This document shows, piece after piece, positions 1-32,000 of a DNA stretch of 32,000 nt. The notes under the pieces were generated by a model. That model was not told where the DNA came from. It made no database searches and saw only the letters and a list, made by a program, of their open reading frames with translations. Within the stretch, counting starts at the first letter, position 1, and each line of letters begins with the position of its first letter. The position numbers and the translations under genes were made by a program. The stretch is from Eggerthellaceae bacterium. GTDB taxonomy: Bacteria; Actinomycetota; Coriobacteriia; Coriobacteriales; Eggerthellaceae. Where the stretch lies: NCBI GenBank assembly GCA_009782615.1, contig WRIS01000008.1, positions 31,610 to 63,609 on the forward strand, in the 5' to 3' direction.

Positions 1-1178
1 TCCAGCCGTGCAAGTTGTTCGTTTACTTCTTCGGCAAAGCGGGGAGCCGCTTTTTGCCGCGCTGCATCAAGCGTGGCTGCTGCAACGAAAAGCGCCTTTT
101 CGGCTTCATCAAGAGCCTTTTGAGCCACGCGAAGCTTTTCTTCGGAATCGTCTACCAGAGCGACTAACGCAGCCGCCTCTTCGCGTTTCGCTAACACATC
201 TTCCATCCGCGGCCCGAAACTGCGCATCAATCCTTGAAATGCAGCGACCCTTTCTTGATTAGCTTCAAGAATGTGTGGGTCAAATTCTATGGCATCACGA
301 TAATTGCGCGCTTCTCGCGAGACATCTTCAAGAAGAAAGCCAGCCTCACGAAGGCTGGTAGCCAATTCACCAAATTTTTCATCAACCGCTGGGGCGCCAT
401 CAAGAATCGCTACCGCTTTATGCACGGCATCAATCGCACCCTCTTCGGCGGAAAGCGCAGCATATACCGTTTCGGATGCGACAGCAAGCGCTTCGGCGTG
501 TTCCGCTTTCGAAAGCAGGGTGACTAGTTCATCGTATTCACCTTCTTGTGGATTGAGTGCATTTATGCGATTGAGCATAAAACGCGTCTCTTCCAACTTG
601 GCAGCAGAAGCCGAACTGGCATCTTGAATACGTTGCAATTCTGTGACAGCTTCTTCGGTTTGCTTGAAGGCAAGCCGATATGCTTCATATGCAGGGAAAA
701 CGTCTTCGCCCGCCCAAGCGTCAAGGAGCCCAACGTGCGTGTTCGTTTTGAGAAGTTGCTGATGTTCGTGTTGTCCACACAAGTCAACCAAAGGACCAAT
801 GACGCTTTGCAGCTCGCTCACACTTGCCATGGTTCCGTTGATTGACACACGCGAGCGCCCGTCAGCACTTACGCGGCGAGAAACAACGTGCTCTTCGGCG
901 GTGGTGTTGGTGGTGGTGTCGGTGGTGGTGTCGGTGGTGGTGTCGGTGGTGGTGGCGGCAGTGTCACTGCTGAAAAAGCGCCCCTCAACCAAAAGGTCTG
1001 TTTCGCCTTCGCGCACTGCTGTTGCATCCCCACGTTCGCCACACAAGAGTTTACACGCCGAAAGCAACGCCGTCTTTCCCGCGCCAGTTTCCCCAGTAAG
1101 CACGGTAAGCCCTGTTGAGGGCATAAGTACCGCATCGCGGATGAGTGCGACGTTTTTCACATGAATCTCGTCGATCAT
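1..1178 (-). CDS. recN: DNA repair protein RecN, N-terminal ~392 codons. The ORF runs off the left window edge and is not in the supplied ORF track.
   Basis: Manual translation of the minus strand from the ATG at 1178-1176 gives MIDEIHVKNVALIRDAVLMPSTGLTVLTGETGAGKTALLSACKLL. This contains a Walker A motif (GETGAGKT). Further on comes SINGTMASVSELQSVIGPLVDLCGQHEHQQLL, matching the RecN INGxxV...GQHxxQxLL signature, followed by a long coiled-coil-like segment. The frame has no stop down to position 1. The other two minus frames carry only short listed ORFs. Confidence 0.85.
   Translation of the reverse strand, partial: MIDEIHVKNVALIRDAVLMPSTGLTVLTGETGAGKTALLSACKLLCGERGDATAVREGETDLLVEGRFFSSDTAATTTDTTTDTTTDTTTNTTAEEHVVSRRVSADGRSRVSINGTMASVSELQSVIGPLVDLCGQHEHQQLLKTNTHVGLLDAWAGEDVFPAYEAYRLAFKQTEEAVTELQRIQDASSASAAKLEETRFMLNRINALNPQEGEYDELVTLLSKAEHAEALAVASETVYAALSAEEGAIDAVHKAVAILDGAPAVDEKFGELATSLREAGFLLEDVSREARNYRDAIEFDPHILEANQERVAAFQGLMRSFGPRMEDVLAKREEAAALVALVDDSEEKLRVAQKALDEAEKALFVAAATLDAARQKAAPRFAEEVNEQLARL
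897..956. repeat. In-frame 12-bp tandem repeat inside recN. Plus-strand unit is ggtggtggtgtc, with three perfect copies at 909-944 flanked by degenerate copies. It encodes a Thr/Asp tract.
   Basis: Read directly: ggcggtggtgtt ggtggtggtgtc ggtggtggtgtc ggtggtggtgtc ggtggtggtggc. The minus-strand translation is TAATTTDTTTDTTTDTTTNTTA, located inside the RecN N-terminal head domain. Confidence 0.9.
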
Positions 1179-1200
1179 CAGCTATCCTTTCGCGAGACAT

Positions 1201-1221
1201 CGAACGATTAACACGAGTTCG
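1201..1221. promoter_or_regulatory. Candidate operator 23-43 nt upstream of the recN start codon. CGAAC and GTTCG half-sites are separated by 11 nt, with an internal imperfect TTAAC-ACGA-GTTCG.
   Basis: The sequence is cgaacgattaacacgagttcg. The half-sites match the Gram-positive/actinobacterial LexA (Cheo) box arms, but the spacing is not the canonical N4. Confidence 0.25.
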
Positions 1222-1285
1222 CTCAATGATAACGCAAAAGAAAGGGTGCAGTGTCGGGGCTTTTCGTGCTGTGAGAAACATGCAA

Positions 1286-1373
1286 GGTTCGTGCACAATC
1301 CTTGCTAGATTCATGTACAATCACTGCACGATTTCTGTACAATCCCTGTGCAGTTCCTACAATCTCTAAGCAT
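1286..1373. repeat. Degenerate ~22-bp tandem array, 4 units, with the conserved core TGTACAATC (TACAAT).
   Basis: Units: ggttcgtgcacaatccttgcta / gattcatgtacaatcactgcac / gatttctgtacaatccctgtgca / gttcctacaatctctaagcat. The [t/c]acaatc cores start at 1294, 1316, 1338 and 1358, giving spacings of 22, 22 and 20 nt. A weaker fifth copy, ttgtacacc, lies at about 1396-1404. Confidence 0.8.
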
Positions 1374-1449
1374 GAACACTCCGCGCAGACACATCTTGTA
1401 CACCTCACACAAATTTTTTGGAAATCGCAAGCTCCTCGAGCAATCCCTA

Positions 1450-1472
1450 TGCTATAATCGTACATATGTTCG
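1450..1472 (+). promoter_or_regulatory. Extended -10 promoter element (TGcTATAAT, 1450-1458) directly abutted by the LexA/Cheo-like palindrome CGTACATATGTTCG (1459-1472).
   Basis: The sequence is tgctataatcgtacatatgttcg. It sits about 40-60 nt upstream of the DUF3795 start codon, whose RBS is GAGGAGG. The palindrome differs by one base from CGAAC-ATAT-GTTCG. Confidence 0.4.
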
Positions 1473-1510
1473 TAGAAAGAAACAGAACATACCGACTTGA
1501 GGAGGTTGTC

Positions 1511-1807
1511 ATGCACTTATCACCCTGTGGAATCAACTGCGACGAATGTTCAGACAAAGAAAAATGTGGAGGAAGCTGTCATGCCATAAAAGGCAAACCC
1601 TTCTATATCAAAGATTTTGGTTTTGAAGTGTGTGCTCTGTACGATTGCCCCGTCAATAAAAAGGGCTATCAAACTTGTGGCGAATGTCCCGAACTCCCCT
1701 GTCAAATCTTTTACGAGTGGAAAGACCCTTCCATGAGCGAAGAAGCGCATCTCCAGTCCGTTAAGGACAGGGTCGCGGCCTTAAAAGCTTCAGTAGAAAA
1801 AGGATAG
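1511..1807 (+). CDS. DUF3795-like cysteine-rich protein (98 aa).
   Basis: The ATG at 1511 is preceded by GAGGAGG with a 5-nt spacer. The product is MHLSPCGINCDECSDKEKCGGSCHAIKGKP...YQTCGECPELPCQIF, which has the C-x-x-C-rich pattern typical of DUF3795. The ORF-track start at 1418 adds 31 aa without an RBS. Confidence 0.75.
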   Translation: MHLSPCGINCDECSDKEKCGGSCHAIKGKPFYIKDFGFEVCALYDCPVNKKGYQTCGECPELPCQIFYEWKDPSMSEEAHLQSVKDRVAALKASVEKG

Positions 1808-1819
1808 TACTTACAACAC

Positions 1820-1851
1820 GTGCCCATGAAGAGTATTCTGTTCATGGGCAC
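1820..1851 (+). other. Perfect 11-bp stem-loop in the 70-nt spacer between the DUF3795 gene and the nitroreductase gene.
   Basis: The structure is gtgcccatgaa-gagtattctg-ttcatgggcac. No U-tract follows, so it is more likely an intercistronic processing, stability or partial-attenuation element than a full terminator. Confidence 0.4.
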
Positions 1852-1877
1852 TGAAACAACTGAAGAAGGAAGGCATT

Positions 1878-2612
1878 ATGAATCTTGTAGAAGCCATTGA
1901 AGTGCGTCGCTCCCGACGGGCATACCTTCCTATACCCCTTGACCCCGAAATTGTCGAAAAACTCAAGCAGTTAATTGCACTTTATTCGCAACAAACCGAA
2001 GGGCGTATCGAACTTGTGCTTGACAACGGAAGCGCCTTTGAGGGGCTCCGTAAAAGCTACGGCATGTTTTCGGGAGTCCGTCACTATATCGGGCTCATCG
2101 GTGACAAAAATAACCTTACTTCGGCTGAACAGCTTGGATACTACGGACAGCTTCTCACGCTTAATGCCACCGCGGAGGGCTTGGGAAGTTGCTGGGTAAG
2201 TGGCTCTTTTGATCGAAAGTCCTGCCCCTTTTCCTTGTCGAAAGAAGAATCCATCATAAGCACTATCGTCATCGGAAAAACCGCAGAACACGACAGCAAG
2301 AAAGAAAAGATGATACGTTCTATGGTTCACCGAAAGACAAAAACCGCCGAAGAAATGTTTGTTGCAAATTCATCTGCGCCCGACTGGTTCTTGCGCGGAA
2401 TGACGGCGGTACAAAAAGCGCCCTCGGCAGCCAACCGTCAACCAGTTACCTTTTCATATCAGGATAACAAAACGACTGCATGGGTTGAAAATCTTACCGA
2501 TGCCACCTATGCCATCGACCTTGGCATTGCCAAATACAACTTTGAGATTGGTGCAGGTGGTGGCACTTGGGGCTGGGGCAATCACGCCGAATTTGTTCAA
2601 GCGAATATATAG
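1878..2612 (+). CDS. Nitroreductase-family protein (244 aa).
   Basis: The N-terminus, AIEVRRSRRAYLPIPL, fits the nitroreductase RRSxRxF/Y motif. The fold-length region includes GLGSCWVSG. The RBS is gaaggaagg. Confidence 0.75.
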   Translation: MNLVEAIEVRRSRRAYLPIPLDPEIVEKLKQLIALYSQQTEGRIELVLDNGSAFEGLRKSYGMFSGVRHYIGLIGDKNNLTSAEQLGYYGQLLTLNATAEGLGSCWVSGSFDRKSCPFSLSKEESIISTIVIGKTAEHDSKKEKMIRSMVHRKTKTAEEMFVANSSAPDWFLRGMTAVQKAPSAANRQPVTFSYQDNKTTAWVENLTDATYAIDLGIAKYNFEIGAGGGTWGWGNHAEFVQANI

Positions 2613-2665
2613 CCCATTTTTCTCTTGCAGCAAAAAAGAAACTTATAGGTTTATAAGCCCCAACA

Positions 2666-2690
2666 GAGCGCCCGATAAACTCGGGCGCTC
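2666..2690. terminator. GC-rich 9-bp stem-loop between the convergent nitroreductase and anti-sigma genes.
   Basis: The structure is gagcgcccg-ataaact-cgggcgctc. An AT-rich hairpin, cttata-ggtt-tataag, lies just upstream. There are no clear U-tracts. Confidence 0.4.
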
Positions 2691-2730
2691 AATCATGTGC
2701 GGTGCTACCGGCCTACCAGCAAAGAGGTTT

Positions 2731-3693
2731 TTAAGCGGCAACCTCTATTCCGTAGACTGCATAGACATAGGGGTCGTCTCCTCGTGCCGGTTCGGGCAGC
2801 ACGGTGGAGCCAACACCTTCCTCAAATCGAACCTTCATCTTCCCTGTTTTGAGGATGAAGGCTTGTTTTGCGTAGGAGCCATCTGCATAATGCACCGTCA
2901 CCTTGATGGTTTGCCCGTCAAGCGCATCAAGGGATTGCTGCCAGGCTTTTCGCAAGTCTTGTTGCCACACTTCTTCCGAGGCAAGATCTTCCGGGGCAAG
3001 CCAAAACTCAAACTTCACTTCCGCTAAGTTGATTCCGCCATCTTCAGGAGCAGCCAAAATATCGCAGGCAGAACTCATGAGGCGAGTGGCGCCTACCGTA
3101 AAAGTAAGTTTATCTTGGCTGTATTCGGAAATGCTCTCAGGGTCATACGAACCTTTGAGCCTTGAGGTTATCGCCTCGAGAGCAGCTTCTCTTGCTTTAT
3201 CGTCAAAAGAATCCTCACTAGAAACGTACTCCTCTTCTGTGTAAATACCTATTTGTCCCCTGTCCAATTCGAGCTCAACCCGAACAATATCATCTCCTTC
3301 GATGCCAAACATGCACCCCGTAAACATTCCCGTTTCAACACCTGCTGAACCGCCCTGCAAGAGCCCGAACGCCACTAAGCCATCGCTGCTCACAAACTCA
3401 AAGCCTGATTCGGCGGCATAGGCAACAAGAGCAAACGGAGTCCCTCTCATTGAGCCTTGCTCGCTGTCTTGAGAATCAGCCGAGGGCGACAAAATCCCGC
3501 TGGTAAACGTAAGCGCAAATAAAGCGAGAACTGCTGCTGCAGCACCAAGAGATCCCCACACAACACGGACTCGTCGCGGCGATGGAGCCGCCTCTTGTGT
3601 AACCTCACGCACTTCCGCAAGCACCTTATCCTTCAAATAGGTAGGTGTTTCCACCTGATCCATCTTGTTCGTATACGCATTCATACGTGCCAT
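2731..3693 (-). CDS. Putative anti-sigma factor: a single-pass membrane protein with a ~250-aa extracytoplasmic domain.
   Basis: It lies immediately downstream of, and overlaps, the ECF sigma gene. It has a short N-terminal cytoplasmic segment, one hydrophobic helix (VWGSLGAAAAVLALFALTFTSGIL) and an acidic C-terminal domain. The ATG at 3693 has AGGAGG 8 nt upstream. The track start at 3702 is a GTG inside that RBS. Confidence 0.6.
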   Translation of the reverse strand: MARMNAYTNKMDQVETPTYLKDKVLAEVREVTQEAAPSPRRVRVVWGSLGAAAAVLALFALTFTSGILSPSADSQDSEQGSMRGTPFALVAYAAESGFEFVSSDGLVAFGLLQGGSAGVETGMFTGCMFGIEGDDIVRVELELDRGQIGIYTEEEYVSSEDSFDDKAREAALEAITSRLKGSYDPESISEYSQDKLTFTVGATRLMSSACDILAAPEDGGINLAEVKFEFWLAPEDLASEEVWQQDLRKAWQQSLDALDGQTIKVTVHYADGSYAKQAFILKTGKMKVRFEEGVGSTVLPEPARGDDPYVYAVYGIEVAA

Positions 3694-4204
3694 ATCCGAC
3701 ACCTCCTAACCATGATTTCAATCGCCCACGCGCTCGTTGCAAACGGGAACGTATAGTGGATGCTTCGACATCCGTAATCTTTGCGATTTCTTCGGTTGAA
3801 TAACCTTCGTAATAATATAGATGTACTACTGCCCGCATATCATCAGGCAAAGTATCCAAAGCCTGAGCTAAATCGCGCATCGCCTCTCGCGAAATGGCAC
3901 TTTCTTCGTATGCTGGTTCTTCGACTGCGTCAACACCGACGACTCTTCTTTTCCACGCGGATCGCGCCAAATCGTGACAACAGTTAAGCGTAACTCTTAG
4001 AAGCCACGCTTTGAGATGTTCTTCGCCATTGAAACTACTTTTGTTCTTTAAAAGACGGAGGAACACTTCTTGAAACACGTCTTCAGCATCTGCCTTCGAC
4101 GTGGTTTGCGCAAAAGCCAGCTTAAAGACAGAGCTGCCCCACTTGTCCATCGCATCTGCAATGAATGCTTCGTTTCGATAAACTTGTTGGGTATCCTTCA
4201 TCAT
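3626..4204 (-). CDS. ECF-type RNA polymerase sigma-70 family factor (192 aa).
   Basis: Region 2 reads DAEDVFQEVFLRLLKN...HLKAWLLRVTLNCCHDLAR. Region 4 reads DDMRAVVHLYYYEGYSTEEIAKITDVEASTIRSRLQRARGRLK. The ATG ATG at 4204 is preceded by GAGGAGG. Confidence 0.85.
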   Translation of the reverse strand: MMKDTQQVYRNEAFIADAMDKWGSSVFKLAFAQTTSKADAEDVFQEVFLRLLKNKSSFNGEEHLKAWLLRVTLNCCHDLARSAWKRRVVGVDAVEEPAYEESAISREAMRDLAQALDTLPDDMRAVVHLYYYEGYSTEEIAKITDVEASTIRSRLQRARGRLKSWLGGVGYGTYECVYEQDGSGGNTYLFEG

Positions 4205-4306
4205 GCTTTCACCTCCTCTACCTATAACACGGGTTGCAGGTGAAATCCGTCTCAATATTTTTGCGCCATCGAAATCACCAATAGTTTCTTCACATAGGCG
4301 CCCTCC

Positions 4307-4346
4307 TTGACAGAAGCAAATCCGCCTAGTAGTATTACCGTATTAC
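4307..4346 (+). promoter_or_regulatory. Sigma-70-like promoter TTGACA-N17-TAGTAT, with the direct repeat GTATTAC-c-GTATTAC overlapping the -10.
   Basis: ttgaca (4307-4312), then gaagcaaatccgcctag (17 nt), then tagtat (4330-4335). gtattac occurs at 4332-4338 and 4340-4346. The element is about 70 nt upstream of the DinJ-like antitoxin start. Confidence 0.4.
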
Positions 4347-4415
4347 AGCATGATTCTTACAGGCAGTCGAGTGCTTTTCGTTGCCATATGTTTTTGGAAA
4401 GGAAGTTGTATTCGT

Positions 4416-4733
4416 ATGGACAGCATCGTTACGGCACGAGTTCCCCTTGAGATAAAAGAACAAGCGAACGAAATGCTTGCAAGCATCGGAGCAACACCAA
4501 CACAGCTTATCAACGCAGCGTATGAGTATGTGCTCAATAATAAAAAGCTACCCGAAACGCTGGCACCTCCCAGCACTGCTCAGCACAAAACACTCTCTCA
4601 GGAACGAGTCCAAAAACTTCACCGCATCCTTGATCAAACAAGTTTCGCTGTTGCTGAAGAACACTGGCAAGGTAAAAGCTATAAGGAACTTCTTGCAGAA
4701 GGGAAAAAGGCTGATTATGAAGCTCTTACTTGA
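4416..4733 (+). CDS. RelB/DinJ-family (ribbon-helix-helix) antitoxin (105 aa).
   Basis: MDSIVTARVPLEIKEQANEMLASIGATPTQLINAAYEYVLNNKKLP follows the DinJ N-terminal pattern (xRIDxxLKxxAxxxxxxxGLTxSxAIxxFL). The RBS is ggaaaggaag. The gene overlaps the downstream PIN gene by 17 nt. Confidence 0.7.
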   Translation: MDSIVTARVPLEIKEQANEMLASIGATPTQLINAAYEYVLNNKKLPETLAPPSTAQHKTLSQERVQKLHRILDQTSFAVAEEHWQGKSYKELLAEGKKADYEALT

Positions 4734-5163
4734 TACCAACGTTCTTGTTGATTACTTTGGTCGAAGAAAGCCCTACCTACAAGATTGGTTAACGTTGCTG
4801 GTAATCCAAGATTTTGGAGACATTGAGCTTTGGGTATCCGCTAAATCATTTACCGACGTATTCTGTTTACTGCAAAAAGAAGTCGGGGGAAATCGCTTAC
4901 AGCAGATGTTTTTGGAAAGCTTTCAATTCCTTCGCGTTTGTTCGATTGGAGCCGTTGACTTTGAAGAAGCTACAAAAGCCGCATGGGACGATTTTGAAGA
5001 TTGCCTTGTTGCTGTTGCCGCAAAAAAGGTTGGGGCAGATTTTATTATCACCAGGGATTTGGTGGGCTTTTCAAAAGCATCTGTTCCTGCACTAAGTGGA
5101 CAACAATTCATCACCTGGTTGGAACAGGAAAAAGGCTTAACCTACGAACCCTTAGAACTCTAG
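4717..5163 (+). CDS. PIN-domain ribonuclease toxin, VapC-like (148 aa).
   Basis: The product starts MKLLLDTNVLVDY (first acidic PIN residue), has conserved acidic positions further on, and carries a C-terminal ADFIITRD motif. The track ORF 4477-5163 adds an 80-aa N-terminal extension that lies out of frame over the antitoxin gene. Confidence 0.8.
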   Translation: MKLLLDTNVLVDYFGRRKPYLQDWLTLLVIQDFGDIELWVSAKSFTDVFCLLQKEVGGNRLQQMFLESFQFLRVCSIGAVDFEEATKAAWDDFEDCLVAVAAKKVGADFIITRDLVGFSKASVPALSGQQFITWLEQEKGLTYEPLEL

Positions 5164-5201
5164 CGAATGGGCAACTCCACTAAGAAAGCTCGGCTGAGCC
5201 T

Positions 5202-5960
5202 TCACGAAACCACAGGGTCAATCCGCTTTGATTTTTTCATAGTGGTATTGCGATACTGGCTGGGGGTCATGCCTGTTTCGCGCTTGAACTGAATCACAAA
5301 ATGACTTTGAGAGCAAAACGATAGCTGGTTGCTGATAGAAGAACAAGTATCATCGGAACGTTCTAGTAAAAGCTTTGCTCTTGAAATCCTTTCTTTTCTA
5401 ATGTATTCAGTCAGGGTTAGGTCTGTACACCTTTTGAATAAGTGCTGTAAACCATTGAGAGAGTATCCACAAAATGCCGCCAATTCATGCAAATTAATCT
5501 TTTGACTTGCGTGTACGGTGATATAGCCGGCACATTTGTGCACAACTGAGTTTTCGCTAATATGGGTTTTTTTCTCCCGCACCTTTTCCGCAAACTCAAT
5601 GTGCATCATATGAAGAGCTTCAATTAGTTCAGAGACATCGGTCATCTCAAAAGATGCTTGAATGTACTTCCCGCTAATGAGATAGCCTTCCTCAAGAGGC
5701 AACCCTCCCTCCCACGCGCAGTGCATAAGCATACCTGAAACTAGTGTTAGTCCGATAGGGAAAGCTTGGTCGGCTCTTCTTTCAAAAAGCATATCGTATG
5801 CGGGTTTTTCAAGAGCTTCTCTTAGCAGTTCAACCGCGCCCTCACGTACACACGCTAGAGTTTCAGGGATGACTTCAAGGTAGCCGGACTCACCATCAAA
5901 ATCTCGGAATTGATCAAAAAGCTGGTCGACTTCAAGGGCATCAGAAAGAGAAGTTGTCAT
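5202..5960 (-). CDS. AraC-family transcriptional regulator (252 aa), divergent from the molybdoenzyme operon.
   Basis: The C-terminal double HTH reads INLHELAAFCGYSLNGLQHLFKRCTDLTLTEYIRKERISRAKLLLERSDDTCSSISNQLSFCSQSHFVIQFKRETGMTPSQYR. The ~150-aa N-terminal domain was not recognised. Confidence 0.85.
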   Translation of the reverse strand: MTTSLSDALEVDQLFDQFRDFDGESGYLEVIPETLACVREGAVELLREALEKPAYDMLFERRADQAFPIGLTLVSGMLMHCAWEGGLPLEEGYLISGKYIQASFEMTDVSELIEALHMMHIEFAEKVREKKTHISENSVVHKCAGYITVHASQKINLHELAAFCGYSLNGLQHLFKRCTDLTLTEYIRKERISRAKLLLERSDDTCSSISNQLSFCSQSHFVIQFKRETGMTPSQYRNTTMKKSKRIDPVVS

Positions 5961-5972
5961 TTTTGTCCCCTT

Positions 5973-6007
5973 TTGTGATAAATCTAGCAGAAATAGTATA
6001 TATCACA
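5973..6007 (+). promoter_or_regulatory. Possible promoter/operator in the AraC-fdhD divergent region: TTGTGA-N18-TATATA, embedded in the inverted repeat TGTGATA-N20-TATCACA.
   Basis: The sequence is ttgtgataaatctagcagaaatagtatatatcaca. The arms are at 5974-5980 and 6001-6007. Confidence 0.25.
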
Positions 6008-6137
6008 CAAATTTCGCTTGCTACACTTTGTCGTGTTTTTGAAGAAAGCAATACAAGAAACAAGGGACGCTTCATGGAGAGAGGATCGCTTTCCTTCTCT
6101 CCCATTCAAAAAACTTGAAGAATCTTAAGGGGGATAT

Positions 6138-6971
6138 ATGAAAGTTGTCGATGCCTTTTACTCTCCAGAAGCATATACATCATACGGAATCGACTTTTAT
6201 GAGTCGGGGAAACAAAGTGGGCAATCCCACGCAAACATCCCTATTGAGGGCATTCTCCATGTATACATCAACAATACGTTGTTTATGGATATTACCTGTT
6301 CACCAGACAATTTATTCGAGTTAACTCTGGGACGTCTTTTCTCCGAGGGAATTATTTCAACGAAATCAGACATAGACGATATTCGTTTTGAAAAACAATC
6401 AATGCGTATGTTCGTGGCGCTTAAAAACTCTTTTGACAAAGTTCTTTCAAGAACCATCACCATGGTATCCACTTGCGAATCAAACAAGCAGACGCTTTCA
6501 AACCTCAACTCTTGCAGTGATTTGCCTAAAAAAGTGGAGCCGATACCCTGGGACATAGAAACCATATTCAGGCTCGCAAAAGTATTTGCCCGCGACACAC
6601 CGGGGCATCGCACTACCTACGGACTCCACAGCTGCTACCTTGTCGTCGGAGAAAACGTGCTCTTCTGCTGCGAAGATCTCGGCCGCCACAATGCCCTCGA
6701 TAAGGTTATCGGTCACGCCCTTGAACAGGGAATAGATTTTAGACAGACTTTGGTTTTTACGAGCGGTCGCACTCCTGTTGACATGGTATCTAAAGTTATT
6801 CGAGCACACATTCCGATTCTCGTAACTAAAGCCGTGCCCACATATCAATCGGTTGCTTTGGCGCAATCACACGAACTAACACTGATATGTTCGGCATATC
6901 CAGATTCAATCAAGGTGTTTAGTGACCCAGAAGGAAAATATCAGCAAGCGAATTGCAAAATTGCCGTTTGA
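6138..6971 (+). CDS. fdhD: FdhD-family molybdenum-cofactor sulfurtransferase / accessory protein (277 aa).
   Basis: The FdhD hallmark is present: CEDLGRHNALDKVIGHAL...FTSGRTPVDMVSKVIRAHIPILVTKAVPT. The RBS is gggggat. Confidence 0.8.
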   Translation: MKVVDAFYSPEAYTSYGIDFYESGKQSGQSHANIPIEGILHVYINNTLFMDITCSPDNLFELTLGRLFSEGIISTKSDIDDIRFEKQSMRMFVALKNSFDKVLSRTITMVSTCESNKQTLSNLNSCSDLPKKVEPIPWDIETIFRLAKVFARDTPGHRTTYGLHSCYLVVGENVLFCCEDLGRHNALDKVIGHALEQGIDFRQTLVFTSGRTPVDMVSKVIRAHIPILVTKAVPTYQSVALAQSHELTLICSAYPDSIKVFSDPEGKYQQANCKIAV

Positions 6972-7035
6972 CCTATACCACCAAAGAAAGATTTCTCTGC
7001 AACGCCCACAAAGCAAGAAGAAAGGAAAATGAAAC

Positions 7036-7719
7036 ATGACAATTCCCCACGAAGCCCATTATCACTACGCCGCTTCAGACATGTACCAAGCTCTTAGCCA
7101 CTTCATGTTTCGCACATCACCAGAATTGGCTCAGGCGCTTTATGAGGGAGACTACTATCGCGATATGTGCGACATCCTGGCAGAGCTTGGGTTCAGCAGT
7201 TCCGAAGTTGAATCGCTTACCCGAAATCTCGCCGTAGATGCCTTTGTTCAAACAAACGAAGACGATCTCTTTCATACGATTAGAAAAGACTACACCCATC
7301 TTTTTAGTAATCCAAAAATCAGCGTGATGACCCCCTACGAAAGTCGATTTCTTGGATATGAGGAGGACAAAAAAGGACAGGACGTTCCTTTAGGAACCAT
7401 TGTGGTAGACATTTCTCGCATATATAAAGAAAACGGATTTAGTATCCCGACTACACCACAAGAACGCAGCGACCACATGGGCGTAGAGTTAATCTTTATG
7501 CAAATTCTCCAGAAAAACTTAGGCTGCATGATTGAAGCGGGCGACAGCGCAAAGCGTCAAGAAATCGAAGAAACAATGAAGAATTTCTTGGACAAACATC
7601 TTAGTGTCTGGGGAATCAGTTTCTTCAACGCCATAACTGAAAAGGCGCAAGAAGATGTCTACCGAACAATCGGTGCAATCGGTACAGCCTTTCTCAAAAA
7701 AGAACTTCAGCAAACTTAA
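7036..7719 (+). CDS. TorD/DmsD-family redox-enzyme maturation chaperone (227 aa).
   Basis: Size and position (directly upstream of a Tat-signal molybdoenzyme) fit. Motifs DYTHLF...P.ES and ERSDHMGVELIFMQIL match the TorD-family signature (E.PDH...EL.FM). Confidence 0.7.
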   Translation: MTIPHEAHYHYAASDMYQALSHFMFRTSPELAQALYEGDYYRDMCDILAELGFSSSEVESLTRNLAVDAFVQTNEDDLFHTIRKDYTHLFSNPKISVMTPYESRFLGYEEDKKGQDVPLGTIVVDISRIYKENGFSIPTTPQERSDHMGVELIFMQILQKNLGCMIEAGDSAKRQEIEETMKNFLDKHLSVWGISFFNAITEKAQEDVYRTIGAIGTAFLKKELQQT

Positions 7720-7791
7720 GCCTCGTGGGCATGGCAAGACTTTAGAAGGAGCAGGACAGATAAGTACTGAAAGGACGAAAGGAGAGAAATA

Positions 7792-10512
7792 ATGGGAGAA
7801 GAGAAGAGGGGCATAAGCCGTCGCAGCTTCATTACTGGAGCGTTGGGAACGGCGGCGGTTATGAGCACTATGGGAGGAGGTCTTATCGGATGCACGCTAG
7901 AAAACAAAGAAGAAGATTTAACAAGCATTTCTACGGGAACGTGGATACCTACCACCTGTAACATGTGTTTCAACAACTGCGCCATCCTCGTTCGCGTTGT
8001 TGATGGCGTTGCCATGGAAATCAAGGGCAATCCCAATTCAACGGTTGGTGGCGGACGCCTATGCGCAAAAGGGGCATCAGGGCTTATGCAATTATACGAT
8101 CCGTATCGTATAACAAAGCCTTTGATAAGAACGAATCCAGAAAAAGGCATCGGCATCGATCCAGGCTGGGAAGAAATAACCTGGGAAGAGGCAATGGGTC
8201 TCTACATTGGAAAGCTTGCCGCCTATTCTGCTGAAGACCAAAGATACGTAGCAGGATCTTCGATGGTTTCAAACCTAGGAACCATTTATGCTCGGGCGGC
8301 GCTCAATGCGGCTATGGGCGGCATGCCCGAAACGGCAATATCGGATATCTGCGGTTCGGGAACACACGGAAACCAGGAATTGCTTACCGCCACCGGTAAT
8401 GCTTCACCAGACTATGCTTACTGTAACTATGTTATACAGTTCGGCATACAAGCCGGAACCGCCACCCGCCATGGCTTCAACATGACCGCCAAGATGTTTG
8501 CCGACAGAAGAGCAGAAGGATGCAAGCTGGTAAACTTTGACCCGCATATGAGTGCTGCGGGCGACAAGGCTGACGAATGGGTTCCTCTTGTTCCCGGAAC
8601 CGATGCCGTTGTAGCCCTAGCAATGGCCAATGTACTTGCGAATGAAGTGGAAATCTATGACAGAGATTTTCTCACAAACCGTTCAAACGGTCCGTCTCTG
8701 GTTGACACTGAAACCGGGCGCGTTATTCGAGACAAGGACACACAAAAAGCTTTGTACTGGGATGAAGACACCTCATCAGCACAACCCTACGACAAAGCAA
8801 CAACGCCGGCTCTTGAAGGAAGCTTTGAGGTTGATGGAAAAGCCTGCAAAACCGCCTGGACCTTAAACCGGGAGCACTTAGAAACCTACACTCCTGAATA
8901 TGCGGAGAAAATTTCGACTGTTCCCGCCGCCTCTATCCGCAGAATCGCACGTGAGTTTGGTGAGGCCGCTTGCATCGGTCAGACCATCGAAATTGAAGGA
9001 TACACGCTCCCGTATCGACCCGTTGCAGTCGATTCCTTCTCAGGAGTATCACGGCATAAGCATAGCTGGCTTAGCAACTGGGCATGTTTGCAGCTCAACA
9101 CTATCGTCGGTTCATGCAACGCAGTCGGTGGCTATATCGGCTTTGGTCCAAAATGCAACGGATATAGCGACACATCCCCCATCAAGTGGGCACCCGGCGT
9201 TTGGGAAGAAGATGGTTTGATTAACTATACCAGCCTCATCTCCCCTGCCTCAGGTCCCGAATCCATGTATGAAGCTGTACGCAGCGGCATCAGCGTACCC
9301 GAAACAAAAGATATGCTGAGTCTTATGCCGTTTGGTATGGACTATCATTTCTACTACATCAATCAAAAAGACCCTGCAACCTTTAACAATCTTTGCGTTA
9401 AGTCAAAAATGCTGATTGCCTATGGATGCAATCCGCTTAAATGGTGGGGGGATTTTGAAGACCAGGAACAACTCCTCAAGGATTATGAGTACGTTATTGG
9501 AAGCGACCTTTACCTAACCGACGCGTCTTATTACTTTGACCTATTCATACCAGAAGCAACCTATCTCGAGCGATACGATGTTTTTGAACACATGTTCTTG
9601 GCGCATCGCCATCTTGGCGGAATAGATAGCAAGTGGAACTTCCTTATACGCCAGCCTGTTGTTGAAGCGCGCGATGGCTGTTTAGGAAATTGGGAGTTTT
9701 GCTGCGAAGCTGCCTGGATGGCAGGCCCTGAATCAAATGCCGGTTTTGCAACGGTGCTTAACTATGTGCATTTGATTATGGAACACAACCCGCTTCCCAC
9801 CGATCAAAAGATTACACCTGAAATGGTTCTTGATGCCGGCTATAAAACCTATATCGATGCCGAACACGACCTTGAATGGTTCAAAGAAAATGGCAGCTAC
9901 ATTTACCCACGTAAGGCCGACGAGGTCTACATCTGGGCTGATGGTAGCGAAGGCAGGGTTCCTGTCTATATGGATATCATGTTTGAGGCAAAAGAGAAAG
10001 TTGGTGCTATCGTTGAGGAAAACAAAATTCCCTGGGAGCTTGACGATTATCAGCCTCTACCCGACTGGAAACCTTGTCCCGATTATGAAATCACGGATTC
10101 CGACTACACTATCATGCCCATCTATTGGACCAACCAATCCAACGTCGACACCTGGTCTGTATACAATGCATACCTTAATGAATTGAACGAAAGTGACCCT
10201 TATGGCTATGCCATCGAAATAAACAGTGCCACTGCCGCAGAAAAAGACATTAAAGACGGGGATGCCATTTCCTTGACAAACATTGTTGGCAAATCTGTAT
10301 CAGGTATCGCAATGACATCGGAAGCCGTTCATCCTCAGTGCGTTTCGGTAATTGGTGGCCACTGGAACTCTCAATCCGAGTTCATTCCAACAGGCAAGGG
10401 TAAGGGCACTGGCATAGTCGATCTCGTCTACGGAAGCCTTAATCCTATTCGCTATGATCATCTATGCAATGCTTTTGACCAGTGCGTCCGCGTAAAGCTT
10501 GAGAAGATTTAG
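7792..10512 (+). CDS. Tat-exported molybdopterin (bis-MGD) oxidoreductase catalytic subunit of the DMSO-reductase superfamily (906 aa). Substrate unknown.
   Basis: A twin-arginine motif (SRRSFITG) is followed by a lipobox-like LIGC. The N-terminal FS0 motif is C-x2-C-x3-C-x27-C (CNMCFNNC...LCAKG). Candidate Mo-ligand Cys in SDICGSGTHG at codon 187 (nt 8350-8352). Length and the C-terminal beta-barrel-like domain fit the family. The RBS is aaaggagag. Confidence 0.85.
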   Translation: MGEEKRGISRRSFITGALGTAAVMSTMGGGLIGCTLENKEEDLTSISTGTWIPTTCNMCFNNCAILVRVVDGVAMEIKGNPNSTVGGGRLCAKGASGLMQLYDPYRITKPLIRTNPEKGIGIDPGWEEITWEEAMGLYIGKLAAYSAEDQRYVAGSSMVSNLGTIYARAALNAAMGGMPETAISDICGSGTHGNQELLTATGNASPDYAYCNYVIQFGIQAGTATRHGFNMTAKMFADRRAEGCKLVNFDPHMSAAGDKADEWVPLVPGTDAVVALAMANVLANEVEIYDRDFLTNRSNGPSLVDTETGRVIRDKDTQKALYWDEDTSSAQPYDKATTPALEGSFEVDGKACKTAWTLNREHLETYTPEYAEKISTVPAASIRRIAREFGEAACIGQTIEIEGYTLPYRPVAVDSFSGVSRHKHSWLSNWACLQLNTIVGSCNAVGGYIGFGPKCNGYSDTSPIKWAPGVWEEDGLINYTSLISPASGPESMYEAVRSGISVPETKDMLSLMPFGMDYHFYYINQKDPATFNNLCVKSKMLIAYGCNPLKWWGDFEDQEQLLKDYEYVIGSDLYLTDASYYFDLFIPEATYLERYDVFEHMFLAHRHLGGIDSKWNFLIRQPVVEARDGCLGNWEFCCEAAWMAGPESNAGFATVLNYVHLIMEHNPLPTDQKITPEMVLDAGYKTYIDAEHDLEWFKENGSYIYPRKADEVYIWADGSEGRVPVYMDIMFEAKEKVGAIVEENKIPWELDDYQPLPDWKPCPDYEITDSDYTIMPIYWTNQSNVDTWSVYNAYLNELNESDPYGYAIEINSATAAEKDIKDGDAISLTNIVGKSVSGIAMTSEAVHPQCVSVIGGHWNSQSEFIPTGKGKGTGIVDLVYGSLNPIRYDHLCNAFDQCVRVKLEKI

Positions 10513-10523
10513 GGAGGAAAGAA

Positions 10524-11144
10524 ATGTCTTATTCTATGGTTATAGACTTAAAAAGATGTGTTGGCTGCAGTGGCTGCGTAACAAACTGCAAAGCATCGAA
10601 CGGCACGTCTCCCGAAATGGCGCGTTCGTGGGTGGATCGATCTCTTGAGGGCAAATATCCCGACGCGAGAAGGAGCATCGTGCCAAAACTCTGCAATCAG
10701 TGCGACAATCCGCCTTGTATCCTTGTTTGCCCCGTTGAAGACACTACGTTCAAAGACGACAGTGGCGTTGTCCTCATCGACAAAGAACTTTGCATAGGCT
10801 GTCAAAGCTGCATATCCGCCTGCCCTTATGGCGCACGAAAATACCGTGCGGATGCCATGGGTTATTTTGGCAGCGAGCTCACGCAATATGAAGAAGTCGC
10901 ATACCAAAATATGCCAGAAAACACAGTGGATAAATGCGACTTTTGCATGGGAAGAACGCCTGAAGGTCAAGTGCCCGAACCAGCCTGTGTACGATCTTGT
11001 GTGGCTGGAGCGCGTTTCTTTGGCACGACTGAAGAAATGAAGGGCTTTATAGATTCGTCCGGCCGAGATAGCTATAGGCTCTTAGAAAACATGCAGACGG
11101 AGCCCAATGTTATTTATCTTTCGGATTTTGTTAACACAGTGTAA
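10524..11144 (+). CDS. 4x[4Fe-4S] ferredoxin-type electron-transfer subunit, DmsB/PsrB-like (206 aa).
   Basis: Four Cys groups are present: CVGCSGCVTNC, CNQCDNPPCILVCP, CIGCQSCISACP and CDFC...CVRSC. There is no signal peptide of its own. The RBS is GGGAGGAAAG, and the gene starts 11 nt after the catalytic subunit stop. Confidence 0.85.
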   Translation: MSYSMVIDLKRCVGCSGCVTNCKASNGTSPEMARSWVDRSLEGKYPDARRSIVPKLCNQCDNPPCILVCPVEDTTFKDDSGVVLIDKELCIGCQSCISACPYGARKYRADAMGYFGSELTQYEEVAYQNMPENTVDKCDFCMGRTPEGQVPEPACVRSCVAGARFFGTTEEMKGFIDSSGRDSYRLLENMQTEPNVIYLSDFVNTV

Positions 11145-11171
11145 TAAGTCCTTTATGCACTACGGCAATCA

Positions 11172-11247
11172 AGCGCCTGCTTCTTGAGGATTTCTACGCG
11201 ACAGCGTGACACATGTCACCTTACCCGCAGAGAAAGAAGCAGGCGCT
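11172..11247. terminator. Nested stem-loops between the convergent Fe-S subunit and VapC genes.
   Basis: A 14-bp outer stem, agcgcctgcttctt (11172-11185) / aagaagcaggcgct (11234-11247), encloses a small hairpin gtgac-acat-gtcac (11206-11219). There is no U-tract. Confidence 0.3.
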
Positions 11248-11284
11248 GCTGTTGCCACCAATCGGCGACTAGGCAAGAAGAAAT

Positions 11285-11698
11285 CTACCAGACAGAATCA
11301 ATCCAGGGATGATTTTTGATTTGAGCATCATCAGTGATGACCGTTAGGTTTTCAAGTGATGCCTGTGCCACAATGAAACGGTCAAAAGGATCTCGGTGTG
11401 ACCAATCCATGCTTCCCGCTAAATGGGTATGGGCAAGTGTTAAAGGTAAATCCTCAACACCAAGTTGTTGGGCAAACTGCGTGTAGTTTTTGACAATGCT
11501 TTCGTATGCTGCATCGAGTTTTGCAAGACGATATTTATTGGTAGTTTCAAATGCGCTGATAGACGAAAGATATAGGCGAGTTTCGGGGTTTTCGATTATT
11601 GAATGCGCCATCTTGCCCAGTCTATTTGGAGCCTTTATTGCCCAAAGAAACGTATGGGTATCAAGCAGATAACCCTTTTCGAAATCAAAGGTTTTCAT
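11285..11698 (-). CDS. vapC: VapC-family PIN-domain toxin (137 aa).
   Basis: The product is MKTFDFEKGYLLDTHTFLWA...RDPFDRFIVAQASLENLTVITDD. Its start codon overlaps the antitoxin stop as ATGA. Confidence 0.85.
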   Translation of the reverse strand: MKTFDFEKGYLLDTHTFLWAIKAPNRLGKMAHSIIENPETRLYLSSISAFETTNKYRLAKLDAAYESIVKNYTQFAQQLGVEDLPLTLAHTHLAGSMDWSHRDPFDRFIVAQASLENLTVITDDAQIKNHPWIDSVW

Positions 11699-11928
11699 AA
11701 GCCCCACGCTGCCAATTCTTCGTCAGGCAAAGAATCAAAGAATGAATCATTCCAACTTTCAGAGCCTCCAACAAAACCAAGGGGGCGTTTTGTAGGCTGC
11801 TCATATGGAACAAGTCGCACTGCTGCCACTCCGCGATTTGCGATAACAACTTCCTGACCCGCCAATGATGCTGAAACCAGTTTGGAAAGATTTGTTTTTG
11901 CGTCTTGCATGTTCACGACAAGAGACAT
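11695..11928 (-). CDS. Phd/YefM-family antitoxin (77 aa).
   Basis: MSLVVNMQDAKTNLSKLVSASLAGQEVVIANRGVAAVRLVPY matches the Phd/YefM N-terminal pattern. The gene has a 4-nt overlap with vapC. Confidence 0.8.
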   Translation of the reverse strand: MSLVVNMQDAKTNLSKLVSASLAGQEVVIANRGVAAVRLVPYEQPTKRPLGFVGGSESWNDSFFDSLPDEELAAWGL

Positions 11929-11980
11929 AATATGCCTTTCCCTTTTTCGCCTTTTTCTTGCAAGATAAAGGTATCACGCC

Positions 11981-12013
11981 AATAAGACTAAGTCAACTTG
12001 ACTTAGTCTTATT
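11981..12013. promoter_or_regulatory. Perfect 16-bp inverted repeat with a 1-nt spacer. It is the likely toxin-antitoxin operator in the Phd/VapC-yigZ divergent promoter region.
   Basis: The sequence is aataagactaagtcaa-c-ttgacttagtcttatt, 53-85 nt upstream of the antitoxin start. TTGACT hexamers occur on both strands at its centre. Confidence 0.5.
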
Positions 12014-12108
12014 GAGAAGCCTTTTCACTGTTGCATTGCTTCGCGGCGCAAAGGGAAAAATCGGATAGAATGAAAGAGTAGGAAACGGGCGACAAAGCAA
12101 AGGGGCAC

Positions 12109-12732
12109 GTGATTTTGGATTCCTATACAACTATCCAAAAAGAAGCAAGTGCTGAGATAAGCGAAAAGAAAAGTCGCTTCATTGCCGCGATTGCCCCTGC
12201 AACCACCGAAGATGAAGCACTTGCCTTTCTCGAAAGCGTGCGGCTTCAACATCGCATGGCAAAACATCATGTTTTCGCCTACGTTTTGCACGCAGGAGCA
12301 CGCGTACGTTATTCGGATGACGGCGAACCTTCAAAAACAGCAGGACTTCCCGTGCTCGAGGCAATTAATCATGCCGACCTGAGTGACGTAATTATCGTCG
12401 TAACCCGCTATTTCGGCGGGACGCTCCTGGGAACAGGGGGCCTGGTGCGCGCCTACACGCAAGCTGCCCAAGCGGCAATCGCTTGCGCTGAAATGGTGCG
12501 CATGTCTTTATGCGTTGATATTGAAGCGGCTATCCCCTATGCAGATTACGAACAAGTCGTCCACCTTGCAAAACTCAATAATGCGAAGGTGGCACATACC
12601 GATTTTAGCGATATCGTGCATCTACGCCTGCAGATTCTTGCTCAAGATACAGGCCTTGTTGATAAGCTCACGGAAGTTTTACGCGGTAGCAAGGATATAC
12701 GTGTTAGCGAACCGTATACCGCGGTATTTTAA
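12109..12732 (+). CDS. yigZ: YigZ / IMPACT-family (UPF0029) protein (207 aa).
   Basis: Motifs: KKSRFIAAIAP, HHVFAYVL, YSDDGEPSKTAGLPVL, VVTRYFGGTLLGTGGLVRAY. The start is a GTG, so the exact start is uncertain. Confidence 0.8.
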   Translation: MILDSYTTIQKEASAEISEKKSRFIAAIAPATTEDEALAFLESVRLQHRMAKHHVFAYVLHAGARVRYSDDGEPSKTAGLPVLEAINHADLSDVIIVVTRYFGGTLLGTGGLVRAYTQAAQAAIACAEMVRMSLCVDIEAAIPYADYEQVVHLAKLNNAKVAHTDFSDIVHLRLQILAQDTGLVDKLTEVLRGSKDIRVSEPYTAVF

Positions 12733-12750
12733 GACTTCTCCAATTCAAAG

Positions 12751-12771
12751 ATTGCGGGTCGAGCCCGCAAT
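12751..12771. terminator. 8-bp GC-rich hairpin 19 nt downstream of the yigZ stop.
   Basis: The structure is attgcggg-tcgag-cccgcaat. T-runs are weak on either strand (cttt follows on the minus strand). Confidence 0.35.
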
Positions 12772-12916
12772 GACGGAATTCCTCAGGTCAAGCAAGGTCA
12801 GCGAGGGTTTCTGTGGTGGCTTGAATTGACATGATGTTTGAGCGTAGCGTACTTCGGTACGTGAGCGAAAACAGAATGACAAAGCAAACCATCACGGGAA
12901 GCCGCAGCGTCAACGT

Positions 12917-12944
12917 GTTACGTTGATTGTCAAATCAACGTAAC
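12917..12944. terminator. Perfect 12-bp hairpin abutting the efp stop codon.
   Basis: The structure is gttacgttgatt-gtca-aatcaacgtaac, with the efp stop at 12946-12948. No U-tract follows on the minus strand. Confidence 0.4.
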
Positions 12945-12945
12945 T

Positions 12946-13506
12946 TTAGACGCGTTTGATGAAGCGTCCGTCGCGGGTATCTACCTGAAGCTTGTCGCCC
13001 GTATTGATAAACATAGGCACTTGGATGGTGGCGCCCGTTTCAAGCGTTGCTGGTTTCGTACCGCCTTGTACGGTGTCTCCCTTAAATCCAGGGTCAGTTT
13101 CACTCACTTCTAGTTCTACAAACATCTGCGGCTCAATGCTAATGAGTTCGTCTCCTGCATACAACAAAATCGCATCGTCGTTTTCCTTGAGCCATTGAGC
13201 AGCACCGCCGACAACGGCCGTTTCGATTTCAACCTGTTCGTAAGAATCGTTGTCCATAAAATAAAAGGTGCCGCCATCGTTGTAGAGGTACTGCATAGTT
13301 TTGTTTTCCAGGCGGACTTGTTCAAACTTCGTGCCAGAATTAAAGGTGTTGTCAACAATGCGTCCCGTTCTCACGTCGCGCAGCTTAGTGCGAACGAAAG
13401 CACCGCCTTTCCCTGGTTTTACGTGCTGAAATTCGACAATAGTCCACAGTTTGTCGTTATATTCGATACATATCCCGTTTTTGAAATCCGCCGTTGAAAT
13501 AGCCAT
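12946..13506 (-). CDS. efp: Elongation factor P (186 aa).
   Basis: The product starts MAISTADFKNGICIEYNDKLWTIVEFQHVKPGKGGAFVRTKLRDV, the canonical EF-P N-terminus with the KPGKG loop. Confidence 0.95.
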   Translation of the reverse strand: MAISTADFKNGICIEYNDKLWTIVEFQHVKPGKGGAFVRTKLRDVRTGRIVDNTFNSGTKFEQVRLENKTMQYLYNDGGTFYFMDNDSYEQVEIETAVVGGAAQWLKENDDAILLYAGDELISIEPQMFVELEVSETDPGFKGDTVQGGTKPATLETGATIQVPMFINTGDKLQVDTRDGRFIKRV

Positions 13507-13580
13507 CGCTCAAAATCCTTTCGCTTATGTTCTCCCGACACGCACGCGTGCAGGTAGTTAAATCAGGCGTTCTGTTGCTG

Positions 13581-14717
13581 CTATATTATAACCATGTCAT
13601 GGCTTGATTGCGTAAAAACCTCGAAGCCATCACGGGTGATTATGCCGAAATCCTCTAAGCGAATCCCGAATTCATCCTTAAAATAAACGCCTGGCTCAAC
13701 CGTTACCACGTTACCCTCTTCAAGCGGAACGGTATTCTTCTTCGCCAACAGCGGTTCTTCGTGAACATCAATGCCCACTCCATGTCCGAGGGAATGCCCC
13801 ATAGCACCCTCAAAGCCCGCTGCCGCAAGAATATCTTCGGCAAGTTTTTGCATTTCAGCACCACTAACGCCAGGTTTGAGCTGCGCTTCCACTTCCTCAT
13901 TTGCCTGCCGCACCGCCACATAGGCATCCAGAATACGCGCAGACGGTTCGCCAATAAACACAGTGCGGGTCATGTCTGAACAATACCCCGATACCTGCGC
14001 ACCAAAATCGAGAACGAGCGCCTGCCCTGCTTCAAGTTTCGTCTGCCCTGCAATGGCATGCGGACTTGCTCCGTTGGCACCCGTTGCAACAATCGAAGAA
14101 AAAGCCAGACCTTCAGCCCCTTGGCGAAGCATAAAATCTTCCAGTTCGATTTTTACCTCACGTTCGCTCATGCCCGCTTTGATAAAACTTACGATATGTG
14201 CAAAAGCGGCATCGGTAATCGCTTGTGCGGCTTTTAGCCGTCTTACTTCATCGGCGTCCTTTACGGCCCGAAGTTCAAGAACAAATTTGCTTGTTTCCTT
14301 GATTGTCTGCCCCTTGAGCACTGCTTCAAGTTTGCGATATTCGGCAAGACTCAACTCATCTTCTATCCCGAGCACCATCCCTCGCACCGCCGACTCCCCC
14401 GCTCCCGCCTTGCTAAGCACGCCTTCCTCCAAAAGTGCTGCCAACCATTCCGCATGAGTTTTTTCAACGGCACTCAACTGAATATCAGAACTAAGCGCCG
14501 CTTCTTCCAATGCGTGAATATAGCGAAAGTCAGTATGAAGAAACACCTCTTGAGCCCGAGCCGCAGCAAGCAGCGCATGAGCAGGCTCTCCATCAAACAC
14601 CCCGTCAAACGCACTCAGCCAATACAGGTTAGAAAGATTGCGAACATACAAACCATCGAGGTTTTCGGCTTTCAGCTTTTCGCACAGCCTAGCTATCCGC
14701 GTTTTCGAGTAGGACAT
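13581..14717 (-). CDS. M24-family Xaa-Pro aminopeptidase/dipeptidase (378 aa).
   Basis: The metal-binding and signature region is LDFGAQVSGYCSDMTRT...HSLGHGVGIDVHEEP...VVTVEPGVY. The ATG at 14717 has AAGGAGG 6 nt upstream. The gene overlaps the aroQ 3' end by 29 nt. Confidence 0.85.
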   Translation of the reverse strand: MSYSKTRIARLCEKLKAENLDGLYVRNLSNLYWLSAFDGVFDGEPAHALLAAARAQEVFLHTDFRYIHALEEAALSSDIQLSAVEKTHAEWLAALLEEGVLSKAGAGESAVRGMVLGIEDELSLAEYRKLEAVLKGQTIKETSKFVLELRAVKDADEVRRLKAAQAITDAAFAHIVSFIKAGMSEREVKIELEDFMLRQGAEGLAFSSIVATGANGASPHAIAGQTKLEAGQALVLDFGAQVSGYCSDMTRTVFIGEPSARILDAYVAVRQANEEVEAQLKPGVSGAEMQKLAEDILAAAGFEGAMGHSLGHGVGIDVHEEPLLAKKNTVPLEEGNVVTVEPGVYFKDEFGIRLEDFGIITRDGFEVFTQSSHDMVII

Positions 14718-15129
14718 CAAGCGCCTCCTTGTACCCCTCTTTTCCCTTGCCTTTGATTTGTGCTATGCAAACTGGCGCAATAACCGACAATGCACGGAAA
14801 GGCTCGCGGGCTTCTATGTCGGACAGGTGCACCTCTACCACGGGAATATCAATTGCCGCCACCGCATCGCGCAAAGCATACGAATAGTGGGTATGCGCGC
14901 CTGGGTTGTATACGACACCATCGTAGTGCAAGCATAATGTCTCATGTAATTTGTCGATGAGTACGCCTTCATGGTTGCTCTGAAAACAATCGACCTTGAC
15001 ACCCTTTTGTTCGCCGTAAGCGACCACTTCTGCTTCCAGAGAAGCAAGCGTATCACTTCCATATACATCAGGTTCACGCCGACCCAAAAGGTTGAGGTTC
15101 GGTCCGTTCAGAAGGAGAATTTTCATCAT
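14689..15129 (-). CDS. aroQ: Type II 3-dehydroquinate dehydratase (146 aa).
   Basis: Motifs: MMKILLLNGPNLNLLGRREPDVYG, NPGAHTHYSYALRDA, VEVHLSDIEAREPFR. The start overlaps the aroB stop as ATGA. Confidence 0.95.
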   Translation of the reverse strand: MMKILLLNGPNLNLLGRREPDVYGSDTLASLEAEVVAYGEQKGVKVDCFQSNHEGVLIDKLHETLCLHYDGVVYNPGAHTHYSYALRDAVAAIDIPVVEVHLSDIEAREPFRALSVIAPVCIAQIKGKGKEGYKEALDVLLENADS

Positions 15130-16253
15130 GTCAAACTCTTTTCTCGCGCTTGAAGATGCTCAAGCACCGTTTCTGTATCTACTTCGACCAATTCCCAACT
15201 GCCTACATCACGCGGCAGCACAAAACGCATTGCCCCCTGCCGCACCTTTTTGTCGCCTTGCATTGCTGCGAGAAGTTCTTCAGGAGCAGCCGTCCAAGTA
15301 AGGGTTTCAAGCCCTAAAGCATCCAATAATTCATCTTGCGCTTGCACGAAATCGGGCGAAGTGCCTACCAGCGCAGCGCCCAAACGCGCCGCAAAACGCA
15401 TGCCCTCGGCTACGGCTTGCCCGTGAGAAAACGTGCCGTAACCTGCGCACAACTCTATCGCGTGCCCAAAAGTGTGTCCGTAATTCAAGCACTCCCGAAT
15501 ACCCTTACCTTCTTTTGTGTCGCGCGCGACCACGTTTGCCTTAAACACCACCGAACGCGTTACCGCTTCCGCTACCGCTGCTTCATCACGGTTTACCAGC
15601 GAAGATGCGCTGTCAACAAGCCAAAAGAAAAATTCATCGGAATCAATTACTGCTGATTTCGCAATTTCGGCAAAGCCACACACCCATTCTTTATCGGGAA
15701 GGGTTTCCAGGGTGTCAACCGAGGCGCACACGTGAAGTGGCTGGGTGAAGGTGCCCACCAAATTCTTGCCTGCACCCAAATTGATACCCGTTTTTCCGCC
15801 CACCGAAGAATCAACCATAGAAAGCAAGCTTGTGGGAATCTGAATAACGCCGACTCCGCGCATATAGGTCGAAGCAACAAAGCCTGCGATATCGCCGACA
15901 ACACCGCCACCTAGGGCAAACACCTTGCCATCACGCGGAAACTTCGTGTTCGCCATCGCTTCCCAAATTTCAGTGGCGCAATCAATCGATTTTGATGCTT
16001 CACCCGCAGGCAACACGATATCGACAACCCGATACTTTGCTGCTGCTAAAGATTGCTTGAGGACAGAAAGATACAACGGTGCAACATTGCTATCGCTGAT
16101 GATAAGTGCTTGTTGGTTTGCTTGTTGATTTGCCTGTTGATTCGCGTTGCTTTTCTGCAGATGGGCGCCCAGCCCTTCGAGAAGGGATTTCCCAATCCTC
16201 ACCTCATAAGAAGGTTCATCAACAAGATTGACAACTACTTTGGTGATTGGCAT
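15126..16253 (-). CDS. aroB: 3-dehydroquinate synthase (375 aa) with an N-terminal QQAN-repeat insertion.
   Basis: Motifs: GGGVVGDIAGFVASTYMRGV, VDSSVGGKTGINL, LNYGHTFGHAIE. Confidence 0.95.
   Translation of the reverse strand: MPITKVVVNLVDEPSYEVRIGKSLLEGLGAHLQKSNANQQANQQANQQALIISDSNVAPLYLSVLKQSLAAAKYRVVDIVLPAGEASKSIDCATEIWEAMANTKFPRDGKVFALGGGVVGDIAGFVASTYMRGVGVIQIPTSLLSMVDSSVGGKTGINLGAGKNLVGTFTQPLHVCASVDTLETLPDKEWVCGFAEIAKSAVIDSDEFFFWLVDSASSLVNRDEAAVAEAVTRSVVFKANVVARDTKEGKGIRECLNYGHTFGHAIELCAGYGTFSHGQAVAEGMRFAARLGAALVGTSPDFVQAQDELLDALGLETLTWTAAPEELLAAMQGDKKVRQGAMRFVLPRDVGSWELVEVDTETVLEHLQAREKSLT
16108..16146. repeat. In-frame 12-bp tandem repeat (about 3 units) inside aroB, encoding (ANQQ)3.
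   Basis: The plus strand reads tgcttgttggtt tgcttgttgatt tgcctgttgatt cgc. The minus-strand translation is NANQQANQQANQQA, inserted just before the conserved LIISD...APLY strand. Confidence 0.85.
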
Positions 16254-16882
16254 AAAACCCCTTCTTTTTTCAGCGCCGCAACAACTTCACTCGCTATTGC
16301 GTTCACGTTTTTATTCGCGGTATCAATGGTAATACGTGCCACTTCTTCGTAAAGCGGTGCCCTTGTCTCACTTATCTTGCGCGCCGCTTCCAAATCACGA
16401 AACAGGGGGCGCGTTGCTTTGTTGCTGATGCGCGTTGCCGCTTCGTCGGCAGATACTTTGAGATGCACTACACAGCCGCGGGTTTTCAAAAGCGTTCGAT
16501 TTTCTGATTTCATAACCACTCCGCCACCGCACGAAATCAACTGCGGGTCTTTGTCGGCGAGTTCACAAAGCACTTCGCTTTCAAGTGCACGAAAGCCCTC
16601 TTCACCCGATTCGGCGAAAACGTCGGCTATCCGCTTGCCGATGCGCCGCTCAAGATAGGTGTCAACGTCAATAGCAGCAAGCCCGCACATGCGCGCTATC
16701 TTGCGTGCAATCGAAGTTTTTCCTGCCCCCATGAAGCCTACCAAAAAGACAGGTGTTTTCAGCGCATAGTTCTTCTGTGCCGCAGGGCTTTTCGCCATAG
16801 GACGACTCCCAGCCGCAGGGCTTTTCGCCACAGGACGGCTCTTCTTTGCAGAACGGTCTTTCGTCATAGGGCGATTTTTCAT
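16235..16882 (-). CDS. aroK: Shikimate kinase (215 aa) with a ~45-aa basic, Pro/Ala-rich N-terminal extension.
   Basis: A Walker A motif, GFMGAGKTSIARK, is followed by typical shikimate kinase core motifs (DVDTYLE, ISCGGGVV). The start overlaps the aroC stop as ATGA. Confidence 0.9.
   Translation of the reverse strand: MKNRPMTKDRSAKKSRPVAKSPAAGSRPMAKSPAAQKNYALKTPVFLVGFMGAGKTSIARKIARMCGLAAIDVDTYLERRIGKRIADVFAESGEEGFRALESEVLCELADKDPQLISCGGGVVMKSENRTLLKTRGCVVHLKVSADEAATRISNKATRPLFRDLEAARKISETRAPLYEEVARITIDTANKNVNAIASEVVAALKKEGVLCQSPK
16779..16844. repeat. 33-bp tandem duplication (2 units) in the 5' extension of aroK.
   Basis: Unit 1 is gccgcagggcttttcgccataggacgactccca. Unit 2 is gccgcagggcttttcgccacaggacggctcttc. 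They encode SRPVAKSPAAG / SRPMAKSPAAQ. Confidence 0.85.
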
Positions 16883-18051
16883 CGTGACATAGTTCTTACG
16901 CGTTGCTTGTAGGCCTTGATAGCCGCTTTGATATCAAGCATGGTATCACTGCCGAACTTTTCGAGGTATGCGTTTGCCAAAACAAAGGCAACTTCACTTT
17001 CAGCAACAACCGCACACGCAGGAACAGCACAAATATCGCTGCGCTCGGTGGACGCTTCTTCAGCTTCCAGAGTGTCCATATTCACCGTTTGCAGCGGCTG
17101 TGCCAAGGTGGGAATAGGCTTCATTGCCACGGTTGCAATCAGGGGCATTCCCGTGGTCATGCCACCTTCCAAGCCGCCTGCGTTGTTGCTTTCGCGGGTA
17201 AAGCCAGTCTTTTTGTTGACGGCGATGGGGTCGTGCACCTGTGAACCCAGCTGCGAAGCGGCTTCAAAGCCGATGCCGAATTCGACCCCTTTGATTGCGG
17301 GGATAGAAAACAGGGCGCTTCCCAACTGCCCATTGAGTCTTTTCGTGGGAGTTGTATAGTCTCCCAAACCAGGAAGCAAACCCGTGACTACCACGCGAAA
17401 AACACCCCCGAGGCTCTCTCCTGCTTCGCGTGCCTCGTCGATAGCTGCTTTCATCGCTTCGCTCGTTTTCTTATCGGGGCAACGAACCTCGCTCATTTCG
17501 ATATCGAGCGGCTTATAATCAGGGGCTGCAAGCATCGGCTGGTCCTCGGCAAGCTGAACCGAACCAATGCGAACAACATAGGAAAACACCTCAACGCCCA
17601 AATCTGCCAAAAACTCACGGGCAATACCCGCAGCGGCAACGCGCGCCGCCGTTTCACGAGCACTGGCACGTTCTAAGATGTTGCGACAATCATCCGCGCC
17701 GTATTTCAGCGCGCCCACTAAATCGGCGTGCCCAGGACGCGGAGTGAGCTCCCGAACAAGATCCTTTGGAGCAGCGCCCATAAGCGCCATCGTTTGGCTC
17801 CAATTTTTCCAATCCTTGTTTTCAATTTGAAGCGCAATGGGGCTGCCGATGCTTTTCCCGAAACGCATTCCTGACAAGATTTTCACCTTATCGGTTTCGA
17901 TTGTCTGGCGTCCACCGCGACCATAACCGCCCTGCCTTCGCGCAAGGTCGGTGTTGATTTGGGTTTCTGATATTTTCAAGCCAACGGGAACCCCGCTCAC
18001 AATGGTGGTGAGCACAGGTCCATGACTTTCTCCTGCAGTGATGTAGTGCAT
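16879..18051 (-). CDS. aroC: Chorismate synthase (390 aa).
   Basis: The product starts MHYITAGESHGP and continues ...RRQGGYGRGGRQ...RPGHAD. The track start at 18084 adds 11 aa not seen in the family. Confidence 0.95.
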   Translation of the reverse strand: MHYITAGESHGPVLTTIVSGVPVGLKISETQINTDLARRQGGYGRGGRQTIETDKVKILSGMRFGKSIGSPIALQIENKDWKNWSQTMALMGAAPKDLVRELTPRPGHADLVGALKYGADDCRNILERASARETAARVAAAGIAREFLADLGVEVFSYVVRIGSVQLAEDQPMLAAPDYKPLDIEMSEVRCPDKKTSEAMKAAIDEAREAGESLGGVFRVVVTGLLPGLGDYTTPTKRLNGQLGSALFSIPAIKGVEFGIGFEAASQLGSQVHDPIAVNKKTGFTRESNNAGGLEGGMTTGMPLIATVAMKPIPTLAQPLQTVNMDTLEAEEASTERSDICAVPACAVVAESEVAFVLANAYLEKFGSDTMLDIKAAIKAYKQRVRTMSR

Positions 18052-18125
18052 AGGCTGTCCTTCACATAAAAGAGATACGAACAAGGGCTATGGCGCGCAT
18101 AAATCAAAAAGATTTTATCACCTTT

Positions 18126-19052
18126 TTAGCACTCGAATCCAGCTGCTTGAGCCATAAGGGCAAACATCTCGGCTTGAGTAGCCTGAAAGTCGACGCCCGT
18201 TACTTCGAAAAAGGTGATTGCTGAGGCAACCGCCTGGGAAACAAGCATCCCGCTTCCATCGAAAACGCGGCAACCCGCTTCTTGAGCAGCCCGCACAAGC
18301 GTCGTTTGCCCATGCCCATACACCACATCATAGACCGTTTGATGTTCTTGCAAGCAATCGGTGTTAAACGGAGCTGCGTCCCCTTCCCTCATTCCCAAGG
18401 GAGTGGCGTTGATGATAAGGTCTGCTTCCCCAAACACTTCAGCTGCCGCTGCGCGATAGCTGCTAAAGGCAAAATCTGTTTCCTCGTGTGCTTCACGGAT
18501 GTTGCGATGCCCTTCGCGCAGGGCAGGAAGTTCAATCGGCGCGCGCGCCATGGCTTTAAGTTCCCTGCGATAGGCTAAAAGCGCGGCTTCCGTTCGCTTC
18601 AAATTGCGCCCAAGCAAGGTCGCTTGAGCAGCGCCCGCAAGAGCCGCCGCATGAAAAATAGAAAGCGCCGTGGGACCCGTGCCGCACACGACAATCGTTG
18701 CATCGCAAAAAGAAAAGCCCTGCTCTTCCAGATAGGATATGCACCCCTCGCCATCTTTGTTGTAGGCAAGCAAAGCGTCTCCTTTGCGCACCACCACATT
18801 TGCCCCGCCAGCAAGTTTTGCCGAAGCTGCTTTGATGTTTGCTTCCTCAAAAGCAAGCGGCTTATAGGGCGTGGTGATGTTCAGACCCAGATAGGCGCGC
18901 TTGGCTAAAAAGCTCTTTGCTTGGTTCGCGTCGGCGCAATCCATGAGAGCATATTCCCAGTTTAATCCAAGTTTTTTATAGAGAGCGTTGTGCATCGCAG
19001 GAGATTTCGAATGGGCAATTTGGTGCCCCAAAAGATAGAGTTTTTCTTTCAT
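18126..19052 (-). CDS. aroE: Shikimate dehydrogenase (308 aa).
   Basis: Motifs: MKEKLYLLGHQIAHSKSPAMHNALY...LNITTPYK and the NAD(P) site VCGTGPTALS. The ATG at 19052 overlaps the yqeG stop as ATGA. Confidence 0.9.
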   Translation of the reverse strand: MKEKLYLLGHQIAHSKSPAMHNALYKKLGLNWEYALMDCADANQAKSFLAKRAYLGLNITTPYKPLAFEEANIKAASAKLAGGANVVVRKGDALLAYNKDGEGCISYLEEQGFSFCDATIVVCGTGPTALSIFHAAALAGAAQATLLGRNLKRTEAALLAYRRELKAMARAPIELPALREGHRNIREAHEETDFAFSSYRAAAAEVFGEADLIINATPLGMREGDAAPFNTDCLQEHQTVYDVVYGHGQTTLVRAAQEAGCRVFDGSGMLVSQAVASAITFFEVTGVDFQATQAEMFALMAQAAGFEC

Positions 19053-19651
19053 AGCCGCCCACCCTCTGCTTCGCAGCGTCCTGTCTCGCAAGCCCGCTCT
19101 TCGCAGCGCATCTTATCTTTGCCCCTCATCTCAAAGCCTGCGCCCTCGCAACTTACCCCTTCAGGCTGAAGGTGTCCGATGAACACCTGTTCAAGGTTGC
19201 GTAAAAGCAAGGTGTGCTTCAAATCGTGCTTTACCAAGGGACAAACCAAATAGGCTTTGATGCCGATAAAACGCGCACCCAATACATCGGTAATGAGTTG
19301 GTCACCAATCATAAGCGTACTTGCCCGCTTTGCCCCAATTTTGCGCATCCCCCTTAAAAGCGCAGGCGGAAGCGGTTTTACCGCATGTGAGACGATCGGC
19401 AAATCCAAACGCTTTGCCAAATCGTGAACGCCTTGATGCCAGTTGTTCGACACCAGACAAAACACCACGCCCGCATCACGTGCTGCCCCCAGCCAAAGCC
19501 CCACATCGCGAGGAATCTCGTGGGTATCACGCGTGAATATCGTGTTGTCGATATCAAGCAAAACGTGGCTAAACCCTGCATCAAGGATGTCTTTTTGAAT
19601 ATCAATGGCACTAACGCGCGAGAAATACCTGTCTGGCGTATAAAAACCCAT
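19049..19651 (-). CDS. yqeG: YqeG-family HAD-IIIA phosphatase (200 aa).
   Basis: HAD motif I is LLDIDNTI, followed by LVSNN and MIGDQLITDVLGA. There is a Cys/charged C-terminal tail of about 35 aa. Confidence 0.8.
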   Translation of the reverse strand: MGFYTPDRYFSRVSAIDIQKDILDAGFSHVLLDIDNTIFTRDTHEIPRDVGLWLGAARDAGVVFCLVSNNWHQGVHDLAKRLDLPIVSHAVKPLPPALLRGMRKIGAKRASTLMIGDQLITDVLGARFIGIKAYLVCPLVKHDLKHTLLLRNLEQVFIGHLQPEGVSCEGAGFEMRGKDKMRCEERACETGRCEAEGGRL

Positions 19652-19743
19652 GCAACTACACCTGCCTGGCTTTAAAAAAGTCTTTTACCTGCCTACTACT
19701 GCCTTGCCTACCATCTGCACACCGCCACCCGCAAAGAACCTGC

Positions 19744-20877
19744 TTAATCTTTGTTGATATAGGCCTCGTGTTCTTCATAGGTGGTACTGAAGAAGTGGGA
19801 ACGGTCGCCTTCATGCTTGGTTACGTAGTAGTAATACTCCGTCAATTCAGGATTCGCGGCAGCCTGAATGGAGGCAAGCCCTGGAGAACAGATGGGTCCA
19901 GGAGGAAGCCCCTGATTCTGATAGGTGTTGAAAGGGCTATCTATCGCAAGATGTTCAGGGGTTACGTCAACAACGCCCGCCGCATAAGCCACAGCAGCAT
20001 CAATCTGGAGAAGCATGCCTTCTTCCAAACGATTATAGATAACAGACGAAACCAGTCCTCTTTCTTCTGCAAGCGCCGCCTCACGTTCAATCAAAGAAGC
20101 TATAACCAACACTTCGTAGCGCGATAAACCGTGCTCGCCTGAAAACGCGAAGTCAACCATAGCTGTTTCGGTTTGATACTGAGAAAGCATCATGCGGATG
20201 ATGGAATCTGCTGTTGCATTTCCCTTAAGGGGATACGTTTTGGGGAACAAGAAACCTTCGAGCGAGTTGTTGTATGCGCCTGAAAGGAAGGGGTAATCGC
20301 TTGCGTAGAGGCTCGCATCCTTGGCAAGGGCAAGGAATTCTTCTGCGGGAATCCGCCCCTCGGTTTCTTCTTCTATGCGGGCAGCCGTTTGGGCAAGCGT
20401 CCAGCCCTCAGGAATCGTAAAGGTTTCATAGTTTGCTTCAGGTCCTACCCGCAACAAACCAATTACCTGGTCAAGCGTCATGCCGCCCTTGAAGAGGTAG
20501 AAACCAGGCTTCAATTCGGAAGCAACACCAAGGTCTGCCACGCGCTTAACAAAGTCGTTTGAGTTGGCGATAACGCCTTCAGTTTGAAGAATGGTACCAA
20601 TATCTTTTGCGCCTGAACCGTCGGGAATACTGATTTCAACTTCGTCTCCCTCTTGCAAAGCTGGATTGCCACAACTTTTCAGAAGCGCGCTGCCGCCCCA
20701 AAATACCAGCAAGAACACGATAATCGCCAGGATGCTGGCAGAAAGAATCGGTATTTTGCTCTTTTTCGGTCGAATATGACTCGTGTCATAAGTACGGAAC
20801 TGTCTTTCACCTTTCGCATGAGCTAAACGAGCAGCATGATTGGGGTGGGACGAATACGTGATTTTTCGGGCGGTCAT
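19744..20877 (-). CDS. mltG: Endolytic murein transglycosylase MltG (YceG-like) (377 aa).
   Basis: An N-terminal TM helix (ILSASILAIIVFLLVFWGG) is followed by the YceG signature SPFNTYQNQGLPPGPICSPG. The start at ATG 20877 was chosen to avoid a 47-nt overlap with ruvX. The alternative is GTG 20943. Confidence 0.85.
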   Translation of the reverse strand: MTARKITYSSHPNHAARLAHAKGERQFRTYDTSHIRPKKSKIPILSASILAIIVFLLVFWGGSALLKSCGNPALQEGDEVEISIPDGSGAKDIGTILQTEGVIANSNDFVKRVADLGVASELKPGFYLFKGGMTLDQVIGLLRVGPEANYETFTIPEGWTLAQTAARIEEETEGRIPAEEFLALAKDASLYASDYPFLSGAYNNSLEGFLFPKTYPLKGNATADSIIRMMLSQYQTETAMVDFAFSGEHGLSRYEVLVIASLIEREAALAEERGLVSSVIYNRLEEGMLLQIDAAVAYAAGVVDVTPEHLAIDSPFNTYQNQGLPPGPICSPGLASIQAAANPELTEYYYYVTKHEGDRSHFFSTTYEEHEAYINKD

Positions 20878-20896
20878 GTCTTTTTCTTTCTCGCAT

Positions 20897-21316
20897 TTAC
20901 GGTTGCACAAGCTGCGTATCGAGCCATGCTTGTAAGAATACACTGGCTGCTATCATATCTATTTTTCCGCGCATTTCTCGTTCAGTTAATCCCTTTTCAC
21001 GCAAACTCCGTTTCGCTTCTTGCGAAGAAAGACGCTCATCAACAAAAACGCAGGGTATCGCCGTTTTTGCTTCGATTTCACCTGCAATTTTTCTGACGGC
21101 TTCTGCTTGCGAACCTTCCTCGTGTTTCAGCGTATAGGGAATACCGCAAACAAAAAGTTCGGGCTCCCAATCTTGAAGCACGTGGGAAAACGAAGGAGTG
21201 CAGTTCACAACGTCGTTTGTCAAAAGCACACAAAGCGGAGTCGCAACGCGTCTTTCGGGATCACTGATGGCTATGCCAACACGAACCTTCCCGATATCAA
21301 GTCCCATAACGCGCAT
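20897..21316 (-). CDS. ruvX: Putative pre-16S rRNA nuclease / Holliday junction resolvase-like RuvX (YqgF) (139 aa).
   Basis: The product is MRVMGLDIGKVRVGIAISDPERRVATPL...VFVDERLSS. Confidence 0.9.
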   Translation of the reverse strand: MRVMGLDIGKVRVGIAISDPERRVATPLCVLLTNDVVNCTPSFSHVLQDWEPELFVCGIPYTLKHEEGSQAEAVRKIAGEIEAKTAIPCVFVDERLSSQEAKRSLREKGLTEREMRGKIDMIAASVFLQAWLDTQLVQP

Positions 21317-21395
21317 CACTTATCTGCTTCCAGCCTGCATCGCGTCTACCTGTCCCCACCCTGCATCGTCTATCTCTCTCATATTCCAAAATCGC

Positions 21396-24026
21396 CTAGG
21401 CAAACAGTGCTCGCGCAGCATCCAGTGCTGCCTCCAGCCCGCCTAAATCCTTGCCGCCCGCTTGCGCCATGGTTGCACTACCGCCACCGCCACCTTTGAT
21501 AGCAGGAGAAATGCTTTTGATGATTGCCCCTCCATCAAAGCCTGTCTGAACCGCTTCAGGGGTTCCCGCAGCAAGCAAGAGTGGCGTGCCTTCGTTGTCG
21601 GCACCCAAAACACATGCCCCTGGTTTGGGAAGACGGGTGCGCAAAACATCCCATCCATTACGCAGCGAACCCACGTCTGCCGCACCCACATGGGCGATGA
21701 CAAGAGGATAGCCAACATCAATAGCTTTTTCAGCCAAAGCTTCGAACTCATCGGCACCACGAGATTCCTTTTGACGCTTTTGCGCGTCGGCTGCTTCTTT
21801 CACCACGCGAATCTGCGCGGCTGTTTTTTCGCTCACCTGAAGCAAGGGCACGCGCAGCTGTGTTGCCGTGTCTTTCAGTTCAGACTCTATTTTATTCATA
21901 TAAGCAAGCGCATCAAAGCTGCTGAGAGCTTCAATGCGGCGCAAATTCGCACCGACACTAGCTTCGCTCACAATCTTCACGAAGCCAATTTCGGCCGTGT
22001 TGTTCACGTGCGTACCGCCGCACAGTTCTTGCGAAAAGCCCTGTATGTCTAACACGCGTACCACATCACCATACTTTTCCCCGAAAAGCGCGATGACTCC
22101 TGCTTCGCGTGCCTGAGATATCGTTGTTTCATAAGCGTGAACCGCATGGTTTTCCATGATGGCTTGATTCGCCAGGCGCTCAACCGAAGCTATTTCTTCG
22201 GCGCTCATCGCTTCAAAATGGGTGAAGTCAAAGCGCAGGCGGTTGGAGGCAACGCTTGAACCCGCCTGCTTGACGTGGTCACCTAAAACCGTGCGTAAGG
22301 CACCGTGGAGAATATGAGTCGCCGTGTGATTGCGGCAAACGCGGTTGCGATATCCTTCGTCGATTGCGGCTTGAAGCACCTGGCCAAGCGATACCGTACC
22401 CTGTTTGACCTCAACCGTATGAACAAAGAGCCCGACTTCAGGTTCTTGGACATCACTCACCACCAGATTCATGCCCTCGAAAGACATAGTGCCGATGTCG
22501 GCAACCTGCCCGCCTTTTTCGGCGTAAAACGGCGTTTTATCGCCGATAAGCTGCCCTGTTTCTCCCGCGTGCAATTCTTGAACCCGCAGCCCGTCGCGCA
22601 CGAGCGCCCTCACACACAGCGGGGATACGGTATCCGTGTATCCCACAAATTCGCTCGCCCCAAATTCGGCTGCAATTTCACTCATAACACCACCATAGGT
22701 TGACCAAGCTTTGTCGGTGTCCTTTGCATGAGTTCGTGCGCGCTGCTTTTGTTCTTCCATCAGGCGCACAAATTCTTCGCAGTCAACGCCCACACCAAGG
22801 TCGGCAACAATTTCTTCGGTCACTTCAAAGGGAAATCCGTAGGTATCATGGAGGGTAAACGCATCCAAACCACTGAGCACATCACCTGTCTTATAGCCTT
22901 CGAGTGCCTGGTCAAGATATATTTTTCCCTGCCTCAAGGTTGCTCCGAAACGTTCTTCTTCGGAAAGCACCACCCGTCTTATGAGTTCATGATTTTCAAC
23001 AAGTTCGGGATAGGGCTCACCCATGCGCTTTACCACTTCGTCAACATAGCGGTTCAAAAACGTGCCCTCAACGCCGATAAGCGTGCCCTTCAAAACGGCT
23101 CGACGCAACAGGCGGCGAAGCACGTAACCGCGCCCTTCGTTTGACGGGAGAATACCATCAGCAATCATGAAGGTCACCGCGCGAGCATGATCTGCCATGA
23201 TGCGCAACAACAAATCGTCAGCGGCATCCGCCCCATACGTTTTTTTGGAAAGCGCTTCACCCACGTCAAGCAAGCCGCGCATGACATCCGTTTCGTAGTT
23301 TGACTGCACACCTTGGATAATCGCGGCAATACGCTCAAGACCCATGCCCGTATCAATATTCTTCTTCGGAAGCGGAACAAGGCTTCCATCTTCTTGTCCG
23401 TCATATTGGGTAAACACAAGATTCCAGTACTCCAAATAGCGCTCGCAATCACAACCTGGTGCGCAATCCGCGCTGCCACACCCAAAGACTTCTCCTTGGT
23501 CGTAATAGATTTCCGTACAAGGGCCACACGGACCAGTTGGACCCGCACGCCAGAAATTGTCCTTTTCCCCGAGCCGCGATATGTGCGCATCGGGTACGCC
23601 TAGAGCTTTCCATATCCCGATTGTTTCATCGTCGTCTTGAAAAACGGTGTAGTATAAGCGCTCTCGGTCAAGCCCGAGGTCATCAAGGGAAAATTCGAGC
23701 GCCCAAGCGCACATCTCTTCCTTGAAATAGTCCCCAAAACTGAAATTGCCCAGCATCTCGAAGAAGCTGAAGTGTCTGCCAGTTTTGCCGATTATGTCAA
23801 TATCGCTCGTACGAACGCATTTCTGCACCGTTGTCGCACCTCGATAAGGGGTTTCAAGTTGTTTTTGCTGCAAAAAGTACGGCTTGAACTGAACCATCCC
23901 CGCGCTAGTCAACAGCAGCGAAGGGTCATCAGGTATCAACGACGAAGAAGGAAAGCGCTTACATCCCTTCTTCTCAAAATAGCTGAGATATTTCTCTCGT
24001 ATTTCGGCAACACTCATATATTCCAT
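21396..24026 (-). CDS. alaS: Alanine--tRNA ligase (876 aa).
   Basis: Motifs: EIREKYLSYFEKKGCKRFPSSSLIP, FEMLGNFSFGDYFK, the second-domain HxxxH (NHTATHILH), CGGTHV, and a C-terminal DHHA1-like domain ending in KGGGGGS. The start may instead be the second ATG at 24017. Confidence 0.95.
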   Translation of the reverse strand: MEYMSVAEIREKYLSYFEKKGCKRFPSSSLIPDDPSLLLTSAGMVQFKPYFLQQKQLETPYRGATTVQKCVRTSDIDIIGKTGRHFSFFEMLGNFSFGDYFKEEMCAWALEFSLDDLGLDRERLYYTVFQDDDETIGIWKALGVPDAHISRLGEKDNFWRAGPTGPCGPCTEIYYDQGEVFGCGSADCAPGCDCERYLEYWNLVFTQYDGQEDGSLVPLPKKNIDTGMGLERIAAIIQGVQSNYETDVMRGLLDVGEALSKKTYGADAADDLLLRIMADHARAVTFMIADGILPSNEGRGYVLRRLLRRAVLKGTLIGVEGTFLNRYVDEVVKRMGEPYPELVENHELIRRVVLSEEERFGATLRQGKIYLDQALEGYKTGDVLSGLDAFTLHDTYGFPFEVTEEIVADLGVGVDCEEFVRLMEEQKQRARTHAKDTDKAWSTYGGVMSEIAAEFGASEFVGYTDTVSPLCVRALVRDGLRVQELHAGETGQLIGDKTPFYAEKGGQVADIGTMSFEGMNLVVSDVQEPEVGLFVHTVEVKQGTVSLGQVLQAAIDEGYRNRVCRNHTATHILHGALRTVLGDHVKQAGSSVASNRLRFDFTHFEAMSAEEIASVERLANQAIMENHAVHAYETTISQAREAGVIALFGEKYGDVVRVLDIQGFSQELCGGTHVNNTAEIGFVKIVSEASVGANLRRIEALSSFDALAYMNKIESELKDTATQLRVPLLQVSEKTAAQIRVVKEAADAQKRQKESRGADEFEALAEKAIDVGYPLVIAHVGAADVGSLRNGWDVLRTRLPKPGACVLGADNEGTPLLLAAGTPEAVQTGFDGGAIIKSISPAIKGGGGGSATMAQAGGKDLGGLEAALDAARALFA

Positions 24027-24159
24027 GAAACACGTTCTCTTTCTCTGGTCAATCTTCGGTCAATCTCTTTTTCTCTCAGGGGTTGATCCCCCTGTGGGAA
24101 CTGCCCGCCCACACAGGAACTGTTCCACGCCCAAGGCATCAAGGCTTGCTTGTCTTTTC

Positions 24160-25551
24160 TCAATCGTCCTTGCTCTCGGCGCGCTTCGGTGCCCCGTCTT
24201 TTGAATCTTGCGCGTCGCTTGAGTCGCCCTCTGCTTCTTTGTCGATTTTTCTTTCCCTGCGCAAATCCTTGAGCCGCTTTCCGTAGAGGTGGCTTATCGG
24301 CGTTGTCGGCTGAATCACCCGAGAAGGCGATGTCGCATCGGCGATAGGGTTGATTTTTTCCGCGTCCTCACAGCGAGCAGGAATTCCCTTGAAGAAAACT
24401 CCGTCCTCAGCAACAATTTGGCGCCCAGTTTTCTTTTCGAAATAGTACACGAAAATCGACTTGAATGCAGCGGCGGCAGGAATCGAAACAAGGACACCCA
24501 CCAAACTTCCCATAAGCCCGCCCATCAAGGCACCGATTGCAGAGCCTACCATCAGGGCAATAAAGATAACTGCTGGATGCACATCGACCGAATCAGCCAT
24601 CAGTTTCGGCGTGACGAACGCAGCAACAAACAGTTGAATAGCAACGGTCACGATAAAAGCAATAAGCGCAACCCAAGGACTTACAAACATGCCAACAATG
24701 GCAACCAAGATAGCAGCCAACCATGAGCCAAGGATAGGAATGATGTTCAAAAGACCGATAATACCCGCAAGGGCGCCTGCATTAGGAAGCCCGATAATGG
24801 CAATCGCGATTCCGCAGCAAACCCCGTTTATCGTAGCCGCCACCAGTGTTGCCTTGATGAATCCGCCAATCACCCGCGTGAAGGTAACGTGGAGCATTTC
24901 CGCATCTTGCTCATGCTTTCCCGACACCAAACGCCTGCATTCGCGACCAAGCGCTGGAAGGTCGAGAAGAATCCAAAACGCGATGATAAGCGCAAGGATA
25001 ATAACCAGGGAAAGGCTCAAGACAGAACTTCCGAAACTGACCAGCCCGTCGGCAGAAATCTTTGCCAACTGGCTTGCCCACGTGGTAAGCGTAGAAGTTG
25101 CTTCATTGACCCACGACTCCATGAAGTCGTTTTGAAGAAGCCCGAAATACGCCGCATAAATTTCGTTGAACCAATCAACTATCTGCTGGAAATATGCAGG
25201 GATGTGCTCAATGAGGCTCGTGTACTGATCGCTGATACCAAACACTGGCGAAAAGAGCAGAATGCCAAAGGCGGCAAGCAAAGCAAGCATGCCGATATAG
25301 GCAATCGTGGTGCCCCATAAACGATTGAGTCCCTTTTCTTCCAAGTATCTCACGGGCGTCCGCAAACAAAATACGATGATTGCCGTCCATACGATAACGG
25401 CGAGTGGCATCGAAAGCGTTTGAAGAACATATCCGAGCGCAACGATAAGGAGGACGAGTCCGATAATCGTCCAAACGCGGAAAAAGTTCCTTTGCACTTT
25501 CAGGTCCTTTGCCTGCCCCTGAGGGGAGTGACCAAAATTCAGCAACTTCAC
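24160..25551 (-). CDS. AI-2E family (PerM/UPF0118) permease (463 aa) with a charged C-terminal tail.
   Basis: The body has multiple hydrophobic helices typical of the family, including [21 protein letters not shown]. The GTG start overlaps the upstream stop as GTGA. Confidence 0.7.
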
Positions 25552-28316
25552 GAGCGACCCGAAGTTCTAGATTTTCTCGACGGACTCTCGGAATTCGAAG
25601 CTGGCCGACCGCGCTCAGCAGCAGAAGTTACCTGATGCCCGAGCTTCGAGGCACTCGCTTCCCGAGCGGCTTGCCCCGCTGTTGTTCCGTGGGCTGCCTG
25701 TGCATCAGCCGCTTCTTTGGCAATCTTGTTTGCGCGGGCGAGCGCTGCATCGCGTGCTGCCTTCGCGCCGTCCTCTGCTGTTTGGGCAGGACTTACCGAC
25801 TTGCGAACAGGAGCATCGTTTGGCTTGCGCACGGGAGGAACATCAAGCGGTTTGCGCTGAGGGGCAGCCTCAGGTTTGCGCACGGGAGGAGCCTCACGCG
25901 CGACCCGTGCCTCTCTTGTGTCTCGCACATCTCTCGCATCGCGTGCCTCTCGTGCCCCGCGTCGTTCTTGCGCGGCACGTTCTTTCGCTTCGCGGCGCTC
26001 TCGCGCGGCACGTTCTTTCGCTTCGCGCCGTTCTTGCGCAACGCGTTCTTTGATTTCTCGTCTGCCTTGTGAGGAACGTTCGTAGGCGGATTGTTCTTTA
26101 GCAGCCTGTGCTTCCTTGGCAAGACGTTCTTGTTCGGCGCGGTCTCGTATGGCTTGCTCTTTGGCAGCCTTTGCTTGTTCAGAAAGTTCCTTTTCGGCTT
26201 TTTCTTTTGCAGCCTTATCTTTTGCCGCACGGTCTTTTGCCGCTTTATCTTTCGCTGCTTTTTCTTGATCGGCTTTTTCTTTTTCGGCTTGCTCTTTCGC
26301 CTTTTCCTTCGCGATGCGGTCTTTTTCCGCCTGTTCTCTGGCTGCCTTTTCCTTTGCCGCCTTTTCCTTCGCGGCCTTTTCCCTGGCTGCCTTTTCTTTC
26401 GCAGCTTTTTCCTTTTCGGCTTTTTCCGCATCAAGGCGTGCTTGTTCTTCGCGTTCCTTGGCTTTACGCTCGTTTTCGATTCGTTTTTCTTCTTCGGCAC
26501 GGTTTTGTGCAGCACGTTGCTTTTGTACGGCACGTTCGTCTTCAGCGCGCTGTTCTTGTGCGATGCGTTCTTGTTCGGCGCGCTCTTGTGCGATGCGCAG
26601 CTCTTGTTCAACCCGCTCTTGCATAGCTTGCGCTTGGGCAACCCTTTCTTGCGCGGCGCGTTCTTGAGCAGCCAACATTTCTTCGGCTTTGCGGATTTCT
26701 TCTGCCGCAATTTCTTGAGCAAGTTGTAGTTCCTTGGCTTTGCGAACCTCTTCGGCTGCCAACTTCGCGGCTGCCGCTTGAGCCATGCGCGCTTCGTCTG
26801 CGGCTCTGCGTGCTGCTTCTATTTGGGCGATGCGATCAGCTTCCGCAGCTTCTTGTGCGGCACGTGCGGCGCGCACAATACGCGCTTCTTCTTCAGCTTT
26901 TCTTTGCTGTTTTTCGCGCTGAAGTCGTTGTTCATGAGAAGCCTTTTCGGCTGCTGCCATCTGTGCGGCACGCGCGGCTTCAACCGCTTTGCGTGCTGCC
27001 GCCGCTTGTGCAGCGCGGGCTTCGTCAACGGAATTTTGAGATGTCTGATAGCCCGCGGGATAGCCTGCTTGTTGATAAGCTGCTTGCTGAACGACACCTT
27101 GTGGTGGCTGCACCCGCCCTGTCGGATAGCCCGCTTGTTGGTAACCTGCAGGATAGCCCGACCCTTGAGCCGCCGCTCGAGCTTGAGAATAGCTTGCCGC
27201 CTGAGCAGCATTCTGTTGTGCCTGTGCCCGTGCTGCTTGCGCCTGGGCTTGGGCTTGCGCCTGGGCTTGGGCCTGAGCCTGTGCTTGTGCTTGCGCTTGT
27301 GTTTGCGCCTGAGCCTGCGCCTGTGTTTGCGCTTGTGGCTGTGCTTGTGCTTGAGCCTGCGCTTGTGCTTGCGCCGCAGTATAGGCCGCCATCTGAGACG
27401 GCGTCAGCTGCGTCGCAGGGTTGGTCGTGCGCGGGGCAGGCGGTTGCGCAGCATTTTGCGGCGCTGAAGAACCATAGGTAAAATATCGCTCTTGATCAGA
27501 ATTGTTGGTAGGAGGAGTTACCGAAGCGTTCGCTTGGCGCTGAGCTTGGTTTGCGTTTGCGGCGTTCGCAGCAGGAGTAGCAACCGCAGCACTTGCAGCA
27601 CTTGCCTTCGCCGCACCCCTATTCGCAGCCGCCGCATTAGTCACCGCCGCCGCCGCAGCAGCCGCAGCCGCTCTTCGCTGCTCTTGGGTAAGTTCTGCGC
27701 CCTCGGCGCTTCCCTGCACTGCCGATTCGGCAGGGTTCTTTTCGTCAAGAAGGGCTTCCAACAAGCTTATGGAAGGCTTCTCTGTTTCTTGGGTAAGTCC
27801 TGAAGTTTCACTTTGAGAAGTCGTTTTCGAAGGAAGTGCCGCAGAAACTGCTACGATGCCCGCGTCATTCGCTCTTCCTGCACCCAAAGCAATCGATTCA
27901 GGGCTTGCCTTGCGCTGCTTAAAAGCATTACGGACACGCGAGGTAACGTTGTTCATCAACTCCATGGGAGCGTTTGCCGCAGCATCAACCGCATTCGCCG
28001 CAGACGACAGCGTTCCTGTCACTTCGTTAACGTTTTCCAAGATTTGGTCAATGCGCATCATCTCAAGATTTGCCGCATCCACCGTCAAAGCGACACGTTC
28101 CATCAGAGGGTCTGCCTTTGCCGCAACTGGCTCAAGCGCTACCACGATATTTTCAACATGCTCCAGCGTGGGCATGACTCTTCTACTAATTTCATTAACA
28201 GCAGCACGCGTACGACGAACCATAAGAACCAGTTCGACAACGAACCAAATTAAAGCAAGAACCACCAGAACAGACGCAAATGGCAGTATTAAATTCAAAA
28301 TTTCGGTTATACTCAT
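25548..28316 (-). CDS. Membrane-anchored protein (922 aa) with a DUF948-like N-terminus and an extremely low-complexity body. Function unknown.
   Basis: RBS AGGAGG before the ATG at 28316. Single TM helix ([25 protein letters not shown], followed by RRTR). Heptad-like region of about 100 aa resembling DUF948. Then, in order: an Ala/Ser/Thr-rich linker; an (AQ)n tract; GYPAGYQQ repeats; about 380 aa of E/K/R/A/Q-rich sequence; PPVRKP repeats; and a basic tail. The frame stays open over 2.77 kb. Confidence 0.85.
25966..26031. repeat. 33-bp tandem duplication inside the 922-aa gene.
   Basis: Unit 1 is tcttgcgcggcacgttctttcgcttcgcggcgc. Unit 2 is tctcgcgcggcacgttctttcgcttcgcgccgt. They encode [11 protein letters not shown] / [11 protein letters not shown]. 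Confidence 0.85.
26195..26432. repeat. Degenerate 15-bp periodic repeat encoding ([15 protein letters not shown])n.
   Basis: The plus strand shows reiterated cttttcctt[ct]gc[ac]gc units. The translation is [26 protein letters not shown]...[26 protein letters not shown]. Confidence 0.8.
27213..27377. repeat. Imperfect hexanucleotide repeat (plus strand YTGNGC) encoding an Ala-Gln dipeptide tract of about 55 codons.
   Basis: The translation is [31 protein letters not shown]...[10 protein letters not shown]. Codons alternate among gcc/gca/gcg/gct and cag/caa, so the DNA repeat is not perfect. Confidence 0.9.
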
Positions 28317-28451
28317 GCATCCTCCTACAACTCGAATACTTTACTATACCATGTTCATCTGGAATTCTTTCGAATCGTTACAGTTTTCATAAGGCATTCA
28401 TAGTGCATATTTTAATCGGTTACGCGGGAAAAACGCAGCATTAATCGCATA

Positions 28452-29768
28452 CTAATCGGCTTGAGGGCGATCCTTTGCCGTAGCTTCATGGCGATAGGCT
28501 TCCCAACCACGTTCTCCCGCCTGATAAAAGCAACCTTTTTCAAGCCCCTCGGGAAGATAGCGCTGGTCAACCCAGCCTGACGGATAGCTGTGCGGATAGA
28601 GGTATGAGCCATACTCTTCTGAACCAGGACGATGGCGATCGCGAAGATAATCGGGGATTTTGCGCGCAGGACCTTTTCTCACCTCGGCTTGCGCAGCATT
28701 GATTCCATTGAGTGCGGCATTTGATTTAGGAGCAAGGGCCATATAGGTTACCGCCTGAGCAAGGATAATGCGACATTCAGGATAACCGATTACCTCGGCA
28801 GACTTAAAGGCAGCCTGGGCAATAAGAAGCGCTTGCGGGTCGGCATTGCCGATATCTTCGGCAGCAAGGATGAATATGCGACGCGCAATAAACTTTGGGT
28901 CTTCCCCACCTTCTATCATGCGCGCCAAGTAATACAAGGCGGCATCAGGGTCTGAGCCACGCATAGATTTGATGAACGCAGAAATCACGTCGTAGTGCAC
29001 GTCTTTGTTTTTGTCGTAGGGAAGGCTGCGATGCGGTGTTGCCTTCCTGATTGCGTCGGCGGTGATGCACATCTTTTTCTTGCCTGTTGCAGGTGTTGCC
29101 AATTCTGCAGCAAGTTCAAGAGTCGTAAGCGCCACCCTTCCGTCTCCGCCCGCTAACACCACGAGCGCTTGTGCGGCTTCATCATCAAGGCGATACTTGC
29201 CCGCAAGCCCCCGTTCATCTTCGAGGGCATTGTTCAAAAGAAGAGCTATATCGTCATCAGATAGGGACTTGAGTTCAACGATACGTGAACGGGATATCAG
29301 AGCTGAATTTACCTCAAAGAAAGGGTTTTCCGTGGTTGCGCCGACCATAACAACAATGCCGTCCTCAACAGCATGAAGCAAGGCATCTTGCTGACTTCGA
29401 TTGAAGCGATGAATTTCGTCAATGAACAGCGTGGTATGCAGCCCGCTTAAGGTGAGGCGTTTTTCGGCAGCGTCAATTTCGCGGCGTAGATCAGCCACCG
29501 TGCCCCCCACCGCTGACACTTCGACAAAGACCGCCTTGGTGCTGGCCGCTATCACATGCGCAAGCGAGGTTTTCCCTGTGCCCGCTGGTCCAAAAAGAAT
29601 CACAGAACTCAACTGGTCATTTTCGATGGCATTTTTGAGCCAGCTTCCTTTGCCCACGACACTTTCCTGCCCGACTATTTCATCAAGCGCGCGCGGGCGC
29701 ATCCGTACCGCTAAAGGAGCCACGGTGTACTTGGCGGCATTGTCAATTTCTGTGAAAAGGTTGTCCAT
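28452..29768 (-). CDS. rarA: Replication-associated recombination protein A (RarA/MgsA AAA+ ATPase) (438 aa).
   Basis: Motifs: PLAVRMRPRALDEIVGQ, Walker A GPAGTGKTSLA, Walker B LFIDEIHRFN, and the C-terminal MgsA region KSMRGSDPDAALYYLARM. The ATG at 29768 is preferred over the GTG at 29795. Confidence 0.9.
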   Translation of the reverse strand: MDNLFTEIDNAAKYTVAPLAVRMRPRALDEIVGQESVVGKGSWLKNAIENDQLSSVILFGPAGTGKTSLAHVIAASTKAVFVEVSAVGGTVADLRREIDAAEKRLTLSGLHTTLFIDEIHRFNRSQQDALLHAVEDGIVVMVGATTENPFFEVNSALISRSRIVELKSLSDDDIALLLNNALEDERGLAGKYRLDDEAAQALVVLAGGDGRVALTTLELAAELATPATGKKKMCITADAIRKATPHRSLPYDKNKDVHYDVISAFIKSMRGSDPDAALYYLARMIEGGEDPKFIARRIFILAAEDIGNADPQALLIAQAAFKSAEVIGYPECRIILAQAVTYMALAPKSNAALNGINAAQAEVRKGPARKIPDYLRDRHRPGSEEYGSYLYPHSYPSGWVDQRYLPEGLEKGCFYQAGERGWEAYRHEATAKDRPQAD

Positions 29769-30087
29769 AAAGATATTGTAACGCGAATTGAGCACTTTCG
29801 TACAGACGTTTGCCTAAATTCTGAAAATCATAATCTGTTTTATGTCAAGTCTTTTTTTCTTGTTGCTTAATTACTATACTCAAGCTAGGCTTCGCCCTCG
29901 CGTCATACATTAGTGATGGACCGACGCATATGAATAGGGAGCTCAATATAGTGTGTGGAATGGGGATTCGTGTCTGTTGATACGAAAGCCAGGAAGCAGC
30001 TGCGAGCACCCACCTTTTACGAGGTGGGTTCATCCTCTGACCGAGGGTGGGGCTATAATAAGCCTCTGCTTAAACCCGATGCGCTTC

Positions 30088-31548
30088 TTATGCGTGCGCT
30101 TTTCTCCCCGAAAAAGTCAAAATAAAGGTCGTTCCCTTGCCAGGCACACTTTTTACTTCAATCGTTCCTTTGTGATACAAAACGCCGTGTTTTGCGATGG
30201 CGAGTCCCAAACCTGTACCGCCCGTTTCCTTAGAGCGGCTTTTATCAACGCGGAAAAAGCGTTCGAAAATCTTTTCTTGCATGTCCTCGGGAATTCCCAC
30301 ACCTGTGTCACTCACCCGTATCGCAACGGTGCTATGGTGCTCGACATTTTGTTCATCTGCTTCAGATGCTTCCTTGTTTTTTACTGCCTTGTGTTCGGGG
30401 GCAAAATCAAAGACTTCGATGGCAATTTTCACGCTGCCACCAGGATGATTGTAGCGAATACCATTTTCAACCAGGTTGTACAGCATTTGTTCTGCTACCG
30501 TTTCACTTCCAACGATAATGGCACATTCCCCCGCAAGTTCAAGAGTCACTTCGTTGGTTTCGGCAAAGCCTTGCAGCCGCTCTATTACCTTCGCGGCAAT
30601 CACACACAAATCAACAAGTTTGCCTGAATCCCCCACCGCAGATTCGTCAAGGCGCGACAAAACGAGTACGTCGTCGATGAGGGAGCGCATGGCTTGTGCT
30701 TCTTCGTAAATTAAGCCCGCAAATTTTTGGGAATCGGAAGCCTGCACCATGTTGTTTTGCATGAGTTCCGCATAGCCCGAAATTACCTGTAAGGGAGTTT
30801 TCATCTCATGGCTTACGTTCGAAGAAAAATCACGACGCAAACTTTCCGCAAGCGCTAATTCCTTGTTTTGTTGCTTGAGGGTTTTCTGTTGTTCGTCAAT
30901 ACGCTCAAGAAATGGACTCATTTCGGCATATATCTCATTTTGCAGAGGGTCTTTAAAGTCGAGAGCATCAACTGGCTTCATAATTCTTCGCGTGAGAATT
31001 TTCGAGAGAAAAAACACCAAAAGGGCAACGAGAGCAACGGCTATGACCATCGGAAGCAGCATGTTGCTTAAAAATATCAAAAGCGAATGCCGTGTTTCTG
31101 CCAGCCTGATAATGTTTCCATTTTCCAACTTTACTGCCGCATAAACCGAATCCGTTTGCAGCGTGCCCGAACGGCGCATAAGCGTTGCTTGCCCTTCTTC
31201 GTTTGCCGCTTTCACTTCGGGGCGGTCGGCATGGTTGTCCATATCTTGTGCGCGTACCACACTGTCGTAGAGCACCGTTCCGTCTTGAGCAATCAGGGTA
31301 TAGCGAATCACGCCTGCAAACTGGTCTTTAAGGACAGCGGCAGCTTCCTCTGAAGGAACGGTATTCAGGTAGTCAGCCGCATCATGAGCAAGCAAAACCA
31401 GCGCATCTTCGGCTTCCCGTTCGTAGATAAGATAAAAGATAGCGGTGGTCACCACAGAAAAGAGCACGATAGTGCCCAGCATGAACACGAGAACCGTATT
31501 AAATATCTTCCCCGTGAGGCTTTGTGGTTTGCGGGCTTTCAACGACAT
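30088..31548 (-). CDS. Two-TM sensor histidine kinase (HisKA + HATPase_c) (about 486 aa).
   Basis: The H-box is FSSNVSHEMKTPL, the N-box LVENGIRYN, G1 VSDTGVGIP and G2 GGTGLGLAIAK. There are two hydrophobic helices. The ATG at 31548 overlaps the regulator stop by 1 nt (TGATG). The alternative is ATG 31569. Confidence 0.9.
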   Translation of the reverse strand: MSLKARKPQSLTGKIFNTVLVFMLGTIVLFSVVTTAIFYLIYEREAEDALVLLAHDAADYLNTVPSEEAAAVLKDQFAGVIRYTLIAQDGTVLYDSVVRAQDMDNHADRPEVKAANEEGQATLMRRSGTLQTDSVYAAVKLENGNIIRLAETRHSLLIFLSNMLLPMVIAVALVALLVFFLSKILTRRIMKPVDALDFKDPLQNEIYAEMSPFLERIDEQQKTLKQQNKELALAESLRRDFSSNVSHEMKTPLQVISGYAELMQNNMVQASDSQKFAGLIYEEAQAMRSLIDDVLVLSRLDESAVGDSGKLVDLCVIAAKVIERLQGFAETNEVTLELAGECAIIVGSETVAEQMLYNLVENGIRYNHPGGSVKIAIEVFDFAPEHKAVKNKEASEADEQNVEHHSTVAIRVSDTGVGIPEDMQEKIFERFFRVDKSRSKETGGTGLGLAIAKHGVLYHKGTIEVKSVPGKGTTFILTFSGRKAHA

Positions 31549-32000
31549 CACTGGGGCAACTTCATGCAATACCCGACACCTCGCACGGTATAGATATAAG
31601 CATCAGTCCCAGGAAGAACCGCTGCAAGTTTTTGGCGCAGTGTTTGCACGTGAACATCAACGGTGCGCGTGCCACCCGCATACGCCATATCCCACACTTC
31701 TTTGAGCAGCTGCCCGCGCGAAAAAACCTGTCCGATGTTGCGCATGAGGGTGTAGAGCAAATCGAATTCCTTTAAGGTGAGTTCGACTTCCTTCCCACCC
31801 GCATAAACGGTATGGCTCGCCACCGAAATGCTGATATCTCCGCACGTCAACTGCTTTTGTTCACCAGGCGCTGTTTCGCCAACGCGGCGAAGAAGGGCGT
31901 TTATCCGAGAGACCAGCTCCATCATGCCAAAAGGTTTTGCCAAATAGTCATCGGCACCTGCATCAAGCCCGCAGACCTTGTCGTATTCGGTACCTTTTGC
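31548..32000 (-). CDS. OmpR/PhoB-type response regulator. The C-terminal ~150 codons are in the window; the N-terminus lies beyond the right edge.
   Basis: Manual translation to the window edge gives ...AKGTEYDKVCGLDAGADDYLAKPFGMMELVSRINALLRR (end of the receiver domain). The winged-helix output domain follows: LTLKEFDLLYTLMRN...RTVDVHVQTLRQKL...IYTVRGVGY. Confidence 0.9.
   Translation of the reverse strand, partial: AKGTEYDKVCGLDAGADDYLAKPFGMMELVSRINALLRRVGETAPGEQKQLTCGDISISVASHTVYAGGKEVELTLKEFDLLYTLMRNIGQVFSRGQLLKEVWDMAYAGGTRTVDVHVQTLRQKLAAVLPGTDAYIYTVRGVGYCMKLPQ

Follow-up and report, generated by a model that had tools for sequence, protein, structure and literature searches.

A Tat-dependent molybdenum oxidoreductase cassette of an Eggerthellaceae bacterium, with its own regulator and maturation factors and no adjoining membrane-anchor gene

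The cassette and its surroundings

The window analysed here, a 32-kb stretch of DNA, carries a five-gene cassette in which an AraC regulator gene is divergent from an operon encoding FdhD, a TorD-like chaperone, a catalytic subunit (A) and an iron-sulfur subunit (B). All five open reading frames are real and intact, and their coordinates and Pfam matches agree exactly with the operon layout described in an earlier note on this DNA. The features are:

4416..5163, + strand: RelB-like antitoxin and PIN toxin pair (Pfam RelB, PIN_3; gene calls in L002)
5202..5960, - strand: AraC/XylS-family regulator, 252 aa (Pfam HTH_18, 8.5e-19; HTH_AraC, 2.7e-15)
5961..6137: divergent intergenic region araC/fdhD, 177 bp
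6138..6971, + strand: FdhD-family sulfurtransferase (bis-MGD sulfuration and insertion factor), 277 aa (Pfam FdhD-NarQ, 2.6e-53)
7036..7719, + strand: TorD/DmsD/NarJ-family chaperone, 227 aa (Pfam Nitrate_red_del, 3.9e-15)
7792..10512, + strand: bis-MGD catalytic subunit A, 906 aa (Pfam Molybdop_Fe4S4, Molybdopterin, Molydop_binding)
10524..11144, + strand: Fe-S electron-transfer subunit B, 206 aa (Pfam Fer4_11, 4.4e-17)
11285..11928, - strand: PIN toxin and PhdYeFM antitoxin pair (Pfam PIN, 5.1e-11; PhdYeFM_antitox in the L001/L002 gene calls)

The toxin-antitoxin pairs border the cassette on the left and on the right, and are context rather than part of the enzyme. Only 11 nt separate the stop codon of A from the start codon of B. 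The region between araC and fdhD is a putative promoter/operator: a block of about 60 nt within it (GATAAATCTA..AGTATATAT..ATTTCGCTTGCTACACT), spanned in part by an imperfect inverted repeat (5971-5983 / 5998-6010), is kept in the copy of the cassette found in a relative (L003), although synonymous sites are saturated elsewhere. That no NrfD/PsrC/DmsC-type anchor adjoins the operon, as the earlier note had observed, extends to the whole window, where jackhmmer searches of six-frame ORFs identified none. Likewise, no anchor-type Pfam family was recognised in the longer ORFs of the window, all immediate neighbours of the cassette included; no ORF with two or more predicted transmembrane segments lies near the cassette, and the window holds no candidate gene for an alternative electron partner of A-B.

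The assignment of the window to the Eggerthellaceae holds, as the closest genome is an Eggerthellaceae metagenome-assembled genome (MAG), and the AraC protein is identical to a record deposited as 'MAG: Eggerthellaceae bacterium'. The closest genome comes from a termite hindgut, the host being a humus feeder, and a termite gut is probably the source of the window's bacterium as well.

Predicted export, cofactors, maturation and regulation

Subunit A bears a Tat motif (SRRSF, R10-R11) followed by a lipobox (LIGC, L31-I-G-C34) that the earlier note had missed, and that is kept in nearly all family members with a Tat motif, as in nearly all those from Eggerthellaceae. Because of this conserved lipobox, with Cys34 as its cysteine, A is probably a Tat-exported lipoprotein and thus lipid-tethered. 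The FS0 [4Fe-4S] cysteines of A (C56, C59, C63 and C91) are invariant in an alignment of 13 sequences, and Cys187, within SDICGSGTHG, aligns with the cysteines that we take to be the metal ligands of ArrA, PsrA and acetylene hydratase, and is the putative Mo ligand of A. A glycine follows Cys187, and therefore A lacks the (U/C)-H motif of formate dehydrogenases; on all three of these points the earlier reading was correct. Subunit B, in the family alignment, has all 16 cysteines of four [4Fe-4S] clusters; it has no signal peptide, is presumably co-exported with A, and gives sub-threshold NCBIfam matches to ArrB, TtrB, DsrO and NrfC.

With regard to maturation, FdhD scores 144.5 bits against TIGR00129 (cut-off 140.9), aligns with PDB entries 2pw9 and 4pde, and has retained both the loop cysteine and the EDLGRHNALDK motif; most related operons, in fact, include fdhD beside this enzyme family. 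The TorD-like protein, with sub-threshold NCBIfam matches to type II chaperone, TorD and DmsD, would by analogy act in Tat proofreading and cofactor insertion.

The C-terminal part of the AraC protein is a double HTH, and its N-terminal ~132 residues are modelled by AlphaFold (pLDDT 83) as an all-alpha domain of unassigned function. This domain has no Pfam match and no PDB fold match, as the HTH half alone matches PDB entries, and no pocket-forming fold is recognisable in it, so that the N-terminal ligand domain called unrecognised in the earlier note is indeed so; sensing of a small molecule by this regulator is an assumption. A search of 5.8 billion proteins yielded just 11 homologues. The L003 copy is 88% identical (dN 0.067, dS saturated), and the nearest homologue with readable context adjoins a PF00890 flavin reductase.

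Relatives, anchor loss and persistence of the cassette

Our comparison set covered 38 related loci with about 37 genes for A subunits akin to that of the window (42-93% identity), and these genes make up a single tight clade. The order NrfD–small GntR–Band7/SPFH–A–B–(FdhD) was found in at least 20 Eggerthellaceae operons, and A–B–NrfD or NrfD–A–B in Firmicutes and Ca. Adiutrix copies, while in two loci (L017 and L028) a single NrfD gene precedes A-B-A-B-FdhD, and hence one anchor is available for two A–B pairs. Because the operons of relatives encode an NrfD-type anchor, which in two cases is shared, the family as read from its gene content is an ordinary three-subunit complex of the PsrABC type. 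The lack of an anchor, put forward earlier as a novelty, does not stand as such, given that relatives at 42-52% identity to A encode one in the same operon. The window belongs to a subclade at 58-93% identity that has lost the adjacent anchor, and that also includes L003/L011, L055, L009 and, in part, L027, a 3.6-kb fragment where FdhD-TorD-A alone is visible; every full-length copy in this subclade comes with a TorD chaperone and, in divergent orientation, a regulator of the AraC or TetR type. Anchored and anchorless paralogues occur in one genome in Adlercreutzia wanghongyangiae (L018, L026), A. mucosicola (L014, L041) and MGYG-HGUT-02712 (L019, L038), and L011 and L016, two copies in the closest MAG, are both anchorless, with NrfD absent within 10 kb of either. 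From these comparisons, absence of the anchor is a derived trait of one subclade rather than a trait of the family.

A relative with 63% GC carries all five genes together at a different chromosomal location (L003), and homology to this copy stops precisely at the two ends of the cassette. In each of the two hosts, GC3 has become fully ameliorated (0.42-0.49 vs 0.82-0.88). Subunit A is 93% identical to the L003 protein at the amino-acid level and 74% at the nucleotide level (dN 0.04), and across the cassette dN ranges between 0.04 and 0.22 with saturated dS, A and AraC being the most constrained. The cassette is under strong purifying selection, and the reading of the earlier note can be upheld to this extent: the bis-MGD enzyme, which depends on Tat, is intact and maintained by selection, and a dedicated regulator and two maturation factors come with it.

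Likeness to known enzymes and proposed role

The best NCBIfam match of A is the PhsA model, at 214 bits against a cut-off of 694, and ArrA follows at 159 bits (cut-off 1600); among PDB entries, ArrA gives 131 bits (2.8e-37) and PsrA 98 bits (2.7e-27), with similarity mostly within the N-terminal ~300 residues. Being far below the PhsA, ArrA and TtrA cut-offs, A falls into no characterised enzyme family, in keeping with the earlier note, and its sequence probably places it in an uncharacterised clade of PsrABC/Arr-type complex iron-sulfur molybdoenzymes. PsrABC/PhsABC (PDB 2VPZ family) share with the window a Tat-exported bis-MGD A subunit with FS0 and a Cys ligand and a four-cluster B subunit, and their C subunit is of the NrfD/PsrC type, as in the relatives of the window enzyme; the window cassette, however, has FdhD and TorD-like genes and no anchor gene, and its A subunit has a lipobox and is about 150 aa longer. 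ArrAB of Shewanella sp. ANA-3 (PDB 6CZ7), the best solved-structure match, also has a Cys Mo ligand, but the window host is Gram-positive (monoderm), its enzyme is predicted to be a tethered lipoprotein, and the set of accessory genes is different.

Eggerthella-type dehydroxylases (Dadh, Cadh, Hcdh) have in common with the window their Eggerthellaceae origin, a Tat signal, a bis-MGD A with a four-cluster B, and an adjacent regulator, in their case of inducible enzymes; Dadh and Cadh also share the I-C-x4-H motif around the ligand Cys (QICKGPRH). At 26-28% identity over partial length, they differ in being larger (952-1017 aa for Cadh and Dadh in the published alignment; 133.9 kDa for Hcdh), and in having their own membrane subunit, transmembrane LuxR-type regulators and no lipobox. 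Gordonibacter-type enzymes (Dodh, Cldh, Eadh), also from Coriobacteriia, have the same two-gene A-B organisation without an anchor; they are, however, cytoplasmic, without a Tat signal, about 790-800 aa long and adjoined by MFS transporters, and score only 53-66 bits with the window protein. PadBCD of Thauera / Aromatoleum, a phenylacetyl-CoA:acceptor oxidoreductase, is a membrane-bound Mo-Fe-S enzyme that acts on an organic substrate and is built from a catalytic (about 93 kDa), an Fe-S and a membrane subunit; it is oxidative and faces the cytoplasm, whereas the window enzyme is predicted to be exported. Signal-less A-B-NrfD relatives beside SDR and ADH genes may resemble PadBCD, and these cytoplasmic relatives could be oxidative hydroxylases, a point against the reductive direction of catalysis proposed below.

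On balance, we think it probable that the cassette is a self-contained unit under inducible control, encoding an extracytoplasmic A-B molybdenum bis-MGD oxidoreductase that uses an NrfD-type anchor in trans and leans towards organic substrates. Upon some signal, AraC would activate fdhD-torD-A-B from the divergent region. In the cytoplasm, judging from family roles, FdhD would sulfurate and deliver bis-MGD, and the TorD-like chaperone would retain the Tat leader of A until cofactor, FS0 and B are in place. The folded A-B dimer would then be exported through Tat, as the motif suggests, and, following lipidation of Cys34 and cleavage of the signal peptide, would be tethered at the external face of the cell membrane. 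Electrons may travel along the four clusters of B, reach FS0 and arrive at the Mo centre ligated by Cys187, where the substrate would be reduced, their source being most likely an NrfD-type anchor encoded elsewhere and common to a paralogous complex.

The single NrfD of L017 and L028 is a precedent for such sharing within the family, and argues against the idea that A-B is truly anchor-independent, a lipid-tethered dimer fed by a non-NrfD partner (ferredoxin, cytochrome, or a soluble/extracellular carrier; a ferredoxin partner would be membrane-spanning). This idea, which we consider possible but rather doubtful, draws on the stability of the anchorless arrangement in at least four diverged lineages, on the movement or persistence of the complete unit without an anchor, and on the two anchorless copies of the closest MAG. 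Its model is ArrAB of Shewanella, an A-B heterodimer without ArrC that receives electrons from CymA, and a precedent for the anchorless arrangement; B, however, is not obviously remodelled compared to B subunits of NrfD-containing operons, and the window offers no alternative partner gene. As for a decaying, non-functional operon that lost its anchor, absence of the NrfD-GntR-Band7 module of most relatives would fit, but intact ORFs, retention of all cofactor-binding cysteines and ameliorated codon composition in both hosts speak against it, and the selection analysis effectively refutes it, leaving it a negligible chance.

With regard to substrate, an organic small molecule seems a slightly better candidate than inorganic S, Se or As compounds, and is hinted at by the SDR, Zn-ADH, MFS and flavoprotein neighbours in relatives: Firmicutes relatives (43-47% identity) lie in TetR-MFS-NrfD-A-B-SDR-Zn-ADH clusters, typical of organic metabolism, an SDR adjoins the L009 copy, and an amine-oxidase-like flavoprotein the L055 copy. 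The PF00890 flavin reductase beside the nearest AraC homologue with readable context is a further hint of this kind. The closest characterised enzymes, ArrA, PsrA and PhsA, use inorganic substrates, which together with the putative Cys ligand, the similarity of B to ArrB, TtrB and DsrO above all, and the NrfD-type anchor of relatives, as in Psr, Phs and Ttr, would suit a respiratory reductase of an inorganic chalcogen or pnictogen (polysulfide, thiosulfate, tetrathionate, selenite, arsenate or similar). We consider this unlikely in view of the scores and the N-terminally limited similarity reported above, and of the replacement of L-R-G-R-Y-S-H of ArrA, a segment that presumably binds arsenate, by A-G-S-S-M-V-S in A; moreover, Psr, Phs and Arr are to our knowledge not usually accompanied by FdhD. 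Still less likely, in our opinion, is a third architectural type of catechol/phenol dehydroxylase acting on lignin- or humus-derived gut aromatics, even though such enzymes abound in Eggerthellaceae (PMC7028382), the phmmer scores of Cadh (103 bits) and Dadh (101 bits) are level with that of an Arr-like reference (105 bits), the I-C-x4-H motif is shared, the family has many paralogues with a different regulator for each, and the closest genome comes from a humus feeder. Identity to Dadh, Cadh, Cldh and Dodh is only 25-27% over part of the sequence, with E-values of 1e-28 and 2e-22, and thus below the >30% and e-34 that define the class (PMC7028382), a neighbour-joining tree sets the window clade apart from both the Eggerthella and Gordonibacter types, and size, lipobox, FdhD partner and regulator type are unlike those of characterised types. 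The catechol-dehydroxylase context suggested in the earlier note is therefore retained for the Eggerthellaceae origin and not for kinship.

An organic substrate, towards which the reading that we prefer leans, is also hinted at by the many inducible reductases of organic acceptors documented in Eggerthellaceae (bioRxiv 10.1101/2022.12.26.521950). Since its relatives usually have an ordinary membrane-anchor gene, the cassette can be counted among the fairly ordinary representatives of an enzyme class already known.

Gene content, motifs and export of the cassette

Open reading frame calls and Pfam matches both agree with the five genes that the earlier note had described in this part of the window:

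5202-5960 (-): AraC regulator, 252 aa; HTH_18, 8.5e-19, 68 bits
6138-6971 (+): FdhD, 277 aa; FdhD-NarQ, 2.6e-53; TIGR00129, 144.5 bits against a cut-off of 140.9
7036-7719 (+): TorD/NarJ-like chaperone, 227 aa; Nitrate_red_del, 3.9e-15
7792-10512 (+): catalytic subunit A, 906 aa; Molybdop_Fe4S4, Molybdopterin and Molydop_binding (Pfam, above cut-offs)
10524-11144 (+): Fe-S subunit B, 206 aa; Fer4_11 and related Pfam matches

The four co-oriented genes (fdhD, torD, A and B) are spaced by 64, 72 and 11 nt. In subunit A, the FS0 cysteines (C56, C59, C63 and C91) are invariant in the family alignment, as is Cys187 (SDICGSGTHG), which in the alignments falls on the position of the ligand Cys in ArrA and PsrA and on the equivalent Cys in acetylene hydratase and in the Eggerthella-type catechol dehydroxylases Dadh and Cadh, residues that we take to be the metal ligands of those enzymes. 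The alignments are in keeping with the FS0 motif and the Cys at the Mo-ligand position claimed beforehand, and also with the claimed lack of the (U/C)-H-G motif of formate dehydrogenases, as a Gly follows Cys187. In subunit B, all 16 Cys of four [4Fe-4S] clusters, arranged in four motifs, are conserved. By sequence, the two subunits constitute a complex iron-sulfur molybdoenzyme of the DMSO-reductase superfamily, of the PsrABC/Arr type. FdhD, when aligned to 2pw9 and 4pde, retains the loop Cys and EDLGRHNALDK. No Rfam element, Moco riboswitch included, was found in the window, and promoter and terminator scans returned matches at or below shuffle expectation.

A feature that had been overlooked in the earlier note is the lipobox of subunit A. 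Because its Tat motif (SRRSF) and hydrophobic stretch are followed by L-I-G-C34 (pattern [LVI][ASTVI][GAS]C), subunit A is predicted to be a Tat-exported lipoprotein, and the lipid tether would keep the A-B dimer on the outside of the membrane in a Gram-positive (monoderm) host even if subunit C, the quinol-oxidising membrane anchor, is missing. The lipobox pattern is kept in nearly all Tat-bearing family members from Eggerthellaceae and is found in neither Dadh nor Cadh, and family members from Firmicutes, Ca. Adiutrix and a Coriobacteriales MAG (locus L043) have no signal peptide at all.

Relation of subunit A to characterised enzymes

Subunit A reaches none of the NCBIfam equivalog cut-offs (PhsA, 213.9 against 694; ArrA, 159.1 against 1600; TtrA, 26.6 against 1750). 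A formate dehydrogenase of the FdhF/FdnG type is ruled out by C187-G in place of C-H and by an Fdh-alpha score of 107 bits against 666; the FdhD accessory gene is present in the cassette. In the PDB, sequence searches returned distant matches to ArrA and PsrA only, with the similarity mostly confined to the first ~300 residues of subunit A. The sequences of Dadh, Cadh, Cldh and Dodh (the latter two Gordonibacter-type dehydroxylases), of acetylene hydratase and of the Arr-like reference were taken from the source alignment that accompanies the 2020 eLife paper on catechol dehydroxylases.

phmmer scores against window subunit A
ArrA (PDB 6CZ7): 131 bits
Arr-like YP_743256: 105 bits
Cadh: 103 bits
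Dadh: 101 bits
PsrA (PDB 2VPW): 98 bits
Dodh: 66 bits
Cldh: 53 bits
Acetylene hydratase: 52 bits

Maini Rekdal et al. (2020, eLife) define a catechol dehydroxylase by >30% identity and an E-value of ~1e-34 or better to Dadh or Cldh, and by its being closer to Dadh/Cldh or acetylene hydratase than to other bis-MGD enzymes. By BLAST over partial length, subunit A is 25.8% identical to Dadh, 27.5% to Cadh, 24.7% to Cldh and 26.8% to Dodh, with E-values of 1.8e-22 for Dadh and 1e-28 for Cadh, and in a neighbour-joining tree it forms, with relatives of 42-93% identity, one tight clade that lies apart from the Arr-like reference, from Dadh/Cadh and from Cldh/Dodh. Membership among the catechol dehydroxylases was therefore rejected on identity (below 30%, and weaker than e-34) and on tree position. 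The Salmonella Xsr "sulfate reductases" are DmsA-type enzymes with a Ser ligand, and hence not relevant here. NCBIfam, identity and tree all place subunit A outside characterised families.

An exhaustive search retrieved 370 proteins at E<1e-30 among 1.84 billion representatives; the named members sampled among these relatives carry generic names only, and no characterised family member was found in the published literature searched. Eggerthellaceae are in fact known to hold exported molybdopterin reductases in large numbers (bioRxiv 10.1101/2022.12.26.521950), and the cassette belongs among them. That molybdoenzymes of several types cluster in these genomes can be seen at two related loci (L005 11456-16860 and L013 14821-18812), where A-B-TorD sets of a different clade lie directly beside family members; their A measures 870-883 aa, bears a Tat motif and lipobox and reaches about 310-330 bits with the family profile. 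Identity to Cldh and Dodh is 23% for the L005 copy.

The membrane anchor in the window and in related loci

The earlier note had reported that no anchor gene lies beside subunit A, and this holds for the whole window: neither a jackhmmer NrfD profile, run on all six-frame ORFs of the 32 kb, nor Pfam, run on the longer ORFs, detected a protein of the NrfD, PsrC or DmsC type. Contigs carrying the exact cassette proteins (up to 18.6 kb) provided no sequence beyond the window. In 48 related loci, the ORFs of all six frames were compared with jackhmmer profiles, for which the window proteins and the NrfD, GntR and Band_7 genes that Pfam identifies in one related locus, L007, served as seeds. An NrfD/PsrC-type subunit is present in at least 26 of the related loci. 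The commonest order in Eggerthellaceae, seen in at least 20 loci from Adlercreutzia, Slackia, Gordonibacter pamelaeae, Eggerthella sinensis and unclassified Eggerthellaceae MAGs, is NrfD – small GntR – Band7/SPFH – A – B – FdhD; the order in Firmicutes, Ca. Adiutrix and the Coriobacteriales MAG is A-B-NrfD(-FdhD) or NrfD-A-B. Since relatives carry an NrfD anchor in their operons, the family is, on gene content, an ordinary three-subunit PsrABC-type complex. The interpretation in the earlier note therefore stands in part. An uncharacterised enzyme it does appear to be, no family cut-off having been reached; the absence of an anchor had been presented as novel unless relatives encoded a cognate one, and relatives do.

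The lack of an anchor is neither unique to this cassette nor a trait of the whole family. A subclade without the NrfD-GntR-Band7 genes comprises the window, L003/L011 (93% identity; cassette copies from a 63%-GC relative), L055 (65%), the partial L027 (63%; a 3.6-kb fragment in which only FdhD-TorD-A is visible) and L009 (58%), and all full-length copies encode, besides a TorD chaperone, an AraC or TetR protein as divergent one-component regulator. Because the layout recurs across the copies of this subclade, it is a derived state that has remained stable, rather than an artefact of assembly. Three genomes contain both an anchored and an anchorless paralogue (L018/L026, L014/L041 and L019/L038), and in two loci (L017 and L028) a single NrfD is followed by A-B-A-B-FdhD. 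Anchorless modules beside anchored paralogues, and one NrfD for two A-B pairs, suggest that anchors can be shared between complexes.

Two further observations concern the related loci. The trio that precedes A-B in Eggerthellaceae operons, namely NrfD, a small GntR protein (about 130-150 aa) that we read as YtrA-like, and Band7/SPFH, is conserved (L007, L012-L015, L017-L021, L023, L025, L028, L031, L034, L039, L040, L042, L044 and L046); to our knowledge, it is unusual for the anchor and catalytic genes of a molybdoenzyme to be separated by genes for an SPFH protein and a GntR regulator of the same operon. In Adlercreutzia equolifaciens, the B subunit at L005 10746-11354 has lost one Cys of the third cluster motif (CIGCESFVGACP); this paralogue (P0065) is anchorless and very prevalent.

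Constraint, regulation and possible role

The G+C content of the window, about 50%, is low for Eggerthellaceae. The locus is found as an exact copy in JGI metagenome 3300002505 and in ENA sample ERZ27257320, and the AraC protein is identical to one deposited as "MAG: Eggerthellaceae bacterium". The nearest genome is "MAG: Eggerthellaceae bacterium Nt197P3bin52", where Nt197 denotes the humus-feeding termite Neocapritermes taracua and P3 a hindgut compartment (PMC7024585). Homology between the window (5248-11137) and L003 (7395-13385) covers exactly the five cassette genes, and the flanks are unrelated: the window cassette sits between two toxin-antitoxin pairs, that of L003 between ychF and asnB. 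At the nucleotide level the two copies are just 74% identical, the window has a GC3 of 0.42-0.49 and L003 one of 0.82-0.88, and synonymous sites are saturated (pS 0.75-0.86), with a dN of 0.04 for A and 0.067 for AraC.

Amino-acid identity between the window and L003
A: 93%
AraC: 88%
B: 80%
TorD: 69%
FdhD: 68%

These values point to an old, functional cassette under strong purifying selection, and constraint is greatest on catalytic subunit A and the AraC regulator, which makes the two a good handle for finding the substrate. That the operon might be a dead or decaying remnant is rejected by the same dN and dS analysis. Several other features of the window were recorded:

2731-4255 (-): ECF sigma factor gene overlapping a 323-aa ORF without Pfam match, which may encode an anti-sigma factor; just upstream of the left toxin-antitoxin pair
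4416-5163 (+): RelB/PIN toxin-antitoxin pair, left of the cassette
11285-11928 (-): PhdYeFM/PIN toxin-antitoxin pair, right of the cassette
11980-12014: perfect palindrome of 35 nt (CAATAAGACTAAGTCAA-N-TTGACTTAGTCTTATTG), flanked by the PhdYeFM antitoxin gene and a divergent Impact_N/YigZ gene, possibly a toxin-antitoxin operator
25548-28316 (-): 922-aa ORF without Pfam match, with an N-terminal hydrophobic segment and then extreme low complexity rich in Ala/Gln/Glu/Lys ((AQ)n runs, KEKAAKE-type repeats), which explains why the AT skew is strong at 26-28 kb

The regulator has only 11 homologues among 5.8 billion proteins. Its N-terminal domain had been called unrecognised, and Pfam, AlphaFold and Foldseek all bear this out: residues 1-130 have no Pfam match and no cupin fold in the AlphaFold model (pLDDT 83), where residues ~10-132 are all helical, and in the Foldseek search of the PDB the HTH half alone found a match. 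The C-terminal half of the model superposes on the DNA-binding domains of AdpA, MarA and SoxS. The regulator belongs to the AraC/XylS family by its double HTH and, by Pfam and the model, is devoid of the classical cupin-type ligand domain; that it binds a ligand is our assumption. Among homologues whose context is readable, the nearest (43% identity), from another metagenome, lies directly beside a PF00890 flavin reductase and another PhdYeFM/PIN pair (L049 4015-4706).

With regard to the substrate, we lean weakly towards an organic rather than an inorganic compound. In Desulfitobacterium and Gracilibacteraceae, relatives of 43-47% identity are part of TetR-MFS-NrfD-A-B-SDR-Zn-ADH(-FdhD-MFS) clusters, an SDR adjoins the cassette of L009, and an amine-oxidase-like flavoprotein adjoins that of L055. 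The nearest characterised enzymes, however, reduce inorganic S or As species; an inorganic chalcogen or arsenic reductase is a reading we consider less likely. Six relatives of 42-48% identity (L032, L033, L035, L037, L043 and L045), found in Firmicutes, in Ca. Adiutrix and, for L043, in the one Coriobacteriales MAG, lack any signal peptide, of the Tat kind or another, although an NrfD-type membrane subunit is encoded with them; in L035 and L045 the clusters also hold SDR, Zn-alcohol-dehydrogenase, MFS and TetR genes. The missing signal peptide, the NrfD subunit and these neighbours suggest that in the signal-less relatives the enzyme faces the cytoplasm and acts on an organic substrate, possibly in the oxidative direction. 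Across the family, the enzyme is found in the company of fdhD, which, given what FdhD is known to do, points to a sulfido ligand on the Mo centre.

A third type of catechol dehydroxylase is likewise a less likely reading. The window enzyme shares a Tat signal with the Eggerthella type, which however has three subunits, a membrane subunit among them, and a catalytic subunit of ~1000-1200 aa, whereas here there is no membrane subunit and A has 906 aa only; it shares the A-B-only layout with the Gordonibacter type, a cytoplasmic pair with a catalytic subunit of ~790-800 aa and no Tat signal, from which the RR motif, the lipobox and the 906 aa set it apart. As to electron supply, a partner independent of any anchor has a precedent in Shewanella ArrAB/CymA; we consider it less likely than an NrfD-type subunit encoded elsewhere. 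Beside the gene identities, motifs, family architecture and selection that we observed, the chain that we find reasonably probable as a whole is one in which the operon would be expressed, presumably upon induction, under AraC control; FdhD and TorD would help cofactor maturation; the folded A-B dimer would be exported by Tat and tethered through lipidation of Cys34; electrons would enter in trans from the NrfD-type subunit; and a small molecule would presumably be reduced at the Cys187-Mo centre.

A broader reading, which we advance only tentatively and think rather improbable in its full form, is that the clade is a third, hitherto unrecognised Coriobacteriia class of organic-substrate molybdoenzymes, distinct from the Eggerthella-type and Gordonibacter-type dehydroxylases, with a lipoprotein-tethered A and an FdhD-dependent sulfido-Mo centre. 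Its AraC/TetR-controlled anchorless subclade would then be a portable "plug-in" docking onto generic host electron-transfer partners, and lignin- or humus-derived compounds would be transformed by it in the guts of humus-feeding termites. Without its substrate, the cassette is one more reductase among many, and we consider its interest moderate, on account of the conserved lipobox, the link to FdhD, the portable five-gene layout and the substrate question. What is added here is the definition of a clade, coherent and uncharacterised, with some 370 representatives (E<1e-30) and testable hallmarks, namely the Tat lipobox, the FdhD partner and the NrfD–GntR–SPFH module or its loss, while the sharing of anchors suggested by the related loci bears on how large reductase arsenals connect to the quinone pool.

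Follow-up and report, generated by a model that had tools for sequence, protein, structure and literature searches.

A 922-residue membrane-anchored protein of an uncultured Eggerthellaceae lineage as a probable DUF948 (FacZ/YtxG) family member with an enlarged tail

The window, i.e., the whole stretch of 32,000 nucleotides that was analysed, carries on its minus strand an ORF that is open across 922 codons from its ATG start and lies directly upstream of an AI-2E permease gene; the coordinates and length given by the initial annotation were reproduced exactly. In the direction of transcription, the features are:

28351-28343, minus strand: possible extended -10 element TGgTATAGT, upstream of the Shine-Dalgarno sequence; read from the sequence
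28321..28326, minus strand: Shine-Dalgarno AGGAGG, 4 nt upstream of the ATG; read from the sequence
25548..28316, minus strand: the whole ORF, encoding a membrane-anchored protein of DUF948/FacZ-like type whose tail is hypertrophied; frame 0 stop-free, coding signal throughout
28218..28301, minus strand: predicted single TM helix, residues ~6-33, in which E28 is invariant across the family and W24 nearly so, followed by RRTR (residues 34-37)
27921..28217, minus strand: predicted helical stalk, residues 34-132, a conserved core of DUF948-like type that contains the motif LTVDAANLE(I/M)MRxDQILE
27486..27881, minus strand: Ala/Ser/Thr/Glu linker with poly-Ala, residues 146-277, variable and mostly of low pLDDT, corresponding to the acidic linker of orthologues
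27474..27485, minus strand: putative short linear motif YFTY, residues 278-281, an ancestral motif that the family carries near the C-terminus
27165..27401, minus strand: Ala/Gln tract, residues 306-384, predicted helical (TRF 6-nt unit x23, 73% matches)
27027..27164, minus strand: Gly/Tyr/Pro/Gln-rich segment with GYPAGYQQ units, residues 385-430, predicted disordered
25899..27026, minus strand: charged Ala-rich A/E/R/K/Q block of 376 residues (431-806), a continuous helix in AlphaFold2
26133..26468, minus strand: Lys/Glu-rich (KEKAA)n SAH-like core within this block, residues 617-728, window-specific, with 15/30/45-nt repeats
25791..25898, minus strand: PPVRKP-type proline/basic repeats, residues 807-842 (24-nt repeat x2.9), coil in AlphaFold2, predicted disordered
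25551..25790, minus strand: terminal region, of which residues 843-896 are a helix predicted with low confidence and residues 897-922 a basic Ser/Arg tail
25548..25551, minus strand: GTGA, in which the TGA of the 922-aa ORF overlaps the permease GTG
24160..25551, minus strand: AI-2E family transporter gene (PF01594, E=1.5e-46), the conserved downstream neighbour

The 922-aa gene is real, with normal codon usage in every segment. Over the 922 codons, frame 0 contains no stop and the other two frames contain 20 and 38; in all six segments of the ORF, frame 0 gave a positive coding log-likelihood whereas frames 1 and 2 gave negative ones, and the synonymous codons of A, E, K, R and Q are used as in alaS, rarA, the permease and the kinase genes. 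Five related sequences, taken from independent assemblies, likewise retain long in-frame extensions. As a consensus scan flagged no -35/-10 pair upstream of the gene, its promoter can only be inferred.

Hydropathy exceeds 1.6 solely in windows starting at residues 1-18, i.e., the protein has one hydrophobic segment, the flanks of which carry net charges of -1 (MSITE) and +3 (RRTR). Because RRTR follows the TM helix, the positive-inside rule, together with the topology of FacZ, predicts an N-out/C-in protein with a cytoplasmic tail, as initially proposed. The DUF948 resemblance noted for about 100 N-terminal residues is supported by a signal that is significant and consistent but stays under the curated cut-off: residues 9-103 match profile positions 4-84 of 89 of PF06103 with 22.3 bits (E=1.5-2e-4), below the gathering score of 37.2 bits. 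All 27 aligned orthologues match this profile (best 8.9e-10), always at approximately positions 4-86 of 89; scored singly, the window protein and ten orthologues reached 22-34 bits, all under the gathering score. Relatives are named 'DUF948 domain-containing protein' at NCBI, and precomputed annotations also give DUF948 for many. AlphaFold2 with a 27-sequence alignment predicts one helix from residue 3 to 132 (pLDDT 81.7), and the hydrophobic period of the stalk is 3.5 residues, above the 95th percentile of shuffles, i.e., a heptad pattern. Together, the TM helix and this long helix make up the first ~145 residues, which characterise a family in Coriobacteriia; DUF948 is the one Pfam entry that its members match consistently. 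Searches with profiles from this clade returned ~500 clusters, with Coriobacteriia-like proteins alone among the top matches listed, and Firmicute FacZ lay beyond their reach; FacZ is thus a remote homologue of unproven orthology. The nearest relatives are all Eggerthellaceae, in agreement with the Coriobacteriia origin suggested at first. Past the N-terminus (residues 165-922), Pfam and NCBIfam searches found no domain, and the earlier statement that no globular domain is present there stands.

Most members of the family are much smaller. Eggerthellaceae orthologues are 199-317 aa long in 79 of 80 species (median ~245), the exception being L001 with 515 aa. The motif Y[FY]TY is found in the orthologues of 72 of the 80 species, 2-73 residues from the C-terminus except in L001. 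A small clade continues past this point: besides the window protein (922 aa) it comprises one GTDB MAG, two metagenome contigs and two database proteins of 460-589 aa (L001, 515; L081, 583; L082, 582; P0053, 460; P0057, 589 aa). Between the window protein and these relatives the first 145 residues are 74-83% identical. The clade extension is a long Ala/Glu/Gln/Arg helical stretch beyond YFTY (or its position), which spans from ~220 residues to the 641 of the window protein, the longest. BLASTP of the extension among clade relatives gave no significant alignment (E=3.5) and no positional homology. This lack of positional conservation, which neutral drift would also give, counts against the main reading set out below. 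The window protein alone adds the basic Lys/Glu SAH-like stretch, the PPVRKP repeats and the Ser/Arg tail, and its Gln-rich/GYPAGYQQ sticker segments are specific to it as well. Elsewhere in the family, extensions of 350-590 aa occur that are unrelated to this one and rich in Pro/Ala, Gln/Tyr or Asp/Glu. The extension of ~640 residues is lineage-specific and not a conserved feature of the family.

All elements first reported for the tail are present, namely poly-Ala, the AQ tract, the GYPAGYQQ units, a charged E/K/R/A/Q block (376 residues for the ~380 estimated), the PPVRKP units and the S/R end. In the full-length AlphaFold2 model, obtained from the single sequence (mean pLDDT 56.7), residues 306-384 and 431-806 are predicted as helices with pLDDT of ~64-77 and 55-84, respectively, and the latter would be ~56 nm long if helical throughout. 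No heptad (3.5-residue) period was found in residues 433-808, where periods of ~4.9-5.3 occur. Residues 431-616 resemble the A/E/Q/R extension of the clade relatives; these are Lys-poor, in contrast to the Lys/Glu-rich residues 617-728. In residues 617-728 and 757-784, charged residues account for a fraction of 0.54-0.64 and hydrophobic ones for at most 0.07; Gly and Pro are absent, and the scores for i/i+4 pairs of opposite charge are the highest. As the charged block is predicted to be helical and has no heptad seam, residues 431-806 look like a single alpha-helix (SAH) rather than a coiled coil; the initial annotation had left both types of spacer open, and the coiled coil now looks the less likely of the two. 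The terminal helix 843-896 carries AARDAAL / [12 protein letters not shown] blocks common to L001 and L081. A search of 5.8 billion protein clusters gave no homologue of residues 723-922, and none was detected for the SAH-like stretch, the PPVRKP repeats or the Ser/Arg tail of the window protein. Underlying the tail are imperfect DNA tandem repeats with 6-nt (x23), 15/30/45-nt, 33-nt and 24-nt units (63-89% matches). The tail charge is +22 in the window protein, compared to a family median of ~-8.

Charged SAH ('ER/K') domains occur in myosin VI/X and caldesmon. Like these, residues 617-728 and 757-784 are more than 50% charged, with dense i/i+4 Glu-Lys/Arg pairs, almost no hydrophobics, no Gly/Pro and no heptad period, and are predicted to form one long helix. 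However, the sequence here is far richer in Ala (28%) and Gln, residues 431-616 are only ~40% charged, the context is a bacterial membrane-anchored protein, and monomeric helicity is putative. The likeness to TolA domain II noted earlier is compositional only; both proteins have an N-terminal TM helix followed by a long Ala/Lys/Glu-rich helical spacer. The spacer of TolA lies in the periplasm of diderms and leads to globular domain III, and TolA works with TolQR, whereas here the tail is predicted to be cytoplasmic, the family is monoderm and no C-terminal domain was detected. ZipA, a bitopic N-out/C-in division protein, is built of a TM helix, a charged region, a flexible Pro/Gln-rich tether and a globular FtsZ-binding domain at its end; the bitopic plan is alike up to the tether, but neither such a globular end nor sequence similarity was found here.

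The closest known system is the DUF948 family itself, to which FacZ and YtxG belong and for which division and envelope phenotypes are published (PMC10914604; PMC12716459), so that the initial view, that no function was known for such a protein in Coriobacteriia, needs correcting at the level of the family. DUF948 was used to define FacZ homologues. In FacZ, a short extracellular N-terminus precedes the N-terminal TM helix, a coiled coil follows close to the membrane, and the C-terminal tail is disordered and contains a functional motif that binds GpsB (PMC10914604); YtxG has division-related genetic interactions (PMC12716459). With FacZ (S. aureus SAOUHSC_01855) and YtxG (B. subtilis), the window protein shares (i) the single N-terminal TM helix with a short outside N-terminus, (ii) a membrane-proximal, cytoplasmic, heptad-patterned helical stalk (~15 nm) and (iii) a non-globular C-terminal tail with a short conserved motif, here YFTY, the function of which is putative. 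It differs in that the relationship is remote (22-34 bits, under the gathering score), in its 922 residues compared to the 18 kDa described for FacZ, in a tail that is mostly predicted helical instead of disordered, and in the conserved linkage to the AI-2E permease and alaS genes. In place of YFTY, S. aureus FacZ carries the GpsB-binding motif (S/T/N)RxxR(R/K), which is a feature of this FacZ alone and is absent from B. subtilis FacZ. This motif has no match in the window protein and one among the 80 orthologues, at the TM boundary; at least one match occurs in 14% of shuffled window proteins. Orthologue tails are acidic and the FacZ tail is basic; this and the missing GpsB-binding motif both sit against a FacZ-like reading.

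We consider it likely, with a probability of roughly 0.6, that the protein, carried by an uncultured Eggerthellaceae lineage, is an orthologue within the Coriobacteriia branch of DUF948 (FacZ/YtxG) proteins and works as follows. The single TM helix would insert the protein N-out/C-in, and residues ~34-132 would form a heptad-patterned stalk of ~15 nm that, by analogy with FacZ, probably oligomerises. The remainder would be a cytoplasmic, mostly non-globular tail presenting short linear motifs on a tether, again by analogy, so as to capture or sequester cytoplasmic or membrane partners in envelope growth or division; in Coriobacteriia, the family-wide display motif would be YFTY. In this lineage, the tail would have been enlarged past YFTY through imperfect tandem duplication, first by the acidic Ala/Glu/Gln/Arg helix common to the clade relatives and later, in the window protein only, by the basic Lys/Glu SAH-like segment, the PPVRKP repeats and the Ser/Arg tail. 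The extension would most likely serve as a semi-rigid spacer or bulky bristle placing its basic end tens of nm off the membrane, and its exact length would not be tightly constrained. The gene would share a transcript with that of the AI-2E permease and, in the window, would probably also be translationally coupled to it.

It is less likely, though a serious contender, that only the first ~290 residues (TM helix, stalk, linker and YFTY) work and that the rest is a runaway low-complexity expansion, tolerated because the C-terminus of the family is unconstrained. This fits an extension that is made of tandem repeat units, is missing in 79 of 80 species and varies freely in length and sequence within the clade, as well as the unrelated extensions elsewhere in the family and a C-terminal 200 residues devoid of homologues. 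However, the repeats are old and imperfect and yet 641 codons remain open with host-like synonymous usage, six sequences retain a helix-favouring A/E/Q/R composition without Gly/Pro, and ~640 additional residues are costly to make.

Gene order bears on a further reading, which we judge improbable, in which the protein serves the AI-2E transporter as an accessory or regulatory subunit and is not a division factor, its TM helix with the buried Glu docking onto the permease and its tail regulating or localising it. The order rarA - DUF948 - AI-2E permease - alaS is common to the Eggerthellaceae species loci (n=80), with the permease immediately downstream in 78 of them and in L082, L083 and L084, distant members included. 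The permease GTG is backed by orthologous N-termini (MRLFNG/MQLFDD vs VKLLNFG) and is not preceded by a Shine-Dalgarno sequence in the window; with the stop/start overlap and the TM helix bearing invariant E28 and nearly invariant W24, this favours a partnership. The overlap is real; nevertheless, the 4-nt overlap is window-specific, the gap in relatives being ~24 to ~180 nt, and it is the gene order that is conserved. That order belongs to a wider housekeeping block (rarA...alaS-ruvX-mltG-aro), so that adjacency may merely reflect an old operon order, and the published DUF948 phenotypes concern division and envelope (PMC10914604; PMC12716459). The initial annotation held that a much shorter ORF in relatives lacking synteny with the permease would count against it: short ORFs were found, and synteny was retained.

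The initial annotation also proposed a molecular ruler, tether or condensate scaffold, the charged helix setting a distance and Gln/Tyr/Gly/Pro stickers phase-separating. As a tether the protein is plausible. The membrane anchor, the predicted ~56-nm helix with SAH-type charge patterning and the Gln-rich and GYPAGYQQ segments would all suit a ruler or scaffold, but an extension that ranges from ~220 to 641 residues within the clade and is absent elsewhere is incompatible with a conserved ruler, and the stickers are confined to the window protein. With an extension so variable and mostly absent, a fixed-length ruler is unlikely, and we regard this reading as doubtful. Equally speculative is the idea that, in termite-gut-like Eggerthellaceae, a FacZ-family anchor carries an SAH arm of more than 50 nm with a basic tip, physically linking the membrane with the nucleoid or with a division/envelope partner, or nucleating a Gln/Tyr-driven membrane-bound condensate; if true, an SAH spacer in a bacterium would genuinely set a distance or have an organising function, with YFTY and the coupled AI-2E permease as the read-out.

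An artefact, by misassembled repeats or by a frameshift or lost stop that appends to a short DUF948 gene a stretch that is non-coding or out of frame, is very improbable: long ORFs are cheap on this purine-rich strand (AT skew -0.63) with its partly open other frames, and the database relative P0061 (525 aa) is a frameshift chimera with the permease, but here the coding signal lies in frame 0 alone in every segment, five relatives from independent assemblies show the same motif followed by a long in-frame extension, the end of the ORF coincides exactly with the conserved start of the permease, and no DNA similarity was found between its 3' end and the intergenic regions of relatives.

The 922-aa protein is probably the local version of a known small membrane-anchored family, with a tail grown by ~640 residues, and not a new kind of system. 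A striking low-complexity 'orphan' giant is hereby tied to the FacZ/YtxG family and its known biology. The Coriobacteriia form a well-defined DUF948 branch, with a near-invariant YFTY in the tail and, as fixed genomic neighbour, an AI-2E permease gene next to alaS and mltG; this offers concrete handles on what FacZ-like proteins do in bacteria that lack the staphylococcal GpsB motif. The growth of the tail from ~100 to 777 residues, together with the reversal of its charge, is a natural example of scaffold-tail expansion by imperfect repeat duplication.

The coding strand of the DUF948 gene is strongly purine-rich (plus-strand AT skew of -0.63 in 26001-27000), and long ORFs are therefore cheap in this region. 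Many spurious ones overlap the gene at window 25793-27481, out of frame on its own strand or on the plus strand (e.g., 25793..26722, minus strand, 309 aa, and 26091..26729, plus strand, 212 aa). The frame under study is:

25548..28316, minus strand: DUF948/FacZ-like gene, ORF of 922 residues

No stop is found among the 922 codons of this frame (frame 0), whereas the other two frames contain 20 and 38; the coding log-likelihood is above zero in 6 of 6 segments for frame 0 alone; and its synonymous codon use for the residues A, E, K, R and Q agrees with usage in alaS, rarA, the permease and the kinase. By all three measures, frame 0 is supported as the true one. AGGAGG lies 4 nt 5' of the ATG. 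Sigma-70 and terminator scans gave nothing useful near the gene, and no RNA family of Rfam was found across the window. As a test of an origin by read-through into a spacer, the last 300 nt of the ORF were aligned as DNA with the intergenic regions of relatives, which yielded no similarity apart from a 25-nt match within the coding tail of one of them (L081, described below). The reading of the long ORF as an artefact was ranked low.

The initial annotation had proposed a DUF948-like N-terminus. Residues 1-164 alone match DUF948 (PF06103) over profile positions 4-84 of 89 with E=2e-4, at a score of ~22 bits that does not reach the gathering score of 37.2 bits. Pfam and NCBIfam gave no match with the full-length protein, nor with its middle and C-terminal pieces. 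A protein search with residues 1-148 retrieved 47 homologues of 159-258 aa, the majority already annotated as PF06103 and some listed as DUF948 proteins from Raoultibacter, Parvibacter or Slackia. PF06103 was the top family for 27 of 27 aligned homologues (best E=8.9e-10), and ten homologues scored one by one against it reached 22-34 bits, again below the gathering score. AlphaFold2 with the 27-member alignment predicted a single helix for residues 3-132 (pLDDT 81.7), and the N-terminal region has a significant hydrophobic period of 3.5 residues.

Within the predicted TM helix, E28 is invariant and W24 nearly invariant across the family (window 28233-28247, residues 24-28); the buried charge of E28 could point to helix-helix contacts, either in self-association or with the adjacent permease. 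In the stalk (window 28107-28172, residues 49-70), P63 and P70 are invariant in both alignments and P49 is invariant or nearly so, and some members (the database proteins P0047, P0174 and P0186) carry extra copies of a ~11-22-residue LxPxxxx unit. The helix is broken at these prolines in the single-sequence model and unbroken in the alignment-based one. The stalk may be a proline-punctuated amphipathic repeat, not a plain rod.

The overall architecture of the window protein is that of a described family. Bartlett et al. 2024 reported on FacZ of S. aureus, whose former name in B. subtilis is YtxG, and mapped its homologues via DUF948 (PMC10914604). FacZ has a predicted assembly into 3-4-mer 'anchors' that extend ~15 nm into the cytoplasm; it binds GpsB through the tail motif NRHYRR and prevents aberrant Z-ring and division-site placement (PMC10914604). 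B. subtilis FacZ lacks the motif, yet affects membrane invaginations and FtsZ placement (PMC10914604), and ytxG shows negative genetic interactions with ezrA in a double-CRISPRi study (PMC12716459). The canonical GpsB motif was not found in the window protein. Family profile searches recovered ~500 clusters, and all matches listed look like Coriobacteriia proteins; the profile of an alignment of divergent members (Coriobacteriia DUF948 N-terminus), aimed at Firmicute FacZ, returned only Coriobacteriia-like proteins of 158-245 aa among the best 120 listed. The family profile found nothing among PDB sequences at E<=1. At the sequence level, the link to Firmicute FacZ/YtxG is remote, and the search with divergent members did not strengthen it. 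The family and its architecture are already known; for the Coriobacteriia branch, with its YFTY motif, fixed synteny and a 922-aa form bearing a charge-reversed SAH-like (single alpha-helix) tail, no description was found in the papers retrieved.

We scanned one genome per GTDB species, which gave 80 Eggerthellaceae-type loci. In 79 of the 80 species the ORF is 199-317 aa long (median ~245). Past residue 145 the tails are acidic, with a median net charge of -8 and a negative value in 99%, and a near-invariant Y-F-T-Y occurs in 72 of 80. Its distance to the C-terminus is 2-73 residues in all but the closest relative, L001 (MAG Eggerthellaceae Nt197P3bin52; 515 aa, 83% identity to the window protein over the first 145 residues). 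K, G or A often stands just before YFTY; the surrounding acidic tail is otherwise unconserved. YFTY appears to be a so far uncharacterised short linear interaction motif. In the window protein it occupies residues 278-281 (27474-27485), with 641 residues still to come.

The composition described initially was confirmed throughout: one hydrophobic helix with RRTR after it, poly-Ala, the AQ tract, GYPAGYQQ, the A/E/R/K/Q block, PPVRKP and the Ser/Arg tail were all found. Imperfect DNA tandem repeats (63-89% matches) lie beneath the low-complexity segments. Three segments occur in the window protein alone:

residues 282-430: AQ tract, predicted helical; GYPAGYQQ segment, predicted as coil
residues 617-842: (KEKAA)n, ([10 protein letters not shown])n and PPVRKP units
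residues 897-922: Ser/Arg tail

Residues 617-922 have a net charge of +25, which brings the whole tail to +22. Single-sequence AlphaFold2 predicted a continuous helix for residues 431-806 (376 residues, ~56 nm with a rise of 0.15 nm per residue) with a pLDDT of 55-84, in a model whose mean pLDDT of 56.7 makes it only indicative. Heptad periodicity is absent from this block, where periods are ~4.9-5.3 residues; residues 617-728 and 757-784 are 54-64% charged and at most 7% hydrophobic, with dense i/i+4 opposite-charge pairs. Of the two structures first suggested for the charged block, the predicted signature is that of a charged single alpha-helix, and the coiled coil is not supported. For the last 200 residues, none of 8000 candidates from a 5.8-billion-cluster collection reached E<=1e-3, which argues against a fusion with a known separate protein.

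Long tails past YFTY were also found in close relatives. A metagenome scan yielded L081 (583 aa) and L082 (582 aa), and an exhaustive search of representatives yielded P0053 (460 aa) and P0057 (589 aa); these four and L001 are 74-83% identical to the window protein over the first 145 residues. Past the YFTY position, all five carry a ~200-300-residue Ala/Glu/Gln/Arg-rich, Gly/Pro-free stretch of the type AARKAAEEARxAQEAQ, then a Pro/Ser-rich end, and their tails are acidic (-10 to -23). BLASTP of the window extension against that of L001 showed no significant positional homology, and the extensions show no significant alignment among themselves save for short near-end blocks, IA(K/Q/E)(E/D)A..AQAAH and AARDAA(L/I). 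A second short motif, (S/A)PWP(E/S), lies near the C-terminus of L081 (~residues 555-560), P0053, P0054 and P0057 and is absent from the window protein. Among the best 150 family representatives, ~16 exceed 320 aa (longest, 589 aa) and bear unrelated Pro/Ala/Val/Thr-, Gln/Tyr- or Asp/Glu-rich tails; in two of them, P0165 and P0179, a YFTY-like motif is retained at the extreme end. The family's tail length is thus highly evolvable, with 922 aa the largest form seen. One apparent long member, P0061 (525 aa), was rejected as a frameshift chimera: its C-terminal half continues into AI-2E permease sequence before leaving the reading frame. Family members of outlying length need checking.

The next gene encodes an AI-2E family transporter (PF01594, E=1.5e-46). 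As first noted, the TGA of the DUF948 gene overlaps its GTG (GTGA), and this GTG is the likely permease start since the orthologous N-termini MRLFNG/MQLFDD align with VKLLNFG. The permease lies 3' of the DUF948 gene in 78 of the 80 species loci, followed by alaS where the contig permits, and rarA lies upstream in 72 of 80; the window agrees with this order (rarA - DUF948 - permease - alaS). The proposed permease linkage is thus borne out as gene order, and the 4-nt overlap is specific to the window, since the gap is 23 nt in L083 (a further locus), 40 nt in L082 and ~180 nt in L001. Window 25552-25590, before the GTG, has no Shine-Dalgarno-like sequence; relatives have a DUF948-permease spacer, which contains GGAG in L082. 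In the window lineage, permease translation may depend on termination-reinitiation. L001 has no rarA upstream of the DUF948 gene despite a 6-kb flank (L001 1-6000), so the rarA linkage is less fixed than that of the permease. Downstream lies:

12946-24026, minus strand: conserved housekeeping block with alaS, YqgF/RuvX-like ORF, mltG/YceG, HAD hydrolase, aroE, aroC, aroK, aroB, M24 Xaa-Pro peptidase and efp
20897-21319, minus strand: YqgF/RuvX-like ORF of 140 aa, assigned by resemblance only

Upstream of rarA is a two-component system (30088-31943, minus strand; HisKA/HATPase_c kinase and partial OmpR-type response-regulator ORF). A 906-aa molybdopterin oxidoreductase (7036-11144, plus strand; Fe4S4, molybdopterin and dinucleotide-binding domains) that has two flanking ORFs of ~206-227 aa resembles a respiratory module of the DMSO-reductase family.

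Given the conserved permease linkage and E28 and W24 in the TM helix, the window protein may instead work with the adjacent transporter, a less likely alternative. TolA-like and extracellular readings were ranked low, as was the fixed-length molecular ruler initially proposed, against which the free variation of extension length argues. That variation would fit a spacer or bristle under loose constraint, or an expansion that is largely neutral.

The best-supported reading is a FacZ-like anchor with a motif-displaying tail. A TM helix and a probably oligomeric stalk would form the membrane anchor, and the cytoplasmic tail would display short motifs, here YFTY, to partners in envelope growth or division; oligomerisation, partner binding and the division role are inferred purely by analogy. 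In the window lineage the tail has grown longer and would form a semi-rigid helical arm whose end is basic.
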